A stretch of 64,000 nucleotides of DNA from Marsupella aquatica (Eukaryota; Plantae; Marchantiophyta): assembly GCA_973895155.1 (NCBI GenBank), contig OZ316897.1:10439832-10503831 (forward strand), written 5' to 3'. The position numbers were made by a program, and so were the translations under genes. Below are positions 1 to 64,000 of this stretch, in pieces. The notes below the pieces were generated by a model. The model ran no database searches. It was given only the letters and a program-made list of their open reading frames with translations, and was not told where the DNA came from. How positions within the stretch are numbered: position 1 is the stretch's first letter; each line of letters starts with the position of its first letter.

Positions 1-202
1 AAGAATCATTTCCATTACAGGTAACTTTAAACCTAATTATAGAATTGTAGCATATTCCATTGATATCCGCAAATTTAGGAATTACTATATCTAAGTTAAG
101 GTTGAAGTGAAAAAATCCCAGCCCAACTCACGATTGGGATAATCTCAATCCAACCGTTCTTTGCTCAAACATTAAATTAGTGTGTAGAGTCAATTGTCCG
201 TA

Positions 203-845
203 CAGGGGTCATCCCTGTTTGCTATTTGGATAGGGATGATCCCTATCTGCTGTTTGGATAGGGATGATCCCTGTCCAATATTTGGATAGGGATGATCCCT
301 GTCCACCGTAGAGTACTGTAGAGGACCATATGAACTATAGCACTTTATTGGATCCTCTACAGTTTGGATCCTCTGGTTGGATAATGATCCGTATTCGCCG
401 TTTGGATCCTCTGGTTGGATAATGATCCGTATTCGCTGTTTGGATGGGGATGATCCCTGTCCGCCATTTGGATAGGGATGATCCCTGTCCACCGTTTGGA
501 TAGGGATGGTCCCTGTCCGCCGTTTTGATAGGGATGATCCCTGTCTACCCTTTCAATAGGGATCCGTGTCCACGGTCGTTCTCCGGATGATCCCTGTCCG
601 CCGTTTGAGGTATTTGCTTGATTGGACCCCAATATGAAAAGTTTCCTTGAATCATCCCTGTCAGTTGTTTGGACAGGGAATAGACCCGATCCACCATTTG
701 GACAGGGATCAGGTGTGTCCGCCTTTTGGACAATGACAGACACTATCCGCCATTTAGGCAGGGATGATCCTTGTTCGCCGTTTGGACACTGACAGACCCT
801 ATCCGTCGTTTGGACAGGGATGATCCCTGTCCACCGTCTAAATTG
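203..845. repeat. ~28-bp tandem array with palindromic core GGA(T/C)AGGGAT-G-ATCCCTGTCC
   Basis: About 20 degenerate units of consensus CCGTTTGGATAGGGATGATCCCTGTCCA. The overlapping ORFs at 190-743 are translations of this repeat. Confidence 0.95.
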
Positions 846-1007
846 GGATCAGGGATCTTAGGGCTAGATAGGGACTTTTTGGGGACCTATTATTTTGCTT
901 GATGGGGATAATCCCGATATGCGCACTGTCCTTGGAGAGGGTTGACACCTATGTGCTTCCTAGTTGGGACCATTCTTAACTAATACTTTACATTTAAAAT
1001 TGTGCAG

Positions 1008-4000
1008 GTGAATACTTTATAGGAATGACCGGAATATTTTTGAGAGGAGACAATGTGATATTGACAAATGATGGTTACGATGTTGCGAGCGGGACAGTTC
1101 AAAAAGTCAACCCGCAAGATAGTGTTCAAAAGATATTGTTGAGAGAGAATCGAATGGGAGTTCTCATTGAGAAAGTTTTGACCGAACCACAAAACTACCA
1201 TTTCCGATGCCTCGGGCAGAAAACCTTTTTGATGCCATTGATTCTTGCGTTATTTGGGATTTGTCTTGCGCATATCTATCAACGACAATAAATTCTCAAA
1301 AATGCATTAGTGTAGGTAGTTGTTCAAATAGACCCGAGAGTAATTTGGAAAAAAATCCAATTGTAGAGAAGGACTCATCGACCACTCCGAGGCAAGGGGA
1401 TGAGGTTGAAATGTTCATCTTTGGGTGTTGTGTAGCCCTTGGAGTTGTTTTCAATACAAATCCAATGGAAAGATGTCACAACATTTTACTTGGTGAATCA
1501 CGGATCAGTGTGAGGGTCATTGATGTCATTCATGGGAGTAGGGTTTTACCTTACAAACACAGTGGGGCTGAAACAATTGACGAGGCAAAAGACTCATGGG
1601 TTCTTTGGGACGTGGCAGATGTCCGAAGTAGAAAGAGTTTCTCAAAGAAGGATGCGGGTGATGATATCAACATAGAGCGGAGTTTTGTTGTGGAGTCTCC
1701 CTCAGTTGAAATTTCTAAAACTAATTGTGACTATTTCCAACGGTCAAATTGGATGTCAGAGTTGGTCGAACTATACATCGGTTCAGATCGAACCAATAGG
1801 GTTGCCACGGGGACCATCACTGTGCCTCAAGAAACGGCGGCGGTTGACGATGAAATGCTTGGTGAGGACCATGTAGGGATTGCTGTGAAAGATGTGGTGG
1901 AATCACAATACTTTCCCAACTTCCATAGGGGAGTAATTACTTTGGTTCGGTGGCGAATTGATTCAACAAAACTACTTGCAAATGGGAAATTTTTGTCGGA
2001 CATTTTGGTTGAAGGTTCAGAGAGGATGGAGTCGGTGGATAGGGATGATCTCTATCCAAATGTAAATGATAGGGGAATGCTGCGCACAAGGCCATACAAT
2101 TTCAACAAGAGGACTCATGTAGATCCGATTGAAAAGAAGAGAAGGCTATTGGAAACCAAGGCAGTTTCAAAAACAACGGAAGCTTCGATTGATGAAATTA
2201 AAAGAGAGAATTGGTGCAAGCAGAAATGTTGTCTGACTATGCCAAGAGAAGACATAGAAGATATTCGGATAGAATTTCACGGGATGTCTAGTGAGTCAAA
2301 AACATCACACATTTTCAACCTCTTCCACTACAGAGAAGATGATGTTCGTGAAAGGGGCACCATGTTCTCAAGGGTATGGTCGTATGTAGACATGCATTTG
2401 CAATCATCCATGGCTTTAGCCACACAAAATATTATGACTACAAAAGGAGATATGTGGAGGGCTGCAAAATTGGGTTCCATGGAAACACGGGCTCCATGAA
2501 AACAAGGTCAAATACCTTGCATGCACGAGCTCTATTGGAGGATTTTTTGACTCAAAATGCAGAGCCCATGCCTCATATACCTTATGTTGGGGCTCATGGG
2601 ACAGACTCCACTGAATATCGTCTTCCAGCATGTTACAAGAAGCTGGAGATTTTGGAAGATGTGAGAACAAAGATGAAGGAAGAGGGGCTTCCTCCAGTTA
2701 TAGAGAATACTCTGTACAAGATTTGGAGCAAATCATTCGCAAACTTCAGTTTCCATAAAGATGGTGCATTTGCCAAGTGTACTCTTTGTTGTGAATACAA
2801 AGATAGTTTGATGCGAGAAAGAAGGAAAAAAGAACGTGCTGAAATTGAAGAAAAACGAGCGCAACATCTTCGTGAGAAAATGTCACGTAGATATGTTTAC
2901 TATGCTCATCGAGTGATGGCTAAGCAACATCCAGGGGAATATCTTTGCATCATTCACGACAAGATGGATCAAGCAAAGACGTGGATTCCAAAAATGGTCA
3001 GTACTCCTAAATCGCTTTCGGGTCATGGGATGCCACTACCTATTGCTCTCACAGGGATGTTGACCCACGGAAGGGATCCAGGAGTCTATGCACACTTTAG
3101 TGTCATTGGCCTTTGGCCAGGAGATGCCGATTTCACGGTGACATCCTTGGCTAAGTGTCTTCGAGACCTTGAAGAGTACAATGGAGACAAGACAGGTGAC
3201 ATGTTGGATGGCCTTTATTTGGAACCTCATAGACCTTTCTTTCAAGCCCTTCTTGACTTTGATGCATTTTTTAAGGGATATTTGGAACCAAAGAGTATTC
3301 CAATGAATAGGTATATTGGTTTTGAAGATGCAGCCGAGAGTCAGACGGAGACGGTCTCCACCCAACTTGGTGAGGATCAAGGAGGGGACATGCATGGGGA
3401 ACAAGGCAGTCCATCTTTCAAGCCCTTGCCAAGGCACCTAACATTGCAAATGGATAACTCAGCAAAGGATAACAAAAACCAGACTGTCATGGCATTTTGT
3501 AGTGAGCTTGTGAGTAGAGGAGTATTTGAAACTGTTCAAATGTCTTTTCTTATGGTTGGTCATACGCACGAAGATGTTGATGCACTCTTTTCGAAGGTAT
3601 CATATCAAGTTCAGCACAAGGAAGTTGCAACTCTCCTTGCTCTTATGGCAGAGGTTTGGGAATGTGAGAGCATTCATCCAGTTCCTAGATTGATACAAGA
3701 AGTTGCATCTTACAAAGAATATCTTCAAACTTTCAACGTTAAAGATATTCAAGGTCACTCAAAACCTGTATCATTTCTTTTCTCTATGAGAGATAATGTA
3801 CCAATATTTCAGTATAAGTCCCATGTAAAGCAAGCTTGGGCTCCAGTTTGGGGAAGGTGCATTTGGGCAACAGATCTGACAACAAATTCCCTTCTTTTAC
3901 CTAGTGGAGAGCCCTTAGCTAAATCCATTGGAGAGATACACAAAAAATCTGAAGAGATTATCCCATTTCTTACCAAGTACCTTGATTTTTTGAGAAGGAG

Positions 4001-4766
4001 TTGCACTGATGAGACATCTATAGCATATAAGGAAAGATTTCCTCTTGTGAAATATTGGGAGAGAATTGTGGAGTTGTTGACAAATGGGCTTGCACTAGAA
4101 GGGGAGGGAAGTACTCAATTTCCCTTGAAAAATGGATTTTGGCCTAATACTAACCATGGCACTGGTTACAAGGTCAACCAACCGGATCAAAGTGGTCCTC
4201 CAAGTGAAGATGAGGAGAATGCGGAGATGACAGCTCTTCAAAATGAGGTCTTGGAAGAGATGGAAGATCAAGCGGCACCATTTGTTGGATCTCGAGCTGA
4301 GAGAGAACAAGGACGGTGGATTCCCCTACAGGATATTTGTCAAGGGAACTTTGTATTTCTTCGACCCGAGGATGACTGGGAGAATAAAAATGGTGGAGGT
4401 CATTTCTGGTTGGTGAGAGCTTTGGGTTCGGTTGACCCTAAGCATGAAGTCCCAACTACATCTCCAACAAACCCTCCTCTGCCTCAACAATATGCTCCAA
4501 TGTTTCCAGTCGAATGGTGGAGGCCTAAACACTCTAAACTTGATGTGACTGAGAGTGCACGGTATCTAAACTGCTTCATGTCCACTAAGACATGGGAGCG
4601 AGATCCAGGGTTTGGCGAGAACGCTCAACATTGGCAGTATGCAAATTCTGCAATGTATGGTTTTAAATCTGGCATGAAAGAAGAAAACATGGCGGGCAGA
4701 GGTTTGAAGATTCCTCGAAATGTTCTACAAACTATCCAAAGTTATCTCCAAAGGATGGACAAGTAG
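1008..4766 (+). pseudogene. Transposase of ~1250 aa once two 1-nt frameshifts are repaired: 3x TNP1/DUF8039-like domains, Cys/His zinc-binding motifs, DDD catalytic domain, C-terminal beta-barrel-like domain
   Basis: ORFs 1025-1291, 1207-2499 and 2376-4766 join through -1 shifts at ~1192 (CCACAAAACTACCA, one A short of EPQKLPFPM) and ~2365 (ATGTTCTCAAGG, one T short of MFLKGMVVC). Motifs include WCKQKCC, VCRHAFAIIHGFS, KCTLC..H and the acidic triad. Splice acceptor TGTGCAG| at 1007, with a candidate donor CAG|GTAACT at 20/21. Confidence 0.8.
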
Positions 4767-5013
4767 ACTTAGTTGTTACTTGTGAAGCTATAATAATTAT
4801 TAAATAGATAGTTACTTAGATAGTAACAAGTACCTACTAGTTATTTACTATTTTAATAGTTTTAATGTGAGACCATGCCATTGAGTGTTAGTTATACTAT
4901 CTCCTCATTTTCTAAACTTTTGATTGTTATGAATATGAATGTTTGCTTTTTTTGTATAATTAAAAATATTTTTCTATTCATTCCTTTCTTTTAAATGATT
5001 ATAATAAGAGTTG

Positions 5014-5356
5014 GTACACTTTTTAGGCCAAATGTACACTTTGTTGCACTCAAAGCTACACTTTCTAGACCAAATGCATTTAAATGTACACTTTTTAAGC
5101 CAAATGTATATTTTTTTCACTCAAATGTACACTTTCTAGGCCAAATGTACTCAAATGTACACTTTTAAAGCCAAATATACCTATTTTGATGTTCAAATAT
5201 ACATTTTTCATTGCCCAAATGTACACTCTTTAGGCCAATTGTACACTTTTCTATCCCCAAATGTACACTTTTCATTGGCCAAATGTACACTTTTTCAAGC
5301 CCAAAAGTACACTTTTCATTGCCCAAATGTACATAAATCAAATAATAATACACTTT
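5014..5356. repeat. ~21-22-bp subterminal tandem array CCAAATGTACACTTTT
   Basis: About 15 copies of AAATGTACACTTT (TGTACA palindromic core) downstream of the transposase stop codon. Confidence 0.95.
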
Positions 5357-7569
5357 TAATGAATAGGCTGATAACCTAGTTAACCTAACCTAGTCTACGA
5401 TTAAGGTTAACCCTAACTAAGGTTACAATCATAACCCTAGACCTAAGAGTAAATGTTTAACGATCCCCTCTTTACTTTGGTCTAGGGGGGAGGGTAATAC
5501 TACTAACCTATATGGTTACTCAGTGAGAAATTTTGGACAAAAACCAAACCAGTTTTTCGTCTCTAACTAGAATAAACCAGAACCAAGCCGTAGCCTAATA
5601 CATAAGAATGAGAGTATTTCTGACCAGCCAGAGCATGGTGAGATCAAAGACATCATCTCATATGGATGACTAGGGTCTCAATCTTGGGGGTTTGGCTTGT
5701 TTTCTCCCCTTTAATAGTAACTCAAACTAACTGTAGACCTCCATTTATTTTTGTTCAGCCACTCTGGGAAATTTATGTCCATGACTGTGGCTGAAATGTA
5801 AGTTTTGAGCAAACTCAGCCTGAGGGGTTTTGGGTTTGAGACTGGTCACAAGAACCACCCATGTCACCTTTGTTCTTTTTAGGTTGCCAGTTGATCTACA
5901 AGGATCAATTTTCAGTGAGGATGATAGTGCACTGGCTGCCCAAATTAGTGACTGTAGCATTTTGGGTAAATTGCACATTTTTGACTGCCACATTCAGGTC
6001 AATAGCCCTATTGGGTCTCCTACCTTTGGGATCCTGTCTTGGGCTTTGGCTCTTTGGCACTGTGAAGTGGATATTATCTATGGAAACATGAGAAAAGGTG
6101 TGTTCCTTCAAGCTGCACAAGATCATTAGGATCTCCATCCAAACCTTTGCGTTGGGATGGAATTCAAAGATATACTGTGTAAAGTATTCAACATTTTTTA
6201 ATTTGAAATTCATGTCCTTCTACTTGATGCCACCTCACTTGAGGAATCTTTTGAAAAAAGACGTTAGAAGTGGAGATCTCGTGCTTCTTCTGTCGGAAAA
6301 AAATTGAAAAATGTATTTATAATGAAGAATTCAAAGGAAAATCAAATATCTCTAAATAACACTGCTTGAAATTTGAAAAAATTGACAGTTTCTTTCCTTT
6401 TTGAAGGGGGGAAACTTATAGGGCCCAGTAAAAGGCAGACAATTATACGAATACCACCTAACCCTGTATATCAAAAGCCTGGCAATTCTGGCGACCAGCT
6501 TTATCCACTTTTGCTGTAGAAATGTCGAGGTCCATTCATCACACTGTTTGTGGAGATTCGATGGGAATAGCTACTCTAGGCAGGGTACAGCTCTTTCTTT
6601 TGGATAATCTCTATTGACACATGAGCTTTCTGACATGTAAATATCAATCTTTAAAGTTTTCTAGATTTGGGGAGAACCATTAGATCTATTGATTCACCCC
6701 TTCAGCCTGGTATATGTTTAGCAAATATAACGACAAATACCACTAGATTCTGTCCTTTATTAGTGGCTACCCCTATTCTGGATAAGAGTTGGTCGGAAAT
6801 CCACCAAAAAATCCACCGGCTACATTCCCCTAGTATTGAAAGGATGTAGTTGCAATGGAGGGCTATTGACCCACAATCCATGTTCCATGGGACGCTCATG
6901 GGGTCCCTATGATGGTGAACTGCCCGCTGAAGGTGGTATGGGTAGGGCCGTTCTCATAGGCACTTCGTACTAAATGAAGGCCAAGGACATTCCTTGTCAA
7001 TCACTAGAACTAATGGTTCTCCCCGAATCTACTGTAAAACTTGTTAGTCAAGAAAAAATTGAAATGGCCACCAACAAAAACCTGGAAGCAAGTAAATTAA
7101 AACAACTTTAGGCTCCTGACAACTGCTAGCCAAGTTAACAGTACAATAATTAAATAAAAGACATTTTGGTTCCAGCACAAAGCTCTGACATTGCACTTAT
7201 GGTTGGCTGGATAAACCTCTCGACAGTTTCAAGAAATGGGAAGGATTTAAATTGCAAACAAGACAGCATGGAAAACTTCATATGAAACACAATACACCAT
7301 AGTGTTATTTGTAGAAATTGGCAATGAATACATATTTTGGCACCCCAACCCTGCCTCCGTACCCCGCTGCCAGCCCCATGCTAGTAGTTGTATGAACTAT
7401 GTTAAGAGGATCAAACCCAAGAATAAGTCTGCACCATGCAGATGATAGCCCTTTCACACAAACCCCACCCAAAAGTGGGATTGAAACTAAATTACTGTAG
7501 TTTCACCAAGGGAAGAATGGCAATTTACTAGGCAACGGGCTGGCTAAAATGGCAATTTTCTGGGCAGTG

Positions 7570-7830
7570 GACGGGCAGACAAGTCCAATAGCCATTAATA
7601 ACTATCCAAGGACTGGGACGTCTCCCTGAAGAACCCTGATGGGTTTTGGTTACTGGGTACATTGTATACTATTTTCTAGACAACCGGCAGGCAGCAGATG
7701 GGCAGACAAGTCTGATAGCCATTAATAACTATCCAGAGACTCTTCTCTCCTAATACCCTGCTGGGTTTTGGTTACTGGGTACATTAAAAAGTTTAGGGTT
7801 TAGGGTTTTGGTTACTGGGTACATTAAAAA
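7570..7830. repeat. Local direct repeats with a telomere-like patch
   Basis: GGCAGACAAGTC..ATAGCCATTAATAACTATCCA occurs twice (~7574, ~7701). GGTTTTGGTTACTGGGTACATT-type motif occurs three times (~7641, ~7763, ~7803). TTTAGGGTTTTAGGGTTTTGG at ~7792-7810. Confidence 0.8.
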
Positions 7831-8934
7831 GATCTCTGTTGTAAGTATATTTCACACTGTCAAAGAGCAAAAATAAAAAATCAAGAGACAAGATCCCAGG
7901 GACAAGAGACCAAACAAGGGGGAGAAAACAAGGGAAAACTTTAAGGTTTTACTACATATCTTCAGCATATATGAAGAGCATCAAGGACAAGACTGAGTAG
8001 GTGTCTAACAAGACACACAGTCTTGGGGAGTGTTGGGTGCCTAGAGGTAACTGGGAGAATTGATGTACTAGTGTTGTCACAATTAGTCTGCTAGACTTTT
8101 GAGAGGTAGCTTGGACAATCTCTGAAGAGTAAATTCCACAGGAAGTTGGAGCCCCAAAATAGCAGAATGGTCAATCACCTTGTCTCCTAAGCTGGGCCAA
8201 AGCTCTATTGACCTGGGTTTACATGTTTTTTGGGAAGTTATATTGATCTAAAACCTAGAACGCCAGAAGCACCTGGCTATTATCTGTTAGTGGGTAATCT
8301 ATTCACAACTCTCGGTGGGTGCATGTTTTGGCATTTGTTTCTGAAAAAGCTGGAATATTTTTTAGTATCTAGATCTATATCTTTTGGGAAAACATTCTTT
8401 CAAAAATCTCATTTCATCAAAAAGAAAACAGGCACCACTCATGCCTGGTAAAAGAAGTTTGCAGATTGCTTTACGTTGCACGGAAAGTTTCATGACCTTT
8501 ATGACTGTATATTAAAGAAGCACAAAGTCCAGATGGACAAGCCTACAACTCCAATGGTAGATTTCCTTTGCACATTATTGGGACTCAGAAGTTGCTAGGT
8601 CCATCTCAACATCAGTTTCTCTAATAAAAGAAAGTGAAGTCCTCACGGACCATTAGACAAAATGCCCAAATGAAGCAACCCAACCAAACCCAGATGGACT
8701 ACAGAATTGATTACAATCTAAGTATACATAATTTAGGAACTTGTTCCAATTACTTTATCTTTGTAAAAAAATCCATGTCTCTGGCCGACAATAACTTGGT
8801 CCAATCATGTGGGTTGCAAGTTCATGAGGGTGGTCCATCTGAGAGCATGAATTTCATGATAATTAAAAAATAAATTTGGACGCCAAAAAATGCGCTAACT
8901 TACTGTAGAGAACCCCACACAACAATGTTATGTA

Positions 8935-10165
8935 GTAACAGCAAACTACCAATCATAACAACCAGTACCGTAGTAAGTTGGTTGGGCCCAGCGTTCATTG
9001 TTACCTAATCCATACTCAACTCCGTGGACAGCTTTTCCTAGTGAATTATTGACACTGTTCACCTGATTAGTGTTATACAAAAATTAGTGCTAGGCAAAAT
9101 AAACGTTAATAACACTAATTGTGGTAAAAGTGATTTTTGTCACTTTTCCAGAAAAGGTTGCTTTTCACGTTTGTTTATACGGCTAGTAAAAAGGGATGAT
9201 CTTGAGTCCAAAGTAATTCTTGTGGATTTTCAGAATAGTTTTTTTTCCCTCCATTTTTCGCTCTTAAGATCATATTAAGACTAATTCATGTGCACAAGAA
9301 TAGTGTTAGCACAAAATTATTGTGACCAACACTCATTTGTGAATATACCCTGAAAATTCGCGCTCTCAAATAATGTTAGTCACACTAGTTATGGTCAAAA
9401 GTGTAAATAGATATTTGGGGTTCACAGATTGTTTTTGGGACAAAAGTGATTTTCGAGGCAAAAAGGAAAACCTTTCTGTAGAACGCACATAACTAACTTT
9501 AGAATGTCCCACACAAGTCATTAACGACAAACTAACAACCTGTACCGTAGTAAGTTGAACTGGTCCAGCCTTTTTGCTCGGTCTGAACGCGATCATACGC
9601 CCCCAAACCATACTCTAGTCCTGGGACGGCTCTTTCTGGTGAATAAATTAATTAGATCTGGAAATTCACAAATCGTTTTAAGTTGCACAAAAATATTTTC
9701 GAGGCAAAAACCAAAAAACCTACTGTAAAACGCACATAACTAACTTTAGAGTATCCCACACAACATAGGGTACTCAGTAACGACAAACTAACAACCTGTA
9801 CCGTAGTAAGCTGAACAAATCCAGCCTTTTTGCTGGGTCTGAACGCGATCATTGGCCCCTAATCCCTACTCTGCTCGGAGGACGGCTTCTTCTCGTGAAT
9901 TAACTACATTACACTATTTAGATCCGGGGGTGTCACAGATTGTGTTAGAGCTGCACTAAAAGTTGTTTTCGAGGCAATAAGAAAAATTGAAAAAACCTTC
10001 TGTACAGCCTCTAAACAAACTAACAACCTGTACCGTAGTAAGTTGAACCGGTCCAGCTTTTTTGCTCGGTCTGAACGCGATCATTCGCCCCTAAGCCCTA
10101 CTCTATCCCAAGGAGTCAAGGACGGCTGTTTCCGGTGAAATAATTTATTAATTTAATAAATCCGG
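8935..10165. repeat. ~250-bp tandem repeat (3 good copies plus 1 diverged) upstream of the BTB gene region
   Basis: AACTAACAACCTGTACCGTAGTAAG(T/C)TGAAC..TCCAGC.TTTTTGCT.GGTCTGAACGCGATCAT at ~9530, ~9786 and ~10018; diverged copy at ~8955. Confidence 0.9.
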
Positions 10166-10246
10166 GGGCTCGATTCTCATCACATCATTCTGTCGTTGTG
10201 TTTTGTCTCCTCTCGTAACCAAAAGCTCTACAGTAACGCGAGTAAA

Positions 10247-10252
<6 letters not shown>

Positions 10253-10284
<32 letters not shown>
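10253..10284 (+). repeat. (AG)16 microsatellite, probably near the start of the BTB gene's 5' leader
   Basis: The repeat is read directly. GA repeats are typical of plant 5' UTRs and promoters; the leader assignment is inference. Confidence 0.9.
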
Positions 10285-10286
<2 letters not shown>

Positions 10287-12363
10287 TTCATGTTTGCGCT
10301 GAATGGAAGGTAAAGCAGGGGCGAAGAAATCGATCCACTACTATTGTCGTTGATACGCTCTACTGTAACTCGTGGATTCCGGTTTCTATGCTTCCCAAGC
10401 TCTCATCGGTTCCATGTGCGGCAGAGAAGCGGAGCTGCGAACAGGAACGCCCGGACAGAGAGAGAAGACGGAGTCCGATTTGCGCTTTTTGGAAGCAATG
10501 TCGGATTGAGCGAGATCCTGCCACCTTTCACGAGGTAATCTTTTATAGCATTTCGAGGAAGGGGAAGGGGAGTGCGTGGAAAGGGAGGCGGAGGGAGACG
10601 ACGTCAAACGACCGAGTTGGATTGATGACGAAGCTTGTTCGTCGCTCTTCGGTGTTCTGTCGGATCGGGGGATTGCTGTCCGTTTGCTATCAGAGTGAGG
10701 AGGAAGATTGCGACGAAGTCAAGTCGAGGGGAGAGAGGAGGCAGTTGATCAAGTCCACGCCCAGCCGAGCCAGCGACGCTGCTCGACAACTTACTGAGGA
10801 TTGGTGATCCGCCCATCTCGAGCGAAGTGAGGGAGATCGCTAGTGACAGAATAGGATGAGGTATAGAATGGTATGATGCAAGACAAGAAGGCCAGGCGAC
10901 CGCAGAAAGGAGAATCGAGAGGAGGGGCCGACCAAGGCCTGGTCTAGTCTCGCCTTGTAGAGGTTGTGTGGGACCACTGAGACTGTGGTAAGGTGTGGAG
11001 CAAGTCTAGATAGCTGAATGTTTCATGACATTATTCGATTGTGCTCATAGGTTGGACATCATCAAATCAGAGGGAACACGTTGGCACTTTCCGCACTCCA
11101 AGAGTTCACTCAGCAAGGACTGACTCCGTAACTTACGAGCGCAACCACGTACAGGATCTTTGACCTTCTTCTGGAGGAAGTTGATGGATGGTTCTTCAGC
11201 GACAGGGAAATTCGGCTCGTAATTCTCGGCATGCGGCCCGTTCTACGAGCATCGTGACATCTACAGCATCAATTAGTACCTCGCGGACATCTGTAGCGGT
11301 ATTGAACTTTTCTGGGATACATAATCTTCACGAGGTGGTTGGGAGCTTTGTGGAACTGGCGAAGCTTTTACTATTGTTTACTATTGTGCAGCACTGGGCA
11401 GGCACCTTCATCAACAGAAGTCGCTCTTCGTCTCATTCCGCTGCCGGAATCCTGTGGCTACGAGCTTGGGTTCGATCAGCTGCAACAGGATGCTGCTGCT
11501 CCGTCTGCATTGATTGATGTTTGATTACCCGTAAGCTCGGCGCGTGGTTTGTTACGAGAACTAATGTGCAATCTCCCGTCCTTTTCATCTACTGTAAGCT
11601 CAGCTGGAGTACTGGAACTGAGCTGAGCCCTGACAGCTACCATACCACCAGTTCCGTCTGTTGCCCGACTTCTCCTCCCCATTCGCCGTGTGAAAATGGC
11701 CTTGTGGTGATTTCTGTGGAGACGGTGTCACCAGGATTTCTGCCCTCTGACCCGTTCGCGTTCCCGAAATTGCCATTTTTCCCACGGGACTCTACCTCGT
11801 CCCCCATCTCTCGCGCTCCTTCCACCCTTAGGGGTCATCTGCAAGTATTGCTGGACAGGGCAGAGGAATCCTCAATCTACCTTCCTCTGATTCTTCTTCA
11901 TCTGATATCCTTGGGGAGTGACTTCTGGAGGATCGTGTGCGCTACGTTCGTGGCGTTAATTAATCAATCAAACTCTCGATTCTTTATCCGTCATTGCTGG
12001 ACGGGAAACAGGGGGGAACCGGTCCTTACTCACCCTTCCCAAGTAACTACGTATCATTGCCGTAACTTGACCATTTAAGCGAAGAATCGATCCGTCTTCC
12101 TCTGCACCGTAGGCAGGCAGGGAAAGGAAAGGAAAGGAGCTAGAATTGATTGATATGGTCCGTTAATCGAATGCTCGACCGTGACGAATCAGGATGTGGC
12201 AGAGGTTCATCAATGGTGAATTCTTTGGCGTTCCATCGTCTCCAGCACAGAGATGAGTGGTCTGCTAAGAAGGGTATGACCTTATTATGTTTCTGGTAGA
12301 GAGTGACGAAGGAAGGGTGTGATTTATAAGGCAGGTTAGGCGGTAGGTAAGGAAGCAGGACGG

Positions 12364-14324
12364 ATGCCTTCACCGTGCATAGCGTGCCAGCGGCCTCTTA
12401 AGTGCAAATCCTTAGATCGGTACAATAGCTCGGGGACATGTGATCGGGAGCTGAGTTGCCAGCGGCAGGGCCACAATTTGCCCTGCATAGTCTGCATAGA
12501 TTGTTACGAGCAGGAGGCCACAGGTCGGTACAATGCCGAGGGGGCGCTCACGGAAGCGAAAGCTGATTTCGCTGACAAAGACCAGGAAATCTTGTCTTTG
12601 AAAGAGCAGCTGGAAGAAATGCAACTGCAGCTGCAATTTCTCCGCACTTGGGACAATCCTTTAAAGGATCCGCATGCCGAGATTATATTTTACAGCGCTG
12701 AGGGCGAGACATTGCACGCACATCGTGCTATACTGGTACGTCCATCTATCTCCTGCTTGACTCCACACACGCCCCGGTTTCAACATGTGCTTGTTGGCTA
12801 TCTAATGAACATGGTCTGTGCAAGTAAATTCACCTCCCTTGTCCTTGAAATCACCTCATCAGCACCTCGAAATCCCCGAAGTATGAATCATCTGGTTCAG
12901 GTTGGTCTATGACTATGCTGGAAATCGATACACCCAGCATCCTCCGATGCCTGCCTCCCAACTTTCATTGGTGACATCATATCGAAACTTGAGTGATTTG
13001 TTGCCCTCAGCTTTGTCTACACCTCTCAGGAAGCTTGTCCGAGATGGGGTACGTCGGGCCACCCTACTTGCATAGTTCATTGCTATTGGCAGGATCGAGA
13101 GATCTCCTGTGCTGAGATCTCGATTGCTATGGCCGTCTGTGGGTGGATGGGTCTAGTGGAAGGTTCAATGGTTAGAATTCTTCAAGCAAGTCCTCTCTCG
13201 TTGTTACTATAGCGACCGTCTTTTTAGTGCTGCTCACCGTCAATAACTGGTCGGTGGGAGTTGCTTTTCCGCCAATCCCGAGAGCTGCCGATTTTGTCGA
13301 TAGGTCTGGCTAGGATTGGCTACTATGACTGATTATTAGTGCTCACCTGCCACTCACAGAAGTTGTGTCCATCCCCCGAGAGGTCAACTGTCCAAGGACC
13401 TCTTTCCAAAGCAACTCGTCTATGAGTGTCTAATGCGAGCCATCATCCATCTATATATTGCAAGCTTGAGGCCGGATCCCATAGGTATCCCTACAGGGCC
13501 TGTGCTGAACAGCGGACAGCTAGAAAATCTCGGAATCTTCCTAAGTTTGCTGACTTGGGTAGTGCATGTACTTTGGACAAGTGACGTGAACCGAGGCATG
13601 ACGTAAATCGTTCACCGCATTTTACTCGATGGATGATGATAATTTTTTCCGAGTGCGTCTTCACTCTTCTCGTTATATGATTTTGCTTATCATGAATGGC
13701 GACGGCGTGAATGATTCCAGTATTGTAACTGACTAGATGGGGAATGAATGGCAGATGAGCAAATCACCGGTGTTCAGATCAATGCTTCTGGCAGACCTCA
13801 AGGACGGGAGATCGGGAGTGCTCCATCTGGACGACATGCCAGCGGCAGCGTTGCGGGCATTTTTGGGATTCCTCTACTATGCCCGAGTCAGTGAGAACGA
13901 GTTGAACCAACACGGAGGTCACCTCCTGGCCGCGGCGCACAAGTTTGACATTCCCCCTCTCAAGGCACAGGCGGAGAAGTACGTAGTGGCCAATCTCATC
14001 ACTCAGGAGAACGCCGTTTCGTTTCTCGAGCTCGGCAGCCTGTGCAATTCCAAGCCCATCAAGGATGCTACCACGAAGTTGATTGCCGTCAACTACGAAG
14101 CCTTCCTGTCCAGAAGCGATTACAACATGCTCGTCCAGAGGGATCCCGGCGTGGTCATCGAGTTCTACGAGGAGCTCGTCCAACGGCTTCGCAAGACTCT
14201 CAGGCACCACGGATTGATCGACGGAGGCGGCTCGAAAACAGGATCCCCCGTACCCTTCTTAGGGAGTAAAAAGGGCAGACTTGACTTGGCCGTCTACGAG
14301 GGAAAGAAACTACCGAAAGACTAG
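12364..14324 (+). CDS. BTB/POZ domain protein with N-terminal Cys-rich region and coiled coil (At4g08455-like), 2 coding exons, ~313 aa
   Basis: Exon 1 is 12364-12735 (C..C...CIDCYEQ, coiled coil, LQFLR, HAHRAIL|GTACGT). Exon 2 is 13755-14324 (CAG|MSKSPVFRSML...AFLGFLY...LLAAAHKFDIPPLK). The phase-0 junction restores the canonical BTB motif AHRAILxxxSPVFRxM. Confidence 0.92.
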
Positions 14325-17300
14325 ACTAGTCTTTCGTGGCATCGATCGATCGATGGAAATGAAGTACTGCAGTGGAGAGATGATAATTGATTCTCTTATT
14401 CGGCAAATCAATGAAATCAACGAAAGTTGCTGCTTGTCGCTCACTCAATCATCACTTCGGAGTCCGTTGCTATCTAGGTACCAAGCTAGGTCGGTAGTAT
14501 GAAAGCTTTATAGCGCGTTCGTGTTGGCTCTGATCAGATGATGATACTAGCTGTCCACTCAGCAGCAGCGGGAGCAGCAGCAGCAGTCCACAATTTGTGT
14601 GCCTGTCCGCACTGTAAAATATCTTTCGATGACATATATATTTGTGGGTATGGTATGCACGTAGGGGAAGGGATCGCGTGGATCTTGTTTTGAGTCGTCC
14701 GAAAACCATAGACAGGCTGTTCTCCTCTCTTCTAGCTACCTTCCCGCCTGGCTGGCTGGCGAAGAGAGATTTACTCTCTCGACCATTCTGCCAGTGATCG
14801 CTCAAGGGTAGATTGATGAAGTGATGGTGGTTGGCCGGAGTAGCAGTTCTGATACGAGATACCTCTCTTCTCGTGTCCTATCCTCTAAGCTCCTATCCTC
14901 TAAGCGAGTGTCCCTTTCCGTTTCCGGTTGGAGGATACATCCCGTAACTGAATGAACAAGGATTCAGCGTTGAAGTCATCTGTAATTTCATGTGTATAAT
15001 TGACGTGTAACACCATCGTTTGAGAATGAGCAGACGTGTTTTGATTAAGATGATATGATCGCGAAACCAAAGTGCTTTTTCGCTTTGAATGGATGGGAAT
15101 TGCATTGTATCGGTGACGTCTCTCGTCCGTTGTGAATGTTATGCTGACTGTCCTCACGACTATGAACATGTCTTCAATGCGTTGAGAAATGGAATTTTTG
15201 TCGTTTGATACATGTTTTCAATTGTACCTTCAAAGTCTGATAGATATCTTCTCTGTCAACCTGACCCCTAAGATGATTCCCTAGATTGTGTTGTTTCTAC
15301 ATCAGCTGTCTCCGGAATCCACATCGTTCGGTATATCAACTAAAATCTTTGCGCTTGACATCAACTTTAAACTGGACGTGGGAATCCATCCCCTGTGAGA
15401 ATCGCGACGAGATTTTCAAGGAACGCAGGGTAAACATCTTCTCGAACATCACCTTTGATTTTTCACTCGGTCACTACGCAATCGTTTCAAAGCCCTGTCC
15501 TCGTCTTCTCATTTTCACATCGTGACGAGTCACAGCAGCACTTGACGTAGGACGTAATTATGGATCACGTTCGGTGTTAGGTCACAACGACAACAGTCAG
15601 TCAGGCGAAGGCGAAGGCGAGGCTACTGTATGGACCCAGTTGTAGGTAGCAGTGTCGCACCATGATGCCACGGAAACTACTCACGACATCTACGAAACGA
15701 AACACATAATGAGTTGCTACGAAGTTGTACTCTTTGCGCCAGACTTCGTCCTTGCTCATAATTCGCTCTCGCTACAGTAACTAGTACCTCCAACCTGGCG
15801 ATGACCGCTTGTAATCTCCGGAGGTGGATCAGGGGCAGGGAAGGTCGGACGGATGTATGGAATTTTCCAACTTGCCACATCATGCAGGCCTCACGTTCTA
15901 CAGTAGTGTTGTCATCGAAGAAAACTGTTCGTGTAGAGGCCGTCAAAATTAGTTTACTGTACTTATTCAGTGTGTATATACTATATAGGCCCTCCTTCCT
16001 GGCGACGATCTCTTGTGATCGATCGCCAGAGAACGGAAGGTCGGGACTCGGGAGGATAAATGCTTATCTGAGTTTCCCAAATGGGAAATCCTGTAGGCCT
16101 CATCTTCTACAGTAGAGCTGTCATCGAATCTTCATCGAAAAAGGAGTTTCGTTTAGAGTCCGTTGCGATTAATTTGCTGTACAGAACTGGTGTCTTTAAG
16201 AGCTCCCGGGCCATGTGTACTTACGGAGCTTTAACGAGGCTGTTTTGTTTATGAGAGTTCCGTATTTATTTACTGTACCAAGACTAGTCAAGGTGATGGA
16301 GTAGTTGAGACGAGACACTTTCTTGTTTTGCCTTGAAAATTCAGCTTTAATGACACACTGATGAACAGTACGAAGCGAAGGGGAGCTCGAAGACCAACCT
16401 AACAAGAAACACACTCGAAAGAGGACGAACCCCGGCAGCTGGATAGGAACGACTGTTAAGAAACAATCAATTTCATTGTCTTCAAATAAGATTGCACGAG
16501 TGATGATGAGAATCTTACAGCAGATGCTTGTTTAGTCCCGTTATGAGTGAGGAGACGACATTGATCGAGCGAAGAGCGAGAGGCCGAGAGCTCAACAAAT
16601 CCCCCAAAGTGAGCGGAATCAATGTACAGTACGTGCGTTCCTTTGTCATTCCGTGTTCCTCAGTGGACGCATTCATGACGCTGTCTATCTATCTCCCAGA
16701 AACACGAAAGAAGGCCGTGTTGGCAGACGCGATTGCATTGCGATGCAATGACAACAATGACAATAGGCAATACGTAAATAAAGTGCTCTCGTTCGGTTTT
16801 CTTTCCTTTCCTTTCGTTTCCCCGACACCTCCGCACACGGGATCAGCCGTCTGTCCGTCTATCCATCGCCATAAGACTGATCAGTTTAACGACTGTCCGC
16901 AAAGTGAATGCGATTCCAAATGAGCTCCGCGTCCTGAACTCGATCATCATCTCGTTCATAAACTCACTCGGTCCCCCCCTCCTTCTCTTGCGCCACCAAT
17001 GCCCAATCCAGTCGCGATCGTCATAATGAGCCTTCATGAACTCTCGCGAATTCCAAGAACGCAGTACCGCATCATATCCGATGCAAAATGACCTCCGAGA
17101 GTCCGATCCCTCGTTTCCCATCAATTTGTGCGTTCATTTCTCGACGTGCTCGCTACTCGGTTTCATGAATGATCTCCCCTCTCGCAACGAGCATGCAAGG
17201 GACGCATGGGATCCAAATCAATGCACGACAGATTACTCACTCACTCACTCACTCATCGCTCGATCGATGAGTCATACAAATCACTGTTGCCATTCAGAGT

Positions 17301-18329
17301 TCAGCACTTCAGCTCTCGAAACCGATTTCGTCCTTCCTTGAGCTACAGTAGCGGTCACTCGAACTTTGAACGGATAATTAATTCCTCGTCCAACCCAATC
17401 CATCGTTGCTCATTGTCTCGCTCGAGTAGAGTCTTCCCGTTGTCACGAATCTCCATTGCAATTGACTTCAAGAGCTCAAGAGCTGAAGCTCATGGAGCTC
17501 TTTTCATCAGAGTGCTTTAAATAGAACGATCTGCATTCAATACGTTGGACTACAATATGAGGGGAAATAAAATTTATTAATAGCTATTGGAGGAATTAAA
17601 ATTGGGACAGGCATTTCTGGTCCTGTTAGTCATCTACAGTGGTTGTTTTCCATGGAGTTTAAAATTGGGAATCACAGTCAGGAGAATTTAAACCTGGCAC
17701 TACAGTAACAGCAGTTTCGAAATTCAAAATGCGAGGCCATGACGTTTATTGAGAAGGGTCAATTTCTTAAAAAAACCATTGAAATTTGCACTGCAACTTT
17801 TAAAGGATGAAAGGACGAGGACGATTAAAAGTTGGGACAGAAATTTCAAAATTCAAGCTTGAGTTTGATGCATTAAAACAGGGAAAGGGAGCTTCAAATT
17901 TGGTACATTAATATGGCATCTTTCTGAAAGCACAGTCTGTATGACATGTACTCTTTCGCTACAATTTGTTCGGATTAAAACAGGGAAAGACAACTCAAAA
18001 TGGTACGTTAATTTAGAATCTTTCTGAAACCACAGTATGACATATATTGTGCTGTAGGAGCATAAATTATAGTACTTCCGTCTTCAACTGTGGTCATCAC
18101 AGGTTTCAAATAAATACATTTTTTAAGACACCAGGTTTGCTGGAATCAAAGCTCGGATGGACACCTTGTGGTTGTCCCTGCAGGCTCTCTTAGACAATGT
18201 AAAGTCTGTCACCACTTTACACCAGAAAGAGTACAGAACCAGCTATTGTGGATGGAACTTGGAGAGATATGATTGGTAGACCCCCTTCAGGAAAAAGTTT
18301 GTTTAATCACCTCCCTCTATATTTTTCCA

Positions 18330-19600
18330 CAATCTGGACCGTTGATGGACCTTTCGATCTCAGATCTGGACCGTTGATAGACCTCAGGGGGTCGATCAAG
18401 TAACAAGTTTCATTTTGGGGGTCGATCAAGCAAATACCTCATGGAACTTGCCATTCAGATTAGTTTAGGCCAACTTTCAGTCATCCAGGCATGCGCAATC
18501 TGGTTCTCCATCTAGATCCATTCTTCTTTTATGTCCAAAGATGCTCTTGTTTTCTTGCCACATCTCACTTCTCCACATAATACATTTTCTTGCAAGTGAG
18601 CAAAACAGAAACCAGGTTTTCTTCATGGCTGTCCATCCAGATGCAAAAGTTTATTCGAGAATTTTGGCAAATTTGAGGTCTATCCCAACTTCAGATTCTT
18701 GCCACATTTCACTTATGGGTGTAATAGATACTTTATGAGCCACATTGGTAAGCTAGCAACCCTGCCACTGGCCCACAGAGGCTGGCAGGCATGTGTGCTC
18801 TTGGCGGAGGTATTCTATGTTGCGAGCAAACAGGAGATTTTAATAGCAGGAGAATGTTATTAGCGAGACACTATTGGTTTCAAAATTTCATTTGCTTTTT
18901 GGTGCATTTTATATTTTTTGTGTTTTTTAAAGACTCCAGATGGCTAGCGAGCTTGCTAGCAAAAAGGGGAGTCCCAAAAAGGGATGTTACCAACCAGGTA
19001 GTTGATAGCGAGGCAGTTCGATGTAGAAAAATAGGGGTCATGCAAGATTTCTTTTTGCTCATGTGAGGAAAATTTTTACTGTTTGCTCGCAAGTTACAAT
19101 TACCCCTCTTGCCGTCCAGTGTGGGCTTGCAGTGTTTTGGGTATTGTGTGCATTTGTCAGCCCCTTGGTGGGCTTGCCTTTGGATTTGCGGTTGGGATCC
19201 CCTCACGTTTTGGGTGTTGTGTGCATCAGTGTTGGCCCTTGTGGTGGGCTTGCCTTTGTGCTTCTGGCCTGGTTGGTTTCCCTTCATCCGTGGGGGGTAT
19301 GCAGTGTAATTTATAAATGTTGTAATAACTTTCATAGTAAATAGATACCTTATGTGAGAGATTTTTGTTTCTATCCATCCATCCAAGTTGCAAAAGTTTA
19401 TCTTAGAACTTTGGAGGTACGTACATGCTTCATTGACCCCCAAAATGAAAAGTGTTACTATAGTAGATGAGACACCTGAGTGATCCCAATCTAACAGATC
19501 CATAGACCTTAAATCAATGTACCCAAATACTCATGGGGTTTGTTTGGGAGAAATAGTCTGATTTGGGGTCCATCAAGCAGGTACCTCAAGAATTTTCAAA
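18330..19600. repeat. Mixed direct/inverted repeat cluster, probable non-autonomous DNA-transposon relic
   Basis: 18399-18431 matches the reverse complement of 19427-19459 at 29/33 nt. Direct copies of GGGGTC(G/C)ATCAAG at ~18387, ~18417 and ~19565. ATCTGGACCGTTGAT occurs twice. There is a ~74-bp tandem duplication at 19134-19258. Confidence 0.55.
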
Positions 19601-22600
19601 TAGGGTAATGTACTGGTTAGAGGGCATTGTGAGATATAATGCCCATAACTAGGACATTAATGTACTATAAAAACTTGAGTGACTTTTAGGTAACAAACAA
19701 GGAAAAGTGAATACTTGAAATAGAAAATTCAAATTAAAGGGTCATCCAAGAAATGGTTGCTATGGAATTGGTCAAAAATATCCATTCTTTAGTTATATTA
19801 AATTCTATTCATAGATATTTTGTTAATATCACCATATAAGATTTGGTTATCATTTTGAGATCTAAACTAAATTTAATTATTATTTTTATATGGTCAAACT
19901 ATATTTAATTATGGACCCCACTAGAGGTCCCTTCCAAAATTCCTGGCTCCACAGCGCACCACGTCATCATGACGTGCTGCAAACAGGTATGAATTGGTTT
20001 ACAAAATAAAATGACTTTAACATTCGTGTTTGCGGCAATAATCGATGAAATGACGAAATGAGTGTCCGAGGAGACCAACAATGTGTTTCAATCTCAAAGT
20101 GACAGGACAGACCCAATGGTCACCAAGTTCACAGGACTAAGTCACTGCTAAAGCAAATATTTCAACCACTCCACTTTCACAGCCGAGTGGGAGAACAGGG
20201 AGTGCGCTGAGACTATTAAACGCTCTGGTTAGAATCTTCCTTGCTTCGCCTGCCGCCCCTCACTCTCTCTCTCTCTCATTGCGGACCCGGCTTTATGCTT
20301 TGAGTCTCTCCTGGACTTCTGGTAAAGAAACAATTCAAGGGTAACAATTTGCGGCTCGGCTAGAAATTTATTGATGATACACTCATGAGCTTTTTGGCAG
20401 CAAGCTCTGTTGAGAGATGCAAGAGTATGGCTATCTAAAAAATTAATAAATGGGCATCCTAGTCTTCACCGTGCCCAAGATCAGACAAGTACAGGAAGGC
20501 TCTGAGATGACACAATTTCAATGGCCATGCTGCGATCCTCCCCTTACATAGGCTCCATTCATCCGGAAGTATGATCAATCGCACAATCTAGCTACTCAGA
20601 AAAGAATTATTCTTGAGGACTTGAAATCCCCTCGGCGCGAAATTAAACGCCTCTCAATCAACTCTGCCCACCACTGCTTGAAAAAAATTGAATCCTTCTA
20701 GGCATACAACAAATGCCCATTCTGTGGTAGCGTCAATGTCCTGGTGGCAGAGTACCACGGTACAGTTCCCAGTAGTCAAAGCTGTTGTGACTACTAGAAA
20801 GTCTCCGTCGTGAACCTTACGTGACAAAACCTTGACAACTATGCTAAACAATAAAAACTTCCAGTGAACAAAGTTTTGCGAACTGACCATATGGTTTAAA
20901 TTGTGATGGCATCGTGGGTTCCACAGTGCCTCACACTAGATGCATACAAGGTAATTGCAAACCAACTCTGGCCACCATCGCTACCTACCAGACAGCAATC
21001 GCTTGAGACAAGCGAGAATTAATGTAGATGGCCCTAAGCTTGACACATAGGTTTACTCACTCTAAGCAATACCGTGGAGAAGTGTGTTGCATTATTTTAT
21101 AAAATCCATTGTTGAAATAGCTGGCTTTGGATGAGTCGAAAAACTATTCTGGCAAGGAAATTGTTGAACTGCAGTTTGTCCGGTCTTTGTTCAAAGGTGT
21201 TCTAGATGATCCAAACGAGAGCTCTATTTTACGTCCTCGGGTGAGCTCCATTTCCATTCCAACCTGCAATTAGATCTTCAACTGTGCTCATGATTCCTAA
21301 TTGAAATACCTTTGCTGGCTCCAGAGCTGAACTCCCAAGCGATTGGGATTGCCTCAAGCTCAGAGCACCACGCTGCAGCTTCAGAACTAGTTGAGGTTTG
21401 CTCATATATTCAGCTCGGTCACTATTTTCAGTTGGCCTAGTCTCCAGATTCGATCCACCATGTAATCTCAATAAAGATATGTTCATTGTCACACATTTTA
21501 TAACACATTTATCTATTTCACATATATTGTCCAACACATACCTCACATACAATCAACAGATAAGCGTCCATGAACTAATTTTTACTTTTATTATATTTAT
21601 GGTGTTTTGTATAATCCCCTCCTCAAAAAAGGGATCTATTATGGGGAATTAATGCATTCAAAGAGAAAAGTCACGAAAGGCTTTACGCTAACTGAAAGGT
21701 ATACCCAAGTTTCCACTTCTCCAAAGCTGGAAGGACAATACTGATTGTTTTTTTTGCTACGGTTAACTACTCACGAAACCCTATGAACCCCCAAACCAAA
21801 CTCCCAAGTTAACCTCCGCAATGTCTCCGTGCCACCCACAACGGCCGTGACAGATATCCGGTACGGTCAGGTACAGTTCGGTCCACATTGGGAAGACGAA
21901 GCGGTTTTCCGTCCTATGCGGTATCCAATGCAATGGAGAAAACGGCCGTATCTTGTTGCATATCAGGTTATCAACGTATGTGGATATGGTACGTCTGAGA
22001 GGGGCTTGGTATTTACCATTATCCGTATTTAACTCCCAGGTGAAAGGGTGAGACGCTTTAAACAACTTAATGCCGTTCGTGATATAAATAAAGGGGGGGG
22101 GGGGGGTGGTGCAGTCTGGAGCAATATGCCCTGGTCAAGATCTGGATCGTCTTCTCGTCTATTTTCAATAAAGTTAGAAAAAATCAAAATCTGTCAGGGT
22201 CTTAAGTGTACTGAGGTCTAACTGTAGTAAGGAGCATTATGGGCAACAATTGCCACTCAAACCTTGAGGGCAAACTCTTTTCTTGAGGCATTCTATCCCA
22301 ACAGGACTTTACTGCATATGTAAATATTTTTGTGATTTATTCATTTATATTATAAAGTGCACTAATTTTCCATACTTTGTTGGATTTGTTTTTGGTATTT
22401 CTGAGCATATTAGTTTTGCATACAACCTCCCTTCTTTGAGAAGGAGAGTCTGCAACACTCTAAATGTAAGGAAGGAAACACAATATAAGATTACCATAGA
22501 AAATAAAATAATAAATTTCATCAAAAGATCACAAGGTTTGCTTCTAATTTCTTCTATGTTTTTGGTCAATTGCATAACAGCCACTTATTGAGTGGCCATT

Positions 22601-24949
22601 TAATTACTTTTTCTATTTCAGAGATTCATTTTTCTTGTTTGTTATTGAAAAATCACTCAAATTTTTACTTATGTTAATCCTAGTGTTGGGCTTTATATCC
22701 CATAGTGTTCTCTTAACAGGAGACTTTAATGTATACATAAAATTGCAGAGTAAAGTGTTCGTTTCAAGAATAGTGTGTCAAATCAACATCTATTTGAGGC
22801 TGCCAAGTCTTCTTGGGCTCGCATATCCTGCCCATACCGGTTTGAAATGAATCCTGCTTGCTTGCCCTTGTCAACCTTGGGTGCTGCTCTGGCAACATGA
22901 AGTAGAACACGCCATTGATCCCCCTTCCCTTGACAATGACACATGCTGAAAATGAAAACGACACACTTTGAGAATGAAGGCATCTGTAAGTGAGAATGGG
23001 TTTTCAGCAGAGTCCTAAAGATGCAGGCAAATTTGAAGTGGACAGATATTTCCCATCTGTTGACGAATTGAGGGTGTGTTTCATTTCACGCTGCCAGAGC
23101 AGCAACCAACATTTAGAAATGAAAGCGGGTAGGATGCACTGGAAGTCAGGACGGGCAGGGTACAGGGGCCCAGGAAGGCTGGGAGCCTTAAGTAGGTGTT
23201 GATTTTACGGACCATCATTCAAAACAAAATCAAACAGAAGAATATTTTTAGCAGAGAACAAATGTACGAGATTGTATAGCAAACAGAATTCAAACCAATT
23301 ACCCAAACTGGGTCATACAGTTTGCACATAGGACAAAATGGTTCATAGAGTTAATTTGAGATTTGGTACATTGCAATCACCAGCAATTGCAAATCTAACC
23401 CAATCCAACTAATAGTTCGCAATCCAAATCTACACTCTGGAGCCCATGGTGCCCATGGTCAAGAGGTAAGCCTCTAGACCAAGAGTCTGGGTAGGCAACA
23501 AGTTTAGGGCTAGGCAACAGGCCAGGAAGGCTAGGTTCCCGGCTAGGTTTGGCAAATGGTGCTACTTTTATTTACCCCTGAATTTTGCAATTTTCAAGAC
23601 TTGCAAGTATTTTCTAAGTACATATGGGACCCTGAGGGTTTGCACTCAGAACAAGTGACTAATGAGTAAAACAAGCTAGACAGAAATCATGTCACAGTGT
23701 CAATGATGCATGTTCGGAGCACATGTAGAAGATGTGCTCAAATGCACAAACATTCCTAAGAACATTAGTCTAAGGAGAAGATTCCAAGTTATCTCATTGT
23801 CAAAAGCACTGGGTTGCGTTCTTAATCAATTATATGCTCCGTCAGCCTATTGGCTAGGATCTATGCCTTTTCTAAAGAGTAATATTCATCACGTGGAGTG
23901 ACATGATTGATTGACTTTGGTGTTTTTCCTGAACTTTGCTGACAATATCTTGGGCCAATAATTATGTTTCTTGAATAAGTGCCTCCTGTAGTTGGAATAG
24001 TCCAACTTTAAAATCTTCTAAAAGAGCCTGTATCACCTCCTTTAAACTGTTCATGATCTTCCCCCTAAACTTTTCCTGGGTTCCGTCTGTTGGATCTCTC
24101 TTCCATCATATAGTATGTTCATAGAAGGTTTGAATGAGGTACTGGTTATTAGACCATTCTATGATGAAAGGCATGGATTGCAGTTGCTTTATTTATTTGC
24201 CTTTAGTTGTGTCTAGAGTGGTATTGGGACTGCTCGAGCCCTGGTGACACCTTCCCCTTTAAAGACAAAAAGAATGTTTAGGTGATGAATGAAATTTAGA
24301 GGGGCTAAAGGAAAGGATCATCAGATAGCTTAGCCGCCCTTGCTGTCCCTCTTGCTATTGAGATATTTTGGAGACTTCATCATCACTTACTTGCCAGCAG
24401 CTTGCAACATCCACAAATGGGTGGGTTTCCATTGGCCCACCACTTTCCATTCTTACCACACACTTTCATGAGCATCACAGAAATGTCTGTGATGCTGTGG
24501 GCTTGCAAATCTCTGGCGAAGTGAACTAGCGTCCCTCTACAGCAGTTTGCCCTCTTAGAGGACCTCCGCCCCCCCCTTGCACATTTAGTTCCAACCATGT
24601 ATGTAAACCATTAGTTCATCCCACTATGGCTTACATGTGAACTGTTTGCTCCTCACACCGAGGCACCTTAGTTTCTTTCCACTTGCTAGTTTTAGGGGTT
24701 TTCCTGTGCCCCCTTCTCTTCGGTTTGATGTTTGTTCACTTTGGACCTCTTCTGTTTGTTCTTCAGAGTACTTTGTTTGACCCCTTATTGTGAAAACTTC
24801 AAACAAATAGCCTGTCAAATTAAATATTCAGGTCAAATGTTTCAGAGGGGGGGGGGGGGGGGGTTGACAATTATGGGGCAGGATATTTAAAGAGCAGTTC
24901 AAGAGGGCTCTAAATTGATAGGCTCGTTTTTACAGAATGGAACATTATT

Positions 24950-26984
24950 CACTCATTCATACTGACGATGCATAATTGTCTCAGAAATCAAAGGTCAAGG
25001 AACTACTTAACAAGTTCGACAACGTGGGGGAGATGCTCTATGCAGGGAAACAACTGGACCGTATGAGTCGGAAGGAGATTTGCATTTATCGGTCGAACTC
25101 TCTGGACTGGTACGTGAAGCATTCAATTCTGACGTTACATCCCGTGCTAAGGTTTGGATTCTCGAACCGAGTTTCTGGAAGAAGGCATTAAAGAGTGACA
25201 CATCCTGACATGAGGTTTCAACGAGCAGAACAACGATACAATTTCGTCCTACCGCTTCTGTACTTCAAAATAGTTTGGGAGCAGAGACTTCGATCGATGG
25301 TCTCTGACATCGCCGTCAGTGCAGACCAAATCGAGGTCACGATCTCCGACCCCGGGAGAACGTGTCATCGGAACTTACCGCTCCGTATTAGATTGGAAAG
25401 ACAGTACTTGTCAATAGTTTACGCACCGTCCAAAAGAGGCTCCAGAGTAGAGCTAAGGTTCAAAGGAATCTGCAATAGGATGGTATTTCGAAGGTGAAGC
25501 AGACTGAATCAGTGGCAGTACTGTACGTGGATTGGCTGGTTCTGCATATGGGAACGAACGACTGCACACTCCGCATGTGCGATGGCAATTATCGAGTCAT
25601 GGAAAGAGCAGTGGATTATCACACCGTACCTGAAATTTTTGCGTCTGAGATTCTTGGCACAGAGAGTGGTGCGTGGTGCTCCAGCCCACAAACACAAAGT
25701 AACTTAAGTCTCTCACTTGCTTTTTAAATGCACTAACACAGGACCTGTCACGCAGCCAGAGTTTTTGTTACTCTTGGATACTTTTTGCTCACGACTTCCT
25801 CCAATTCCCGGCTCTCGGGAAGATGCATAGCATATACATTCTTGGAGACTTAAGGTGGGAGACCTGCCACAGAGCCAGAGTTTGTTATTCTAGGATACTT
25901 TTTCCTCACGACTTCCACCAGATCCAGGTCTTGGGACGGTACATTCTTCGAGACTGGAAGTAAAATACCTGTCATGAAGCCTGAGATTTTCAGCAGACTG
26001 TCGGATTTTTCTCACGAATTTCACCAAAATCAGGCACTGTAGGAGATGCCTACAAGCTGCTATATTCTTCCAATCGAGACATACTGCACAATACAGTTTT
26101 TTCGAATAACTCCCTGCTGATGGTACCTTATCATGGCCCAAACCCAGGGCTCCTAGGATTCCAGTACTCTGTATATGACAATTGGTTCTGGCAACGTCCA
26201 GTGCCCAGCATGGAATCCATGTGATCTTCTCAGCCAGAATACCAATAGTTCCGCAACATGCCAGAAGGATATTCCCATCGTGGAAAACCCTACTCTCTTA
26301 TTCACCGTTTACGAAGGAAAAGAGATGTCAGCCGAGTTGCCAGCACCTTCCGACCTCGTACACCACGCATGAAACACAGCAGTTATTGCCTGACATCTTC
26401 CGTCACGATTGTGAAAAGAAACCTCTCTTTGCCTCGTAGCATGAGGCGTTTCACTTTTGGCCAGAAGTTTGCTAGACAGATGGAAGGACCGCTCCTGTGC
26501 TTTGAGATTATTCATGTCCATGTTATGACTTTTCAAGAATTGATTGTCAAGTCAGAACAGGATAAATTGTTTTCAAACTTAGGCAATCGAAAATCCCGTG
26601 TACGCCTTTCAACGATCCACCGTCCGCTTTCTAGACGGACGGCCCAATAATATATTGAGTATAAGATAGCCGCATAGTGCATGAGAAAGCAGAATAGACG
26701 AATACTCCACGACTCGAAGAGATGCAAAGTCTAGTGTCAACGACAAGCATGTGGAGTGACAAGAAAGGAATATTTGTGCACGATTCTCCTAAGTTCATTT
26801 GCGATGTTAAAAATTCAAATTCATTAGTGTTTTGGTTTTGGGTTTGCTTTGCTGAACCACCATGAAACCTCACCTTCATTAATATGGAAAAGTGGATAGA
26901 GGTCAGGGAAACTTTCCCGGATAGAACAAGACAGATGACAAAGCACACGGAAGCGGCCAGTGGATTCGTAGTTCTCTAGTCAAT

Positions 26985-27028
<44 letters not shown>

Positions 27029-29120
27029 AATGAACAACCTGCGCCTTACCGGGAGACAGGATGGCGAAGGCCGAAAACCCAATAAAGGGAGGAAGTGTGT
27101 CTGTTTCCCCGCTGTATCCAACCCCTCTGAGGCTGATCACGGTATTTGGGAAAGCAACAGTGCCGAACCAGATTTGGATGTTTGGGCATCATCAGCACAG
27201 TTCACTCAAAGGGTAGTTGCTCTGATCTGTTGAGCTGCTGACTCTACATACGAAGTTGCTTCTGCTTGCGGAACCCAAAAGGAGAAAAAGCAGTAATGCA
27301 TTCACTGTTTCCAGATGTGCAATTTGGGAAAGGGTGTAAGAGTGTCAGATATACCATCTGCTGGCACCTGCAAATTTTGGAAAACAACCTCATGAGTCAT
27401 GAACCTGCAAGGCTAGTAGAGGTCGTCACTCGTCAGTGCTCATCTGTAGGGATTAGATTGAAGCCATTGGTCCAGGCGAGGGCCTGCACTGCACATGACA
27501 TGTGCATTGAGTGCTCAGCTGTCATAAGTTTGCAGCACGCACAGAAGGAAACTGACACATGAACGGTAGAACCCTGGCATGGTGAAACTACGTTGGACTC
27601 CAAGGAATATTTCAATGTTTTAGTCAAGTACTGCCAATCGGAGGCTTCATTCTAAATTCCTGTGCTACTCCTGAATTAGTTATGGTCCTTGACTAACTCG
27701 AGCTGCAATGATAGTGACCAACGTTTGTCCATATCGGGAAATTCAGGACACTTTCAAATTCTTATACGAGTAGATATAGTGCAAGAAGGTTCCGAGGAAA
27801 AACCCTAAACTTACTGTAGGCCCGTTTGTCAAATGGATCAATTCTATTTCTGTACATGCGAGCGATGAATCTCAACCTTGCCAAAGCGAAATAGATGGAG
27901 GCAGATGTCGCGTGAGAAGCCTTGGGAAACAAACCGGTGTGATGCAAGAACTAGAACTAGTCCTTCAGGGAGGTATCGCTTCTCCTTTTCGAGAGGATTA
28001 CTTCAGAGACAAAAGCGACCGGAAATGGATCTATTAGGTTTCTCTAGTAGCGATCGCGATCTCTATATTTTCATCCAAATTTTAGGGCAAATTTTGTTTA
28101 ACCTCTCCACAAACACAGAATTGACGATGCAAGAAGTTCGAGAAAGAATTCAGGAGCACTATGTCAAGCAGAACTCATACGCAGACATTTTCAATGCGAA
28201 AAATGCAGGTACCTGACAAAAGCACCTCACCACCTAAGAAAAATGAATTCCTCCCAAGACTCTTAGAAGCAGTAAAGAATGCGGAAAAACAATCTGAACT
28301 TCGTGAACTCAGTGAAAAAGGAGAATGATGGAAGTTTACAAAAGGTACCGCACGCACCTCGCATGAATCCATTAAAACTTCAATGGCGTCAGTGTCAGAA
28401 CAGACCACTTGGGCCCGGCTGTAAACTTTCGGTTGAGAAAATAACGGGTTAGAATCAAAGTGAAAGCTTGGAAGGCCTGAGTTGTGGGATGCGATCATCA
28501 GAAACAAGATTGGCAGATTAAAGTAGCGATTCATCTCTGCTTTTGCAGGACAAGCTCGTTCCACCCGATAAAAGCAATGCACGGAAGACGCCGTTAATAC
28601 AGTCACACAAGCAGGACGACGAAACAATATCTCCAGCATCTCAAAGCGAATTGGGCAAAACCTTAATTATGTCAACTCTAGCACGAAGGGTCGACACTTC
28701 GCACTACAGGTATCAAACCATTTCCTGACTGGACCGCCGGCGATTAGAATTCACAGGGAGTTACAGAAATGAGCTTACGAGGGTCAGGGCATCAATGCCG
28801 TCGTTTGTGTATTCACACAGCAGCGTGCTCGTACACTCCGGTAATGGTGGATCTCTTGTTTTCGGCAGCAATGGGCATTGCAAGAATGATAGCACGAGGA
28901 CGTACATCTAATTTCATGTCGTGGCAATACAAGCTGCACTAAGCAGAGAGAGTGCATTTCCAGGGAAACACTTTCTCTGAGCTTCATTTCTCCTGAAAGT
29001 CGGGCACTGTGAAGGACAACGATATGTCGTGTTGACATCGCTTGTGTTACATCCATTTCTTCAAAGAAAGGTCCTCCTTCCCTCTTCAGGAATTTGCCAA
29101 CTTGACTGGCTTTGATCAAT
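24950..29120 (-). mobile_element. Heavily decayed non-LTR retrotransposon (LINE ORF2 relic)
   Basis: Minus-strand fragments appear in the expected order. Endonuclease-like: ITITGVY (~28850), INGVF (~28595). RT-like: YLTKTLKYSLESN (~27610), LTSQMNLGESCTNIPFL (degenerate GVxQGCPLSPxLF, ~26790), IRLFCF (YADD region), DLTINS*K. C-terminal: YRCSAR (~25230). Many stops and frameshifts. Confidence 0.45.
26988..27025. repeat. (TA)n microsatellite
   Basis: Read directly. A second (TA)n lies at 42235-42261 in an MSH5 intron. Confidence 0.95.
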
Positions 29121-30496
29121 TTCTGTTTGCCAGCCTACGTCCCCTGATATGCTGTGACTCTTAGCATACAAAGCAGAATTTGGCAATCAGCAACAGTATA
29201 CCATACCTTAGGGAAGATCTCTGGACGTTTACCTAGAGGGCTTCCACAATGAAGTTCACAACAATGAAGGAAGGGGGCCCAAAACTGTTCAATCTAACAA
29301 TGCACTAAAACAAAGCTACGTTGACGCCCCGGGAATATGGAACAAGCTTAGCCTAAGTGATATTGCCTGAAAACCGGTGGGTGGTTTCTAAATTCCGTGC
29401 TGTAACGACAAAGAACTCATGGTGAGACAGCTCCTCTGCCTTGTGCAGACCAAGTCATCCATTGCAAGAACTACGACGATGAATTGGTTTTAGCGCCCCA
29501 TGACTTCCCAATTTGCACGAGGGGCGGAACAAGCACTGAAATACAGATTTAAGAAAGTTAACCGACATAATCTCCAGGAACCAGCTAGTTCTCTATTATA
29601 GAATAGCGAATTTATTTTCAAGTCCACAGAATTTCAAGTGCAAGTTCCAGAGAATACATGGTTGCAAATTATAGAAATAGGAAATAAACATAGTCTCATC
29701 TCAAGGACAAACCAATGTTGCGTGGATTGCAACGGAGAATGAAAAGATTAAGAATAATGACGAAGGAAAGCAGACAAAAACAACAAAAACAGGGAACAGA
29801 TAGCGGGGACGAGCTCTCTCGGGGGAACGTTGGAGTCCACAAGTTATCGATCTGCATAGCATTCAAAAGCGAGTTAGTCTCTTTGTTGAAAACGAATGCG
29901 CTTGAAAATTGAAACTAATGAGGTGTGTACCCCCCGTTTTAAAGTTAAGCTAGGGAATTCCACAAACTGCAGTGCTATCATCTCCCACCTACACAGGATG
30001 CTGTCCGAATACTTATCGCGACTTGAAACGAGGAAGCAGCATAACCCGTATCATCAATACTTTGGAACAACACCACGACCGTCATACAACGATGGGGAAT
30101 AGCCCATAAACAAGCCGAGTTACGAAAGACGTTGAGACTACGTAGCTGAGGAGTTCCAAATGCTAACTCACTGGAAATTGAGGAGCAAGTTCAGTTATGT
30201 ATTTCGACGCTAGCGAGTAAAGATGTGCTGAGTGCAGTAATAGCTGCCCAAAAAACTGTCGATTCGTCTTGACATTGCCGTGACAGAGCGGAGTGGCCAT
30301 CACAGAGGAGGTCCCAGTCCCGATCCGACACAGCTTCAAGTCTTGGGTTGAATTTCTAAGAACTTCCAGTACTCAGTCTAAGGAGTTCAATGAGGAAAGT
30401 GAGCTCTAGTGAACGCAAAATTTACACAGAACTGCAAATGTGAGAAATATTCTGAGAGGATACACATACTACAGTATTATGGGTTCGACGAACTAA

Positions 30497-30797
30497 TTCA
30501 AAATTTGTCGGGAAAATTGAGCTCGTACTCGAAGTTTCAGTGGAATTGGTCTACGCCGACCGCGTTAGCTTCGATACTTATCAGAGGCCCGCCGGGAAAA
30601 GATAACCGCACAGTGCTGCTAGAGCGATCATTGAGGTTATACCTGTATTCTCTCTGGAACTACTCAAGAGAAATCATTGATGAAATTGATCGCTGACCGC
30701 GTAAAATGAAATACACAAGAGAGGCAGGCGGGAAAGATAAACAAACCACAGTACGTGCTAATATGTGGAGGACACAGATTCAAAAATTTGCCGGGAA
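30497..30797. promoter_or_regulatory. Cluster of E2F-like sites, two of them paired with CHR (TTTGAA) elements
   Basis: GGCGGGAAA at 30727-30735 (reverse complement of the E2F consensus TTTCCCGCC) and GCCGGGAAAA at 30591-30600. Minus-strand TTTTCCCGAC-AAAT-TTTGAA at 30497-30516 and TTCCCGGC-AAATT-TTTGAA at 30779-30797. Confidence 0.5.
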
Positions 30798-31399
30798 CCT
30801 TCAATATTTGATTACGATGTCATAGATTACTTTTTGGTGAGGTGGGTGGCGATCGCTCAAAGCGAATTCACTACTGTACTTAGTTAACGTTCAAGAAAAT
30901 TAAGGAAAATCAATTCAGAAAATCTGATGTACAGTACAGTAGCTCATTTAACTGTACTACCGTAGTGAGTGAGAGGGTGCCTGAAGGATAATTTCTGGTA
31001 CCAATTTCACCCTTACTCACATACTCTCGTAAAAAGTGAAGCATAGTGTAGACGAATATAGTGAATATTTAACTTCTCCCAAATCAATCTAAGCCGTCAA
31101 TCTTGATCATCAACGGCTCCTGATTATCAAAAACAATCGGAAAATCAGAACATCTTTGGTTCTACTCGCAGTAAATTGGCTGAGTCAGTGAATGACTTCT
31201 CGCACTAGGGGCTCACTGAAGAAAGTATCCTCAATTTCCGCTCGAGAAAAAAAGAAATTAAGTATCCTCCAAAGCGAAGAAAGGAAAAAGGAAAGAAGAA
31301 AAGGGATTTAATCAATTTGAACTGTTCGAGCTGGCCTTCGATGTCTAGGATTAACAGTCTGGAGAACTTACATTATTATTTCACCTGACCTTTGGAAGA

Positions 31400-31535
31400 G
31401 TCACCAATGGTGCGGTGGGAACTCCCTCGCTTTGAATGCGGTCTGAACATTTGAAATTCAAAAGTCCGTTCCAGCTGCTTGTACGCTGCATTCGCTCATC
31501 TCAAATCTCCCGAAGGCCGCCTCGCTTAACGGAAT
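31400..31535 (+). promoter_or_regulatory. G2/M-type proximal promoter motifs (CCAAT, CHR, MSA)
   Basis: CCAAT at ~31404, TTTGAA at 31431, palindromic TTTGAAATTCAAA at 31450-31462, and MSA cores CCGTT (31466-31470) and AACGG (31528-31532). All lie upstream of a cell-cycle gene. Confidence 0.55.
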
Positions 31536-31967
31536 CCCGCAAGACGTGGATCCAAATTAGGAGGGAGGGATCAGTACCGTAGCGCGGGCGCCCCAGTAGA
31601 AAGCATAACAAAATGGACTTCTAGACACATTTTATGAATGCAGGATTTTGGGCAATGGGCGAGGTACATCGACGAAGAGAGTTTGCACTCTGTTGTGCTC
31701 TGTGGACGCAAGAGGAGACGATCGAGGGAGTGGCGCGAGACTAGCACTTCCGAGCTGGTTCGACAGACGGGAAGCGACGACACAATTTGAGAAGGAGGAG
31801 GAGATTCTTTCAGCAAGACGAACGTCAGAGGAGAACATCAAGTAAGAAGCCAGCGACTTCAGGTATTGGATCGACAGTCAGGTAAAGAGGCAGACAGAGT
31901 TGGAGAACATTTGATTGCTAGTATCCACCTGGGATTTCGTTGCTCGCGCATTGGAGCGGAGATCATA

Positions 31968-33320
31968 ATGCCCCACTCAGGCAATATGACCATTGTAAAT
32001 TCAGAGCAAAAAGTGAAAGAAGAGGACCCTGGTGCTTCGATTTCTACACTCGGTGAAGAGTCTGCATTGGGAGGCATCTGTAACGTGGAAACCAAGGCCT
32101 TGCAAACACCCATCAGTTGTACAGCGGCAGCCCAATTTTCCATCAGTGAAGAGAAGATGACAATCTTGCAAGCATCCATCAGTTGTACAGCGGCAGCCCA
32201 ATTTTCCGTCAGTGAAGAGAACATGACGCCCTTTCAAGCATCCGTCAGCTCTACAGTGGCAGCCCAATTTCCCGTCAGTGAACTCATCAGTTCTACAGCG
32301 CCAGCCCAACGTCCCGTTCGGGAAGAGGAGATGGCGACCTTGCCAGCATCATTTCCCATCTGGGAAGATAAGGAGAAGACCTCGGATCAATTCGTATCCC
32401 TGTGGTCCGAGGCAATTCAGCGGCTAGGAAACATCTGCAGCATGGAATTCAATGCCCCATCAGCACCAATGTGTCCTACGGAGTTGACGCAATTAACTGG
32501 TAGGGAAGAGAGAAGGCGGACTTCAGAGCAAGCTGTGACCCTGTCGGAGGTCGTTGAGACCTGCATTGGGGGATTGGAGAATTTGTGCCTGATAGAAAAT
32601 GGGCAAGGCGAGAAAACTTGGCGCAGCCCATTACCATCCTGGTATCCTCGTCGACCGCTGCAGGACATCACAGCAGTTCTCAACATTGGCCCCGTGAGTA
32701 TCTAATATCCTGTCCTATGCTGATGGCGTTTCCTAGGACGCTTCCCTCATCTCTAATTCAAGCTATGTTATATTCTTGCGAGATCGAGATCACGTAGAAC
32801 TCCCTGCTGCTCTGCTGCTGCTTTGCTCTCTACTACGTTGTAGAATTCTGTAGACACATACGTACGAACCAGGCCGGACCCAATATCATAGAGCAAAGAT
32901 CTCTTTGAATCCTAATTGATGCTTGGTTCTTCTGCATTTGGTCAATGTTCCTTCGATTACGTCCAGCAGGCTTTGCCAACAAGTCAAATTCCCTGATGGG
33001 AAAGCTTTATGTGGATGGAACGGAAATTGATATCAAATGTCGATGTAAATAGCTTCTGCATGCATGAATTGAGGGTCCATAGGGAGTTTTCATCTTGAAT
33101 ACAGTCTTAACCCTTTGTCTAACAGGTGCCATCTGAAGAAGCTTCGAATTTAAAGAAAGGAAGCAAGAAAGCGCAAAGTGTACAACTACTTGGACACCTT
33201 CACGACAACAGAGGACGAGCGTTTGGCCAACAGAGAGCGCCGCGAGCCCCTTGCAAGCCCACTTCCCCGGTGTCCGCTGCACCCAAGCGAAGTTCACTGC
33301 TGAGGAAGGGCTTCAGATGA
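31968..33320 (+). CDS. UVI4/OSD1 (POLYCHOME/GIG1)-like APC/C inhibitor, 2 coding exons, ~306 aa
   Basis: Exon 1 is 31968-32693 (donor GTGAGT) and contains the family signature SPLPSWYPRRPLQDITAV (D-box). Exon 2 is 33126-33320 (AACAG|) and ends ...SSLLRKGFR*, resembling an MR/IR-type tail. The junction is phase 0. Confidence 0.8.
32111..32330 (+). repeat. 66-bp in-frame coding tandem repeat (22 aa, ISCTAAAQFSISEEKMTILQAS), ~3.5 copies
   Basis: Units start at 32111, 32177 and 32243, with a truncated unit at ~32285. Confidence 0.95.
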
Positions 33321-34047
33321 TGCACCTGGACGACAAACGACAATACGTAGGAGTGCTTTATATCGGGCCAATGTTTAATGCGGACAGACCTCCTGTCCCT
33401 CACAGGTAACCTTCAGGTGGAAGGGGATGACGGTGTATATGGAGTAGGCGAGCCCAGCGTTCTCCGTCACCTCTGTCCTGGTCATGATGGGAGGAATCTG
33501 TCCAGCCGTCCCCTTGTTGGTGCTCCCCTCTCGAGAATGCAATCATTCTTAGATTTCCGATGAGAAATGCTGTCAACATTGGCACGTTTTCGAGCGTCCT
33601 TAATTCCAGAGATTTCTAGTTTAGCTCTTGGAAAAGAACCATTTCCCTTGGTCACTGACACAGTTGAGAGTAGTTGTTCTACGGCCAGAAGCAAATGTAC
33701 ATCTAATTTACTATCGAATCCTCAAACTAGTCTAACACAGTAACTAGGGCTCTTGTACGATAAGCTCAGTGATTCATGAACACCCCAGACAAGATATTTC
33801 AGCACGTAGTATTTCCCTTTGTTTCTGCCTCTTCCATTCTTTCAGCTTGACCCTACAACAGGAGAACATCCAAGCAAGCTTGTCATTTAAATTGATTCAT
33901 TAGGTTTTGTAACAAAGTACTCAAGCAATTCAATGTTCTGTCCGTCCCTTACCTCTATTTCGGGGGAATCGTTTGACTTTCACATCTCTCAGTATTTGTT
34001 CTACCAAGGTACTATCTTCATGAATACAACTGTTTTCTAAGGAGCAG

Positions 34048-37000
34048 TCATCGTTTTGTAACATTTGCTAAGTTGATTCCGTTTACTAGACAATTTCGTT
34101 TTGTATCCCTGTTGATGCAGCTGACCAATTTGCAGAAGGGAGTTTTTGAAGATACCTTTGGATAGCCCTCTTGATTGCCGTCTGTTTCATTGTCCTCCAT
34201 CATTGTTTGAATATCTCTAAAAAATGCCTCAACATCTCCGTCTTCACAGTCGAAGACCAATAGCTTTTCAACAAGATTCTGCAGAGATGCAGAAATGTTT
34301 TCTTAAAAGTCTTACCTTCCAAACAGTTCACCATTTTTTAAAACTTTCATCCTGTTGCTAATTGTTCATACCGATAGAACTTCCATACAGCAATTGCAGT
34401 CCATACAGTAAGCCAATCTCAAAGCCTTCTCACATCTACCATCTTATCCTTCGCAACTCTTCTTCGAGTTGCATGGTACTGTATCTCCTGCCCAGCTCGA
34501 ACCAGCTCCAAAACTTCTTTAGAGCGTTCAATAATCTCAGGGGAAAGACCTAGACGTCAGCCCACTCATCAATAGTTAATATTTACGAGATTGTAAAACC
34601 CATCTGACAAGGAATGCTGCTATAGAGTTGGAAGATTTACTGACCAGCAAGCTCCGCACAGTGTATACCTGTTGTGACAAAAGGTCAGTTGACAGTCAGT
34701 CTAAGGGCTCTCATGTTATGGCCTTGACGATAGGAATAGTAAATGCTAAAAACATTCGTGTCACCACTTAGCCTAGATCTTCACTTCACGAGATGGATGC
34801 CAGTCTCAAATCTCTAGCAAATTTGGGATGTCATAATTGGAGTAACAACAGGTTAGCTTAAGAAATAAGACTCACCATAGCTTGGTGCTGCAGATCCTGG
34901 TATGAGTCTGTACACAAGTTTAGTACAACAGTAATCAGAACAAGAGATGTAGTTTCTCACATTCGAGTCCATTTTAGACTTACCTAACGGTGACGCATAG
35001 CCTTGAGGTAATCTATGCGTCGTCTTCAGCTGTCCGTCTTGGAGGTGGCCTTTGCCAGAAGTCTTGTGTCATTTCGTTCTAGGGGAAAGGCAGGTAACGG
35101 ACGAGAATCTGTTCTGATGAGCCCAACAACAGCACAACACCTCTACTCAACATGAAAGGATGATTTGGACCAAGAGCTTCTAGGGCAAGTGGAACATAGG
35201 TATCGACCCATGTAAGAAGAATCGTAGGACGTAACAACATCCTTCTCCTGAGTTGTAGGTCTATACTGATGCAATATTCCGTGCAGTGTACTCATATTTC
35301 AAGGTCAGGACAAAGGGACTGCGTACGATACATTACATACCTGTATAGGAAAACAATCTCGTCAAGAGGATTGGCCTCGTTTCTCTTACTATCTATGATA
35401 CTCATGGTCTGGAAAATAACCTGAGGTGACTGTTAACACAAGATTCATTACTGTCATTACTCACTGCATCACTGAATTAAACTCCGCAGACAGAAAGACA
35501 AGATCGAACTATCATTTCGAACACAGGCCAACAGCATGACAAGTATCTATGGAGTTTTAAAATGTGTCAGGATAATCTTCTTTAAGTTTGATGCACAACT
35601 ATTCGATAAGTCGGTATTCATAGAAATTCATCTATCTCTATTGGCCTACCTTAGGCAGGAGGTCTTCATCGGTGACCTCAGAGAAATGAGTGATTGCAAA
35701 AACCTGAGGAGCCACATTGCACCTGAGTCAGGTTTAGGTGAGAGTCTTGGAATATATACGAGGGCTTGACTGTCATTCAAAAAGTCTCAAAGCGACTGGC
35801 TATTTCTAGTGTTTCTATCTGCAGGATGATCTAGATGCCTTGCCGGAGTTGTTTTCTTAAGTTGGCTTTTACTCAATTGTTGGGCAACTTCGACCAACAT
35901 TCCCGGAGGCCAAGTAACTTACCTTAGGTGGGGCTTCACGAGTTGCAAACTCGTTCAAAGTAGCGCACAAAAGACCTATGCCATCTGACAATGCGAGAGA
36001 TGACTTACAATGAAAACACAACACGAGCTGGAAATGAAAACATGATCAATCAGTAGAGTATTCTGCTATCCGATACCCATGAAGTCACTCAAAAGTCAGG
36101 GCTGGCTTCAAAGATCGAATCACTGACCTTCAGCCAACGTGCCCTTGCCAAACTCGTCAATGATACACAAGGATCTCGGAGTTGAGTGCCTGTACAACGC
36201 GAGTTAAAGTGCCGCTGAATGAGAACCCCAGGTTCTTTTTGTCGAAGGTCGCAGATCATCCGGGTCCATAGTAGCCTCCCACATTCTCATATATAGGCTA
36301 CAAATGAGATGTGAAGAAACTTCAAGCACCACATTCAAGATCTAACTGAGACCTAGCCTGAAAACATCATTAGGTGCGCGCTTCATTCAACTTTAAACTT
36401 GAAGTGCGGGATGCACACCTGAGCATAGCAGCAATCTGGTTCAGATCTATCATAAATGTGGACTGCGCCACTGATATGGTCTCATTGCTAACAATTCTTG
36501 TAAAAATTCTGCACAAGCGTTTGAGAAGCTTATTGTGAAGCTCAGTAGTTTTCGATCAGTCCCATGTGGGAGCTGCCATCCCCAAAATTAAGCGACACTC
36601 ATAAATTGGAGGCGGGACATGTACCTATCGGTCAAACCAACAATGGCCTGATCAGCTGGTACGAAGCTCCCGATGTGCGCAAGGAATACAATCAGTGCGA
36701 CCTACGTACCCACCGGGAACATATATTGAGTTGAAGTCATATCTAGCAAAGGCTGTTGGTTGCCTCATGATTATTCGAACGGAATTGGAACCTTGTGGTG
36801 GTGACCGAACGTACGTGGAAGTTTGAACAAAAGACTGAGAGCAACTAAAGAAGATTAATTAGATTCAAATTGCTTTGTGCTGCAGACATTATTCGGCTCT
36901 AATTGATTGATGCGGATTGATTAGGTCACGACAATAGTATGTCATTTCCAATTGTCTTCAGATTTGTACACGACCTGCTTTGCATAGATGCTCTTCCCGG

Positions 37001-40000
37001 AGTAGTTTGGGCCCGTCACAATGCAGATTCTCCCTGGAACATTTTCATTCCGATAAATAATTGTTCAATTAGTAGAGACGGTTAAAGTATGTCGCCGCGG
37101 GCTAAACGGTGTCGAAATATCTTATACGTGAACTGTTTCACGTGTCCGGAAAGTGCTGGTATGTCAGTTCAAACTTTCCCGGTACAGCAGCTCGATCTAG
37201 CTGCTGGTTTGAAAGAGAAATCACTCGTGAAGGTTTGCCAATCGCACTGCCCAAAACAACTACTAGAGTTATGTTTCCCAGCCCTACTCAAAATCACTTC
37301 TGGGATCCGTAAATAAAATGGACGCTCAACTTATTTAAGCCGGTGATCGATAGGAGATGTCTGGCATACGGGAATGTCCTAGAAATGATCAAATTATCAT
37401 CAAGTCCTTGTAATTAAGTGGATCAATATGCAACGAATTTGATTCATGGAACATAAGGAGTGAGTGCAGAACCCGTGGGTGATAGAGAAATTGTTATATA
37501 GAGTTCAAACCTTCGCTGCCAATTTCTGTGTCATTCGGTACGAAACTATCGACAGTCACTTCCTGAAGAATATGCCTGAAAGAGGGGGAATTCGTCATTA
37601 GAAAGAGGAGATGAATGGCCGATTGCAATACTAGCCTGCTACCGTAAACACTTGGGTGCAGCAATTCTACTTTATTGGTTGAAGTCGAAGACAGTGTCAC
37701 GTCACCTCCCATTCTTAATGATTAGAAGATTCTCCTCTGTCAATTCTGGTCTCGCGTAATTATGTTCCCGTGCAGCGATCGCAAGGGCAACAATACTGTG
37801 CAAAACTTGCAAAGGTCAGGAGTAGTTCAGAGATCTAGATCAGCCTGATGCATGTACCTCAAAGCGGATGATTCACATAGGAGATTAATAGTTAGAGGAG
37901 AGGGTGCACTTTTGGCATTTTGCGAATATCTGCTATGTAGTGCCTTTCAAGCAAGGATATCGCAGTATCGTCACTGAGTAATGCCTCCAGATCTGCAGAA
38001 GATTTTACCAGTCAATTTCGGCAGCAATCCTTGAAGCTTCGATCAACGATGTACTGTACTGCTCCACTCTCGTTTCCAGGTTTCGCAATACCGCCCGCTC
38101 CATGTCTGTAAGGACACATAAATTTGCAAATCTTTAAAGTCTCTAATCAATTATCTCTGAAAGTTCTCACGGATTTCTTTAAGTGCAGGATCGTCAAGTC
38201 AGACTCTGGATCATTCTCTCGCATATATATAGTAAACTTAGAATCTAGAATGAACTTATGCTAGCCTACGGCAGCCCAACGCAGCAATGGCATCGATCTT
38301 GCATCTTTCTAAACTTGCTGACGAATAATTAATCTCATGAAGTTGAGGTCTCTGGGGATCCAATCAAGGGAGCACACAACGATCCATATAAAAGTGCAGG
38401 AGGCAGCGAAGAGCAGACACTAAAGCAGACCGTGAGGGAAGCAACACCAAGAAAGGAAACAGAAAGAGCGGAACTGATGTAAAGCACATTGTTTAGGATC
38501 CGCGGTTCCTATTTGCGCAGATAGAGTTGGAGACTTAGGTTTTTATATGCCCACTTTCCAGGTTTCGAACGTAAGTGAGTGGTATTTGTGCCAGTGAGTT
38601 CAACAAGAGTGACTCTGCAGAAGTACCGGTGATTTTGCATGTGAAACTGAGTTAATGATTAATTAGAGCTGTAGTTTTTGGTTTGAACCGTTCAAGGACT
38701 CTTGAGATGGATGTTTTGAATTTCTTTATAGTTCAACATTCTCTGCTTAGCTACTTCATTCTCAAGGAGTGTCAACATCACAGTTTGCACCAAAATGGCG
38801 GTGCTACTTTGACATCTCTAGTAGCACTTGCTTGAACAAAATCGTGATGATGCCACCAGTACCTAATATTTTGTGATATATGTCACCAATGTTTTCATCC
38901 AACTCGTGCGTCTTTGATGTCCGGTAGAATGACTCCAGAGTCTGATTGTCGTCTTCCGAGCTCCCCTGAAACTGCCGGTAATATAGCGAAGTAATGAGAT
39001 CCAAAGGTCTAATAAAATAATGGTCAGATACAATGGCCTCGAGGACTGCTTCAGTAATGTCTGAGGCAAGTTGATGGAATACATCTACAGCGTCAAAGCG
39101 GTAACGCCAATGAATTAACTTACAGCGAATTCAAAATCAGGGAGTCTGCCCATTGTCTCTTCATCAAGTAGCGTCCCCTCGAAGCGCATGAAATAACCTT
39201 CAAAATAAATTTCAGAACAGCACCAACAGTTTCCTCAATTCAGGTAAGACCCTATAATTGTAAAACGATTTCCAGAAGGCTTTTAATTAGCAAAGTAATT
39301 GACATTGCGCGAAGCTTTTCGTAGACCATGACCATCACGTAATTTCTGTCGCACTAGGTGAAGTATATCATTAGTACAATCCTAAGCAATTTCATGATAT
39401 ACTGCTTCTTACAGTTCGAATTGACATTTGCTGGACTCCCCTCCAGCGAACTCGCATGCGCATCTCAGTGACATAATCTATTTAATTGCCTCTAAGCCAT
39501 GTACATCAATGGCAACAAACTTCATTTAATTAATCAGCTGGCAAGACATGAATATTTCCTTAGTAGCAGTCTAAGGAGGATCCCTGACACCTCCAGATCA
39601 CGGGTGGGCTTGGCAAGGTCCCAAAATATTCGAATTTCAGCACAGACAGAGACGACAGAGAATATAAAGAATAAAAGAAAGTTGAAAGGTCATGGCATGG
39701 ATGCCGTGGGTTTGGAAAGGTCCAAAAATATTTGATTTTCAGCAGATAAAGAGACGACTGAGAACACAAAGAATATAAGAAAGTTGGACTTGTACCAACT
39801 TGGGGAATGTAGACAGTGGAGGACACTTTAGATGAGCGCAGTTCTGGTGGCAGCCTATTCTGTTCTGAAGCTGTCACCTGTTCATCACGGGGAAAATCAA
39901 TCAGGTTCAGTAAGAAAACTACTTTGATTTCTTCATTTAGCCCTAGAGATATAGTTTCTAGGAGTCACACAAATGCAGCAACCACATGATCAGCTCATCC

Positions 40001-42230
40001 TCATAGTCTATCTCAAATTCACAAGCTGAATGAGAGATAGATTTAGTTCTTCAGATCTAGTTGTCAAGTAGTCTACAGCGTCAGGCACATAAGTGACGCT
40101 TCATAAACGTGCACTTACCACTTCATTGTAATACTTCTACCGAATCGTACTTCCTTTCAATCACATTGGTTGTATGAGGCAATATGACAAAACCAGCAGA
40201 ATGCAATTGACCATATGGTGATCAGACCCAATGACATTGGTTTTCATCAATTAGAAAATGCGGTCTAAGTGACTTCAAATAATGTCAGCCGGTAGTCTAA
40301 AAATCAGGGGTCGATACAAGGATGTTGAACATTCAAGATCTAAGATTCGATCGGTCATTACCACGTTTAGTACTAGTACATTTCCTTACCTGAAATAGGA
40401 AGTCGGGAAGGCCCTCGTACAATCTCTTGAGCTCGTCCAGCTATATAGTAAGCAGAAGATATGAATTATTAATAGCTGATATTTTTCGCCTTGAATTTGG
40501 AGACACTGATTATGATGTAAATTAATGTGATGTCCATATATATGACTTCAACAGACGGTTGGTTCACAAGGGGAGTGCAGCTTTGTACAGAAGCTGAAGG
40601 TAAAAAAATTCCACATATTTCAATCTATAGCGAATTTCTATTCCAAGAATTTGTTGTGCTCAATTTGGAAGACATCATGACAACAGAATGCCCGATCATT
40701 GAAGGTTCCCGTACATTCTGGGCATTCTGAGATAACACAACCTGACAGAAAGCTGGAGGATACCTGACTGTATATCATGCATCAAATTAAGAAGAGACGA
40801 AACTGATATAGCAAACTGAGTTACTCTTTGTACCTCTTCACAAAGACCATAAGCAACCATCGTATCGATGCTCTCACCGCACACTTGATGGAAGTCAATA
40901 CTTCCATTAATCTGCAGCTTCGAGCCCATACAGGGATGTTGTTAGGAGTCGCTACAAATAAATGAAATGTCCCGAATTAAATGAACCAAATTACTTGAGC
41001 TGACTTGCATTTACATCAGTCACCATTTTCTATAACAGGCAATGAGAAGGAAGGTTGCTTACGAGATCATTGACTTGGATGAGGTCTTCACTTATTGAGA
41101 TGAAAACCTGAAGACAGGAACGTGTGGATATTATCGAAAGTATAGAAAGTATAATTCACACTCGACGATCGGATGAAATTAATTTGCTGTGATTTTATGA
41201 GTTGATGTTTCTGGTCAGTCATCAAAGGCATCATGAGATGGCATTTTACAAACGCATGGATCTAGATAAGTAGTTTCATATATGATGTGCGCGGGAGTCA
41301 TGGCTCGATGCCTGACAAGCTATGACTTTCAAAATCTGCTCTTTCTGCCTGAAATAGTGACTTTCATAAGGTTCTTAAAATCACCTTTCTGACTATCTGT
41401 AATTGCATAAACGCGCCATGGTAATGATGTCTTTGCGATGTTACCACTTCCAACACTCCACGAATATGCCAGAGTGCACCTAGACTCTGTAGGAATGTCA
41501 ATCAAGGTCTATCAGTGCGGCATGACCAATCAAAATGTCCTCAATTTTCAAAATCCAGAACACAGTTATTGATATCCACGCCTGTCATAGAGAAAAAAAC
41601 ACTGACATTAAGCACAGGGTGATAGCGATTCAGCTTAGTACCTCGACCAGCATAAGCCAGTCACTAGACACTGATCCTGAGCTTGGAGATAGTATTTTCT
41701 GTCCAAGGATCACGCCAACCTCTGTTTAACCTTCGATCAAACGCTAATTGTACATATACTAATCCTGCATGGCTGGCGCTTCTAAGCTTCTTCAATTTTA
41801 GCTTAAATCCCTTGACTTGACATTTAACCGGGTACTCCTTAGTATATCGGTTAGCATAAATCTCGACTAGAAGTTTGGGTGAAATTGAAAGATGGTAAAG
41901 TAAAAGTGAGTGAATAGGATGTTATTTTGGACATTCGGATAGGTAAGTAGATCGAATAGACATTTTAGCAAATCCACGAGCATAAATCTCGATTCATCTG
42001 AGAACAAACTGATTTATCAATGATTGAATGTAATTTATAAAGAACATTGATACCTTCAGAATACGAGGAACGTCCTTAAATTTTTTCAGACAACCTAGCA
42101 AAGCGTCTGTTGTGTCCACAGTCGACCTCAAGACTTGTATCTGGCATGCCACGTCGAAATGATCTATGAGGAAGACGACATCAATGTCCCTTTTAAACGG
42201 GTGGATTTGAATGCAGGGAGATGTAATATA

Positions 42231-42261
<31 letters not shown>

Positions 42262-45200
42262 CACTAGATACATGTACGTTCGTTTTAGATTCTTTTTTAA
42301 TTCTAAACTTTTCTTTTAGAAACTTCCAGACGCCGTATGACAGCTCATTTGGATTCTATTGTACCTACCGAGTCAAGTCGATCATTCAAGACGTGTAAGT
42401 CCAGGATTGGCCGGAGAAACCATAGCCTGCACACGAGAGCCTCATGTCCATAAGTGACTTGTGAGAAATTCTGCTAAATACAGAATTTGAATGGACTATG
42501 TCTGTATGCAAGCAGTAGCAGACCCTGTACTACCTACAGTAGTACCGGAAATAACCTTTCAAGGTTGCCATCAGTTACAAGACGGTAATTTCGAACAAAC
42601 CTCAAAAGCCGCCTTCCCATCGCAGTTACGCACTGAGGCAGACCTTGCACACACCAAGAAAACGCAGTTTTAGACTTCGATAGGAACAATGTTGATTCAG
42701 CAAATGCGAACTCGGATCTTAATCTTTGAGTCCCACTATCCTAGATTACTGGACCAAGCGCGGCGATGCAATACCGCACATGGGTCCACAAGTTTGAGCA
42801 TAGAAACTTGTCCACGTGCGTTTGGATTAGAAACGAAGGCATACCGTATTTAGCATACCGAAAACTGAAAACCTGCAGATGATCCAGGACCAACTTCCAA
42901 TTAAAAGTAGTGCACAGAATATGAAGATAATGGAGAGAAGATTACATCCGCATTCAACCACCATACTTTCTGAAGCTTCGGTCAGCGGAACGGTTGAAGT
43001 TTAGCATGCTTAGCCCACTCAAATAAATTACCTACTTCGAAAATGAATGTCAAGACGAAAATTATCACCTATATTCTTGACTTACCCTTCCTTTGGTTTC
43101 CCCAGACCCATTGCACTGGCATGTTCTTCTGTCCGAAAAATCTGCAACGCATCATGAGTGGTGGCATCGATGTACAAGAATCCGTTTCTGAATGCGATGA
43201 AATTAAGTGTGTCATCTTGTAAAACTCCCTCTGATTAATGTAGATCCACGTCATCGCTAAACAGGCACGCCTACCGCAAGCTAGCATGAGTTATTAATTT
43301 TGGAGCTCGATGTGCACGTGTTATCGAGTACGATGGAAATCGAATCAGGTCCCTGGCCGGTGCAAGCATACAAATAAATCTGTGATCTACTTGAATATTT
43401 AGTCTCGAGGCAGCTTAATTTGCCATGAGATAGGTACTCTTCGCTTGCTAATTCTGAATTGAAGATAGTACTATCGATCTGAGCTCCGTGGCGATATGCG
43501 AGCATCAGGATAATCCGTTTTATGCCGTCATAGTAGCACACCAAGATCTGGCCGGATACAAGGAAAGCTCAGAAATACTTTCGATCTGCGATTTTTGAAT
43601 GGAGTTGCCATCCAACTGAGATTCGTTTTGATTGGTCACTACTGTATCAATCAGCATTTCTTGCTGTAATATCGCAAGAAGTCCGCCGGCAGCTCGTACA
43701 ATTGTCTCATTGCCCAAATTTATCATCGAATTTAGCTGCGGAATGGCGAGAACTGCTTACTGTTAGTCCCACAACATTTGAAGCTGGTGAATTTAACATT
43801 GGGGATCAAAAAGACTGGAATATCAAGTTTAAAAATCGTTGGGTCCGGGCCTATTACTTATGGTCTTCTCTTCTACGTACAAGGGCATAGCTAATTAAGG
43901 AAACAGTACGTAAAGGATGTGCTGATGTCAGTTCTAAAGGTTCGTATTTGAATAATCCTAATTAAGCTTACATGGTCGTTGGTCTTAGATATTGAGATAA
44001 TGAGCAAAGGCCTGAAAATCTACCGAGAACAACGAAACCGGTCTTTTCTTGCTCTGCAATTTCAGAACCTCGATATGGCAATTTCCTTTGACCGAGACGT
44101 GAACGTAAGTGCTAGCTATTTAGAGGTATACCTGTTGCACAGTTTACTCAAGTTGCCCTCCCGGCTAGGCAGGTCTACACGTACATTGGCCAGTACCTTC
44201 TCATGTGTTTGCCAAGCGGAACGAAATACTTGAGCAAACTGAGCATCGAATATCTTCAAGGTTCCAGTTCGAAAATCAAATTACAAGTGCAGGTCGCACT
44301 CCGTCGATCTAAGGAGGCGCAAGTTGATTGATAATTTGGAATGTTGTAAAGGCAGCGGTAGTGTGTCCTACAAGAATCCTTTATTTACTCCTCAGCTTCA
44401 TGGTCTCGATGATTTCCTCAAAAGGCCCAAGTCCGTCGGTCCGGGAGAGGAACTCTGCCTTATATTTAATATTTAGCCCTTGATCCTGTGATACATGGCT
44501 AGGAGAACAGCTATCGAAAAGGGCGCGTGTAAACAGAGGAAGGGACAGTACGGAGCGGATAACTTACGACATGTATCCTTTCCTCATTGTTCAAGTCGGT
44601 ATCCATGCCTTTAACTTGAAGATACGCCAACCTGCAGGTTAAAAGTACAATGCAATGTTGAGACGTGAGAATGGTCTGCAGTTCAGTATTGATACTTTCT
44701 TGAAACCTCAGCCCTTAATGAAGACTATCTTGACAGCTAGAAGTAATTGTATGAATAAGCTCGCTGAAGCACGAGCCCTGAAAACGGAAGTTCGAATTAA
44801 TGAATTCTAGTGACATTTGAGTTTCCTCTGCAATCGACAGTGCTACAGCGCTCGCAGCGCAGACGAATTCTGCAGGATGCCATCATTTTCACGGGTCATG
44901 CCGCAGATGCAACGAGGACTCAAGTGTCCACTGGATTCCCGTTGCCAATTAAAAGGACTTGTGCCTGAAGGTCTATATGGTATCTACTTACCTGTGTCTT
45001 GCTTGCTGAAGACTGAACAGCGCACTTTTGACGAGTTTTACGCTAGGAGCGTTCCCATCCTGTCGGACTAGTCCAGTCCCACGTATTCATGTGTGTTCAG
45101 ATGAGTTTAGATCTAATTACACGTCCTGCGAGGCCTTGGCGCCAGCCGCTTTTCTACTTCTAGACTAGCATACTCTACAACATTGCTCTCGGACTCGAAG

Positions 45201-46368
45201 GTAACGTCGATGGAGATTATATAGTACTGAGAGTTAATTGACGGTGAAATGGCTGCGAAGAACCAGTTAAAAAGTTGACATGAGCCTTTCGTAACTCACC
45301 CCCCAGCCCCCAGCCTCTAGTATTATGGTTGGAATAGAGATGATCACCTTTATGTTGAAGAGCGGCCACAAAACCGTCATCCATCTTGGTGCTAGTGAAA
45401 ATAACTTCAGGTTCAGCCTGGTACTTGACTGAACACTCGATGAACAACAACCTACGTGAGATCATGATGTTTCAGGTCGATATAAAAACTTGTGCAACGC
45501 AGGTTACGATAATCTGTGTACACTTACTCAATTGTAGGCACGGAAACTCTTCGTCGCCCTCGTCCCACGCGTCCATCACAAACATTTCGCGACTAGTGAC
45601 GTCGTAGTAGGCTACGCCAAGCCTGAGACAATGTCACCAAACTCCAATCGAAGGATTCAAATTTGAAACGATCTTTACACATTGTAATGTTCAAGAAACC
45701 AAAGAAATAAATCGCGGTAGTCCAACATCCCGCAAGTACCTTTGCCCGTGCATGATGCACGCCATATAAATCTGAACAGTATTTAGCACAGTGACATTAA
45801 TTAGATATGACTACGTGAAGGTTCAGTAGGTATAGCAGCTAGTTAGTTGATCCATTAGTAGTCATGTTGTCGTGTACGTGCATAAGACAAGATGACCATG
45901 TAAAACTGAACAACACCTCTCGATTATTGATCGGAAGATCCTAACTGACTTTCGAAGCTTCATATCTATCATCGCACTTGGAGAGCATTGTCAGGTGCAA
46001 GGACTCGATATCCTCTCGGTTAAAGCAGCTGCGGTAATCATTCCAAGATGATCTACACAGTGCTTATGAAAAAGGAGTCCGTGATGATTGGCTCTCACCT
46101 TCGAGTCCGAATCATACTCGAGATCATTTTCTTCCTCCCCTTCGATCGAATTTTCTGGTCGACTATCATTGTCCACCCGCGAAGATACCCAATTTCCCGA
46201 AGAGTCTCGTTTTCTGGTTATTTTCTGAGCCCCGTTCTGAGCAGGGCGAGATCTAGCCTGACCGGCAGCACTTCGAGAACCCGAGGACCTCTGCTGCACA
46301 CTAACATTGATTCCTGAACTCCTGTTTGTGGTCTTCGATGTTGAGGACTTTGATGTTGAGGGATCCAT
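34048..46368 (-). CDS. MSH5: Meiotic MutS homologue MSH5, ~34 coding exons
   Basis: GT-AG exons assemble into the MSH5 sequence: [11 protein letters not shown] (45740-45771), LGVAYYD (45528-45622), [28 protein letters not shown]...[46 protein letters not shown]-like AEIDC. Further motifs: Walker [10 protein letters not shown] (36975-37033), [14 protein letters not shown], Walker [10 protein letters not shown] (36128-36189), [21 protein letters not shown], and a terminal VEAFFRDI. The extent of the last exon is uncertain. Confidence 0.97.
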
Positions 46369-47009
46369 CGATGGAATTAGGAAATAATCCAAGTTATGAA
46401 AGAAAGTCTGTCATGATGTCAAGGACGGGTCTGATGAACTGAGGTGTTGGAAGATGGCCTGCATTGGCTAACAAGCCTCGCTTTGAAATTCAATTGCTTG
46501 ACTCCTGCAGAGCCCACATCAGCAGGCTCAGTTCATCTTCTTGATGGGTGAATTAAAGCTATCATACATTCCATCAATGAGACAGCTATGCAGAACAGAT
46601 AGAAACAAACGGTGGACACGTTGCATCCAGGTAAGTGTTAATACCTGACTAATACTAGCTGCAATGGCGGACATTTTTCGAAAGTGTGTTACCAAGGAGT
46701 GTGCCGTGCAATCTGTAATTAAAGGTCGATTTGGTGATCTCTTTTACATCTCGCTAGCTTCCAGCAAATCAAACATTTACTCGCAGTTTCATTCTAACTA
46801 CTTAGCTGTAGAACTGGTGACGAAAATGCTCACCACTTTGTATACAAAGGATGACTGAATCTCATTCATCAAGTTGATGACTGCTTTTGCCAGGGCCTAC
46901 GAGGCTTCGCGAATAGCATGAACAAGTTTCCCACCGAATTTCACCTTGAATGAGAATGATGTGGTTCGTCAGAAAGCATGACTCGATTGAAAAGTCGAAT
47001 GCACGCTGA

Positions 47010-48221
47010 ACATGCAAATTCATGTGACTGACGATTTCGGCAGAGATTCCCGAGCGAAGTGAGGGCTCCCCCGAGCAAAATTTGTTGCTGGACATCGATC
47101 CGTCCGCAGGAAGAAATCGCATGGGACAGGAGAAGAAACGGGGCAAGATTATGCACTCTTAGTTTACTTCAGTTTCTTGTTCGATAGCGAGAACCTGGAG
47201 TCCTGATTGCCCCCAGACATTTCAAAGTGAACAGCCGGAGCCAGCATTGCAGAAACTGTAGTAGCAATTTAGATGTCAAATTCGAAGATCAGTGCAAGCT
47301 CCAAAAGCCCGCGCACAGACAATGCCAAACTCGAAGATCACTGAAAGCTCGACAGGCCAGTGTACAGGCTGACTGTTCGTTACTCAGCTAAGATTTCTGT
47401 GCGGATCTTACACAAAATGCTTAAACCTCGTTGCGAACGAATTGAACGAGAGCTACCATTGCTGCTAGGAGAACGAATCGAATTGAACGAATTGAAAGAA
47501 TCAAACGAGCGCTTCTTCAGTGAATAACGGAAGGAGCGAGAGAAAGTAGAACTCCACGTACCTGTTTAATTTGAAACAAACATACTGGACTCTTTCTGTA
47601 CTCCGATGTTCCTCCGAGTGATCGTGAAGCTCTCCACAATTACTTCTCAGAATTGCTAGAATGCCACTCTTTCAAGAGAAAACAACCAGGATGCCACTCT
47701 CAAGGGTCTAGCTACAGTTAACTACGACAAGATCGACGGCCTACAACAGACACAAGATCAACAATGGACGGTCAAGATTCGAAGTATCTGACCTCCCTCA
47801 CAGTGACGCCAACCCGCCCTTTTACTGTCCTGCCATCTCTTTCACCGTGCGATCCTCCACTGAGAGATTCAGAAAGACTGAAGTGCTGTCGGACCCAAGG
47901 CCGTGTTTTCGTGTGTGGGCCTCTGCATAGACCCATGGACACTCTGTAGCGAATGCCCGAGCTCGCGGTGCGATGGGAGGGAGGAGCAATAATGAGGCGT
48001 CGATGAGGGCATTGGTGTGAAGCCCCGCATGTGAACTGCGAGGATTTGAGCTTAGAAAGGGGGATTGAAAGCCTGAAAAGTACAGTAGACAATAACATTG
48101 AGGCGTGTGAGCTGAGTCAGTTGTTGTATGAGTGGACAGCAGTAAGGAGAGCGTATTACGATCCCTCGCAGGAAGATCGGGGATCAGATCGAGTATGTGG
48201 TTTTAGCAGGTGCAGTAGCGT

Positions 48222-48255
<34 letters not shown>

Positions 48256-48720
48256 TTGAGAAAGCACTCGGTTGATTCGTTGAAATAGTTGGCAACTAGG
48301 TTTAAGGTTTTGTCAGAGCTTCGCCCAGCAATCTTAGCAATACTAGCACTCTGTCTCATTCAATTTGTTTGCAACTAGGTTTAAGCATTTTGTCATAGCC
48401 CAACACAGAAATGTTAGCTTTACAAGCACTTTGTCTGTGCACGGGTTTTCGAGCTTTCAGTGATCTTCGAATTGAGGGCATCTGCATGGGCTTCTGAAGT
48501 TTTCAGTGATCTTAGCATTTGACGTCTAAGTTGCCACTTCGAGCTCTGCAATGATGGCTCCACCAGCTCAGTTTGTCGTCTCTGTGGCAGTCCGGACTCT
48601 CGGTTCTCGTCTTCTCGAGGTCGAACAAGCATTGAAGAAAACTAAGTGTGTGCATCATATCTTCCCTATTCTTCCCGTGTCCCCTGCGGACAAGGGCCCT
48701 GCTTTCATGAATTGTAATGA
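47010..48720. repeat. Degenerate long inverted repeat (arms ~47010-47635 and ~48146-48720) spanning the divergent MSH5 and hydrolase 5' regions
   Basis: 47279-47322 matches the reverse complement of 48431-48473 at 39/44 nt. Colinear similarity is also visible at 47141-47240 vs 48560-48666, 47385-47450 vs 48355-48420, and 47562-47635 vs 48146-48209. Confidence 0.9.
48225..48253 (+). repeat. (CT)n microsatellite at the start of the putative hydrolase 5'-UTR intron
   Basis: Read directly; it lies just after the candidate donor CAG|GTGCAG at 48209/48210. Confidence 0.9.
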
Positions 48721-48771
48721 AACGTCGGCCATTTACTGCGCAGGTTTGTGGCAGCTTGCAAAGGTGTCACA

Positions 48772-51700
48772 ATGGCGGGCGGGCCAAAAATTAAGGCGTC
48801 TTCTGCACGGGCCCATACCCGCAAACCAGCAAGACGCTCACCCAACAGAGGAGGGAGCGGCCTTGGTACGCTCGTGTAGCTCATTTGGAATCTTTTTAGC
48901 TGTTTGATCTCGTGGAAGTTTGTACTCCCCACAATGTAGTGTCTTGTATTGTTCGCATCTTACCCGTCAAACTTTCTCCTCAGCGTGAGGATGGTTGTAA
49001 CCTGGACTTTCGCAACCGTGGTACAGATGAATTTCCCATCATTATACAATGTGTCTCTATTGTAGTACTTCCTATCTCTCAATTGTCTGTTTTGGATTTC
49101 CTAATTTGTACAAGTTCAAAGTTTGCGAACCCGCAAGAATTTTTTTATCTTTTACATTCAGTTTGTTCCAATTTTGAGATCCTTGTCGCGTTACAACAGT
49201 ACATAGCATGATCTGTTTCTGCTACATTGCCATAACTATGCTTCATCTGCGTTAAAGGATCGAGTGGACTGACGGTACTAGTTCATCTGCTGGGCCGAGG
49301 GCTAATAGGTTTGATGATCATCTCTGCGTCATTCGCTATCATAACTTGGATGGCCTACAGACACATCCAACCTCCTCCTCCAAAGGTTAGCTCCCCTTCC
49401 ACAGTAGGAAGACGTCACATGAGTGGATGACAAGGATTTTGGCTTTTTTAGCATTGTACTTGTCCCGTGGAAAGATGTTCAGCTAACGTAGGATGGTTTC
49501 TAGTCACCGAGTTTTCTTGGCCTCAGATTAGATAGATTAGATAACTAACTCGTCTCACACACACTATGGGGGGGTACAACTACCGCAAAAAGGTTTCCTG
49601 CTCACGCAAGGGGTTTTTGCCTTGCAATAGTCCAGTCTACACTTCTGATTATGGCAAGCGGATTGGTCCTTTTGACATGGTTTGCCAACAGATGCAATTT
49701 CAATACAAGAAATGCTAACATTCATGCCTGAGTGAAGGAGAATATGCATATTTTAGCTTGAAGACCTATCTAAGTTGGAATGGCCAGCAGTCCGTCCTAA
49801 CAAAGGGTTTGTTATGTTTTCGAAATGGAAGATTTGTGGAGCTCCAGGTGGGCCGCCTGTGACTGCCCCTCGGATTCAACTTAGAGATGGTCGCTTTCTT
49901 GCCTACAAAGAGGCTGGAGTGCAGAAGCAGAACGCAAAGTACTCTATTATAGCTGTGCATGGCTATGGCGGATCTCGACATGCTATGCTAGGAGGCTTGT
50001 CTGATGTAAATATATTCTTCCTCTTCAAATTCTAGGCGGCTAGTAGCATTTCACCAACGTCCGTTGCTTCTTTATGTCGGCCAGATGGCCTTGCCCTTGT
50101 CTAGTCGGGCTTGCCATATTAGCGTCGTGATTTATCTAATCGGGCAAGAAATTGTTAGATATCCTAGAACTTGTAGGATTTGTAAGCCAAATCCAAGCCC
50201 CCTAGAATTCTGTGGATCAAGTGCTGCAAAGGAGATTAGACACCCGTTTACATCGTCTGCGGTATTTTGGATCATCTCTCTGAGTTCCTTCCAGGGGATG
50301 TTGCGCGTCCGCGGGAGGCAGGCTTCGGCTTCTATCATGGTTGATGATAGGCAGGCTGCACTTAAGAGGTTGTATATGTTTGTGGGGCCTTGATAGTGGT
50401 GGACAGTAAGGAGTCTGAGAGTGTGCGTTCCAAGGACACTCTCAGGGCCGCCAGTTGATATGTTCAGTATCTGTGACTTGCTTGCTTTGTTGACTGGTAT
50501 AGTCCTTAGGAATGACCTCTTGAAGATAGACCAAGTGTAGAGGCTTCTTCAGAGTTGACTGCCATCTTCAAAGAACAAAAAGTCCTTGCATTGAGTGCTT
50601 TGAAAATGACCAGCTTTGTTTTCTATTTGGTTTGTCACAAGAGTAACACTCGAGGGTAGTGGGCTCCATATTTATTGTGCGTGTCGTGAGTAGGGAGTGG
50701 CAATCAGCTAAAGGCGACTTGCCGCAGTTTGTCAACTGTAATTATCTACGGTGCATGAGATCTAACGATAATGACGTTCTTGCAATTGCAGGAGATCATG
50801 AAGGAGCTTCGAATCTACATTGTGGGGTTTGATCGGGCTGGATATGGACAAAGTACCCCCAATCCGAAGCGAACCATGAAGTCTGATGTGTACGATGTCC
50901 AGGTGAATGTCGAGACCCTGGGTATCAGAGCAATTAACAATATTGTGTATCCCCTATATCGAGCGTGGCATTAAAGCTGAGATTGATTGACATAACAATT
51001 GCGTTTTCTGGCTGCTGCGAATACGCCAGGACTCTGAAGGTTTGATCAAGGTCATTGATCTCTTCTGGAAATTTTCTTGCCCTGTACTTGAAGGATTTTA
51101 GAAAACACTTGGAAGTTAAACTATGTTTTCCTCTGCAACAGGACCTTGCAGATGGCCTGAAATTAGGACCGACCTTCTATGTTGCAGCGACTTCTATAGG
51201 AGGCTACACCGGATGGGGTCTGATCAAGTACCTTCCTCACAGGTTTGGATTCCTGCAATACCGAATCCGACGTAATGCATGTGGTATTAGCAGCAGTAGG
51301 CACATACGTAAATGGGTTGCGTTGGGGTATGAGGGTACAATTGCGTCATAGAATCCAACCACGTCCATTCTATATGTATGGTTTAATCATTTGCTTGGAA
51401 GTACCAGTTCTAGAGTCAATGCTATGTAGTTCAGAAGTGGACACATAGCAATCGTAAAGCTTAATGCAAAAGTTATATTCATTAATAGATGCTATCGTTT
51501 CTCCTCTCAGGTGATACTTATCATCTTTCGCACCTTGGCAGGTTAGCAGGAATAGCTATGTTTGCACCGGTTACAAATTTTTGGTGGAAAGGATTTTCCC
51601 CAGAAGTAGTAAATGCTGCATTCAGTAATCAATACATTGGTGACCGCCTGGCACTATCGGTTGCTCATCATGCTCCTTGGCTAGTGCATTGGTACATGAC

Positions 51701-52303
51701 ACAAACGTGGTTTCCCACTTCATCCACTGTAAAAGCTGAGAATGCTCAACTGGATGAGATAGATAGGCTGAGAATTTCTGAGTATTACAGTGAAGTTCAT
51801 GCAGCGGTAAGCGCCATGCACTCAATGTTTTTTTGTTTCACAAGACTTCAAGCTTTCCTCTGTTCAACCTTGCTTATTAACAATAATCTGTCTGCGTAAG
51901 TTGGGCACTATGGAAAGCATTACGATGGTTAATCGCTGTAGAAAGGGCGTAAGGTTTGAAGCGAAGCACCTGTGTCCTAGTACTAACAATCTGTGAGTCC
52001 TTGCAGAACCTTTTGGAGCCAACCCAGCAAGGTAAAGACGAGTCTCAGTTTCGTGACATGCGGAATATGTTCGGGACTTGGGACTATGAACCCTTCGAGT
52101 TAGAGAACCCTTTTGCATCACGGACTGGGGCGGTGCACCTGTGGCAGGGAGATAATGACTACCTGGTACCAGTTACGCTGCAGCGTGAAGTAGCGAAAGC
52201 ACTTCCTTGGATTCAATACCATGAGATTCCTGAAGCAGGCCATAGTTTGCTAGGTATCCCAGGTCAGGCCGATATAATGATTCGGGCCTTACTTCAATCG
52301 TAG
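48772..52303 (+). CDS. Plant alpha/beta-hydrolase family protein with N-terminal membrane anchor, 7 coding exons
   Basis: Exons: 48772-48865 (MAGG..ASSARAHTRK), 49258-49385 (TM segment, IQPPPPK), 49832-50005 (ICGAPGGPPVTAPRIQLRDGRFLAYKE..HG), 50792-50902 (FDRAGYGQSTPNPKRT), 51142-51242 (ATSIGG), 51542-51807 (PVTNFWW), 52007-52303 (WQGDND, YHEIPEAGH). A Ser-Asp-His triad is present and the phases are consistent. Confidence 0.95.
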
Positions 52304-54661
52304 AAAGTAAGGAATATCGTTCAATGATTTGTGACTAGAGAGTTGTCTCCCAGACAGGGACCTCATTTAACACAGGTTTTGTAAGTTAATTACGATTTTC
52401 GTCCAAAGGGAGAGAATGTGGCTTCGGTAGCAATGAGAAAGCATTCAATGTCGTTAGTATGACATTCTGGAATGGACCTGGAGCAAAGGCAAATGATCGG
52501 GGATCAAATCACAACAACCCTTTGCAATCGTGAATAAATTCGTTGAAAACAAAGTCCAATTCGGACTTTTAAAGGTGGAAGTGGTCTAAATGGACTTGGG
52601 GAGTTGTGCGAGGGGAGTGGCCTATCCTGGTCCTTGCTACTGCCCCAAATTTATTTGCAACAATAGGATTACTTTTCTTGGTAAAGAACTTAATTCGATT
52701 TGTATATTTTACCCACAGGTCCAAATTTATTGAATATTAAATGTTTATTTGTAATACTCTTCACAATTGTTCTGCCGCGTGCAGTGAGAATTTAGTCTGA
52801 AAATGTTCCACCTAATTTGGAAGAGAGGTGTCGTTAGTGCACTTGGGTTTCGAAGTTCAAATGCGTAGTTCAACTTGAAAATTAGCCGTAGCATGAACAT
52901 CTAAAAATTTGCACGCAAAAAAGGGTTAGGATACAGTATTATGACACAGTACAGTACTGTAATGTCAATTCAACCAAGAGGAAAGGACACAGTACTACAG
53001 AGAGAAGGTTTAGTGTCATGAAGGATGACTTTTAGACATAGCCTTCCATAGTAGAGAGTGATTTACTTAAATTGTTGGCTTTTTTAATAGTGGGTCTATT
53101 GCCCAAAGCAAGCTTCGCAACTAACTTGCAAGCATGGAAAACCCCTGGTTTATACTGGTTTACATAATTCTCACAACTACCCCAAGCCCATGTGGCTCAT
53201 AACACATTTGACAGCCTGCCCAAAGGATCCATATTACATGCATGAACAGAATTTGGAACAGAACTGTCTGGAGTGGATGGAAATTGCATTAGTGCAATTT
53301 TTTGGAGTCATGTTTGACTTCAAGGTTCGATGTTATGTTGCACCCAGGATAGATTCTTCTTAGAGATAATATGTTTTGATTATATCAATGCTTTCATTAT
53401 TTGGTTTAAAAAGTTACATGGTCCATATAGGCTTTTATGTCATATCACATTATCATATCATATTGTATGGTGTATTTGAGCATCTAAAAAATTTCATTAT
53501 TTCCCTTGAATGGACAACACTAAGTAAGAAATCTAAATTGAGCCCTTCATAGATCATGGATGGACAAAGGACATACATAATGTCTGACAGGTTTCCTAAA
53601 ATTGGGCTTCATTCTCTAGAACTGAAAATTTGTTTTGAGTTATTTAAAAGTCTGGAAATGGACACTTAAATAGGTTATGGAAAATCTGGGAAGAGGCTAA
53701 TGATTTGGAATTCTTTGCAGCCCTCAGATATGCGGATGCCCTAAGTGGGGAGGATAAACCTCAGGCAGCATCAGGATTAGCACACAAAAAGCATTTGGGC
53801 CTTGCAACTAGCCACCCCGAGGGGAAGAGGCCTCCAGGGGTTTAAGTAAGGATGAAGTGGAATCTAACGTCTACCCAATGTAAGCAATGGAGGTGGTGGT
53901 TGTCAAGGAACAAGAAAAATGCATTTAAGGGTGAGAATGGTAGGGGGTTGGAGGTCAAGTGCAAAGTCCATTAATTTGTACTAATGCTGCTTTGTAAGTG
54001 AAGACTATGCAAGGAAGCTGTAATAGCAACCGCTCTATACTGAATTATAGTATAATTAATGTTCATGCTTTCCACATCAAGATTCTTGATGCCCTGTGGT
54101 TATCAATGCCCCATTGAATCGGCCTCTAGACCAAAGCAAAGTGAATTTTAACTTTTTATCTAGACCTGAGCGCCACCACTCAGAGTGCCAGCATGCTTTT
54201 CAAATTTGAAAAGAATGCCGTGACTGAAGACATAATCAATTCAAGGGCCCTTATCAGCAAAGTGTATACCAATTAATAGTAAAAAGATTTTTGATATGTT
54301 TTCTCCCTTATTTTGTCCCATCTACATATATCAAACTGCCAAAAAACAAGGGGCGCCCAAGCAAGAGGCTTGATCCCAGAGACATAAAACCCGGTCAAGG
54401 GGAGGGAGGCAAAAACAGACCACTACCAGAGCAGGAACCAGGAAGATCAAGAATCTACCTAAGTATCGACAAAACTAAAGAGCCTGCTAGAGCTCCGTGG
54501 AGAATTACATGGGAGGGTCAAGCGGAGGAATCTGACTAGAAGCCCTAACCCCATCGTATGTGATTAACAGGTACATTAGTGCTGCTGTACGTATACATAA
54601 TCCGCTAATATGTATTGGAACTACAACGTATTTAGTTTGTTATCTTCTTTGTTCTTTTTTT

Positions 54662-55005
54662 TGTTGAGCATAGACGACATTCGCAACGGCAAGCCCATGA
54701 ACCATCCAACGCACAATAGTCGACACAGAGAGATACGTGGTTCACCTCCACATGAGGCTACGTCCACGGGAACACACAAGAGCTTTATTGCACTCTAGGC
54801 CGATAGGCCATACCAAGCATCCACAGCACAAGCTCTCCCTATCTCTCAAATAGCTCCGTAACAATGAGCCTAAGTTCCACCAGGGTCTAGCATCAGCCCT
54901 AGCTATATGCACAACAGCACTACCGCTAACATTAGCTAAGTCCTAACCCGAGTTAGACTAACTGTGGTTAGCTCATGAGTCACAAGACTAGAGCAATATC
55001 TAACA
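54662..55005 (-). repeat. 3' LTR (TGTTG...TAACA)
   Basis: Matches 62642-62985 at 330/344 nt by manual comparison. PPT AAGGGGGAGTT (minus strand) is adjacent at 55006-55016. Confidence 0.97.
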
Positions 55006-55206
55006 AACTCCCCCTTGACTCTTGTCTTGGGGACTTGACTAAATGCTACCATATGGAATCCTCAACGGGAAGTTCTAGACAATCACCAAACCAAGTCTAA
55101 AAACCACAAGGGTTAACTAATGGTTAACTAGAACTAAGCCGTAGCTAAACTGGAATGAATAATCCATATACAAATAGTCACACATTGCTAAATAACTCTA
55201 CTTGCA

Positions 55207-58200
55207 CTACAACTGCAAAACCTGCAAAGTAGCACGGTGTCTTGAGAAACTCTCCAAATGAATCACTTTGGTAAAGGCATCAACGGGATTGAGCTTTCCA
55301 TCAATCTTGACTAGCTCAAAAGTTTTAGCAGACACTGTTTGCCTGATAAAATGGTACCTGATATCAATCACCCTGTTATCCATCACTTGGTTAGCAGCCA
55401 AGTGAAGAGCACTCTGACTATCACAGTTTAGAGTCATTTTGCCATGCTCTAAACCCATTTTCGTGATCAACTTATCCAACCAAATTGCTTCCTTAATTTG
55501 CTGTTTCTGCTGCTGCAACATACTCTGCTTCTGTAGTAGACTGAGAAATGCACTTCTGCAAGGTAGATTTCTAACTGATACATCCTCCTCCAAGAGTGTA
55601 TACAAACCCAGTTGTAGACCTCCTTGTATCCAGATAGCCTCCATAATCAGAATCTACATAGCCAACTAACGTTCTATCTGATCTGGCATCAAATAGTAAC
55701 TCATAGTCCTGTGTTCCCTTCACATACCTGAGAATACACTTCACAACTTCCCAATGTACCTTCCCTGGATTTGACATGAATCTGCTAACCTTGCCATCGC
55801 TAGGGCCAAGTCAGGCCTAGTACAAGTCATCAAATACATCAGACTGCCTACTTCCTTCTCATAAGGAATCTTAGCCATCAGACCGTTCTCCACAGCATCC
55901 GTAGGAGAGAAAGCCAATGAAACTTGAAATGTGAAGCTAAAGGAATACTCACTGGCTTACAATTTTCCATGTTGAATCGTGCAAGTATTTTCCTCGCATA
56001 CTGGCCTTGATTCAAGCACAACTGTCCAGTATCAGAGTTCCTAAAAATCTTCATCCCTAAGATCCTCTTGGCCTTACCAAGATCCTTCATCCTGAATTCA
56101 GCACTCAATTTTGCCTTGAGACTGTCAACCTCAGATTGATCTTTAGCCACAATCAGCATGTCATCCACATAAATAACCAGAATGATGAAACCAAACACAT
56201 CATTCTTGACTGATTTCGTATACACACAAGGATCATACACCATCCTTTTAAAACCTTGAGCAAGCATGAAATCATCAAACCGCTTGTTCCATTATCTAGG
56301 AGACTACCTCAATCCATACAAGGACTTGAGCAATCTGCAAACTAAGTTCTCTTGGCCCTTCTTCATAAAGCCTAGTGGCTGTTTCATGAAGATCATCTCT
56401 TCCAAGTTGTCGTAGAGAAAAGCAGTAACAACATTCATCACCAGACCACAAAACACAACAAGCTGACACAAGATCCAAATTGTGGAATACTTAGCCACCG
56501 GTGAAAAGACCTCATTGTAATCCACTCCTTTCTCTTGAGTGAATCCCTTGGCAACAAACCTTGCCTTGTAGATCTTATCTTCACCCTCTAAAGGATCGTC
56601 CTTCAACTTGTAAATCCACTTGCTGTCCACCACTTGCTGACCTCTTGGAAGTTCCACCAGCTCCCAAGTCTTGTTGTCACTCAAAGATTGCAACTCCCTC
56701 TACATTGTTGCATTCCACTAATGCTTCTGCTCTGAAGCACAAGCCTCACTGTACGAAGAAGGTTCTCCTTCTTCCAAGATCAAAGCCATATCATCATCTA
56801 GCTTTTAAGATGAGTCTGCCCATTGACCATACCTGGTAGGAGCTCTAGTTGAACAATTGAAAGTTCTTCTAGTAGATGATTCAGGCTGATCTGCTGCTGC
56901 TGCTGGCTGAATTTGAGGTACCCCAACAACAACCTGCTTCTCTTGTTCCATCAGAGGAACCAGCTCCAAGCCCGGAGCTTCTCCATCTCTCCTGTCATGA
57001 ACAGCATCATGACTAATCTCCCCCTCAATTCAACCCGGTCTAGGATGGGAGATTTCTCCTTGTCAGTATGGGAGTCCTGAGAACTTTCCCCCTCCTTTGA
57101 TGATCTGGATTCATTAAAGGACATATCTCTACTGATAATTAATTTACAGGTTACTGGATCCCATAACCTATAACCCTTCACACCTTTTTGATAGCCAAGG
57201 AAAAAGCACTTTTTCGACTTGGACTCCAGCTTGGATCGAAGCTGGGAAGGTGTAAGTACAAAAGCATCACATCCAAAAATCCTTAGATGTGAGTAATCTG
57301 CTGGACGCCCGTACCTCATTTCAAATGACGTCTTGAATCCAATAGAACTGGATGGAGAAAATTTTACCAAATAAGCTGCAGTATTGACAACTTCAGCCCA
57401 AAACTCATGTGGTAAGCATGATTGACTCAACATACTCCTCGAGCGGTCCAATAGTGTTCAGTTGAGTCTCTCAGAAACACCATTATGCTAAAGAGTATAA
57501 CTTGTTGTGAGATGACGGGTAATCCCCTACTCCTTACAATACGTTGTAAATTCCCAAGAACTGTATTCACCGCCGTTATCCGATCAAAGATATCTCACCT
57601 TATTACCAGTCTGATTTTCAACTTGGGCTTTCCACTCCTTAAAAGTGGCAAAAACATCAGACTTGCTATGTAGAAAGTATATCAACACATACCTTGAGTA
57701 ATCGTCTATGAACGTGACATAGTATAACCGTCCAGAATGTGGGGGAGTAGGGGCTGGACCCCACACATCACTATGTACATACTCAAGTACCTCCTTGCTA
57801 GTGTGAGTTCCAACTCCAAAGGGTTTCCTGTGCTGCTTCCCAAGCACACAATGCTCACAGAATTCCAACTTACAAGATTGCAAATGAGAATGTAATCCTT
57901 TCTTTTGAAGAATATCCAAACCTTTTTCACTCATGTGGCCCAACTGGAAGTGCCATAGCCGGGCCGTCTCCTCATGAGATAAGGTTACATTGGCTTCATC
58001 ACAGACTACACTGCCCTCCAAAACGTGTAGATTGTAATGTCTCTTTCCCTTCAATACAACTTTAGTACCAGTTAAAATCTGAAGGACACCATTAGCAGAA
58101 CTCCACTGATGGCCATTTGCTTCGAAAACTGCAAGTGAAATGAGATTTTTCATCATACTGGGAATATGTCTCACATTCCTCAACATCCTCATAGCACCAT

Positions 58201-59453
58201 CAAATATCTGAAATCAGATCCAAGTCCTACCACTTGACATGGGATTCCATTTCCCATTAACACTGAACCGTTGGAATCCGTGTAAGAACTAAAAAAACTC
58301 TCCTAGAGCAAATGTGAAAAGTACATGCACTATCTAGAATCCAGTCATCACTACCTGGATTTGACACTACGTTGAGAGCATAACCTTGGCATCATAATAT
58401 GTCATCATCATTGAGTAAATATACCTCATGCAAGCTCGATGCCGCGTTAGCTGATGCAGTAGGGTTCTTTACTCAACAATCCCTTTTCATGTGGCCAGGC
58501 TTGTCACAATTCCAAGATGCAAGAGGCTTCCTCTCTTTCAATTTTCCTCTAGATTTAGATCTCCCCCGTGATGTAGATCTAAACCTGTTCTGCCTATTCG
58601 TGCACTGCGCTGCTCTTCCTCGATTCACGTTCAACGTAGTGCCTGAGGAAGATGTTGTCTGTGATTGACCCAGCTTCTTTTGAGCATCATCAGACAGTAA
58701 AGAGCTCACCACCTTTTTATATGAAATGGACTTCAGATCTTTGTACAAGAGCACCTATTTCAAGCCCTGATATGATGGCGGTAAGGAGCTTAGCAAAAGT
58801 AAGGCCTTATCCTCATCTTCAACTCCCTTACCCAGGTTTGACAGATCCACAGCTAGACTATCAAACTCATCTATGTGATCTTGCAGCTTGCTCCCTTCCT
58901 TGAGCCTAAGGCTCATCAAGATAGACTTCTTGTACAGCCGGTCTGACGTATCTTCCCGGTAGTACTTCTCTCTTAAAGCCTTGAATAGTGACGTGCAATC
59001 CGCATAATCATCCAGCTTCTTGATGATGTGCGGTTTAGGGTAAAACATCATTGCATTGACAACAATGACTTGCTCCTATCTCCACTGCTTCTCTAAGATC
59101 TCCTCCTCTCCATCATACTGCTCTCGCAAAGAAAGCAGATGAGCTAAGCCCATGGCCCGCAGAACACCCTTCACTTGCTTCTTCCATAGCAAGTAATCAG
59201 TACGACCATCGTACTTCTCCACCTCAAACTTCACTCCTCCAAATCTAGCCATCTCCCTCTTCTTCCCCACTACCGAGAACTCTGGTAGTAGAACAGCTTC
59301 CTCCACTGCACGTCGCACCGGTGATTGTACCGGTGACACTAGTTCTTCCTCAAACGGTAACAGCTCCTCAGACTCTCCGTCTGATCGTCGCGATCCTAAT
59401 GCTCCACCGACGCCAATTCTTCCAGTATCCTCTGAGTCACTCATATGAAACAA
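55207..59453 (-). pseudogene. Copia gag-pol, disrupted by multiple stops and frameshifts
   Basis: KFEVEKYDG gag start; zinc knuckle (S)WNCDKPGHMKRDC; protease WILDS (~58340); LWH..LGHMSEKG..CEHC; integrase HSDVWGP / FWAEVVNTA; RT YKARFVAKGFTQ, KSLYGL, YVDDML; RNase H GYVDSD, CDSQSA, IDIRYHFIR. Confidence 0.95.
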
Positions 59454-61396
59454 TCACGAAAAAACGTCTTTTTTCAAAACTCCTCATAAAAATCAAAACT
59501 CAACACCGCCGCGTAGCCCACAAAGCTAGGAGTCCAATATTGAAAGCCAAAATCAAACTCAAAATTTGACGGAAAAGTTATTCAAATTTTGGTCGGGGTG
59601 GGTAAAACCTTGGGAAACTCCCCCGTTTTGACCACCTCGAAGAATAATCGAAATACCAAGTACAACCCGTCGTCAAAATTGCGATGTGATTGGTGTGCCG
59701 CGGTGCTAACTCTAGTGGCAACGTCCTTGCCGAAAAAGAACCAAAAAAGTTACCGTTTGGCGGACAAAATCTTTGTCGGACGGCTGAAAAACAGCTCTCT
59801 GTTTTTTCAAGAATATTCTTGCACAGTTTGACAGGTCTCACAGGGGGCCGTTCCCCCTGTCCAAGTGGTTAAAATGCCGGGTCACCAATCCCGGGATCAC
59901 CACTTAAAAGAAAAACCAAGAAAATAGGCTTAAAAGAGGGGCTTAGAAGGGGTGCCAAACACCCCTTAATTATCAAATATACCTCGTATAGGGCCGCGTA
60001 CAAGTCGATATGGGCCAGAGGGGGCGCAAAGTGGGAGCACGCGGGTCGGGGATACGCCCAGGGATATATGGGCGGTTGCGTACGGTCAAAACTTGGGGAT
60101 CAGAAATAAAATGGGCGATGAGGACCAGGACAGGGCAACCGGCGGTAGCCTGGTCGCGAGGGAGTTAAACGAGGCGAGGAGGTTCGTAAAGGCGGGAGGG
60201 GCGAGGGGCAAAGGGCCGGGCGCGGGGGGCCTTAAAAAGGGGGGCAGGGGCGAGGCATGTTAAAACACGCTGTCTGGGGGGAAAATGTGGTTCTTGAGGA
60301 AGCATCGGGCCTATGGCTGCTAGTGTCAAGAGAGAATTAACTTAAGTTAAGATCATGATTTACTATCCTAGACTGGGTAGCAAACACCACAAGGAATGGT
60401 TCTATGGATGAAAGCACAACATCATAACCCTTTTCTCCATACCTACGAACTATTGCCTCCTTTGCAGCTACCTTGGGTCGAGTTACAAAACAAATATCTC
60501 CCAACGAGAAAGAAACTGGAGGTTCATCGGAGGGAGGTTTGTTGAGATCCATCTCAATACAAGATAAAAATTGTGCAAGCCCAATCCTGCCCGTAAACTA
60601 CATAAGGGTATACAAGTGGCTCTATTGAATTTAACAATGCAGTTGCAAATGCTTCTCCAAAGTGAAAAGTCATATGCTGACGCATTATCTCTTTTTGGAG
60701 TACATGAATTCTAATAAGGAAAGGATTAAGACGAGGAAGAACAGGTACTGGTCTGGGCTAATATTCATTCTAATGACAAGATATAGAATCATTCAACAAA
60801 ATAGATCATTCATTCAAACAAATACTATGCATTGAGTTAACTCTAAATATATACATGCAGATGTTTATCTTAATAGGTTTATCTTCTTTTGAATGAAAAC
60901 ACTATCTGAAGGTCCAACACATACAAATTACCACTGACTAAGTTAAGCTCCAAGCCAGCGTGCATGCGTGAGTCTACTTCATAAGGATTTCACCCAAAAG
61001 GAGCATATGATGTCAAGGTATTGTTGAGCATTTTCCAACTCTTTAGGACTTAATAACCATCTCCTATCAAATGATAACACTTTTTGAAGGTCCAACTCAT
61101 ACAAAATATCCATGGCCGAGCTGAAGCTCTAAGCAAGCGTGCATGAGTGGGTCTACTTCATGAGGGTTATATTCATAGAATAGGTCATCAAGTCCAATGG
61201 ATTTTTAAGGCTTCACAACTTAGTTGATGAAAAATGGGGAGTGAGGGGAGAGAGTCCCTCTCCTCTTTATTTATAGTGCTCATACCTCAAGCACACGGAT
61301 CAAGCATGGCACACGGATGGAAGCCATGTGTCACACATCCAAGGCAAGTAAGTGTGCTAGTACTATAGTTACGTGAGTGGAGCAACTGTAGGCAAT

Positions 61397-61702
61397 ACAT
61401 TGTAGCATGCACATTGTAGATCGTACACTGTAGCATGCATACTGTAGATCATACACTATAGCATGCACACTGTAGATCGTACATTGTAGCATGCATACTG
61501 TAGATCGTACACTGTAGCATGCACACTATAGGTCATGCACTGTAGCATGCACATTATAGACCGTATACTATAGCATGCACTCTGTAGATCGTACACTATA
61601 GCATGCACACTATAGGTCGTGCATTGTAGCATGCACACTATAGACCATATACTGTATAGTATGCACGCTGTAGACCGTATGCTGTAGCATGCACACTGTA
61701 CA
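61397..61702. repeat. 28-bp (2 x 14-bp) minisatellite CTGTAGCATGCACA-CTGTAGATCGTACA inside the copia 5' leader
   Basis: About 11 units read directly. Confidence 0.95.
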
Positions 61703-62627
61703 CATGTATATTATGCGAGAATTCAAACTACTATCCTATACTAATAAGCTATACTTATGAGGATCTGACTAAATAAAGAATCCCCACGACAACGCAAATA
61801 GCGCCGGTCGACGCTGCATGAGGCGTAGGTGCGCCTGAAGTGTCAGGGGGGCATATGTACTCGGCCAATACTAGACCGATACGAGGTGTGTAGACACCTT
61901 GTGAAATAATGACCTATAACCCCCTTTAAAATGCAAAAAACTTCCCCGAGAAAAATTGAATGAGTTACTCACCTTAAGCCGCTGTTTTAAGTGAGGAAAT
62001 GAACATCGCCGATGGGAAATATTGTCAAATTGTACCGGCACAGTCTGCAACTCCAGCACAGGGAAAAATTTCCGCCGCATCGCCTTCACTCCGTGTCAAG
62101 TGCCAATCCTGGGCTCAAAATGACCGCCTCGCTGTGATCAAACCATTGAGCCGTGACACTTCACATTTCTTGCACCAAGTCGAACGTCACGAAGAGAAAC
62201 CCGGTTCAGATGAGAACAAGCTACATAGCTTGTGAAAAAACTTGAACGCCTCCGTCATTCGTCACGTCGCACTTGGTAACAACTTGGCAGCAATCTAGCA
62301 ACCAAAATGACCAACTCGCTTCAACCTTCAACTTGAGCTATAATGTGTGATCCCTCCCGCATTGTGTGCTCACACCTTTGAAAAATGCAAACTCTGGTCT
62401 CTCCCCTGAAACCCGTCGAACACGAATAAAACCTGAACAACGCAAACTTCAATTCCTCCGCACCACGGATACTGATCAGCGAGTTCTAACCATCGTTAGA
62501 AAGCTCTCTCACTAACCTATCCGCTCAGCCACACACATTTGAGTTTCATGCGATGAAACTCCGAATGTACCATCAACAATGAACGTTGGAAAACCGTCAC
62601 AAAAAAACCTCGTCACCTCCCAGGCAT

Positions 62628-62639
62628 GCTCTGATACCA
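62628..62639 (-). other. Primer-binding site complementary to tRNA-iMet (TGGTATCAGAGC)
   Basis: GCTCTGATACCA on the plus strand, 2 nt from the 5' LTR. Confidence 0.95.
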
Positions 62640-62641
62640 CT

Positions 62642-62985
62642 TGTTGAGCATAGACAACATTCGCAATGGCAAGCCCATGAACCATCCAACGCACAATAGT
62701 TGACACAGAGAGATACATGGTTCACCTCCACATGAGGCTACATCCACGGGAACACACAAGAGCTTTATTGCACTCTAGGCCGACAGGCCATACCAAGCAT
62801 CCACAGCACAAGCTCTCCCTATCTCTCAACTAGCTCTGTAACAATGAGCCTAAGTTCCACTAGGGTCTGGCATCAGCCCTGGCTATATGCACAACAGCAC
62901 TATCGCTAACATTAGCTAAGTCCTAACCCAAGTTAGACTAACTGTGGTTAGCTCATGAGTCACAAGACTAGAGCAATATCTAACT
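62642..62985 (-). repeat. 5' LTR (outer terminal base altered: ...TAACT)
   Basis: Near-identical to 54662-55005 and adjacent to the PBS. Confidence 0.97.
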
Positions 62986-63292
62986 TTTTTTTGCCTTGAA
63001 AACCAAAAGCAGGCCCATCCAACAAAGGATACTTTACATGTCCTGCTTTGGAGCATGCATTTCTATGTAGGGTAGCCACAAGGGGACAATACCTAGGGAT
63101 CCTACAGGGACCCAGATCAGGAGGGAGAGAGGATTAAACCAAAACCCAAAGTGGGCAACCAGGGCTAAGGGGATAATCAATACTCCCACCACTACACCCC
63201 ACCCACACACACACCCTCCACACCCCTTATGTGTGGAGGGAGGATTGAACCTCGGACCTCACGGTTCTAGGCTCATCCTCTGGCCAACTCAG
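62985..63292 (-). mobile_element. tRNA-derived SINE (~310 bp) whose poly(A) tail was split by the copia insertion
   Basis: Minus strand: partial A-box CTGAGTTGG at the 5' end, B-box GGTTCAATCC (63242-63251), and an A-tail (62985-62992, remainder at 54657-54661). Perfect 14-bp TSD TCTTCTTTGTTCTT at 54643-54656 and 63293-63306. Confidence 0.8.
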
Positions 63293-64000
63293 TCTTCTTT
63301 GTTCTTCCTAGGAGATCTGTTTGATTCCTTTATGGCACAGAAATTTGTCATCCATAGTAGAGTTGATTTGTATGCCCCTCCACACCTAGTGGGAAAGGGG
63401 GAAATTTACTCTTGGGATGTCCTTTAGATGGGGAAGGGAAATACTTCATCTGCTCTCAAAGAAGTTAGCCTTTTAATTTCCCAACAATCAAGATTTCATT
63501 GGCAAATCTGAATTATCTGTACTAATAACTAGGCAAACCCTCAAGTTTCTAGTTGGGAATTAAAAAGCAGTAGCATTCCTCCCTGCCTTTCTTGTCCAGC
63601 CTCTACTCCTTAACAGCTGATGGAATAGTGCCCTTCAGACACAAAGTAACCCTTTATTCCTGGTGTACATGACACAGGTAATCATTTCTCATAGCAACTT
63701 GAAGTCACATTCCCTTAAGTAATCTGTTTAAACCACAACTGCCCCTTCAAGAGTTACAGGTTACCAGCACAAACTAAATTTCACTAGAAACTAAATTTTT
63801 TTCCTGAAATTGTGAAGCAGACTGGCACCTGAGAGTTAGTACAGTTAATGTGGACACTAAGTCATGCACATCGAGTCTAATTAGTACAGTTACTGCGGAC
63901 ACTAAGTCATGCAAGTGCACATAGTTCAACTTTTCATGAGATTTTCTACCAAACACAAATTAGAACCAAATGTGCAACTACATAAAAGTCCATATTCCTT

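What the first reader, a model, noticed from the sequence alone, without database searches (positions are those of the whole stretch)
47010..48745. Mirror-image 5' leaders: head-to-head MSH5 and alpha/beta-hydrolase genes share a homologous first exon, splice donor and 5'-UTR intron via a ~600-bp inverted duplication
Seen: the two arms (~47010-47635 and ~48146-48720) are colinear reverse complements around a ~510-bp spacer. Read in each gene's own sense, both give GGAGAGC..ACGATC.CTCG.AGGAA.ATCGG...AGTATGT...CAG|GT. The candidate donors are 47562/47561 on the minus strand and 48209/48210 on the plus strand. Both then continue with a CT-rich tract and ~450 nt of shared intron sequence, including a shared internal duplication of TCGAAGATCACTGAAAGCTC. 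Candidate acceptors are 48743 (hydrolase) and ~46505 (MSH5). Inference: one gene acquired its transcription start and leader by inverted duplication of the neighbour's, creating a symmetric bidirectional promoter. That could couple a meiotic crossover gene to an unrelated enzyme. An old foldback element co-opted as two leaders is the alternative. The arms could also form a cruciform or dsRNA on read-through.
Basis: partly seen in the sequence, partly recalled or inferred. Interest (0 to 1): 0.8.

Follow-up and report, generated by a model that had tools for sequence, protein, structure and literature searches.

The report
Inverted duplication at a gene-order junction
Two ~545-bp mirror-image DNA copies really do sit between a MutS/MSH5-type meiosis gene and a hydrolase gene in this liverwort genome, most likely a scar of the rearrangement that brought the genes together; no available data show whether they act as matching gene leaders.

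Summary
Arm A (47101-47644, minus sense) and arm B (48141-48692) are colinear reverse complements: about 80% identity at ungapped sites, Smith-Waterman score 227 against 21±2 for shuffles. They flank a ~500-bp spacer that is neither duplicated nor palindromic.

The window comes from a leafy liverwort. The hydrolase is 82% identical to a Calypogeia fissa protein. Homology to the Calypogeia locus covers only the hydrolase transcription unit and starts at 48698, 5 nt outside arm B. No arm, spacer or MutS-type sequence lies within 10 kb of the orthologue in Calypogeia, Marchantia or Riccia.

The arms differ as much as orthologous introns do (K2P 0.234 against 0.239). The event is therefore about as old as the species split, and the arms have since drifted at an intron-like rate.

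The best reading is a fold-back or template-switch inverted duplication at a rearrangement junction, copied from the MSH5 side to the hydrolase side.

The "mirror-image leader" function is plausible. The spacer has the strongest GC-skew flip in the window, and the acceptor-like CAG is conserved. It is untested, because no transcripts of this lineage were reachable and arm B's donor is weak.

A transposon relic is not excluded. This is a known kind of event, of moderate interest.

The parts
47101..47644 (-). Arm A of the inverted duplication, on the MSH5 side and read in minus sense
   Evidence: Alignment; nhmmer envelope; inverted blocks I1-I8
47645..48140 (.). Non-duplicated spacer (about 496-510 bp) with a local GC peak and a mirrored GC skew; candidate shared divergent promoter
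   Evidence: Not self-complementary. GC 0.57 at 47800-47999. Skew -0.22 then +0.32, Fisher p=2e-5, the largest flip of 1270 sliding windows. No Pfam hit on its ORFs
48141..48692 (+). Arm B of the inverted duplication, on the hydrolase side; probably the copy
   Evidence: It ends 5 nt before homology with Calypogeia begins
47562..47635 (-). Candidate leader exon in arm A, ending at the strong donor CAG|GTACGT (intron would start at 47561)
   Evidence: Donor score 9.9, the best on the minus strand in 46400-47700. Its use is not shown
48146..48209 (+). Candidate leader exon in arm B, ending at the weak donor CAG|GTGCAG (intron would start at 48210)
   Evidence: Donor score 3.9 against 4.4-8.4 for real donors of the same gene. 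Its use is not shown
48225..48254 (+). (CT)n microsatellite just after the arm B donor; arm A has only a CT-rich remnant
   Evidence: Sequence; alignment
47273..47367 (-). Tandem sub-repeat (period 49) in arm A, also present in arm B
   Evidence: Family D1; cross-arm pairs I5 and I6 reach 87-96%
48443..48519 (+). Homologous tandem sub-repeat (period 46) in arm B; this tandem repeat predates the inverted duplication
   Evidence: Family D4. It contains the longest exact shared stretch, 22 nt at 48449
48277..48434 (+). 79-bp tandem duplication present in arm B only; arm A has one copy at 47386-47451
   Evidence: Family D3 and pairs I2, I4, I7; self-hits
48698..48771 (+). Hydrolase-proximal block conserved with Calypogeia (85% ungapped identity), containing the acceptor-like CTGCGCAG|G (AG at 48742-48743)
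48772..52303 (+). Alpha/beta-hydrolase gene: 7 coding exons, ATG at 48772, stop at 52303
   Evidence: tblastn of Calypogeia P0155 gives 82% mean identity over all exons. Pfam Abhydrolase_1/6 and Hydrolase_4 hit the orthologue P0004
46372..47100 (-).
   Evidence: No similarity to the hydrolase side or to Calypogeia. Many equivalent AG sites
34422..46371 (-). MutS-family (MSH5-type) gene with many small exons; putative ATG at 46371
   Evidence: Colinear Pfam hits to MutS_III (42348-42473) and MutS_V (36945-37064, 36373-36555, 36123-36203). Walker [11 protein letters not shown] and Walker [10 protein letters not shown]

Best explanation
The structure is the scar of one old, lineage-specific rearrangement. 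A segment of about 545 bp on the upstream side of the MutS/MSH5-type gene (arm A) was copied in reverse orientation. The likely mechanism is fold-back (hairpin-primed) synthesis or a replication template switch at a broken end. This left a ~500-bp uncopied loop (the spacer). The end of the copy (arm B) was then joined to the hydrolase gene about 75 nt upstream of its start codon. The event created the head-to-head gene pair. It also replaced the hydrolase's ancestral upstream DNA with a mirror image of its neighbour's. The spacer is therefore the most likely place for a shared divergent promoter. The arms are likely to be transcribed as 5'UTR and/or 5'UTR-intron sequence of both genes. Shown here: the duplication, its limits, its age, its coincidence with the synteny break, and the compositional symmetry of the spacer. 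Inferred: the fold-back mechanism, the direction from the MSH5 side to the hydrolase side, and any promoter or leader function.
For: The arms are real and colinear, and the spacer is unique and not palindromic. Window/Calypogeia nucleotide homology is confined to 48698-52419 and starts 5 nt from the end of arm B. The hydrolase introns align at about 80%, so neutral DNA is still alignable between the two species. No arm, spacer or MutS-like sequence lies within ±10 kb of the orthologue in Calypogeia, Marchantia paleacea or Riccia fluitans. Arm-to-arm K2P is 0.234 and orthologous-intron K2P is 0.239, so the event dates to about the time of the split. One event with arm B as the copy explains why the arm end and the homology end coincide. 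No TSD, transposase remnant or extra copy was found. The spacer has the local GC maximum and the largest GC-skew flip in 64 kb. The mechanism has precedent: inverted copies around a non-duplicated spacer, sometimes joined to a translocation partner (PMC3907307).
Against: The MSH5 locus of a relative could not be fetched, so it is not shown that arm A plus spacer is ancestral upstream DNA of that gene. Intergenic DNA also fails to align downstream of the hydrolase. The edge of a conserved block can therefore coincide with the edge of any lineage-specific insertion. The spacer (about 500 bp) is shorter than the 766 bp-70 kb range reported for human fold-back events. The expected inverted microhomology at the spacer boundary cannot be read after about 23% divergence. 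There is no transcript evidence of any kind for this species.
Confidence: 0.45

Rival explanations
1. Transposon relic. The unit 47101-48692 is either an old non-autonomous long-TIR or foldback-type element (1.6 kb with ~545-bp terminal inverted repeats) or two oppositely oriented copies of one ~545-bp repeat family. It inserted upstream of the hydrolase, and any leader or promoter role is incidental.
For: The architecture of long terminal inverted repeats around a unique core fits. The arms carry internal tandem sub-repeats. The outer ends are sharp. Arm B ends where lineage-specific DNA begins. The window is TE-rich (copia RT). A 64-kb window could only reveal a very high-copy family.
Against: No target-site duplication was seen at either the outer or the per-arm boundaries (sequence reading). 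No terminal motif that I recognise as typical of TIR elements was seen. There is no transposase or other Pfam hit. No further copy was found in 144 kb by blastn or nhmmer or in metagenome contigs for the best-conserved 22-mer (uninformative). Under a simple insertion, homology with Calypogeia should resume on the far side of the element, and it does not.
Confidence: 0.3
2. One reading: both arms are in use as homologous first exon, GT donor and 5'UTR intron (donors at 47561 and 48210, acceptors at 48743 and about 46505), driven by a symmetric bidirectional promoter. This is compatible with the best explanation and is its strongest form.
For: The CAG|GT sites sit at homologous positions. The arm A donor is the best on its strand. 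The acceptor-like CTGCGCAG|G and about 45 nt upstream of it are conserved with Calypogeia at 85%, above the intron level. An unspliced arm B would put at least 7 upstream ATGs ahead of the hydrolase start (sequence). The spacer shows a GC-skew flip. A relative's RNA contig begins exactly with GTGAGT, 343 nt upstream of the homologous AG, as a retained 5'UTR intron would.
Against: The arm B donor scores 3.9, below every real donor of the gene, and is the sixth-best GT in the arm. The leader is not significantly more conserved than the rest of the arm. The L004/L005 RNA contigs are unspliced at the homologous site. GCGCAG|GTTTGT also scores 8.7 as a donor. The MSH5 acceptor is arbitrary among many AGs. 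No transcript data exist for this species.
Confidence: 0.22
3. Reverse polarity: arm B is the hydrolase's ancestral 5'UTR intron or upstream DNA, arm A is the copy, and Calypogeia later lost or replaced its own upstream region.
For: The arms are symmetric, so the sequence alone cannot orient the event. The arm B-specific 79-bp tandem duplication and the (CT)n expansion say nothing on polarity.
Against: It requires Calypogeia's independent breakpoint to fall within 5 nt of the limit of the duplication. Marchantia and Riccia also lack anything arm-like upstream, although they are too diverged to count for much.
Confidence: 0.1
4. Hairpin-RNA or proto-miRNA locus: the inverted repeat is transcribed through and processed into small RNAs.
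For: The 1571-nt unit would fold as a long hairpin, with MFE -641 against -469±21 kcal/mol for shuffles and 376 inter-arm pairs.
Against: The longest perfect helix is 22 bp and the arms are only about 80% matched with 15% indels. There is no Rfam match above noise. The arms resemble no coding sequence in the window, so no target is evident. The unit lies between divergent genes, so through-transcription is not expected.
Confidence: 0.04

Closest known systems
Fold-back (hairpin-primed) inverted duplications with a non-duplicated spacer, described for human constitutional rearrangements and yeast double-strand-break repair (PMC3907307; PMC10622511 by title and abstract only)
   Same: Two inverted copies flank a single-copy spacer that corresponds to the fold-back loop. 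The far end of the inverted copy is joined to unrelated DNA (an inverted duplication juxtaposed to a translocation). Here that junction is 5 nt from the start of the conserved hydrolase block.
   Different: The duplicated segment here is only about 545 bp, against kilobases to megabases. The spacer is about 500 bp, against 766 bp-70 kb. The event is ancient and fixed in a liverwort lineage. The diagnostic 2-8-bp inverted microhomology can no longer be read.
Duplication of the BRCA1/NBR1 bidirectional promoter with its flanking first exons in catarrhine primates, giving BRCA1P1 and NBR2 (as summarised in bioRxiv 10.1101/2025.11.08.687349)
   Same: A promoter-proximal segment with leader exons was duplicated. 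As a result, transcripts with homologous 5' ends start at a second divergent promoter.
   Different: In that case a whole bidirectional promoter was duplicated in tandem, and transcription has been documented. Here only one side was copied, in inverted orientation around a single shared spacer, and the recipient is an unrelated, intact protein-coding gene. Use of the copy is unproven.
Foldback and long-TIR non-autonomous DNA transposons of plants (from my own knowledge)
   Same: Long inverted terminal repeats with internal sub-repeats around a short unique core, with a total size of about 1.6 kb.
   Different: No target-site duplication, no recognisable termini, no transposase remnant and no second copy in the sequence available.
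Origin of plant MIRNA genes by inverted duplication of target-gene sequence (Allen et al. 2004, from my own knowledge)
   Same: A local inverted duplication that could fold into a hairpin.
   Different: The arms are non-coding, match no gene in the window, and pair too imperfectly (22-bp longest helix).

Membership tests
Fold-back inverted duplication at a rearrangement junction | Two copies of one segment in inverted orientation | tested here: met
   Score 227 against 21±2 for shuffles; about 80% ungapped identity over about 545 bp
Fold-back inverted duplication at a rearrangement junction | Single-copy, non-palindromic spacer between the copies | tested here: met
   Spacer 47645-48140; self reverse-complement score 40 against shuffle 47±10
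Fold-back inverted duplication at a rearrangement junction | Distal end of the inverted copy joined to DNA of different ancestry | tested here: met
   Calypogeia homology starts at 48698, 5 nt after arm B ends. Nothing to the left of it is found in L003
Fold-back inverted duplication at a rearrangement junction | Short inverted microhomology between the two ends of the spacer | tested here: inconclusive
   A shared AGTAA with a 4-nt indel extends the arms to 47644 and 48141 (sequence). After about 23% divergence it cannot be told apart from arm sequence
Fold-back inverted duplication at a rearrangement junction | Source copy lies in its ancestral context (arm A and spacer upstream of MSH5 in relatives) | not testable with these tools
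   A full-length MSH5 of a relative could not be reached.
Foldback / long-TIR DNA transposon | Target-site duplication flanking the element | tested here: not met
   The flanks ...CATCGATCC|arm A and arm B|AAGGGCCCT show no direct repeat, and neither arm taken alone has one (sequence). The element is old, so decay is possible
Foldback / long-TIR DNA transposon | Multiple dispersed copies in the genome | tested here: inconclusive
   No other copy in the 64-kb window or in 80 kb of related loci by blastn and nhmmer. Only a very high-copy family would be expected to show up. The genome itself is not searchable here
Foldback / long-TIR DNA transposon | Transposase or captured coding remnant, or known terminal motif | tested here: not met
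   No Pfam hit on ORFs of the arms, spacer or flank. The termini GTCCGCAGG... match no TIR motif that I know
Bidirectional (divergent) promoter pair | Two genes head-to-head with transcription starts less than about 1 kb apart | not testable with these tools
   The genes are divergent but the distance from ATG to ATG is 2.4 kb. TSS positions need CAGE or RNA-seq
Bidirectional (divergent) promoter pair | Compositional signature (GC peak, mirrored strand skew) at the shared region | tested here: met
   GC 0.57; skew -0.22 then +0.32; the largest flip of 1270 sliding windows. This is a hint, not proof
5'UTR intron of the hydrolase ending at 48743 | GT donor and AG acceptor with contexts in the range of the gene's real sites | tested here: inconclusive
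   The acceptor pyrimidine content is 0.6, within the real range of 0.5-0.7. The donor at 48210 scores 3.9, just under the real range of 4.4-8.4
5'UTR intron of the hydrolase ending at 48743 | Spliced transcripts | not testable with these tools
   No protein or contig of this species or a near relative is in the collections. The cDNA-like L004/L005 of a relative with 73% amino-acid identity is unspliced at the homologous site
MSH5 (MutS homologue 5) | MutS domains III and V in colinear order | tested here: met
   Exon-wise Pfam hits to MutS_III (E=0.011) and to MutS_V positions 1-18, 40-85 and 72-91 (E=0.0024, 3.9e-6, 0.026). Each is below the gathering score because exons were scanned singly
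MSH5 (MutS homologue 5) | MSH5-specific sequence features, as opposed to MSH2/3/4/6/1 | not tested
   The Walker B DEFGKGT and motifs such as FMIDLNQ look MSH5-like, but only from my own knowledge. The PDB search gave only weak Msh3 and MutS P-loop hits

The most novel reading that the evidence does not exclude
A single fold-back repair event both created a new head-to-head gene pair and equipped an intact housekeeping-type hydrolase with a mirror copy of a meiotic MutS-homologue's leader exon, splice donor and 5'UTR intron. The two unrelated genes would now be transcribed from one symmetric promoter with homologous, independently spliced leaders. This would be a natural case of promoter and leader capture by inverted duplication.
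Probability: 0.2. Interest if true: 0.55.

Novelty: new member of a known kind. Interest (0 to 1): 0.3.

Why it matters
If the copy is in use, this locus would be a clean, datable example of how a gene that loses its upstream region in a rearrangement is rescued by a mirror copy of its neighbour's promoter-proximal DNA. It would also show how a bidirectional promoter with homologous leaders can arise in one step. It would further predict partial co-expression of a meiotic crossover gene and an unrelated hydrolase. If the copy is not in use, the locus is an ordinary decayed rearrangement scar or transposon relic in a liverwort intergenic region. Its practical value is then as an annotation warning: the arms may mislead 5'UTR models of both genes.

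Tried and rejected
1. Outward extension of the arms to 47010 and 48720, and palindromy of the spacer: at chance level.

2. Similarity of the arms, spacer or MSH5-side flank to the Calypogeia locus: at chance level.

3. Apparent arm motifs (CACAGAAATGTT, AGCCCAACAC) in the 5'UTR of the cDNA-like contig L004: score 24 against a shuffle maximum of 25, so rejected. A 21/23 match of L004 341-363 to L003 9063-9085 only equals the best shuffle and is left as unexplained.

4. The L008 cDNA has only 52 nt of 5'UTR and is not alignable. The P0159 contig had no DNA available.

5. Marchantia and Riccia are too diverged upstream of the ATG to test conservation of the acceptor.

6. Two metagenome scans, for the arm 22-mer and for a wobble pattern of the hydrolase coding start, gave 0 hits and are uninformative.

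7. Earlier notes of this scan, looked up by place, sequence and words, held nothing relevant.

8. Rfam: only a sub-threshold MIR6438 hit at E=0.86.

9. Pfam on ORFs of the arms, spacer and flank: only noise.

10. Word searches with a hydrolase exon, with Marchantia P0004 and with Calypogeia P0155 found no protein of this species or of any relative closer than Calypogeia.

11. My first "real donor" scores used exon ends that were 1-3 nt off and are void. One search replaces them.

All searches were exon by exon and by reference. One search concatenated approximate exons only to count frame and stops, and that result was discarded.

13. No contig looked human.

Full report
**Observation**

The inverted similarity is real. 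The repeat finder reports eight colinear inverted blocks between 47176-47451 and 48277-48629.

A gapped local alignment of the reverse complement of 46900-47700 against 48080-48880 runs from 47635 down to 47118 and from 48146 to 48688. It has 392 matches in 570 columns and a score of 227, against 21±2 for shuffles.

A profile built from both arms (nhmmer) sets the limits at 47101-47644 and 48141-48692.

Beyond the outer ends there is no similarity above chance, and the spacer of about 500 bp is not self-complementary.
- the shared GGAGAGC...CAG|GT head
- the donors at 47562/47561 and 48209/48210
- the CT-rich tract
- the shared internal tandem repeat

The shared tandem repeat (47273-47367 and 48443-48519) pairs copy-for-copy across the arms (87-96%), so it predates the inverted duplication. 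A 79-bp tandem duplication (48277-48434) and the (CT)n run are specific to arm B.

**Flanking genes and organism**

Single exons were searched by reference.

A hydrolase exon found only fragmentary relatives. The representative search gave a 373-aa Marchantia paleacea protein. Using that protein as the query, the nearest full-length relative of the window turned out to be a Calypogeia fissa protein, P0155. It is 82% identical over seven exons, including the first 33 residues at 48772-48870.

The window therefore comes from a leafy liverwort related to Calypogeia but not the same species, and the ATG at 48772 is the conserved start. The orthologue carries Abhydrolase_1/6 and Hydrolase_4 domains.

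The gene on the minus strand gives colinear exon-wise Pfam hits to MutS_III and MutS_V. It has a Walker A of [10 protein letters not shown] and a Walker B of IIDEFGKGT. The MutS family call is supported by these results. The MSH5 subfamily call rests on my own knowledge of the DEFGKGT motif and was not tested.

**Comparative evidence**

The Calypogeia locus (L003) aligns to the window only from 48698 to 52419. That span runs from 74 nt upstream of the ATG to about 115 nt past the stop, and includes all introns. The left end of this homology lies 5 nt beyond the end of arm B.

Neither arm, the spacer nor the MSH5-side flank has any counterpart in 24 kb of Calypogeia sequence.

No MutS-like exon lies within 10 kb of the orthologue in Calypogeia, Marchantia paleacea or Riccia fluitans. 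The head-to-head arrangement is therefore specific to the window's lineage, as far as these three genomes can show.

Arm-to-arm divergence (K2P 0.234) equals that of orthologous introns between the two species (0.239), while exons differ by 0.132. The duplication is thus about as old as the split from Calypogeia, and the arms have since drifted at an intron-like rate. The leader segment (52/61 identical) is not significantly better kept than the rest of the arm.

**Mechanism**

A single event accounts for the three structural observations: inverted copies, a unique spacer, and an arm end that coincides with a change of ancestry. In this event the MSH5-side segment is copied backwards from a broken end, the spacer is the fold-back loop, and the end of the copy is ligated to the hydrolase at about -75.

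This is the architecture described for fold-back inverted duplications, which have a non-duplicated spacer and can be joined to a translocation partner (PMC3907307). Here it occurs on a much smaller scale.

The reverse polarity would need an independent Calypogeia breakpoint within 5 nt of the duplication limit.

A transposon (long-TIR or foldback, or two inverted copies of one repeat) remains possible, but several results count against it:
- There is no target-site duplication, recognisable terminus, coding remnant or second copy.
- Homology with Calypogeia does not resume on the far side of the unit.

Two caveats apply. Intergenic DNA downstream of the gene is also unalignable, so the edges of conserved blocks naturally coincide with lineage-specific DNA. 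And 64 kb can only reveal a very abundant family.

**Function**

Nothing here shows transcription.

Evidence in favour of the mirror-leader idea:
- Arm A carries the best donor on its strand (CAG|GTACGT, score 9.9).
- The acceptor-like CTGCGCAG|G and the 45 nt before it are conserved with Calypogeia at 85%, above the intron level.
- An unspliced arm B would place at least seven upstream ATGs before the hydrolase start.
- The spacer has the local GC maximum and the largest GC-skew flip in the whole window without being palindromic (-0.22 then +0.32, p=2e-5, 0 of 1270 sliding windows). This is the pattern expected for divergent transcription starting near 47900.

Evidence against it:
- Arm B's donor (CAG|GTGCAG, 3.9) lies below all six real donors of the same gene (4.4-8.4) and is only the sixth-best GT in the arm.
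- GCGCAG|GTTTGT scores as well for a donor as for an acceptor.
- The only informative RNA contigs are L004 and L005, from a relative with 73% amino-acid identity. They are colinear with the genomic block through the homologous AG, so they are unspliced there.
- The proposed MSH5 acceptor near 46505 is one of many similar AGs.

L004 does begin exactly with GTGAGT, 343 nt upstream of that AG. That would fit a retained 5'UTR intron, but it is not proof.

The hairpin-RNA reading is weak. The unit would fold (MFE -641 against -469±21), but its longest perfect helix is 22 bp, and Rfam finds nothing.

**Verdict**

The functional half is plausible but untested.

Both ingredients are known kinds of event: fold-back inverted duplication, and duplication of promoter-proximal DNA with leader exons, as at BRCA1/NBR1. 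I therefore file this as a new member of a known kind, with moderate-to-low interest.

The tests that would decide it are transcript and TSS mapping in this species, a genome-wide search with the arm, and the MSH5 upstream region of Calypogeia.

Noticed in passing
window 47636-48145: The spacer shows the largest GC-skew reversal of the whole 64-kb window (-0.22 in the left half, +0.32 in the right half) and a local GC peak of 0.57, without any sequence palindromy.
   Followed up: yes
L004 1-385 (and the near-identical L005): A cDNA-like contig of a hydrolase orthologue (73% amino-acid identity) starts exactly with the donor-like hexamer GTGAGT and carries 385 nt upstream of the ATG. That stretch includes the block homologous to window 48698-48743. 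It may be a retained 5'UTR intron of 343 nt.
   Followed up: partly
L003 9905-9940: Calypogeia has an 18-bp perfect tandem duplication (CACACCTGTTTTCATGAA twice) exactly where homology with the window begins.
   Followed up: no
L004 341-363 against L003 9063-9085: A 21/23-nt match (GCTTCTGAC..AGGTTTGT.GGT) links the relative's 5'UTR, next to the acceptor-like site, with a Calypogeia site about 920 nt upstream of its ATG. The score only equals the best of 100 shuffles, so it may be chance or a remnant of a shared upstream exon.
   Followed up: partly
window 55207-56267 (minus strand): Ty1-copia reverse-transcriptase remnant (Pfam RVT_2, E=1e-19), broken into several ORFs, downstream of the hydrolase.
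   Followed up: no
window 48277-48434: A 79-bp tandem duplication is present in arm B only. Its two copies are about as diverged from each other (75-80% identical) as the arms are, so it arose soon after the inverted duplication, or arm A lost one copy.
   Followed up: partly
window 48195-48206 and 47571-47588 (minus): Both candidate leader exons keep an AGTATGT upstream ATG that opens a tiny ORF (3 and 5 codons).
   Followed up: no
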